IMG/VR virus record: IMGVR_UViG_3300021318_000003
Coordinates: 1-27,495 of that record
DNA: 27,495 bases
Reading direction: 5' to 3' (one strand)
From: a virus
Taxonomy: Duplodnaviria; Heunggongvirae; Uroviricota; Caudoviricetes
Part shown: positions 1 to 27,495 of the stretch, piece after piece
Layout of the letters: every line of letters begins with the position of its first letter
Numbering within the stretch: the stretch's first letter is position 1
Notes under the pieces: model-generated
Databases searched by the model: none
What the model was told of the DNA's origin: nothing
What the model saw: only the letters and a program-made list of their open reading frames with translations
Program-made: the position numbers and the translations under genes

Positions 1-3000
1 GCCTCTTCGATGGAACAGGCGCAACAGGCGGCGAACGACCTCGCAAGCGAGTTTATGAACTCGACGACGGTGCTCGATATGCTGCGCGAGGGCAACGCGG
101 AGCTGGTGAAGACCATGCTCGAAAAGATCGGCGTGACGAACGCGGACGAGGTGGTCGAATCCCGCCTACGGCTCGTGCGGCTGGAGGCGAAGGTTGCGGC
201 GCTTGGCTTGGCGGACGCCGAGTGGAGCGTTGTCGAGCAAAAGCTGCGTGAGATCGGCGCGACCAACGCGGACATCACCGCAATCGAAGCGCTGCGCAAG
301 AAGCAGCTTGAGGCGAAGATCGCGACGACCGATTTTGCGACCGCGAATGCCGGAACGATTGCGACACTCATTCAGATGGCGAACGCGGCAGGCATTGCCG
401 GAAAGCGGATGCAAATTCTCGCGCAGATGCAGAAGCTCGAAGCGAGCGCAAGCCCCGGCATGAAGGCGACCACGCAGTACGGTATGGCGATGAAGCGCTA
501 TCAGGATATGCTTCTGGAGGGCTTCACGGACGATGTTACCGTTGAGCTGCCGGAGGTGACGGTTAGCGTGCCGAAGGCGGGCGGAAGCGGCAGTAATGGA
601 AGCTCGGCAAAGGATATTGAAGCCTATACCGTGGAGATTGACCGTTTCCGCGAGGCGCTGCACAGGCTCGACGAGGCACAGAAGGAGCGCGAGCAGATCG
701 AGGCGCAGCTTGCGCGCACGCATTCCATCGGCGATGAAATCGCGCTTCGTGAGAAGCTGACGAAGGCGCTTGAGGACGAGCAGGCTGCGATGCACGCGCT
801 CAATGAGGAGCGCGCCGCGGCAATCCATGAAAACATCGAGAAGCTGGCCGGTATGGGCTTTGACGTCTCTTACGACGATGTGCATAACAAGCTCTGGATC
901 GAAAATCTGGATCACATCAACGAGCTGAACGCCAAGGACAAGGCATCGACGAACGAGCTGATCAAGGCGACCGAAAAGCTGATCGAGACCACCGAGAAAT
1001 GGAACGAATCCAACGAGGGGACGTCCGGCGACTGGTGGGATCGCGAGGCGGACAAAATCCAGAACGTGATCGACAAGTTCGAGAGCCTTACCAAGCTCTA
1101 CGAGAACAAGATCACGTTGACGGAAAACTGGCTGGACAACGCGGTCGGCGACATGGACTACGCCAAGGTGCGCGAGTATACCGACAATATTGCGGACTAC
1201 TACAGCAAGATGCAGGAGAATATCGCGGCGGAGGCGGCGTACTATCGCTCCAAGGGCTACAGCGACGAGAGCGACGAGGTGAGCAAGCTCAGCGATCTTT
1301 GGTGGGACTATGAGAAAAAGCGGCTTTCCATCACCGCCGAGGCGTGGGATAAGATCGTGCAGGCGGCGCATGACGGCGTGGACAAAATTCAGGATGTATA
1401 CGACAAGTTCCATCAGGCGGCGAATGAGTTTGCCGAAAACGGCGGCTTTATCTCCATCGACACGTTCCAGAGCATTATCCAGCTCGGCGCGCAGTATATG
1501 CAGTTCCTTCGCGACCAGAACGGGCTTCTCACCATTACGGATGAGAAGATCGAGAAGATCATGGCGGCGAAGACCGAGGAGCTTGCAATCGAGCAGGCGC
1601 TTGCCTACATCGAAAAGCTGCGCATCGCCTTGCAGGAGAAGGACGAGGCCACGCTGAACAATCTGCTTTTCGCGACGAGCGAGGCGGCGAAATCGACGTG
1701 GGATCTGGTGTATGCCAACCTCGCGCTTTTGGATTTGGACGAGGAGCAGTACCGTGCGGCGCTGCACAACATCAACGCGCTCCGGTCGCTGGCTTTCACG
1801 GCGGTGCAGAGCATCGGCAAGGTCGCCGGCGAGAGCCGTGAGGAGCTGGAGAAGATGAAGAGCGGGCTTGACGATATTCTAAAATACGTCATGGAAATGC
1901 TCAAGCATCGCATCCAGGAACAGATCCAGCAGCTCGAAGACATGAAGAAGGCGTATGCCGACATCATCAGTGAGCAGAAGGAGATGCTGCGCCAGACCAA
2001 GAAGCAGGACGACTATCATAAGTCGCTCAACTCCAAGCTCAAAGAGGCGGCGAAGCTGCAGGCACAGATCGACGCGCTTCGGCTCGACACGAGTCGCGAC
2101 GCGACGGCGAAGCGCCTCAAGCTCGAAGAGGAGCTTGCTGAGCTGCAGGATGAGATCGGGGATCAGCAGCGCGAGCACCAGATCGAGGCGACGGAGGACG
2201 CGCTGGACGAGCAGCAGAAGGCGTATGAGGAAGAGAAGGACAGGGAAATCAAGATCCTTGAGGATACGATTTCGTCCTATCAGAAGCTCTACGACATGGC
2301 GATCGAGTATATCCAAAGCCATTGGGAGACTCTTTACGACGAGTTGATTTCGTACAACACCGAATATGGATCGGTGCTCAACAGTGAGATCACGAGCGCG
2401 TGGGAAAACTGTCTTGCGGCGGCGCAGCGCTACGGCGACTATGTTTCCGCCCTTTCGAGCATCGACGCCGATATTTCGGCGGCGGGCGGTACGACGCACA
2501 ATGATACGGTAGGACAGGCGGAGTTTCCGAGTGACACCGGCTATACGAACAATCGCGGAAGCGCAAATGCCGTGCGCAATATCGTTGCGCAGATGAAAGG
2601 GCTTTCGGCTCAGTGGAGCCGCGACAACAGCGATGCGACCAACGAGGCGCTTCATACGAAGGCGGCGCAGCTTGCGGCGCAGCTCGACCAGTACGGCGTC
2701 CACGCGGAATACAATAAGGACGGTTACTGGCGGATCACGCGCGATGAGCTGAATCCGTCCAACGTCGGCAAGCTGCTTTACGACGTGTACCATCAGGGCG
2801 GCATCGTCGGCGGCGGAGGCATCCGTGAGAACGAGCAGTTCGCGCTTCTCAAGAATCACGAGTGGGTACTGACCGAGGATATGGCGGAGAAGCTGACGGG
2901 GCTTTTGGAGCGCATGGGTAAGCTGCGGGGCACGGCGGCGTCCCTTCCGAGCGCGGTACGAGAGCAGATCTTTGGCGGTACAGGCGGCGGAGCGCTTTCG

Positions 3001-3156
3001 AGCGTGAACAATAACCGCAGCGTGACCGTGACGTTCGGCGATACGATCATCAACGGCGGGAACGCCGAGACGGTGCGGCAGCATCAGGAGATCAGCCGCG
3101 AGCAGGCGAACGAGGTCTTGAAGCACCTCGACCTGCATAAGCAGAACCTATTTTAA
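1..3156 (+). CDS. Tail tape-measure protein, C-terminal part (frame open to the left edge)
   Basis: >1048 aa, Ala/Glu/Lys/Leu-rich and coiled-coil-like; C-terminal YHQGGIVGGG and 'VTVTFGDTIING' segments resemble TMP ends; lies directly upstream of a Dit-like gene. No stop in frame between base 1 and ATG 10. Confidence 0.88.
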   Translation, partial: ASSMEQAQQAANDLASEFMNSTTVLDMLREGNAELVKTMLEKIGVTNADEVVESRLRLVRLEAKVAALGLADAEWSVVEQKLREIGATNADITAIEALRKKQLEAKIATTDFATANAGTIATLIQMANAAGIAGKRMQILAQMQKLEASASPGMKATTQYGMAMKRYQDMLLEGFTDDVTVELPEVTVSVPKAGGSGSNGSSAKDIEAYTVEIDRFREALHRLDEAQKEREQIEAQLARTHSIGDEIALREKLTKALEDEQAAMHALNEERAAAIHENIEKLAGMGFDVSYDDVHNKLWIENLDHINELNAKDKASTNELIKATEKLIETTEKWNESNEGTSGDWWDREADKIQNVIDKFESLTKLYENKITLTENWLDNAVGDMDYAKVREYTDNIADYYSKMQENIAAEAAYYRSKGYSDESDEVSKLSDLWWDYEKKRLSITAEAWDKIVQAAHDGVDKIQDVYDKFHQAANEFAENGGFISIDTFQSIIQLGAQYMQFLRDQNGLLTITDEKIEKIMAAKTEELAIEQALAYIEKLRIALQEKDEATLNNLLFATSEAAKSTWDLVYANLALLDLDEEQYRAALHNINALRSLAFTAVQSIGKVAGESREELEKMKSGLDDILKYVMEMLKHRIQEQIQQLEDMKKAYADIISEQKEMLRQTKKQDDYHKSLNSKLKEAAKLQAQIDALRLDTSRDATAKRLKLEEELAELQDEIGDQQREHQIEATEDALDEQQKAYEEEKDREIKILEDTISSYQKLYDMAIEYIQSHWETLYDELISYNTEYGSVLNSEITSAWENCLAAAQRYGDYVSALSSIDADISAAGGTTHNDTVGQAEFPSDTGYTNNRGSANAVRNIVAQMKGLSAQWSRDNSDATNEALHTKAAQLAAQLDQYGVHAEYNKDGYWRITRDELNPSNVGKLLYDVYHQGGIVGGGGIRENEQFALLKNHEWVLTEDMAEKLTGLLERMGKLRGTAASLPSAVREQIFGGTGGGALSSVNNNRSVTVTFGDTIINGGNAETVRQHQEISREQANEVLKHLDLHKQNLF

Positions 3157-3178
3157 GGGGAGGCGAAAAGCCTCCCCT
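3156..3178 (+). other. GC-rich stem-loop after TMP stop
   Basis: AGGGGAGGC-gaaaa-GCCTCCCCT (9 bp); no clean U-tract, so terminator function is uncertain. Confidence 0.5.
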
Positions 3179-3211
3179 CTCTATATTCTTTGAGAGAGGA
3201 GGAGCGGGAAC

Positions 3212-4003
3212 GTGTTCAAAAGTTATGAATTTACATTTGACGGGATTTCCAGCGAGATGTACGGGCTGCACATGTTCGATCTCGGAGATAAGAAGCAAAG
3301 TCCCGTGAGCTTCGGCAACAAGGCGAGCATCATCGAAACGCGGAGCAACACGCGGGTAACGCCGATCCATTATGGCGTGAACTACAACGCTTCTCCGCTG
3401 GAGTTTACGCTGGTGTTCGGCACATACGACACCAAAATGCTCGACCGCTATGAGATGCAGGAGGTGTCGCTGTGGCTGACGGGACACCGCGATTACAAGT
3501 GGCTGACCATCGTACAGCCCGACTTGGAGCACTGCATGTTTCGGTGTATCGTTACCAAGCTCACGCCGATCCATGTGGCGTGGTCGCCGGTGGCGTTTGA
3601 GGCGACGGTGCGGTGTGACTGCCCGTATGCCTACGGCTATCCATTTTCCTATACCTACCGCGTGAACGGGGAAACGCGCATCAACTTCCGCAACGAAGGT
3701 TCGTGCCGCGAGTATCTGCGCCCAAAGCTCGTGTTTACACCGTCGTCTGGTGGTGGGGCGCTTTCCATCGTCAATGAGAGTGATGACGGGCGGGAGTTCC
3801 GTCTGAGCGGCCTTCCGAACAGCGTGAGCGACGTGACAATCGACAATCAGAACGGCATTATTCGCGGCGCGGAGGCGCACAACTACTACGCGGGCTTCAA
3901 CATGAATTTCTTTCGCGCGGTGCAGGGCGACAATCTGCTCGCCGTGACGGGAAGCGGGACGCTGGAGATTTCCGGACGCTTCCTCTACAACGTGGCAGGG
4001 TAA
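3212..4003 (+). CDS. Distal tail protein (Dit)-like
   Basis: 263 aa, GTG start after GGAG; position right after TMP; 'FTFDGISSEMYGL', 'FEATVRCDCPYAY' and C-terminal 'GDNLLAVTG' match the siphovirus Dit pattern. Confidence 0.8.
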   Translation: MFKSYEFTFDGISSEMYGLHMFDLGDKKQSPVSFGNKASIIETRSNTRVTPIHYGVNYNASPLEFTLVFGTYDTKMLDRYEMQEVSLWLTGHRDYKWLTIVQPDLEHCMFRCIVTKLTPIHVAWSPVAFEATVRCDCPYAYGYPFSYTYRVNGETRINFRNEGSCREYLRPKLVFTPSSGGGALSIVNESDDGREFRLSGLPNSVSDVTIDNQNGIIRGAEAHNYYAGFNMNFFRAVQGDNLLAVTGSGTLEISGRFLYNVAG

Positions 4004-4015
4004 GGAGGCGACGGT

Positions 4016-7000
4016 ATGATTCTTGATTTTTCCAAGCTGCCGATGAACGGCGGCGGATATGAACAGCCGGAGCTTCTTTTGCAGACGCTCGGCGGAGATG
4101 CGCTCGGCACGATTCCTGGCGTTCACAACCTGACGTTCAAAATCAAGTTTGTGGAACAGAGCGAGATGGAGTTTGACATTCCATCCGCGCTGGACGACGG
4201 CACAGTGAATCCGCTTTATGAGTCTGTCACGGCCTACAAGATGATCTACACCAAGTCTTACGGTATCTATGTGACCGAAAAGCCGAAGGTGACGAGTGAT
4301 GGTGTGAAGGACGTCAAGCACGTTACGGCGAAGTCGCTGGAGGTGCTGCTTGGCACCAAGAAGTTCTTTTTGGAAGAGGGCGTTTATAAGTTCTGCAATA
4401 TCACGAATGTGCGGGATACGAGCACCATCATCGGGCGCGTTCTGGAAATCGACCCGACGTGGAACATCGGTTATGTGTCGAGTGCGATCACATCCAAGTA
4501 CGGCGCATTTGAGCAGTTCGACGGTGAATTGTACGATTTTATGATGAACAACGCCATGCAGAAATATCGCTGTGTGTTTGTGTTTGATCCCTATGGGACG
4601 CCTGAAAAGCCGGGGAAGACCATCAGCGTGTATGACGCGGACGAGGAACGTCCGTCGCTTCCGATCTATCTGGGATTTGACAATCTCTTGAAGGAGGCGG
4701 ACGTCGAGGAGCTTTCCGACGAGCTTCGTACGGCGATTCGTCCGTATGGAGCGGATGAGCTTTCCATCCACGACGTCAATCCGACCGGCGACGATTGGGT
4801 GTATGACTTGTCAGGATTTATCGCGCGCGGCGATTTGAGCGGTGCGCTTGCTGAGAAGTTTACCGCGTGGCAGAAGCGACTTTTGAACAACAAGGCGTAT
4901 TACAGCGCGTTGACGGCGGCGCGTGCTTCGATGTGGTCGCGGTACTATGTCGAGACGGCGAAGTACAATGCTTTACAACTGGAGCTGGACGGGCTGCTCA
5001 CGCAGCAGAACGCGGCGATTCAGGGTCAACACGCGAGCGCGCTGCCTTCGCTCGCCAATCAGGTCAGTGCCAAGCGCGCGCAGATGCAGACGCAGCAGGG
5101 CGTCATTGACGCGGTGCTCGCGAACAAGGCACGTATCCAGACGGCAATCGACGCGATGGTGAACGGAAGCGGCTCTACGCTTGGACTTTCCCTGCGTGCG
5201 GCGTTTACGGATGACGAGTACAAAAGGCTTTTGCCCTACATCATTCAGCAGGACGTGACCGACGATACCTTCGTCGTGTCGGACATCGCGACGGACATGA
5301 CGCCAGAGGTACACGCACTTTCCGGTGCGACTGTTTCGATTACGGACGCTGCTATCTCGCGCGTGACGCTGACGACCGGATACCCTTGTACGATGTATTC
5401 TATTACGGGCGGTACGGTCGCGGTGTCGAACGTGGTGGCTGACATCATTCGCGGAACGTTGGAAGTCGACAACGACAATACGTTCACGCTCACACTATAC
5501 ACAGGCAAAATCACGGTTGGAAACGCCTCGTCCGAGTCCGGTATCATCACTGTTGCAGGTGCGATGAACGGCGGTGTTTCGAGCAATATTTCCACACGAA
5601 ACGTCAATGGCGTGACCACCTATGGTGGGACGCGCCTCAGCTTCCGCACGAGAAGCACGAGCCTGTATCTCAGCGCGAGCGCGGGCGAGTTTCAGCGCTG
5701 GGCGGTGGAGGAGGAGCTTTATCGTTATGCCGTGGAGCTGTTGGATGATTTTGCCGTGCCGACGTATCAGTTTACGGTGCAAAGCGGTAATTTTCTGTTC
5801 GCGCGGGAGTTCGCACCGTTTCGGAACGACTTGGAGCTTGGCAAGGGCATCTACTTGAGTCTGCCGCATGAGAAGGTCATCACATCGTATTTGGTCGAGA
5901 TCGACCTGAACTTCGAGAGGGCGGACGAGTTTTCGATTCTGTTCTCCAACCGCTTCAAGCGCAGGGACATGGTGCAGACGCTTCGCGACATGATCGAGCA
6001 GTCGTACTCCACGAGCCGCAGCCTCGATCTGAGCAAGCATACCTACAACACGGCGGCGAGCGAGGCGACGGACGCGGCGAAGTTTATTCGCGAGTCTTTG
6101 GACTTTGCGGCGAACCGCATCAAGTCGGCTGCAAACCAGAGCGTTGTGATCGACCAGGCCGGCATCCAGATCGGCGAGGCGTCCAATCCACGCCAGATGC
6201 GCATTGTCAATGATATGCTCGCTATCACGGACGACGGCTGGCAGAGCGCGAAGCTCGCCATCGGCTACTTCCAGAACGCGAGTGGGACAAACTACTTTGG
6301 CGTGAATGCTGAGGTGATCGCCGGCAATCTCGTTGTCGGTACGGAACTTAACATCACCACGAGCAAGGGGCATTTCAAGGTGGACAACAACGGCGTGTAT
6401 ATCAATTCGATGAAGTTTTACATCACGAACGATTCCAACAAGTCGCTCGACAGTGAGTTTGACGACATCAAGGATTACACGGACGATCAGATCGGAAGCG
6501 TCAGGGATACGATCGAGGAGACGGAGGACACGATCCGCGAGTTCTACAACAGCGGGTATCTGGACTCCACGAAGCTCAAGGGCGTTATTTCCGCGCAGAT
6601 GGCGCAGATGAAGTCTTCGAGCGGTAATGTGCTCTTTGACAGCGACGGCATCTGGCTGATGGACGGTTCGACCAAGGAGACTACCACCAGAGCCGTATGG
6701 ATGAACGAAAACGGCATTTTGTTCGGAACGGGAAGCAAGACATCCGATCCGGGTACTTCGAGCGCATGGACATGGACGACCGCCATCAACCACAACGGCA
6801 TCGTCGCCGAGGCGATCGCGGCTGGTACGGTGAGCGGCTTGAAGCTCTACGGTGGCGAGCTGCACATCGGCAAGCGGAGCGACGGGACGTATAACTTCAA
6901 TGTGGATTCCAGCGGCAATCTGACTGCGAACAGTGGTACGTTCAAAGGCACGGTACATGGCGCTACGTTCCGTGATGCAGATGGCAACCTGATGATGCAA

Positions 7001-7594
7001 AACGGTAAGTGGAAGGACGACTACATCGACAGCCTAACCGCGAACAAGATCACGGCAGGGACGATCGACGCGAAAAAAGTCACCATTAAGAATCTGGTCG
7101 TCGGCAGCAACGTCACGATGGGGCCGAACGCATATATTTCGTGGGACAACGTTACGGATCACCAAGCGCTTGACGACGACATCGCGAGTGCGAAAAGCGC
7201 GGGTACGAACGCGGAGAAGATCGCAAAGCAGATCGCGAACGGAACGTATGATGGCGGAACGTTCATCAGTGGGACGTCAATTTATTCGCCGAATATTTAC
7301 GCGAATGTGTTTACAGTTACGCCAAGATATTCAGATAACACAATGGGTGGGTTTGTAATAAAAGGATACGATACATTTCGTCAGTTACAAACAAGATTCA
7401 AAGTTGAATACTATATTGTGCCAGATTATGGACAGCCAATGGTAGAGATTTCTGGTGGTGATAATTATACTTCTGTCGGAGATGCCACATGGAACTTTAA
7501 TGATACTTATGTACGAGGGCAAGTAAGGTTCCAAGATAAGGTTGTATTCTATGGAGGTACGGAAGGTATTGATGTTACGGCAAGGTTTGGCTAA
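4016..7594 (+). CDS. Baseplate hub / tail-associated (Tal-like) protein with long C-terminal extension
   Basis: 1192 aa, AAGGAGG RBS, position after Dit; N-terminal hub-like region, coiled coil, then beta-rich spike-like repeats (ITANKITAGTIDA). Confidence 0.75.
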   Translation: MILDFSKLPMNGGGYEQPELLLQTLGGDALGTIPGVHNLTFKIKFVEQSEMEFDIPSALDDGTVNPLYESVTAYKMIYTKSYGIYVTEKPKVTSDGVKDVKHVTAKSLEVLLGTKKFFLEEGVYKFCNITNVRDTSTIIGRVLEIDPTWNIGYVSSAITSKYGAFEQFDGELYDFMMNNAMQKYRCVFVFDPYGTPEKPGKTISVYDADEERPSLPIYLGFDNLLKEADVEELSDELRTAIRPYGADELSIHDVNPTGDDWVYDLSGFIARGDLSGALAEKFTAWQKRLLNNKAYYSALTAARASMWSRYYVETAKYNALQLELDGLLTQQNAAIQGQHASALPSLANQVSAKRAQMQTQQGVIDAVLANKARIQTAIDAMVNGSGSTLGLSLRAAFTDDEYKRLLPYIIQQDVTDDTFVVSDIATDMTPEVHALSGATVSITDAAISRVTLTTGYPCTMYSITGGTVAVSNVVADIIRGTLEVDNDNTFTLTLYTGKITVGNASSESGIITVAGAMNGGVSSNISTRNVNGVTTYGGTRLSFRTRSTSLYLSASAGEFQRWAVEEELYRYAVELLDDFAVPTYQFTVQSGNFLFAREFAPFRNDLELGKGIYLSLPHEKVITSYLVEIDLNFERADEFSILFSNRFKRRDMVQTLRDMIEQSYSTSRSLDLSKHTYNTAASEATDAAKFIRESLDFAANRIKSAANQSVVIDQAGIQIGEASNPRQMRIVNDMLAITDDGWQSAKLAIGYFQNASGTNYFGVNAEVIAGNLVVGTELNITTSKGHFKVDNNGVYINSMKFYITNDSNKSLDSEFDDIKDYTDDQIGSVRDTIEETEDTIREFYNSGYLDSTKLKGVISAQMAQMKSSSGNVLFDSDGIWLMDGSTKETTTRAVWMNENGILFGTGSKTSDPGTSSAWTWTTAINHNGIVAEAIAAGTVSGLKLYGGELHIGKRSDGTYNFNVDSSGNLTANSGTFKGTVHGATFRDADGNLMMQNGKWKDDYIDSLTANKITAGTIDAKKVTIKNLVVGSNVTMGPNAYISWDNVTDHQALDDDIASAKSAGTNAEKIAKQIANGTYDGGTFISGTSIYSPNIYANVFTVTPRYSDNTMGGFVIKGYDTFRQLQTRFKVEYYIVPDYGQPMVEISGGDNYTSVGDATWNFNDTYVRGQVRFQDKVVFYGGTEGIDVTARFG

Positions 7595-7607
7595 GGAGGC
7601 GGCGTAG

Positions 7608-8537
7608 ATGGCAAGTTTGTATACAGAGATTTCGTACAGCGGCGGACGCGCCACCTTTACCTGCCATTATTCCGGTTTGCAGGAGGGGTACACCGGCTCG
7701 CGGCGCATCCTTTATTCCGTTGGCAGCAGCTATGGCAGCCAAGCAATCTATGGAACATCCGGCTCAATCGACGTGACGATCTCCGTATCCTCCGGCAACG
7801 TATACGGATACACATTCGAGCTGCAATACAAGAACGCGGACGCGACGGAATGGACGACCGCCGTAACGGATCGAGGCAACTATACCGCGCCGTCCATCCC
7901 GTCCATTTCCTCTTTCATCGTATCGCAGACCGGCATCGGCAAAAAGACGGCGTATTGCTCGTGGAGCGTATCGGGGCTTGACAGCGGCGCAACCTATGAA
8001 ATCAAGTCGCCGGACACGAGCGGCGAATGGTGGACAAAGGCGAGCGGGAGCGCGCGCGGCAGCGGGAGCTGTACGATCACGTTTGATTACTTCGGCTATT
8101 ACTCCGTCAAGCTGGTTATTACAAACGGAAATGGGTATTCCGATGAGTACACAACAAGCGTCAATATGTCGTCGCTGGAAAAGTGGAGCTGGTCGTCATC
8201 GAACGGCAGAGCGACGGCAATGCAGACGAGCAACGCCTACAGCGCCGTGACCGGGAAAGGTAAGGTGTCTGATTTCTCCTATCTTGTGTGGAACGATCTT
8301 TGCGCCAAAGTCAAATCTGTCCGTGAGGCGGCCGGATTCCCGTGGAATACCACATATGCGAGTTACAACAACACGTGTATGAGCGGAAGCGACAAGATAC
8401 TGACCGCGACGAGATTTAACAGCTTGAGGCACAACACCTATGACCAATGGAGTCCCGTCTCAAGAGGAGACAAGGTATACGGCTACTATTTCACGCAAAT
8501 CACAACACAAATCAACAACTGGATCAACAGTTTATAA
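7608..8537 (+). CDS. Putative tail/baseplate protein, Ser/Thr/Tyr/Gly-rich beta domains
   Basis: 309 aa, AAGGAGG RBS 13 nt after the previous stop; composition of virion beta-sandwich proteins. Confidence 0.65.
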   Translation: MASLYTEISYSGGRATFTCHYSGLQEGYTGSRRILYSVGSSYGSQAIYGTSGSIDVTISVSSGNVYGYTFELQYKNADATEWTTAVTDRGNYTAPSIPSISSFIVSQTGIGKKTAYCSWSVSGLDSGATYEIKSPDTSGEWWTKASGSARGSGSCTITFDYFGYYSVKLVITNGNGYSDEYTTSVNMSSLEKWSWSSSNGRATAMQTSNAYSAVTGKGKVSDFSYLVWNDLCAKVKSVREAAGFPWNTTYASYNNTCMSGSDKILTATRFNSLRHNTYDQWSPVSRGDKVYGYYFTQITTQINNWINSL

Positions 8538-8550
8538 GAAAGGGATAACT

Positions 8551-8739
8551 ATGAAAGAACAGATTTTGCAGAACATTGACGCCGTAATCGGCGCGCTGAA
8601 CAATGTATCAGTGTGTGGGGAGGAGAATCTTGCCAATCTCGCGGGCAGCCTGCGAGTACTGCACCAGATCGGCGCGATGCTCCAAAACGCCGAGTTTTCT
8701 GAGCCGGAAAAGAAAAACGACGGCGATGCGGAGGCGTAA
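8551..8739 (+). CDS. Hypothetical 62-aa protein (MKEQILQNIDAV...)
   Basis: GAAAGGGA RBS before ATG 8551; fills the gap between co-oriented genes; the longer track ORF from 8440 overlaps the upstream gene. Confidence 0.7.
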   Translation: MKEQILQNIDAVIGALNNVSVCGEENLANLAGSLRVLHQIGAMLQNAEFSEPEKKNDGDAEA

Positions 8740-8764
8740 CATTCAGAAAGGACGGTGAGCGGCT

Positions 8765-9154
8765 ATGACAAGCTGCGGCTGCAATCCACACTCGCTGCCG
8801 ACAATCGAGTTTGTTGGTGGAGAGACGCAGGAGCTTGTGTTCAACGTATACTTCCACTCGAAGGACAAGCCGTTCGGCATGGCGGGCGCGACCGCAAATT
8901 TCGCGATTGTGAGCAGCCTCAACAAGACGGGCGCGCCGATTCTGTCCAAGCCGATGACGGCTGGTTACGACGAACACGGGACAGTGCTTAACGTGCTGCG
9001 GGTAACAATCGCGCCGAGCGAGTCCGTCAATTTGAGTGGTAAGTACATCTATCAGATCACGCTCCGCGACATGAGCGGAGAGACGGAGATCCCCAAACAG
9101 GGGGTTTTGTTTATCAGCAACAACATCAATAAGAGTGCGATCGCCTCGTCGTAA
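8765..9154 (+). CDS. BppU N-terminal-like baseplate upper domain protein
   Basis: 129 aa; 'IEFVGGETQELVFNVY...VTIAPSESVNLSGKYIYQITLRD' resembles the BppU-type Ig-like attachment domain. Confidence 0.55.
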   Translation: MTSCGCNPHSLPTIEFVGGETQELVFNVYFHSKDKPFGMAGATANFAIVSSLNKTGAPILSKPMTAGYDEHGTVLNVLRVTIAPSESVNLSGKYIYQITLRDMSGETEIPKQGVLFISNNINKSAIASS

Positions 9155-9202
9155 GACGGGGCTTTTTCGCGCCAAAAAGTAAGCATAAGGAGGCAAAATG
9201 GC

Positions 9203-9610
9203 ATGAACACTACACGTTTTTTGGACATCGTTGCCGGTAACGTGTTTGGCACGAAGACCAATCCGGCGATCCCGACGAAGTATTACATCGGGCTTTCCAC
9301 GACGGCTCCGACCATCAACGGCACGAACGTGACCGAGCCGAACGCGGGCGCTGGCTATGCGCGCGTTGAGCTGACGAGCCTGAGCCAGCCGAGCGGCGGC
9401 GTCGTGACGAACGAGCAGGCGATCAACTTCAACGAATCCACCGCGTCGTGGGGTACGATCACGCATTTCGTTATCTTCGACACGGATACGGTCGGCGGTG
9501 GCAACCTTTTGATGTACGGCGCGCTTTCTACGCCGAGAAGCGTTGAGGCGGCGACGATTATGACCATCAAGGAAGGCTATCTGAACCTGAGCGCGCAGAA
9601 CCCGACGTAA
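9203..9610 (+). CDS. Conserved phage virion/tail structural protein
   Basis: 135 aa, AAGGAGG RBS; 'YYIGLSTTAP...GYARVEL...WGTITHFVIFD...GNLLMYGAL' motif seen in phage tail modules. Confidence 0.7.
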   Translation: MNTTRFLDIVAGNVFGTKTNPAIPTKYYIGLSTTAPTINGTNVTEPNAGAGYARVELTSLSQPSGGVVTNEQAINFNESTASWGTITHFVIFDTDTVGGGNLLMYGALSTPRSVEAATIMTIKEGYLNLSAQNPT

Positions 9611-9625
9611 CAAGGAGGCGGCCGC

Positions 9626-10549
9626 ATGGCGAAGGTATTTGACGTCTATCTCAACCGTCGCGTAACGGAGTGCGACCTTTTCATCAACAGCCTGCAGTAT
9701 CGTGACACCCTGAGCGTCTATGACCGACTTATCATCAACAGCGTGCTGCAGAGCTATCTTTTGCAGAAGTTCATCGCCGTGCGGACGGGGAGCGTACTGA
9801 CCGCGCACATCGACGAGATGATCAAACGGTGCTACGAGCTTTTGCGCGCCGGTGTAAAGCTGGACGCAGAGGCTTCGTTCAGCGCCGTCAAGCCAGCAGA
9901 TATTGAGGCAAGCACAATCGAACTGAGCACTGAGGACGTTTCGCTTCTCGCGCAGAGTTTTACAGATGCGGAGGATGCCATCATTCTCGCGGCGGAACCG
10001 CTTCTGGTGTCGTTGGCGCATTCGTTCAGCGAGATGCGGAGCGGCATCGTGCTTTCGGCGGAGGCGGAGCTGGCGCAGTGGAAGCATTTGCGCACGGACA
10101 GCGGTATTTTGCTTGCCGCAGACGAGCTGGAGACCAAGAAGGCGTCGTATCTGGCCGCTGATCTTGGGCTGAGCGTGAACGCCGAGTTGGTTGGCCTCTG
10201 CCGGCGCGTTTACAACGTGGGAACGAGCGCCATCGGCATTGCGCAGATCTTGCTTGGTACGGAGCTTCACTATTCGCTCGGTCGCGGCGAGAACATCATC
10301 AACATAGGCGCGCGCGTGACAGGTACGACGGCTGAGAAGTTTGTTGCTATGGCGAGTGCATTGCGTATTACGGCGGAAGCAACGGAGAAGCTGTACCGAT
10401 ATATTGACGCCGCGAGCGCGGTGGAGCTTTCCTCCGCCGCGAGCGCTGTTTTGCGCAGGCCGCGCCGCTTGAATGAGGTCGACGACCTCACGCTCGACGA
10501 CATTGACGACCTCACGCTCGACGAGCTTTACTATGTGACTCTTTCCTAA
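9626..10549 (+). CDS. Hypothetical structural protein
   Basis: 307 aa, AAGGAGG RBS; acidic C-terminus DDLTLDDIDDLTLDEL encoded by a 20-bp direct repeat (10481-10500, 10505-10524). Confidence 0.7.
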   Translation: MAKVFDVYLNRRVTECDLFINSLQYRDTLSVYDRLIINSVLQSYLLQKFIAVRTGSVLTAHIDEMIKRCYELLRAGVKLDAEASFSAVKPADIEASTIELSTEDVSLLAQSFTDAEDAIILAAEPLLVSLAHSFSEMRSGIVLSAEAELAQWKHLRTDSGILLAADELETKKASYLAADLGLSVNAELVGLCRRVYNVGTSAIGIAQILLGTELHYSLGRGENIINIGARVTGTTAEKFVAMASALRITAEATEKLYRYIDAASAVELSSAASAVLRRPRRLNEVDDLTLDDIDDLTLDELYYVTLS

Positions 10550-10567
10550 GAGAGGAGGAAGACACCC

Positions 10568-10858
10568 ATGTCGCAGGCACATCTTGGCAGTTTCAACGGG
10601 ACAGTAACGCCAAACGTCAATATGCTTGACATCTTCAAGGCAAACGAGATCGCCGACAATCCCAACAGCATCCTCAACTACGGCGACCTCGTGCTCAAGA
10701 AGTTCGGCATATCCTGTCCCGCTGGTACTGTGGTTTCCATCAACGGGAAGAAAATCCCGATTTTTACCGGCGTTTTTGAGCTGGGTATGAACCAAATCGA
10801 CATCGTTTCGCTCGTGTTTGAGAGCGCGGTCGACGTCAACATCTACTATATGTTCTGA
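10568..10858 (+). CDS. Hypothetical protein
   Basis: 96 aa, GAGGAGG RBS, tight operon spacing. Confidence 0.7.
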   Translation: MSQAHLGSFNGTVTPNVNMLDIFKANEIADNPNSILNYGDLVLKKFGISCPAGTVVSINGKKIPIFTGVFELGMNQIDIVSLVFESAVDVNIYYMF

Positions 10859-10872
10859 GGAGGTGAGAAGCG

Positions 10873-11253
10873 ATGGCAGACCAGAGCTTTTTCCCCAACA
10901 ATGGCTCCGGCGGCGGTGGTGGCAGCGGCACGACCAACTACAACGACCTCACCAACCGCCCCGTGACCAACCTCGCTGGCAGCGGCATCGTCATTTCCGG
11001 TCTCTCCACCGGCGTCTACAACATCGACGGCACATGGAAGATGACCGCAGACGACGCGGAGCGCACGACCGAGAAGGACGACCTCTTCTATGTGAAGAAC
11101 GACGCATCCGGCAGCCACCTCACTTGGGTTACGGCCGGCAAGATCTATACGTTCTCCGTCGTTGCGGGCGGAACCGCAGCGGACATCGAGGAGGGCGAGC
11201 TTGCATCCACCGATGACATTACCGACGCGCTCGTCGGCAACTTCGGCGACTAA
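10873..11253 (+). CDS. Hypothetical fibre-associated protein with N-terminal FP-poly-Gly motif
   Basis: 126 aa, GGAGGTGA RBS; starts MADQSFFPNNGSGGGGGSG then 'TTNYNDLTNRP', a motif common in tail fibres. Confidence 0.65.
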   Translation: MADQSFFPNNGSGGGGGSGTTNYNDLTNRPVTNLAGSGIVISGLSTGVYNIDGTWKMTADDAERTTEKDDLFYVKNDASGSHLTWVTAGKIYTFSVVAGGTAADIEEGELASTDDITDALVGNFGD

Positions 11254-11258
11254 GAGCG

Positions 11259-11523
11259 CTTCGTTTGAAACCTGCTTCGCTGGGCTTTCAAACGAGGGGA
11301 TTTCGCTGCGCTGCGCGCACGCCTGACGGCGCACCTATCACCGTTGCGCCAGCCGCTTCCCGCTTCCCTTTGGTCGCAGCAAGCGGGGCGCTGCCTCGAA
11401 ACAGCCTCGCTTGCACCGCCACTGGCGGCGCTTCGGCTGTTTCCACTTCGCGCAAAGAGAAATTTCCGCCGCGCATGTCGTCGGAAATTTCAAATCAAGT
11501 TCATTTCCGCCTGCTGGCGGAAA
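11259..11523. repeat. Intergenic cluster of stem-loops (REP-like)
   Basis: TCGTTTGAAA 11261-11270 / TTTCAAACGA 11286-11295; GAAACAGCC 11398-11406 / GGCTGTTTC 11435-11443; AAATTTCCG 11460-11468 / CGGAAATTT 11482-11490; TTTCCGCC 11504-11511 / GGCGGAAA 11516-11523. Confidence 0.7.
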
Positions 11524-11552
11524 AATAAAATATGAGAAAGGATGATACTACT

Positions 11553-12647
11553 ATGGCTAAACTCGTTTACAAAGGTTTGAAGGCGAACCTGCCCGTCTCC
11601 CGCAACGCCGACTCTTTCTATCTCTGCACCGATACCCGCGAGCTGTACTTCGGCATGAACCTCTATACGGAGGCTGTGCGGCTGTTTACCTCCGCAGACC
11701 TCGGCACCGCGCGCGACCTGCCCGCGAGTGACGCGCTGACCGCGAAGGGCGTCGTCTACTTCGACCTTGCCGACAACTCCGGCTGGGTGCGCAACTTCGA
11801 CGTGACGCTCGGCGATCCCGGCGACTGGGTTTGCGTCATCGCCTCCACTGAGAGCATGACCTATCAGATCCGCAAGCTCTCCACGCCGACGAGCGGCGCG
11901 TTCGCGACCTACGCGCTCTTCCAGGGCGGCGTTCAGGTTCCGACGACCGACCCGACCAAGAACTGCGTCATCGACATTCCGAAGGACTTCCTGCTCAAGG
12001 ACGCCAAGCTCGACGTCGTGACGGCTGCTGACAAGGCGGCGGGCGGTAAGTTCGAGAATGACGATCGCTTCGCCGAGGGCGACCAGTACATCGACTTCAC
12101 CGTCAACACTCGCACGCTTATCAAGGCGACCGGCACCTACGTCGCCGGCACGATCTACTATCAGGACGAGGCCGGTACGCTGCTCGTCGACACCACCGGC
12201 TTTGAGGAGGGCGTGACCGACGTTTCCGCGTACTACGTCGTGGACGGCAGCACCGAGAGCCACATCTATCTGAACGTCAAGGATCTCGGCATCGCGCTCA
12301 AGGCCGGCGTCGGCATTGAGATCGTCGGCACGGACAACGACGAAATCTCCATCAAGATCGACTCTGCGCACGCCAACGGTCTTGCCGTTGATACGGACGG
12401 ACTCAAGCTCGGCATGGCGGCGGCTGCGACCACGCAGTATGTCGCAGCGACGGGCGATGTGCAGTCCGGCGTGACCTACTACTCCGACGATGTTGGCACG
12501 GTTGCCGACCCGCAGCCCAACGTCGGCGACCCCGCTACCGGCTACTATGTCGCCGAGGCGGTCGCCGCGAAGAACGGCGCGATGAGCGGCGTGGACAAGG
12601 AGCACCTTGACATCGCCTACGACGCTATCCTCGTCGGCAGCTTCTAA
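11553..12647 (+). CDS. Putative tail fibre/side-fibre protein
   Basis: 364 aa from ATG 11553 (GAAAGGA RBS; track start 11532); N-terminal 'FYLCTDTRELYFG' fibre-type motif; two internal repeats (TGTYVAGTIYYQDEAGT..YYV / TGDVQSGVTYYSDDVGT..YYV). Confidence 0.6.
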   Translation: MAKLVYKGLKANLPVSRNADSFYLCTDTRELYFGMNLYTEAVRLFTSADLGTARDLPASDALTAKGVVYFDLADNSGWVRNFDVTLGDPGDWVCVIASTESMTYQIRKLSTPTSGAFATYALFQGGVQVPTTDPTKNCVIDIPKDFLLKDAKLDVVTAADKAAGGKFENDDRFAEGDQYIDFTVNTRTLIKATGTYVAGTIYYQDEAGTLLVDTTGFEEGVTDVSAYYVVDGSTESHIYLNVKDLGIALKAGVGIEIVGTDNDEISIKIDSAHANGLAVDTDGLKLGMAAAATTQYVAATGDVQSGVTYYSDDVGTVADPQPNVGDPATGYYVAEAVAAKNGAMSGVDKEHLDIAYDAILVGSF

Positions 12648-12668
12648 GCCGCCGCGAGCGTAATCCAA

Positions 12669-12705
12669 AGGGGAGCTGTGAAATCTCATAGCTCCCCTAT
12701 TTTTT
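12669..12705 (+). terminator. Rho-independent terminator
   Basis: GGGGAGCTGTGA-aatc-TCATAGCTCCCC (12 bp, one G-U) followed by TATTTTTT. Confidence 0.75.
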
Positions 12706-12735
12706 AACCATTCAAAGAAAAGGGGGTAGAAGACT

Positions 12736-15156
12736 ATGCCGAATACTTTTGCGCATTTCGCTACGGCGACCAAAAGCAAGGCAAAAAACTACACTACTGT
12801 CCCGATCGACAACGGTTTGTTCCTCATTCTGACCGATACGAAGCAGCTTTGCTACGACTTCGGCGGTACGCGGCTTTTCCTTGGCGACATCGAGGAAATC
12901 GAAACCGAAGAGGCGCGTGAGGCCATCGTCTCGCCGCTCGACAAGTTCTATTTTGTCCGCGAGGATACGAAGCTCTGGCGCTATATCGGCGGCGAGTGGC
13001 ACTTCTGGGCGGATGGTGAGAGCGCAAGCGAGCACATCGAGCAGACGATTCTTTCCACGAACGGCGTCCACGGTTTGAAGTACAACGCTGCGACCGGCGT
13101 TCTCTCGTATCTTGACGCGAACGATGACTGGCAGACGCTTCTTGTGGGCGATTCCTCCGTTGTGCTCGCGACGCTGCTTTCATCCGGTTGGACTGGCAAC
13201 GAGCAGACCGTGACGGTTAGCGGCGTCGACTCCGCTACCAACGGTACGGCGGGACTTACGCAGGACATTACGACGGCGGCATACGAGGCGGCGTGCGACG
13301 CGGCTTTGCGCGTTTCCGCTCAGGGTACGGACAGTGTTACCATCACCGCGATGGGCGACGTGCCGAGCGTCGATATTCCAATCGCCGTTATCATCTTCCC
13401 GCAAGGAAGCGCCGCTGGTGGCGGCGGGAGCTGGGCGAGTGCCGCCGACCTTGGCGACGTCTCTCAGTTGACGACGACCAACAAATCCAGCGCGGTCGAG
13501 GCAATCAATGAGCTGGACAACGGCAAGGTCGATAAGGTCAGCGGCAAGGGGCTTTCCACCGAGGATTTCACAACGGCTGAGAAAAACAAGCTCGGCGACA
13601 TCGAGGCGGAGGCGCAGAAGAACGTGCAGGCGGATTGGGAGGAGGACGACGATGCGGCGGATTCCTACATCCAGAACAAGCCGACGCTCGGCACAGCGGC
13701 GGCTAAAAACTCCACCGACCATGTTCAACCGAACAGCCATGACCTTGTGGAGAGTATCGCGGTCTATTCTGCCATCAACAACGCCCTGTCGAGCATCTAC
13801 ACGCCGCGTGGCGACCTTGCATGCGCCAGCCTGACTTCCGCCTTGCTTATCGAAGCGAATGTCGGCAACGTGTATCAGATGACCGACAGCGGCACGACAA
13901 CCGCGCTGTTTTTGCAGGGTGCCGGACAGACCATCAACATCGGCGACAACGTGGGTATCATCAAGGCGGGAGCAAACACCTATCTGTTCAATCTGATGGG
14001 AAACGCCTTTGACCTGCACGACTATCAGACGAAAGCCCTTGCAACGGCTATTGCGGGTGCGTCCACGGTTGAGGGTGCTTTGAGTGCGCTTGATACCGTG
14101 AAATTGAGCGGTATGGCAACTATTCTGACATCCGCAGACGATATTGACGCGCTTAATACGGTCGGCGTTTATGCGTGGGCGAGCAATTCTTTACCCGCAA
14201 ACGTACCCGATAACATCGGTTACTGCATCATGTTCCATGTTCGCGGCGCGGCAGGCGGCAATAATGAACAGCAATACATTCTCAAAGGGTCTGGCGGAAA
14301 CCTTATTATGAGGTCATTGGCGACCGTTTCTCCGCGTGTGTGGGGCGAATGGCACGATTTGACCCCTGTTGATTCCATAACAGACGGCAATATGCGGCCG
14401 GCCACCTCGAACGCGGTGTACAACGCGATCCAAGCTCTGCCGAGCACGGCTGTTCTCGGCGCGGCGCGTATGCACGCGAACATCTATCGCGGTAAGTACC
14501 TCGGCTCGTCCGTTACGGCGGAGCAGTACGCGGCTATCAGTGCGGGTACGTTTGACGACCTCTACATCGGCGACTACTGGACGATCGGCGGCGTAAACTG
14601 GCGCATTGTGGATTTCGACTACTGGTACGGCAAGGGCGATACCGCCTGCTCGACGCACCACGTCGTCATCGTCCCCGACACGAACCTCTACACCGCGAAG
14701 ATGAACGACTCCAACGTCACGACGGGCGGTTACATCGGCTCGCAGATGTATACGGCAAACCTCGCAAACGCCAAGACCACCATCAACAGCGCGTTTGGTT
14801 CGGCGCATATCCTCTCGAAGCGCGAGCTGTTCACGAATACGGTCTCGAACGGCATCCCGACCGCAGGCGCGTGGGTGGATTCGACCGTTGACCTGATGAA
14901 CGAGATCAACGTCTACGGCTCGTATATCTTTACGCCCGCCAACAATGGCACGACCATTCCGTACATCTACACTATCGACACGACGCAGTTTGCGCTGTTC
15001 CGGCTCGACCCGACGCGCATCTGCAACCGCTCGGCCTGGTGGTTGCGCGACGTTGTTTCTGCGGCGTGTTTCGCTTTTGTCGACGGCCGCGGCTATGCGG
15101 GCTGCCGCGGCGCTTCCGGCGCTCTTGGCGTGCGTCCGGCTTTCGCTATCAAGTAA
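12736..15156 (+). CDS. DGR target 1: tail-fibre-type receptor-binding protein with C-terminal variable (predicted C-type-lectin-fold) domain
   Basis: 806 aa; fibre motifs LGDVSQLTTTNKSSAVEAINEL, KVDKVSGKGLSTEDFT, NVQADW..YIQNKP; knob-like segment; C-terminal 'DDLYIGDYWTIGG...WWLRD...GVRPAF' carrying VR1. Confidence 0.9.
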   Translation: MPNTFAHFATATKSKAKNYTTVPIDNGLFLILTDTKQLCYDFGGTRLFLGDIEEIETEEAREAIVSPLDKFYFVREDTKLWRYIGGEWHFWADGESASEHIEQTILSTNGVHGLKYNAATGVLSYLDANDDWQTLLVGDSSVVLATLLSSGWTGNEQTVTVSGVDSATNGTAGLTQDITTAAYEAACDAALRVSAQGTDSVTITAMGDVPSVDIPIAVIIFPQGSAAGGGGSWASAADLGDVSQLTTTNKSSAVEAINELDNGKVDKVSGKGLSTEDFTTAEKNKLGDIEAEAQKNVQADWEEDDDAADSYIQNKPTLGTAAAKNSTDHVQPNSHDLVESIAVYSAINNALSSIYTPRGDLACASLTSALLIEANVGNVYQMTDSGTTTALFLQGAGQTINIGDNVGIIKAGANTYLFNLMGNAFDLHDYQTKALATAIAGASTVEGALSALDTVKLSGMATILTSADDIDALNTVGVYAWASNSLPANVPDNIGYCIMFHVRGAAGGNNEQQYILKGSGGNLIMRSLATVSPRVWGEWHDLTPVDSITDGNMRPATSNAVYNAIQALPSTAVLGAARMHANIYRGKYLGSSVTAEQYAAISAGTFDDLYIGDYWTIGGVNWRIVDFDYWYGKGDTACSTHHVVIVPDTNLYTAKMNDSNVTTGGYIGSQMYTANLANAKTTINSAFGSAHILSKRELFTNTVSNGIPTAGAWVDSTVDLMNEINVYGSYIFTPANNGTTIPYIYTIDTTQFALFRLDPTRICNRSAWWLRDVVSAACFAFVDGRGYAGCRGASGALGVRPAFAIK
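15026..15147 (+). repeat. DGR variable repeat VR1
   Basis: 122-bp ungapped match to 15933-16054; 22 mismatches, each opposite a TR adenine. Confidence 0.97.
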
Positions 15157-15164
15157 TCTCCAAT

Positions 15165-15185
15165 CCCCGCCCCTTGTGGGCGGGG
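15165..15185 (+). other. DGR target-recognition hairpin 1
   Basis: CCCCGCCC-cttgt-GGGCGGGG, 8 nt after the target stop; a GC hairpin 3' of VR is a known DGR cis element. Confidence 0.8.
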
Positions 15186-15330
15186 TCGATTACTTGTTTT
15201 TATCGCCGTTTCGCTCGCCCCTGACGGGGCAACCGCGAAACATGGCTGAGTCCCAGCATCCGAATAGCTGGGACTGCCGCAGCGCACAACACCAGATGGG
15301 CGGGGATTGCCGCAGAAGGGAGGCGAGGCT

Positions 15331-15900
15331 GTGTCAAACGTGCCATTGAGCCGGAGGAAGGAATCCAGATTTGAGGCGCAGCACCACTTTTACAAGCTGC
15401 GCGACAGCGTGACGGAGCTGATGTTCTACAACTTCGGGTTTTCCGAGGAGAAGTACGCGAAGAAGATCGAGCGGTATCGCTCCATGCACGCGGCGAACGA
15501 CAACGTGGATGAGCTGACCGAGCGCTGGGAGCAGAAAAGCCGCGCGATGACCCGATGGTTCATCGACAAGGAGAAGGACGCGGTGCTCGCCATTCTTCGC
15601 AATATCGAATCCGAGTTTACGTTTGGCAATTCGATCTATCCGTCCGAGACGCCCGCCAAGGAGGACGAGTTCCGCGAGCGGCGGAAGCACATCGACGCCG
15701 CAATCGCGCAATGCTATGTGCTCAAGCAGGAGATCCACTACATTATCCGCACGCTGCCCGTCGACCTGAACCGATATGCGAGATTCGCGGATATGATCGA
15801 CGCGCAGGTGGCGCTCTACAAGGGCGTGCGGACGGCGGACAACCGGCTTTTGAAGCCGAAGGGCAGGAAGAACACACAGAAAAACGGTGAAAACGGCTGA
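15331..15900 (+). CDS. avd: DGR accessory variability determinant (Avd-like) 1
   Basis: 189 aa from GTG 15331 (GGAGG upstream); N-terminus SNVPLSRRKESRFE, helical, sits between target and TR. Confidence 0.8.
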   Translation: MSNVPLSRRKESRFEAQHHFYKLRDSVTELMFYNFGFSEEKYAKKIERYRSMHAANDNVDELTERWEQKSRAMTRWFIDKEKDAVLAILRNIESEFTFGNSIYPSETPAKEDEFRERRKHIDAAIAQCYVLKQEIHYIIRTLPVDLNRYARFADMIDAQVALYKGVRTADNRLLKPKGRKNTQKNGENG

Positions 15901-15932
15901 AATAAGCCGCTTCATAGGGCATGGCTTGAATG

Positions 15933-16054
15933 ACCGCTCGAACTGGTGGTTGCGCGACGTTGTTTCTGCGGCGAATTTCGCTAATGTCAACAGCAACGGC
16001 AATGCGAACTACAACGGCGCTTCCAACGCTAATGGCGTGCGTCCGGATTTCGAT
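15933..16054 (+). ncRNA. DGR template repeat TR1
   Basis: Non-coding, between avd and RT; 10 AAC/AAT codons in the VR frame (RSNWWLRDVVSAANFANVNSNGNANYNGASNANGVRPDF); 26 adenines. Confidence 0.95.
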
Positions 16055-16275
16055 GGCGTCAGATAAGACCTCGTGAGATAGGCAAGACGCCCGATGCGAA
16101 AGGAAGCCATGTCCTTCTTCCGCGCTTTCCGCGCGGGGTAAATGCAAGCGCCTGACGGCGGAGCCGCGCCGTGCCGGTTTGGCTTATGGGAACGGATGCG
16201 TCTGTCTCCCTGCACGAGTCTTAACCCCGCGAGGGGAGCACGGCAATATTCCACAGGAGGCGGAGTGTTAAGGAA

Positions 16276-17433
16276 ATGTCAACGATTTGCGACATGAACG
16301 TGCTGTACGACGCCTTCCGCGCGTCGATGCGGAGCAGCCCGTGGAAGGAGGAGCCGCAGCGGTTCGAGACGGATTTCCTCTCGGAAATCAACCGGCTGCG
16401 GCACGAGCTGGCGGAGAAGACCTATCAGACCTCGCAGGGTTCGGACTTCCTCTTGAACGAGCGCGGGAAAACGCGGCACGTCCACGGCGGCAGGATGCGC
16501 GACCGCGTGGTGCGCCACGCCCTTTGCGACGCGGTGCTCACGCCGAAGCTCGCGCCGTACATCATCCACAACAACTTCGCCTCGCAGACAGGCAAGGGTG
16601 TGGACGCGGCGAGGAAGGCGTTTGAACGCGATCTGCACAACTTCTACCTTGAGTACGGTGACAACAACGGATGGGTCTGTTTTATGGACTTCTCCAAGTA
16701 TTACGACAACATCCGGCACGACAAGGTGCTTGAAAAGATCGCTCCACATCTCGAAGAGGACGAGATGTGGCTTCTGGAGGAGATTTTGCGCGGGTTTCGC
16801 GTGGACGTTTCGTATCTGACGGACGAGCAGTATGCGGCGGCGCTGGACGAAAAATTCGATTCCGTGCGGTATCTTGCGGAGGTTTCCGAGGATATGAAAA
16901 CGGGCGGAAAATTTCTTCCGAAATCGCTGGACATCGGGGATCAGGTGTCGCAGAACATCGGCGTGTTCTTCCCGACCGAGATCGACAACTTCGTTACGGT
17001 CGTGAGGGGCTTCCGGCGCTACGGGCGGTATATGGACGATTCGTACCTCATCCATCGCGAGCGCGGGTATCTGGAGGATACGGTCGGGATGGTCGCTGAG
17101 ATCGCAAGGCGCGACGGGCTTTTTGTCAACGAGCGAAAAACGCACGTCACGCGGCTGGGCGACTGCTACACCTTCCTCAAAGTCCGCTATCGGCTGGAGG
17201 AGCGCGGACGTGTGCAGAAGCGCATCTGTCCCGAAGCCGTGACACGGGAGAGGCGGCGGCTGCGCGCGCACGCGAGGCTCGTGCGGGATGGTCGGATGCC
17301 GCGCGAGCAGTCCGATCAGGCGTTCCGCTCGTGGATGGGGCGATACGCCAAGATGATGTCGAGGAAGCAGCGTGCGGGTATCACGACGCTGTATCGGGAG
17401 CTTTTCGGCGCGGATGCTCCACGGTGGAAATAA
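16276..17433 (+). CDS. DGR reverse transcriptase 1
   Basis: 385 aa; RDRVVRHAL, MDFSKYYDNI, IGDQVSQ (DGR-type GxxxSQ) and YGRYMDD motifs. Confidence 0.95.
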   Translation: MSTICDMNVLYDAFRASMRSSPWKEEPQRFETDFLSEINRLRHELAEKTYQTSQGSDFLLNERGKTRHVHGGRMRDRVVRHALCDAVLTPKLAPYIIHNNFASQTGKGVDAARKAFERDLHNFYLEYGDNNGWVCFMDFSKYYDNIRHDKVLEKIAPHLEEDEMWLLEEILRGFRVDVSYLTDEQYAAALDEKFDSVRYLAEVSEDMKTGGKFLPKSLDIGDQVSQNIGVFFPTEIDNFVTVVRGFRRYGRYMDDSYLIHRERGYLEDTVGMVAEIARRDGLFVNERKTHVTRLGDCYTFLKVRYRLEERGRVQKRICPEAVTRERRRLRAHARLVRDGRMPREQSDQAFRSWMGRYAKMMSRKQRAGITTLYRELFGADAPRWK

Positions 17434-17460
17434 TTTTTGAAAAGAAGAAGGTGGTGAAGC

Positions 17461-17868
17461 ATGAGTCAAACCACAAACTACGGGCTTTATACCGAGGACG
17501 ACGCCACGACCAAGTTCTTGACGTGGCGGCAAAAAATGAACGGAACGGCGGAAACGAGCAATATGCAGATCATCGACCGCGTGCTCGGCGAAAAGGCGGA
17601 TTCCAGCACGCAGGTCACGGGCGTTCTGCGCGCGAACGCTTGGAGCGGCGTGGATGCTCCGTTTACGCAGACTGTCTCCGTTACAGGTCTCAAGGTCGGT
17701 CAGGCTGGCGACATCAACGTCAGCCAGAGCGCGACGTTTGAGCAGAGGCAGGTCGCGCGGGAAGCAATGCTCGCCGTTACGGGACAGGCGGCGGGGCAGC
17801 TTACGATCTCGGCGGACGGTGAGATGCCCGATCTGGACATTCCGTTTGTCGTGACGCTCCTGGGCTGA
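17461..17868 (+). CDS. Putative fibre adaptor protein; C-terminal domain homologous to an internal domain of target 1
   Basis: 135 aa, GAAGGTGGTG RBS; QTVSVTGL...LTISADGEMPDLDIPFVV aligns with target-1 QTVTVSGV...VTITAMGDVPSVDIPIAV. Confidence 0.75.
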   Translation: MSQTTNYGLYTEDDATTKFLTWRQKMNGTAETSNMQIIDRVLGEKADSSTQVTGVLRANAWSGVDAPFTQTVSVTGLKVGQAGDINVSQSATFEQRQVAREAMLAVTGQAAGQLTISADGEMPDLDIPFVVTLLG

Positions 17869-18001
17869 CGGCAGTACGGGCGGCACATTTCCGGAAGTGC
17901 CGCGCGGCGGCGCAGCCCTGAAAAACCAAAATGCTCCAAACGAGGCGTTCCAAAATCGACCTCGTTTTCCAAACCGTAAGAAAAAAGGAGGCACAGGCAA
18001 T

Positions 18002-20260
18002 ATGATTACTTCTAATTTCCCTTCCGGCGCTGGCGGCGGCGGAGGCGGCGTAACGCTTGCACCGTGCTCCGGCATCACGACGCTGGTGAGCCACGGCAAG
18101 GTATATGTCAAGTGGACTGACCCAGCAGACGTGGTGGTCGGCGGCACGACGCTTGCCGAGTGGAAAGGCACCATCCTCGTCCGCAAGGCGGGCAGTGCTC
18201 CCGTGAGCCGCCGCGATGGTACGGTCGTGGTGGACTCCAAGACGCGCAGCGCCTATCAGAACACCTATTTTACCGATTCCGGCCTGACGGACGGCACAAC
18301 CTATTACTACAAGCTGTTCCCGTATACGACCACGGGGACTTACACCGACGATCCCGCCGACGAGTTCAACGCGATGCCGGAGGCGATCAAGGTCGGCAAT
18401 GTGAGTTCCATGAGCGCGGTCGCGGCCGGCAACGGCAAGCTCGCGATCGAGTGGACTGACCCTGCGGCGACGGTCGTGCAGGACGGCGTGACGCTCGCAA
18501 CGTGGGGCAGCACGAAGGTCGTCGTCAAGGCCGGTTCCTATGCGACCGATCCGGACGACCCCGACGCGGCGTGGAGCTTTACCAGCAACACGCGCAACGC
18601 TTACGCTTCGACGCCGCTGACGGCAACGGGGCTGACCAACGGCACGACGTACTATGTGACGTTCTTCCCGACAAGCACGGAGGGCGCGGTCAACACCAAC
18701 ACCGCGAACCGCACGAGCGGCACGGCTGACAGACTCACCATCGCGACGGTGCCGTCCCAGAGCGGGACGCTGACCTATGACGGCACCTCGCAGACGCCGA
18801 TGTGGGCGGATGAGGACGCCACGAAGATGACCAAGACCGAGATCGGGCAGACGAACGCCGGCACCTACAACACCACGAGCTTTACGCCGAAGGACGACTA
18901 TAAGTGGTCTGACGGCACGACCTCCGCCAAGACGCCGGATTGGACGATCGGTAAAGTGACGCCGACCGTTACCGCGCCGACCAAGGCAAGCGACACGACA
19001 TACGACGGCAGCGCGCACGCGCTTCTCGCCACGGACGGTTCCACCAACTACGGCACGCTGCAGTACAAGGTCAATTCCGGATCGTGGGCGGCTACCAGTC
19101 CGTCCGAGACGGCAGCCGGCGATTACGCCGTGAGCTATCGCGTTGTGGGCGACAGCAATGTCAACGACGTCGCGGCGGTGAGTGTCGGAACCGTGACGAT
19201 CGCGAAGAAGACTGGTACATTGACGGTGAGCAAGAGCACGATCACGCTCAACGCGAGCAAGCTCACGGATACGTTTACGATCGGAGGCGAGCACGATGGT
19301 ACGGTCAGCGTGCAGTCCAGCGACACGACCGTCGCGACGGTTTCCAAGAGCGGCAACACCGTGACGGTGACGAGTCAGAATGGCAAAAGCGGAACGGTTA
19401 CTGTGACGTGCAGCGTTACCGGCTGCACGAACTACACCACGCCGAGCGATAAGACCGTGACGGTCAACGCGCAGTTCCTTCCGGTGGCGTACACATCCGC
19501 CCAGGCAGGCGTTACTTATACCAACGGTCTGTCCGGTTTGACCGATGCGCAGATCAGCGAGATCGCAAACGGCATCTCCAACAACTCCGCCATCAACAGC
19601 AATACGAGCGAGGTGTGGGTGAGTGTTTATAACCGCCACATCTCTATCGGCGATACTATCAGCTACACGCTTTCCGGTACGAGCTACTCATTCCGCGTGA
19701 TGGGCTTCAACCACTACGCTCTGACGAGCGCGACCGCATACGGTTCGGCTACCACTACGGGCAAGGCCGGCATCCTCATGCAGATGGTGGACTGCTTCAA
19801 CACCACGCAGAAGATGAAAGCGAGCATGGCGAGTACAGACGGCTGGCACAACTCCGACCTTCGGACGTGGATGAGCGGTACGATGCTCGGCTACTTCCCG
19901 TCGAGCGCGCAGAACGCCATCAAGCAGGTCAACGTTTCTACGGCGAAGGACGTTTCCACGGCGACGCTCAACACGACGGCGGATAAGCTCTTCCTGCCTG
20001 CCGAGGTGGAGGTCTTCGGATCTGCCACTTACGCCAAGGGCGGAACGAACGAGGGTACGCGCTATGCGTGGTACAAGGCCAATGATACGGCTGCCAATCG
20101 CGTGAAGAAGGTCAATGGTTCCGCGAACTACTGGTGGGAGCGTTCCCCGACTACCTGGGACGGCAGCACCTCGTATTTCTGCATTGTCTACAGCGGCGGC
20201 GACGCCGCCATTTACTACGCGAGTGGCGCCAATGGCGTCGCGCCCTGCTTCAATTTTTAA
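18002..20260 (+). CDS. DGR target 2: multi-Ig/FN3-like adhesin with C-terminal variable (predicted C-type-lectin-fold) domain
   Basis: 752 aa from ATG 18002 (AAGGAGG at 17985-17991; track start 17897); two FN3-like repeats (WTDP...GLT[DN]GTTYY), TYDG repeats, Big-2-like 'SSDTTVATV', C-terminal WWERSP...GVAPCF carrying VR2. Confidence 0.9.
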   Translation: MITSNFPSGAGGGGGGVTLAPCSGITTLVSHGKVYVKWTDPADVVVGGTTLAEWKGTILVRKAGSAPVSRRDGTVVVDSKTRSAYQNTYFTDSGLTDGTTYYYKLFPYTTTGTYTDDPADEFNAMPEAIKVGNVSSMSAVAAGNGKLAIEWTDPAATVVQDGVTLATWGSTKVVVKAGSYATDPDDPDAAWSFTSNTRNAYASTPLTATGLTNGTTYYVTFFPTSTEGAVNTNTANRTSGTADRLTIATVPSQSGTLTYDGTSQTPMWADEDATKMTKTEIGQTNAGTYNTTSFTPKDDYKWSDGTTSAKTPDWTIGKVTPTVTAPTKASDTTYDGSAHALLATDGSTNYGTLQYKVNSGSWAATSPSETAAGDYAVSYRVVGDSNVNDVAAVSVGTVTIAKKTGTLTVSKSTITLNASKLTDTFTIGGEHDGTVSVQSSDTTVATVSKSGNTVTVTSQNGKSGTVTVTCSVTGCTNYTTPSDKTVTVNAQFLPVAYTSAQAGVTYTNGLSGLTDAQISEIANGISNNSAINSNTSEVWVSVYNRHISIGDTISYTLSGTSYSFRVMGFNHYALTSATAYGSATTTGKAGILMQMVDCFNTTQKMKASMASTDGWHNSDLRTWMSGTMLGYFPSSAQNAIKQVNVSTAKDVSTATLNTTADKLFLPAEVEVFGSATYAKGGTNEGTRYAWYKANDTAANRVKKVNGSANYWWERSPTTWDGSTSYFCIVYSGGDAAIYYASGANGVAPCFNF
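20116..20251 (+). repeat. DGR variable repeat VR2
   Basis: 136-bp ungapped match to 20803-20938; 19 mismatches, each opposite a TR adenine. Confidence 0.97.
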
Positions 20261-20277
20261 TCTATTATCTAAGTCCA

Positions 20278-20301
20278 TCCCGCCCCTCCTATGGGGCGGG
20301 A
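20278..20301 (+). other. DGR target-recognition hairpin 2
   Basis: TCCCGCCCC-tcctat-GGGGCGGGA (9 bp), 17 nt after the target stop. Confidence 0.8.
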
Positions 20302-20320
20302 GAGGGCGTAGGAGAGATCT

Positions 20321-20749
20321 ATGTCAGTTATCAAGTCCAAAAGAAACGAAAGCTCTATGCAGTTTATCCAAACCGCAAAAGAGCTTGAGGCGTTTGCGCT
20401 TTCGGTTTGCATCAAAGCGCCGAAACGCTATGCGCCCTATCTGACGGAGAAGATTTTCGCGCTTGCTTCAACGGTGCATGACGAGGTTCGCGCCGCGAAC
20501 AATATCATTCCGCTGAACAAGCACGAGGCTCAGATGCGCCGCGACCACCTGATCGCCGCGAACTGCGCCCTCCAAAATCTTGATCCAAAGCTGCAGCTTC
20601 TCTACGACGCGATCTTGCAGAATCCCGAAAAGTTCCCGTGGGTAGATCACGCGATGGAACAGTTCGGCAAGTATATCGCCGAGGAAGCGAAGCTGATCGC
20701 AAAGGTCAAACAGGCAGACAGAGCGCGCTACGCAAATCTGCCCGATTGA
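20321..20749 (+). CDS. avd: DGR accessory variability determinant (Avd-like) 2
   Basis: 142 aa; MSVIKSKRNES...PKRY...ANNI...RRDHL pattern of Avd four-helix bundles; between target and TR. Confidence 0.85.
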   Translation: MSVIKSKRNESSMQFIQTAKELEAFALSVCIKAPKRYAPYLTEKIFALASTVHDEVRAANNIIPLNKHEAQMRRDHLIAANCALQNLDPKLQLLYDAILQNPEKFPWVDHAMEQFGKYIAEEAKLIAKVKQADRARYANLPD

Positions 20750-20802
20750 TACCATTCAGGACAAGCTCTGAATCGTTACGATGTGGTCTGACAGCCTGCC
20801 CG

Positions 20803-20938
20803 TGGTTCCGCGAACTACTGGTGGGAGCGTTCCCCGAATAACTGGAACGGCAGCAACTCGAATTTCTGCAATGTCAACAGCAACGGCAACACCAACAATA
20901 ACAACGCGAGTAACGCCAATGGCGTCGCGCCCTGATTC
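20803..20938 (+). ncRNA. DGR template repeat TR2
   Basis: Non-coding; 16 AAC/AAT codons in the VR frame (GSANYWWERSPNNWNGSNSNFCNVNSNGNTNNNNASNANGVAP*F); 39 adenines. Confidence 0.95.
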
Positions 20939-21234
20939 CATAAGCAAACAGTCAAGAAAAGTAACCGAATACGGCGAATGAGCACTTTTATGGAAGGAGA
21001 GCTTGATCCTTGCCGCAAGGCTAAACATGCCTCTCGATGCCTCTGACCGGACGCTGCCGATCGCGTAAGGAACGCGCGCTCGGCACGCCACGCGGTAAAA
21101 ATGCGTGGTGTGCTTGCATGGCGGAGGTAAGTGCGTATATCCGTTTCATGGTCACTGAGGCTACGCAGCTATCGCGCGCACATTTTTCCAGCTGTACGGG
21201 AGGCAAAAGAACCCAGAAAAGGGAGATCGAATAC

Positions 21235-22389
21235 ATGACAAGTGAAGAAAGACGCGAAGCGCGTTACCGCAGGCGTAAGGCTAAACGGGATGAGCAACGC
21301 TTCGCGCGGAGCAAAGCGTGCGGAACGATGGACGAAGTGTTCTCGTTCCGTCATCTTTATCTGTCCGGCAAGAAATCGGCGAAAAACGTCCGATGGAAGG
21401 CATCTACGCAAAAGTATCTGAGCAACCTGATCGTCAACTCGGCGCGTTCCAGACAAGCGATCCTGGACGGCACGTTCCGCCACGGGAAATTCTACTGCTT
21501 CGATCTGGTGGAGCGAGGGAAGCTGCGGCATATCCGAAGCGTCCACATTACGGAGCGCGTCGTGCAGAAGTGCCTTTGCGACTACTGCATCGTTCCGTCG
21601 TTTTCCGGCGCGTTCATCTATGACAATACCGCGAGCCTCCAAAATCGAGGTATGGACTTCGCGCTGCGGCGCTTTGAGCGGCATCTGAAGGAGTATTACC
21701 GCAAGCACGGGCGTGACGGATGGGTACTGTTCTACGATTTCCACGACTACTTCAACCTCGCCGCGCACGAGCCGCTTTTCGCTGAGTCCAAGAGGCGGCT
21801 CTACTACGATGACGTTCGCAGATTATCCGATGGATTTATCAGCGATTTCCATGATTGCGGGCTGGGGCTTGGCAGTCAGGTGTCGCAGACGAACGCGCTT
21901 TTGCTACCGAGCGCGCTTGACCACTTCTGTAAGGAGCAGCTTGGCATACGCGGATATGGCAGGTATATGGACGACGGGCATTTGATCCACGAAAGCCGCG
22001 AGTATCTGGAATATTGCTATCGGATGCTTACGGAAAAGGCAGCAGAATCCAAGATTGAATTGAATCACAAGAAAACGAAGATCGTCCCGCTTCGGCGGGG
22101 CGTTTTCTTTCTCAAGACGAAGTTCACGCTTGACGAGAACGGGCGCGTCTACATCAGGATGCGCCGCAGGGCGACGATCATCATGCGGCGCAAGCTGCGG
22201 AAGTTCAAAGGCCGGATCGCTGACGGGCTGATGACGTATGACGATCTCAGATGCGCGTATAACAGCTATCTCGGACACATGAAGCGTGGGGACAGCTTCC
22301 GGATCATGGAACAGACCAACCAGTATTTCAAAACTTTGTTCGGGTTCTATCCGAACAGGAAAGGATGGGAGACAGTATGTACGAAGTGA
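21235..22389 (+). CDS. DGR reverse transcriptase 2
   Basis: 384 aa from ATG 21235 (GGGAG RBS; track start 21037); N-terminus MTSEERREARYRRRK; ERVVQKCL, YDFHDYF, LGSQVSQ and YGRYMDD motifs. Confidence 0.95.
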   Translation: MTSEERREARYRRRKAKRDEQRFARSKACGTMDEVFSFRHLYLSGKKSAKNVRWKASTQKYLSNLIVNSARSRQAILDGTFRHGKFYCFDLVERGKLRHIRSVHITERVVQKCLCDYCIVPSFSGAFIYDNTASLQNRGMDFALRRFERHLKEYYRKHGRDGWVLFYDFHDYFNLAAHEPLFAESKRRLYYDDVRRLSDGFISDFHDCGLGLGSQVSQTNALLLPSALDHFCKEQLGIRGYGRYMDDGHLIHESREYLEYCYRMLTEKAAESKIELNHKKTKIVPLRRGVFFLKTKFTLDENGRVYIRMRRRATIIMRRKLRKFKGRIADGLMTYDDLRCAYNSYLGHMKRGDSFRIMEQTNQYFKTLFGFYPNRKGWETVCTK

Positions 22390-22706
22390 AGAAGAATGGC
22401 GAGACCATCGCTCTTGTTGACAAGCCCTCGTGGATCAAGCGCCTTGTCAACGGGGATATGGGACTCACCACGAAGGAGCACGCCACGGGTATCGCCATTT
22501 CTCTTGGTGTGTTCTCTCTCGGCAAGAGCCGCGACATGGAGGATCTTGACGAAGTGACACTCAACGAGTACGACGCCGGCAAGACTATCGGCGAGCACGG
22601 CGAGAGCATCGCGGAACTGGAAGCCGCCGTGTGTGAATCCGACGAGGCAAATGAGGCATGGAAGGCTGAGATCGAGGCCGCTCTGTGCGAAATGGATATG
22701 GGTTAA
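22377..22706 (+). CDS. Hypothetical protein, possible fibre assembly chaperone
   Basis: 109 aa (alternative start 22365), overlaps the RT2 stop; acidic coiled-coil C-terminus. Chaperone role is inferred from position. Confidence 0.6.
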   Translation: MYEVKKNGETIALVDKPSWIKRLVNGDMGLTTKEHATGIAISLGVFSLGKSRDMEDLDEVTLNEYDAGKTIGEHGESIAELEAAVCESDEANEAWKAEIEAALCEMDMG

Positions 22707-22727
22707 AAAGAAAGAGAGGGTATGATT

Positions 22728-22916
22728 ATGGCTATTTCTGCTATGGCACGCATTTGGGCGAACCGTCTTGAGGCGGGCAATTTCACTTGGGACGACGTTC
22801 CGCAGAGCCGCAAGGCCGACGTCAAGACCGTTCTGCGCGGTGACGTTGAGACTGGCAAGAACGGCATGACCGCCGAGCGCTACGAGGAGATCGTCGGTGA
22901 GCCGTATGAGGCGTAA
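22728..22916 (+). CDS. Small XkdX/CD1375-like protein
   Basis: 62 aa (alternative start 22722); 'ARIWANRLEAGNFTWDDVPQSRKADVKTVL' resembles small post-fibre phage proteins. Confidence 0.55.
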   Translation: MAISAMARIWANRLEAGNFTWDDVPQSRKADVKTVLRGDVETGKNGMTAERYEEIVGEPYEA

Positions 22917-22919
22917 CGC

Positions 22920-23078
22920 ATGAGCAATCTGCAAATTATCGAAGAGCTGAGCAAGATCTGCGAGATGCAGAACCGCATCATCAAGGAACAGGCAAAGGCT
23001 CTCGAACAGCTTGGCGCAACTGTTCTGGAGGACGAACGCGCCGAGGTCAACGAGCGGTTTTCCAGACTGCTCGATTAA
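22920..23078 (+). CDS. Hypothetical 52-aa protein (MSNLQIIEELSKICEMQNRII...)
   Basis: Read by hand (below track cut-off); GAGG upstream, 3 nt after the previous stop. Confidence 0.65.
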   Translation: MSNLQIIEELSKICEMQNRIIKEQAKALEQLGATVLEDERAEVNERFSRLLD

Positions 23079-23146
23079 GGATAAGCGACTGGCGCGGGAG
23101 AAATCCCGCGCCTCGCGCGTTCCAAAAACGGGGAGGAGGCGAGACT

Positions 23147-23971
23147 ATGAACAAAAAGCCCGTTTACTATATGCAGACCGATGGAAGATGGAGCGGTAAG
23201 CGCTATCCCTGCATCGGCGGCACTATGAGCATCGGCGGAGGCGGCTGCGGCGAAACCAGCGCCGCCATGCTGATCGCCACACTGATCGGGCGCGATGTGT
23301 TTCCGACTGAGACGATGGAATGGGCGTGCGCGAACAACTACGTCGTAGCGGAGCAGGGTACGAGTTATCAGCCGCGCGATTACTTCGTAGAGCAGTTCAA
23401 GCAGTATGGGCTTAAATGCGAACGGCTCACAAACGAGGTTTGCATGAACCGCAACAGCCCCGTGCGTGAGAAAGTCATTCGTAAGCTCGAAGAAGGCAAC
23501 TACATCATCGCGTTGATGAAACCGAAATCCGTTGATCCTTTCATTCGGGGGACGTGGACTGGCGGCGGTCACTTCATTGTGGTGTGGTGGGCGGACAACA
23601 AGATCCGGATCAACGATCCGGCAAGCACGTCCGACCGGCGCACCAATGGCGATCCCGACACGTTTTTCTCGGAGGCTAAGTATTTTTGGGTGATCGACGC
23701 GAAATCTCACAACAAAGGAGATGAGTTGGATATGACGAAGAAGGAATTTTTGGCAAGTCTGACGCCGGAGGAAAAGGCGGAGATCGTGAACGGCGCGCAG
23801 GAGTATTTTGCCACGCAGGATCTTCCGAAATGGGCTGAGGCGGAGATGGAGGAGGCAAAAAGGCTCGGCATTACGGACGGCACGCGCCCGATGCAGCTCA
23901 TCCCGCGCTATCAGGCGGCAATTATGGCGAAGCGCGCCATGATGGATGGCAAGAAGCTCAATCTGGGCTGA
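23147..23971 (+). CDS. Endolysin, C39-like (papain-fold) peptidase with C-terminal SLH-like region
   Basis: 274 aa; QTDGRW, GCG (Cys), GHF (His), NDP (Asp); C-terminal 'LPKWAEAEMEEAKRLGITDGTRPMQLIPRYQAAIM'; GGAGGAGG RBS; lysis-module position. Confidence 0.75.
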   Translation: MNKKPVYYMQTDGRWSGKRYPCIGGTMSIGGGGCGETSAAMLIATLIGRDVFPTETMEWACANNYVVAEQGTSYQPRDYFVEQFKQYGLKCERLTNEVCMNRNSPVREKVIRKLEEGNYIIALMKPKSVDPFIRGTWTGGGHFIVVWWADNKIRINDPASTSDRRTNGDPDTFFSEAKYFWVIDAKSHNKGDELDMTKKEFLASLTPEEKAEIVNGAQEYFATQDLPKWAEAEMEEAKRLGITDGTRPMQLIPRYQAAIMAKRAMMDGKKLNLG

Positions 23972-23987
23972 TCGGCAGGTGGGCGAT

Positions 23988-24338
23988 ATGGCAAAGAGAA
24001 GCACAAGCGTCCAAAAGAAAGCGCTGGAATTTTCCAAAAAGTGCATTGACGATATGGTGCCGCTGCTGTGGATCGTCACGGTAGGCGGCTTTTTGCTGGC
24101 TTTTTTGTGCGCGATTCTGCGCTTCGACGCCGCGTTTCCGTGGATCGCGGCGCTTGTTGGTCTTCCGTACAGCGCGTACGGCACGGCCTGTTCGTTCTAC
24201 ATGAACCTCGCGAAGTCCGATCATCGCGGCGCGGACGGCGCTGGCATCACGTTCGCTGCTGCGCAAGCGCGCAACTTCATGCCGGTCGTCGAGGATTCGC
24301 AGATATTGGACGACGATAACAGCAAAGAGAGCATTTGA
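23988..24338 (+). CDS. Two-TM membrane protein, holin-like
   Basis: 116 aa from ATG 23988 (AGGTGG RBS); hydrophobic LLWIVTVGGFLLAFLCAIL and PWIAALVGLPYSAYG; basic N-terminus. Confidence 0.55.
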   Translation: MAKRSTSVQKKALEFSKKCIDDMVPLLWIVTVGGFLLAFLCAILRFDAAFPWIAALVGLPYSAYGTACSFYMNLAKSDHRGADGAGITFAAAQARNFMPVVEDSQILDDDNSKESI

Positions 24339-24394
24339 ATAAGGGTGCGGTATTCTACCGGATGCTGTTGCCCGAAGGAAAGAGAGGGATGAAC

Positions 24395-24763
24395 ATGGAG
24401 GAAGTCAAGCTGGTTCTGAGTCTGATCGCGTCGATCGCCGCAAGTTTGACCGCCGTGATCACGCTCATTTATGAGCTGGTCAAGTACGTCAAGAAGGCGA
24501 CGAAGGAGAAGAACTGGTCGCGCATGATGGATCTTGTCATCAACCTGATGGCAGAGGCGGAGCAGAAGCTCGCGAGTGGCGCAGATCGCAAGGAATGGGT
24601 TTTGGCGATGGTAAAGGCTGCGGCCGAGTCCATCAACTACGAGGTGGATCTTGATGCAATCGGCAAGCTCATTGACGACATGTGCGAGATGAGCAAGATC
24701 GTAAATGCGCAGACGTCCGCTGTTCCTGCATTGGGCGGCGAAGAAACGGATGGTGCGGCATGA
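24395..24763 (+). CDS. Putative holin (LL-H-like, single N-terminal TM)
   Basis: 122 aa (alternative ATG 24389); TM LVLSLIASIAASLTAVITLIY, then 'AEAEQK...GADRKEWV' as in LL-H-type holins. Confidence 0.65.
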   Translation: MEEVKLVLSLIASIAASLTAVITLIYELVKYVKKATKEKNWSRMMDLVINLMAEAEQKLASGADRKEWVLAMVKAAAESINYEVDLDAIGKLIDDMCEMSKIVNAQTSAVPALGGEETDGAA

Positions 24764-25224
24764 TTGAGAATATCTGTGCATGGGCGACTGCGCATTTGGG
24801 CGGCATTATCGCTCTGACCGCGTTTCTCGGTTCGATCGGCATTGAGGTGTCCAAGGTCAAGTTCAGTCCGTGGTCTTGGCTTGGGAAAAAGGTTGGCAAG
24901 CTCATCAACGGCGACGTTATCACGGAGCTTGACGGCGTGAAGAAGGATATTGGCGAGATCAAGGAGCAGAACGCGCAGCAGAACGCGCAGCGCGATCTCG
25001 ACAGGGCGCTTGACGCACGACGGCGCATCCTGCGCTTTGCTGACGAGATCCGTCGCGGTGATCGGCACTCGCACGAGCACTTTGACAACATTCTGGAGGA
25101 CATCAGCAACTATGTGAAATATTGTGACGAGCATCCGAACTTCCAGAACGAAAAGGCGCGCGTGAGCATCAAGATCATTGAGGACGTCTATGAGAAATGC
25201 GCGCGTGAGAACGATTTTCTGTAA
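24760..25224 (+). CDS. Conserved phage membrane protein of the lysis region
   Basis: 154 aa, ATGA overlap with the holin stop; N-terminal TM, 'KVKFSPWSWLGK' and 'RRRILRFADE...EHF..IL..I..Y..YC..HP.F.N.KA'. Confidence 0.7.
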   Translation: MIENICAWATAHLGGIIALTAFLGSIGIEVSKVKFSPWSWLGKKVGKLINGDVITELDGVKKDIGEIKEQNAQQNAQRDLDRALDARRRILRFADEIRRGDRHSHEHFDNILEDISNYVKYCDEHPNFQNEKARVSIKIIEDVYEKCARENDFL

Positions 25225-25237
25225 GGCTGAAAAGATT

Positions 25238-25281
25238 TAGGGGAGAGGTTGGCATTGCGCCGGCTTCTCCCCTATTTTTTT
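25238..25281 (+). terminator. Rho-independent terminator ending the late operon
   Basis: TAGGGGAGAGGTTGGC-attgc-GCCGGCTTCTCCCCTA followed by T7. Confidence 0.85.
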
Positions 25282-25400
25282 GTCGTACGGATAAGAGCTG
25301 CTATTTTTGCAGTTTTGCTATACATTATAATATATAGTAGATGGAGCTTTCGTTTGAGCGTCCGAACAGTCGGGCGATGAAACCAGAGTTCCAATCGGAA

Positions 25401-25429
25401 TTGACATATACATTATAATATAGTATAAT
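25401..25429 (+). promoter_or_regulatory. Perfect sigma70/sigmaA consensus promoter
   Basis: TTGACA 25401-25406, 17-nt spacer, TATAAT 25424-25429. Confidence 0.85.
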
Positions 25430-25458
25430 AACTGTGTTGTGAACGGGAGGGAAATCAC

Positions 25459-25551
25459 ATGCAGGACGACAACGTGAGCAATCAGGTGGACACAAACGGG
25501 ACAGACTACGACGATTTCTTTTATGAGCTTTTAGCGGAACAAAGGTACTAA
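25459..25551 (+). CDS. 30-aa acidic small ORF (MQDDNVSNQVDTNGTDYDDFFYELLAEQRY)
   Basis: GGGAGG RBS at 25445-25450, 8 nt before ATG, directly downstream of the consensus promoter. Confidence 0.55.
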   Translation: MQDDNVSNQVDTNGTDYDDFFYELLAEQRY

Positions 25552-25576
25552 AAGAAAAGGATATGGCTGCTTTCGT

Positions 25577-25622
25577 CCATCTAACACTTAGCCCATTTTT
25601 CATCTAACAGTTCGTCTAACAA
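25577..25622 (+). repeat. Integrase arm-type sites, left (P) arm
   Basis: CCATCTAACAC 25577-25587, CATCTAACAG 25601-25610, CGTCTAACAA 25613-25622. Confidence 0.7.
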
Positions 25623-25755
25623 TTTTGCAGAAAAAATGCACGGCGATTTTTCCGAAAAACACGATTTTGACGAATTATATGGGAAATCGGGTAAAAAGTG
25701 AAACTAAAAGGTACTACTTAAACTCAAACAATCGTACTTAATACACGGGGATACT

Positions 25756-25802
25756 GTCTCCAAAACCGCGTGTCGAGAGTTCGAATCTTTCTGCCCCTGC
25801 CA
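25756..25802 (+). other. attP core: 3' half of tRNA-Trp(CCA)
   Basis: GT-CTCCAAA-ACCGC anticodon loop (CCA at 25760-25762), T-arm GAGAG-TTCGAAT-CTTTC, acceptor strand TGCCCCT-G-CCA; no D-arm or 5' acceptor strand upstream. Confidence 0.88.
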
Positions 25803-25809
25803 AAAAGTT

Positions 25810-25850
25810 CCGATTACTGCTGAAAAAGTGGTAATCGGGGCTTTTTCTTT
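25810..25850 (+). terminator. Terminator downstream of the tRNA fragment, probably bidirectional
   Basis: CCGATTACTGCT-gaaaa-AGTGGTAATCGG then CTTTTTCTTT; an A-run on the left could also serve int transcripts. Confidence 0.7.
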
Positions 25851-25874
25851 ACTCAAAAGTTGAAGCAAAAATCG

Positions 25875-25929
25875 CCATCTAACACCTTCGCGCTCCCATC
25901 TAACACTTATCTAACACTTTGTCTAACGC
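25875..25929 (+). repeat. Integrase arm-type sites, right (P') arm
   Basis: CCATCTAACAC 25875-25885 and 25896-25906, TATCTAACAC 25908-25917, TGTCTAACGC 25920-25929; the last three overlap the int 3' end. Confidence 0.7.
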
Positions 25930-27069
25930 ATCAGCCATTTCCGTCTTGGAAGATTTTACTGCGTGACCGTAGAATTTGAGTGTTGTATTGGGGCTTTCGT
26001 GACCAAGCCATTCTGCAACTTGCACGACATTAAATCCCATATCCAGAAGATTTGTTGCCGCGCTGTGCCGAAGATCGTGCAGCCGGACTTTTGGAAGTGT
26101 GCTTTTGCTTACGATTGAATGGAATGTTTTGGTGAGATAGTTTGGCGTGATGATTGCTCCGTTCGGCCATGTGCAAATGAAGTCGTTTTGGATGTAGTAT
26201 GCGCCCATGAGCTTCTTTCGTTCTGCTTGAAGTTCCTGCTGATGAGTCAACAGATCGTAAATGCTGTCTGACATTGGAAGCGTTCGCAAACTGCTGTCCG
26301 TTTTCGTTTCGTCCTCATAGTTGCCGCCAATACCTTGCTGCAAGGTGTTTTCCACGGTGATTGTTCGACGGTCGAAGTCTATTGCGTTCCACTTCAGACC
26401 GAGAACTTCGCTGCGCCTAAATCCGTAGAACGCACACAATCGTACAGGTAATTCCACTACTGAGCCTACGAATAGGAACATGAGTTCGTCGATTTCTCTT
26501 GTGCTGAGAAATTCTGGGCGGAATTTTCTGACTCTACCTTCCGGCTTTGGCATGACGACAGTTGAAGCTGGATTTGTTTTGATCAGCTTGTCGTGTACGG
26601 CATCTGCGAGTGCTTTGCTGATGTTTTGCTGATGGTGCTTGACGGTGGTGGGCGACAGAGCTTCGCCGGATCTGAGCTTGCTGCCCTTTTTCAGCTTGGA
26701 GCTGTAGTACCGCTCAAGGTCTTCCGTCGTGAGGTTTTGAAGGGTGATTTTCTTCGCTTCAAAATATGGAATGATGTGGTTTTCCATATTCGCGGCGTAG
26801 TTCCGATATGTGTTTGGTCTGACCTTCTTTTCAATTTTTTTCAACCACTTCCGGAAATAGTCTGCGACGGTGATCGTGGTGTACGGCACGACAGAGCAGT
26901 CATATTTTGCTATCTGGTCGCTCAGGAACGCCTCGGCAGCCTTTTTGTTTCCTCTGATCGGCAGATTGGTGCAGATCCACTTCTGCCTTCGTTTCCCGTC
27001 TTCGTCATAGAGATTGATTACGGCGTGGTATTTACTGTTTCTGATTTGCAAGTTGCCTGTGACCGCCAT
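25900..27069 (-). CDS. int: Tyrosine integrase
   Basis: 389 aa; catalytic R (GFRRSEV), K (TKT), HDLRH, LGHES, FYGH; N-terminal arm-binding-type domain; GAAAGGAGG RBS. Confidence 0.95.
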   Translation of the reverse strand: MAVTGNLQIRNSKYHAVINLYDEDGKRRQKWICTNLPIRGNKKAAEAFLSDQIAKYDCSVVPYTTITVADYFRKWLKKIEKKVRPNTYRNYAANMENHIIPYFEAKKITLQNLTTEDLERYYSSKLKKGSKLRSGEALSPTTVKHHQQNISKALADAVHDKLIKTNPASTVVMPKPEGRVRKFRPEFLSTREIDELMFLFVGSVVELPVRLCAFYGFRRSEVLGLKWNAIDFDRRTITVENTLQQGIGGNYEDETKTDSSLRTLPMSDSIYDLLTHQQELQAERKKLMGAYYIQNDFICTWPNGAIITPNYLTKTFHSIVSKSTLPKVRLHDLRHSAATNLLDMGFNVVQVAEWLGHESPNTTLKFYGHAVKSSKTEMADALDKVLDKC

Positions 27070-27108
27070 AAGTTAGATCCTCCTTTCAGTGCAGCGGGCG
27101 ACAGTCAA

Positions 27109-27142
27109 CCATATCCTTGCCGATATTATATCATGGATATGG
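27109..27142 (-). promoter_or_regulatory. Candidate int promoter (extended -10) within an inverted repeat
   Basis: Minus-strand TGaTATAAT (27133-27125) flanked by CCATATCC 27109-27116 / GGATATGG 27135-27142. Confidence 0.45.
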
Positions 27143-27162
27143 CTGAGATGGAACTAATTTTT

Positions 27163-27348
27163 TTACGCACTCAAAACATACTCGATAACGCTCTTTTTAG
27201 GGATAATATAGCGTTTACCGAGCCGAATTGTTTTGATGTCTCCACTTTTCAGCAGAGAATACGCGGCGTTCCGCCCGATGTTGAGCATCTTCGTAAGCTG
27301 CTTGACCGTTACGACGTCTGGATACTCGCTGAACAAATTGTCATCCAT
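27163..27348 (-). CDS. xis: Excisionase-like HTH protein
   Basis: 61 aa from ATG 27348 (AAGGAGG RBS); 'VVTVKQLTKMLNIGRNAAYSLLKSGDIKTIRLGKRYIIPK' Xis/HTH_17 pattern, directly upstream of int. Confidence 0.85.
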   Translation of the reverse strand: MDDNLFSEYPDVVTVKQLTKMLNIGRNAAYSLLKSGDIKTIRLGKRYIIPKKSVIEYVLSA

Positions 27349-27495
27349 AGTGATCACCTCCTTTATAAAATGAGCGTCGGCGTTTTGCCGACGCCCTATT
27401 TTTTCTTTTTCCTGTATGTCTGCTGTCCAGTCAAGAGGCTCGCTGCAAAAACGGCATCAGGTGCGCGGCATTTCAGACAAAGGATTGTAAACCCC

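Follow-up and report, generated by a model that had tools for sequence, protein, structure and literature searches.

The window, by which we mean the whole stretch of 27,495 nucleotides analysed, contains two complete DGR cassettes side by side in a phage tail-fibre module, and these are very probably two separate, active DGRs of different lineages whose tandem arrangement is maintained by selection. DGRs are, to our knowledge, the only systems that naturally target proteins for hypermutation in prokaryotes; their mechanism is known, and what is rare and new here is the arrangement, two unrelated cassettes in tandem in a phage. Each cassette runs in the order target gene, variable sequence (VR), GC hairpin, avd, template (TR), spacer and reverse transcriptase (RT), and the order is repeated in cassette 2 after a single gene of 135 aa, which confirms the back-to-back layout given in a preliminary description of this DNA. 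The carrier is a large temperate siphovirus-type gut phage, its host probably belongs to the Oscillospiraceae-type gut Clostridia, and a further DGR, the third of this phage genome, lies beyond the window. The features are as follows.

12736..15156, plus strand: target gene 1, 806 aa (open reading frame; phrog_18608)
15026..15147, plus strand: VR1, 122 nt, the final 41 codons of target 1, with 22 A-only mismatches to TR1
15150..15196, plus strand: GC-rich hairpin directly 3' of VR1, an 8-bp G/C stem (15165-15185) within a 9-bp outer stem
15331..15900, plus strand: Avd1, 189 aa, enlarged accessory protein with a predicted Avd fold
15933..16054, plus strand: TR1, 26 adenines, 13 A-containing codons (10/13 AAY)
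16055..16275, plus strand: cassette 1 spacer RNA, structured and conserved among RT1-type DGRs
16276..17433, plus strand: RT1, 385 aa, DGR-type reverse transcriptase (RVT_1, phrog_1423)
17461..17868, plus strand: 135-aa gene, 31% identity to target 1 residues 140-221
17897..20260, plus strand: target gene 2, 787 aa from GTG (phrog_37900)
20116..20251, plus strand: VR2, 136 nt, with 19 A-only mismatches to TR2
20278..20301, plus strand: GC-rich hairpin 3' of VR2, 9-bp stem and 6-nt loop (z -3.1)
20321..20749, plus strand: Avd2, 142 aa, predicted Avd-fold four-helix bundle (phrog_30516)
20803..20938, plus strand: TR2, 39 adenines, 22 A-containing codons (16/22 AAY)
20947..21224, plus strand: cassette 2 spacer RNA, matching Rfam RT-2 RNA (RF03077) over the full model length
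21235..22389, plus strand: RT2, 384 aa from ATG 21235 (RVT_1, phrog_1423)

DGR target genes carry the VR at the 3' end, in a ligand-binding domain of C-type lectin or Ig fold. Both VRs of the window form the final 41-45 codons of their targets and lie inside DUF6273. Target 1 consists of an adaptor-like N-terminus, a poly-Gly linker, a fibre-type region and a C-terminal DUF6273-like domain with VR1 (residues 750-806, E 1e-4, slightly short of the Pfam cut-off), and target 2 of poly-Gly, repeated beta-domains and a C-terminal DUF6273 with VR2 (residues 632-786, E 2.3e-20), whose atlas neighbours are DUF6273 clusters. An alternative start of target 2 at ATG 18002, the choice of the gene caller on other contigs, would give 752 aa. 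In both cassettes, a GC-rich block of 13-14 nt common to TR and VR is followed by divergence of VR from TR and then by the hairpin; the block and an IMH-like divergent tail make up the 3' part of VR1, and the DNA fold of the VR1 hairpin (-15.6 kcal/mol, z -5.7) was equalled by none of 200 shuffles.

RT1 carries the motifs IGDQVSQ and YMDD, RT2 carries LGSQVSQ and YMDD, and the top PDB match of each is the Bordetella bRT (8ub7_A; E 2.4e-14 with the RT1 family profile, 2e-11 for RT2), above group II intron RTs. The open frame of RT2 extends back to 21037, and the 450-aa protein first described is probably over-extended. Since the 278 nt at 20947-21224, before the start, are RT-2 RNA and an AGGGAG ribosome-binding site lies upstream of ATG 21235, translation most likely begins there; gene callers on other contigs also gave 384 aa. 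The RNA of cassette 2 scored 125.3 bits against RF03077 (gathering score 40, E 1.6e-29). That of cassette 1 matched no Rfam family at E<=10, and an RNAalifold alignment of 22 loci, run without a shuffling control, showed conserved motifs and 25 pairs, of which 20 have compensatory changes.

Structure models predict that Avd1 and Avd2 are Avd-type accessory proteins. By sequence, neither matches the Pfam Avd family (PF05635): Avd1 has no match in Pfam, PHROG or PDB, and phrog_30516 is the sole match of Avd2, with none in Pfam or PDB. For the Avd1 model (pLDDT 85.6), the best 4 of 48,161 PDB chains were all Avd or PF05635-type bundles (Z 14.1 for 2gsc, 13.4 for 2rld, 12.9 for 8ub7_B and 12.7 for 4dwl_A, with a high background Z for helical bundles). 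The top Foldseek match of the Avd2 model (pLDDT 79) was Avd in the Bordetella DGR RNP (8ub7_B, TM 0.74 by target), followed by 2gsc, 2rld and 4dwl. The Avd1 family numbers 392 proteins.

All mismatches between template and variable sequence, 22 of 22 in pair 1 and 19 of 19 in pair 2, fall at TR adenines without indels, for which the chance given the base content is 1.7e-15 and 4.9e-11, respectively. The tallies of the preliminary description (22 in 122 nt and 19 in 136 nt, all 41 at adenines) were thus reproduced mismatch by mismatch, and its adenine totals were the same on recounting. Three of the 41 (TR1 offsets 115 and 121; TR2 offset 133) are an identical C in all VR alleles seen, and an IMH/IMH*-type boundary is a likelier reason for them than mutagenesis. 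The AAY-rich TR codons are unable to yield a stop codon, and the "multiplicative diversity" ascribed to the pair holds as arithmetic, with a protein variant space of 10^13.6 (VR1) x 10^22.4 (VR2).

RT1 and RT2 are 28% identical, and an RT phylogeny, the check proposed in the preliminary description, placed them in different clades with 99-100% support, ∼2.7 substitutions per site apart. Avd1 and Avd2 belong to different length classes and show no BLAST similarity and marginal profile similarity, so RTs and Avds are indeed as divergent as first described; the spacer RNAs are of different families. A diverged relative, L094, keeps both cassettes in the same tandem order, and dS against it is 0.9-1.3 for cassette 1 and 0.11 for cassette 2, a tenfold gap that, together with the RT clades, Avd classes and spacer families, bears out the earlier statement that this is not a recent duplication. 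The dN/dS against L094 is 0.18 for RT1 and 0.066 for RT2, and 0.07-0.28 for RTs and Avds overall; the presence of the tandem layout in L094, under purifying selection, indicates that selection keeps the two cassettes in tandem. In a related large phage, L097, different genes occupy the position of cassette 1, and the gene content of this one relative fits separate acquisition of the cassettes, as proposed earlier. Two-RT layouts proved rare in the catalogue search that had also been proposed, with 0 of 50 RT2-type and 1 of 26 RT1-type IMG/VR records; IMGVR_UViG_3300037249_000095 carries one RT1-type cassette and a different DGR with two VRs.

One functional RT-Avd machine might serve both templates, the other cassette being a decaying passenger, an explanation that we consider very unlikely. 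The TRs, described at first as very divergent, in fact have a homologous core of 79 nt (∼76% identical, including a 23-nt identical run), so that some cross-use of templates between the RTs is possible, and the C-terminal domains of the two targets are of one family. In addition, the RT of the third DGR has an internal deletion, which means that RT loss does happen in this phage, and the targets of that DGR nevertheless look diversified. However, both RT frames of the window are intact, with catalytic motifs present, and identical in 10 of 10 contigs, and both RTs are under the purifying selection noted above. Each cassette also has an Avd type and a conserved spacer RNA family of its own, and in Bordetella the spacer RNA is the part recognised by the RT-Avd complex (PDB 8ub7). 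The GC-rich, IMH-like ends are unlike between the cassettes, and non-A changes towards the other TR are absent from all VR alleles seen, all of which argues for two separate machines.

The contigs that revealed natural variation, 10 from JGI, ENA and Logan samples, several perhaps from one sampling campaign, are independent assemblies >99% identical, all with the same tandem layout, and across 11589-23500 (about 11.9 kb) their sole differences fall in VR1 or VR2. VR1 has 3 alleles in 10 contigs, with 23 of 26 TR-A positions used, and VR2 has 4 alleles in 8 contigs, with 33 of 39 used; each shows 1 non-A change, and 56 of the 58 variable sites are at TR-adenine positions. TR1 was invariant in all 9 covering contigs and TR2 in all 7. 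The alleles of VR1 and VR2 assort independently; L085 has VR1 as in the window and a different VR2, and L089 has VR2 as in L085 and a different VR1. Within single runs, as read from assembled contigs, the assembly forks at VR2 into at least two alleles (depths 5.7 and 11.5 in run X1), and run X5 has a mixed VR1. Because ten assemblies share the layout and differ only inside the VRs, both DGRs are currently active in nature and the layout is not chimeric. An invariant VR or a chimeric assembly would, according to the preliminary description, have spoken against it; both VRs vary among otherwise identical contigs.

The VR differences are very unlikely to be old standing polymorphism reshuffled by strain recombination, with the DGRs inactive. 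Just 3 and 4 alleles were seen, some common to several contigs, and a block of ordinary recombination, in which substitution types are mixed, lies just upstream, at ∼11004-11588, both of which would suit such an origin, but with the surrounding ∼11.9 kb otherwise identical, imports would need to have been exactly 122 and 136 nt long. The concentration of changes at TR adenines also argues against it, as do the occurrence of several VR2 alleles together in one run and the three 3'-proximal VR2 sites, the only differences between L086 and the window, which resemble a fresh partial conversion. A chimeric assembly of two phages joined at similar sequences is an extremely unlikely source of the tandem layout, since, although VR and TR repeats do cause breaks in assemblies, the same junctions across both cassettes were found in ten contigs from various assemblers and samples, one 37.9-kb Logan contig spans 15944-20500, and the gene order is the same in L094.

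The 135-aa gene between the two active cassettes is paralogous to the target 1 adaptor domain. It is conserved in L094 (76%) and L097 (60%), in both immediately upstream of a target 2-like gene, and has a dN/dS of 0.20; its product is probably an adaptor for target 2.

In the working that we propose for two separate DGRs, each cassette would transcribe its own TR plus spacer RNA, the TR would be copied with adenine-specific errors by the cassette's own RT-Avd complex, and the resulting cDNA, directed to its site by GC-rich block, IMH-like end and hairpin, would replace the 3'-terminal VR of the matching fibre gene. These retrohoming steps would be as in Bordetella BPP-1, by analogy, and we infer that each RT uses solely its own template. 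Since each target has separate machinery, the two tips (the DUF6273 of the fused fibre, target 1, and that of the pair formed by the 135-aa protein and target 2) would be diversified independently. The position in the tail module, fibre-type motifs and DUF6273 suggest that the targets are in the virion and act as receptor-binding adhesins. The cassettes, from different DGR lineages, would have been joined by modular recombination and not by duplication. More tentatively, a case somewhat short of even, the temperate phage of ∼125 kb may hold three mutually insulated DGRs that diversify four genes, with each RT-Avd specific for its template RNA and homing site, despite the homology of two of the templates, and with cassettes and target tips exchangeable. 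In that arrangement the RT lineage differs from system to system, as do Avd type and spacer-RNA family between the two studied here.

DGRs are under development as directed-evolution tools, and adjacent, divergent, active cassettes with partly homologous templates offer a natural test of DGR specificity, that is, of which features of spacer RNA, Avd and homing signal prevent interference between DGRs. The phage would be able to diversify two fibre tips independently, over the ∼10^13.6 and 10^22.4 protein variants calculated above. Judging from L094 and L097, a DGR cassette may travel as a module together with the tip domain of its target. From this locus, the orphan Rfam motif RT-2 can be recognised as a DGR spacer; the locus also indicates that a second family of DGR spacer RNAs is still uncurated and that Pfam misses a family of Avd proteins. 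If three insulated DGRs are present, orthogonal targeted-mutagenesis modules have already been built naturally in one genome, and whole cassettes with their target tip are exchangeable units of phage tail evolution.

Each cassette resembles that of BPP-1 (mtd-VR, avd, TR, spacer, brt) in gene order, in A-specific TR/VR mismatches, in a VR at the 3' end of a tail-fibre-type gene, and in the GC-rich block, diverging IMH-like end and hairpin; BPP-1 also has an Avd-fold accessory protein, as predicted here, and its bRT is the nearest solved relative of both RTs. In contrast, BPP-1 has one cassette, whereas this phage has two unrelated ones next to each other and another outside the window. BPP-1 targets Mtd, and the domain targeted here is DUF6273, the Avds of the window lack a Pfam Avd sequence match and Avd1 is ∼60 residues longer, and the spacer RNA family is RT-10 in BPP-1 (PMC5737381) but RT-2 and an uncurated family here. 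DUF6273 has been reported as a target domain of DGRs, with the VR at its C-terminus in the Faecalibacterium phages Roos, Pioen, Lelie and CP11, each with a single RT and a single TR that any second target shares (PMC11792537). These phages are likewise temperate phages of gut Clostridia, some diversify two proteins, and their DGR activity was inferred, with the same approach as ours, from cognate genomes and reads; however, they reuse the TR, whereas the two targets of the window have separate RTs, Avds, TRs and spacer RNAs. Bacterial genomes, too, can hold multiple RT/TR systems: several DGRs occur in ∼10% of DGR-bearing complete genomes (PMC5758913) and in 25% of Bacteroides isolates, with up to five (bioRxiv 10.1101/2024.11.15.621889). 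Those DGRs are dispersed over chromosomes or different mobile elements, or are near-identical copies, and in IMGVR_UViG_3300037249_000095, also a phage with two DGR RTs, the DGRs are ∼21 kb apart and not in tandem; here, adjacent DGRs with deeply separated RT clades share one phage genome.

The IMG/VR virus record is 91.5 kb long, and its first 27.5 kb, the window, reads as the late region of a phage of the siphovirus type, in which genes on either side of the diversity-generating retroelements (DGRs) were placed as follows:

1-3156: tape-measure protein
3212-4003: Dit
4016-7594: large Tal-like protein
9203-9610: Gp80-type fibre-associated protein, upstream of the DGR stretch
25900-27069, minus strand: integrase, downstream of the DGR stretch with a C39-like peptidase and a holin-like gene

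The lysis genes adjoin the integrase, as they do when a phage genome is circular or replicating, so the remainder of the record most likely belongs to the same phage. Some otherwise identical phage copies carry an IS110-family insertion (the transposase, 1362-2585 on the minus strand, of contigs L084 and L088) at about window positions 9154-9203, with a 129-aa gene on one side and the Gp80-like gene on the other; the copy in the window is without it.

Two direct-repeat pairs were found in the window, and they are those that the preliminary description had named as the template repeats (TR) and variable repeats (VR) of two tandem cassettes. TR1 (15933-16054) differs from VR1 (15026-15147) at 22 positions and TR2 (20803-20938) from VR2 (20116-20251) at 19, every mismatch lying at a TR adenine and neither pair containing indels. 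The adenine counts were also as claimed (26 of 122 nt in TR1, 39 of 136 in TR2), and given this A content, the chance that all mismatches would fall on adenines is 1.7e-15 for TR1 and 4.9e-11 for TR2. AAY accounts for 10 of the 13 A-containing codons in TR1 and 16 of 22 in TR2, no adenine substitution in either template can produce a stop codon, and the theoretical protein repertoires are 10^13.6 for cassette 1 and 10^22.4 for cassette 2. VR1 and VR2 form the last codons of large genes, with a GC hairpin directly 3' of each. After the variable part, a GC-rich block of 13-14 nt is common to VR and TR, which then diverge, an arrangement that by analogy resembles phage BPP-1 of Bordetella, where IMH and IMH* diverge in like manner beyond their GC-rich block. 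At three of the 41 A-mismatches all VR alleles seen have C, and these sites probably belong to the IMH-like boundary rather than to mutagenesis. The claim that the two TRs are very divergent did not stand, since a 79-nt core of TR1 and TR2 is ∼76% identical, in keeping with templates that serve a single domain family; among the alleles compared, no VR had changed towards the other cassette's template. Between the VR1 hairpin and avd1, a stretch of ∼47 nt (15202-15248) recurs, slightly altered, on several unrelated contigs from the same metagenomes, and in all four runs it shows higher depth, with loose ends on both sides; a short dispersed element, a conserved RNA or a terminator may be present here.

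To evaluate natural variation, ten of the 18 contigs that encode the exact RT1 protein, originating from JGI, ENA and Logan assemblies, were compared. All sufficiently long contigs carried both cassettes in the same order, at 99.1-99.8% identity, and between 11589 and 23500 all differences among them lay inside VR1 or VR2. Ungapped comparison revealed polymorphism at adenine positions in both VRs, in line with the preliminary reading, with three alleles of VR1 and four of VR2; changes affected 23 of the 26 template-A positions for VR1 and 33 of 39 for VR2, plus one non-A change per VR, while the TRs were identical in every contig covering them. The alleles of the two VRs assorted independently; for example, contig L085 has the window's VR1 with a different VR2, and L089 has the VR2 of L085 with a different VR1. 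Compared with the window, VR2 of contigs L086 and L087 differs at only three 3'-proximal sites and has all 16 other substitutions in common, which looks like partial conversion, as would follow from cDNA replacement confined to the 3' portion of the VR. In contrast to the VRs, a two-haplotype block at about 11004-11588, in small genes upstream of the target gene T1, contains 62 differences of mixed substitution types and resembles a patch of ordinary recombination. When four sequencing runs were examined as Logan contigs placed on the locus, the assemblies fragmented at VR2, where short contigs from a single run carried different alleles (depths of 5.7 and 11.5 in run X1), run X5 had a mixed VR1, and one Logan contig of 37.9 kb spanned 15944-20500. 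A chimeric assembly of the two cassettes is ruled out by the bridging contig and by the same layout in all these contigs. Confinement of variation to the VRs, independent assortment and multiple alleles within a run further indicate that both DGRs are active.

Each of the two reverse transcriptases matches RVT_1 and phrog_1423 and contains YMDD, with the DGR signature IGDQVSQ in RT1 and LGSQVSQ in RT2. The best solved relative of both is the RT of the Bordetella DGR ribonucleoprotein (8ub7_A; E 2e-11 with RT2 and E 2.4e-14 with the RT1-family profile), ranking above group II intron RTs. RT1 and RT2 are only 28% identical, bearing out the claim of high divergence, and a maximum-likelihood tree built from 64 RTs places their families in two separate clades (support 99/99 and 100/99), with stem branches of ∼2.7 substitutions per site each. 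Low identity, separate clades and long stems together agree with the earlier view that the cassettes are not a recent duplication. The families also differ in where they occur. RT2-family hosts are phages of ∼45 kb, with relatives from genome collections in Oscillospiraceae (Dysosmobacter and others), and the RT1 family, which has an Avd type of its own, is found in varied phages, once in a head module and once in a myovirus-type baseplate module. An alignment-based scan of viral contigs found 58 RT1-type loci; a first peptide scan had found none.

Neither Avd1 nor Avd2 had a sequence match, by single or profile search, in Pfam (its Avd family included), NCBIfam or PDB, and comparison of the two family profiles gave a probability of only 47%; the consensus N-termini are alike, as is a central N-I-Y-P motif. 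AlphaFold models of both are helical bundles (pLDDT 85.6 for Avd1, 79.4 for Avd2). With the Avd2 model, Foldseek placed Avd of the Bordetella ribonucleoprotein (8ub7_B) first, followed by 2gsc, 2rld and 4dwl, which suggests an Avd fold. With the Avd1 model, Foldseek returned unspecific helical proteins only, and the same four Avd-type entries were at the top (Z 12.7-14.1) of an exhaustive VIA-align comparison with 48,161 chains. As far as predicted structures indicate, these are Avd families invisible to Pfam, a new by-product of the analysis.

A diverged relative, L094, has its cassettes in the same tandem order, and the TR/VR pairs of both are A-biased. Relative to L094, dN/dS was 0.18 for RT1, 0.28 for Avd1, 0.20 for the 135-aa gene between the cassettes (g135), 0.07 for RT2 and 0.10 for Avd2, and dS was 0.9-1.3 in cassette 1 and 0.11 in cassette 2, indicating that both machines are under purifying selection and that the locus is a mosaic. 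The dN/dS value for T2 was discarded, as its frame offset had been set wrongly. In L097, a 112-kb IMG/VR relative with a similar tail module, genes of 590 and 139 aa occupy the place of T1, Avd1 and RT1 and are followed by homologues of g135 and T2, inside which the contig ends. The gene order of this one relative fits a separate acquisition of cassette 1.

Similarity between T1 and T2 is restricted to the C-terminal ∼200 residues (25% identity), which are a DUF6273 domain, already known as a DGR target domain in Faecalibacterium phages (PMC11792537); a PDB sequence search with this part of T2 gave no match. g135 had no significant family in domain and profile searches, and it is a paralogue of T1 residues 140-221, so that T1 has the appearance of g135 fused to a T2-like fibre.

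The spacer that separates TR2 from RT2 (20947-21224) matches the Rfam RT-2 RNA over the full length of the model, scoring 125 bits where the gathering score is 40. RT-2 belongs to the 'RT' RNA motifs, which adjoin RT genes; a link to a DGR had been made for RT-10 only, in BPP-1 (PMC5737381). Since the match lies exactly between a DGR template and its RT gene, the orphan motif RT-2 is assigned to DGR spacer RNAs, which is new. Because this RNA fills 20947-21224, RT2 likely starts at the ATG at 21235 (384 aa) rather than in the annotated 450-aa frame, which overlaps the RNA; this ATG has a good ribosome-binding site, and the 384-aa form is the choice of gene callers on other contigs. The spacer between TR1 and RT1 matched nothing in Rfam even at E<=10. 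Motifs GCGAAAGGAA and GGGCUUAAC are conserved in this spacer (16055-16275) and in the matching stretch of L094-L155, and a predicted consensus structure from an alignment of 22 RT1-type loci has compensatory changes at 20 of 25 pairs. The RT1-type spacer is, from its sequence, a candidate for a new DGR spacer-RNA family without an Rfam entry.

A third DGR lies beyond the window in this phage record (coordinates of the record, G000:C1):

62453-63145, minus strand: RT, shortened to 230 aa and without the middle of the palm
63355-63439: TR
63874-63956 and 76906-76987: two VRs, both A-biased, 13 kb apart

The shortened RT shares 30-38% identity with RT1 and RT2 and stands separate from both clades in the 64-RT tree. 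Layouts with two RTs were rare in the phage catalogue, being found in none of 50 IMG/VR records with an RT2-type cassette (23 of them at least 90% complete) and in one of 26 with an RT1-type cassette. Extra RVT_1 matches in several records were rejected as second RTs, being split hits of one gene. In the exception, IMGVR_UViG_3300037249_000095, the RT1-type cassette with a T1-like target is accompanied by a second, different DGR with one TR and two VRs, ∼21 kb away and not adjacent. The whole locus had no megablast match among 50,697 GenBank phages, and we found no description in open-access full text of a single phage with two distinct RT-bearing DGRs, which does not prove absence. In published surveys, ∼10% of the complete bacterial genomes that carry DGRs have several of them (PMC5758913), and among Bacteroides isolates the figure is 25% (bioRxiv 10.1101/2024.11.15.621889).

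The original observation and its main reading hold, and the DGR systems may be insulated from each other. Mechanistically these are DGRs of the known kind, and taken singly either cassette is a new member of families already known; what is unusual is the arrangement, in which two active cassettes, deeply divergent, stand in tandem and a third DGR lies in the genome.
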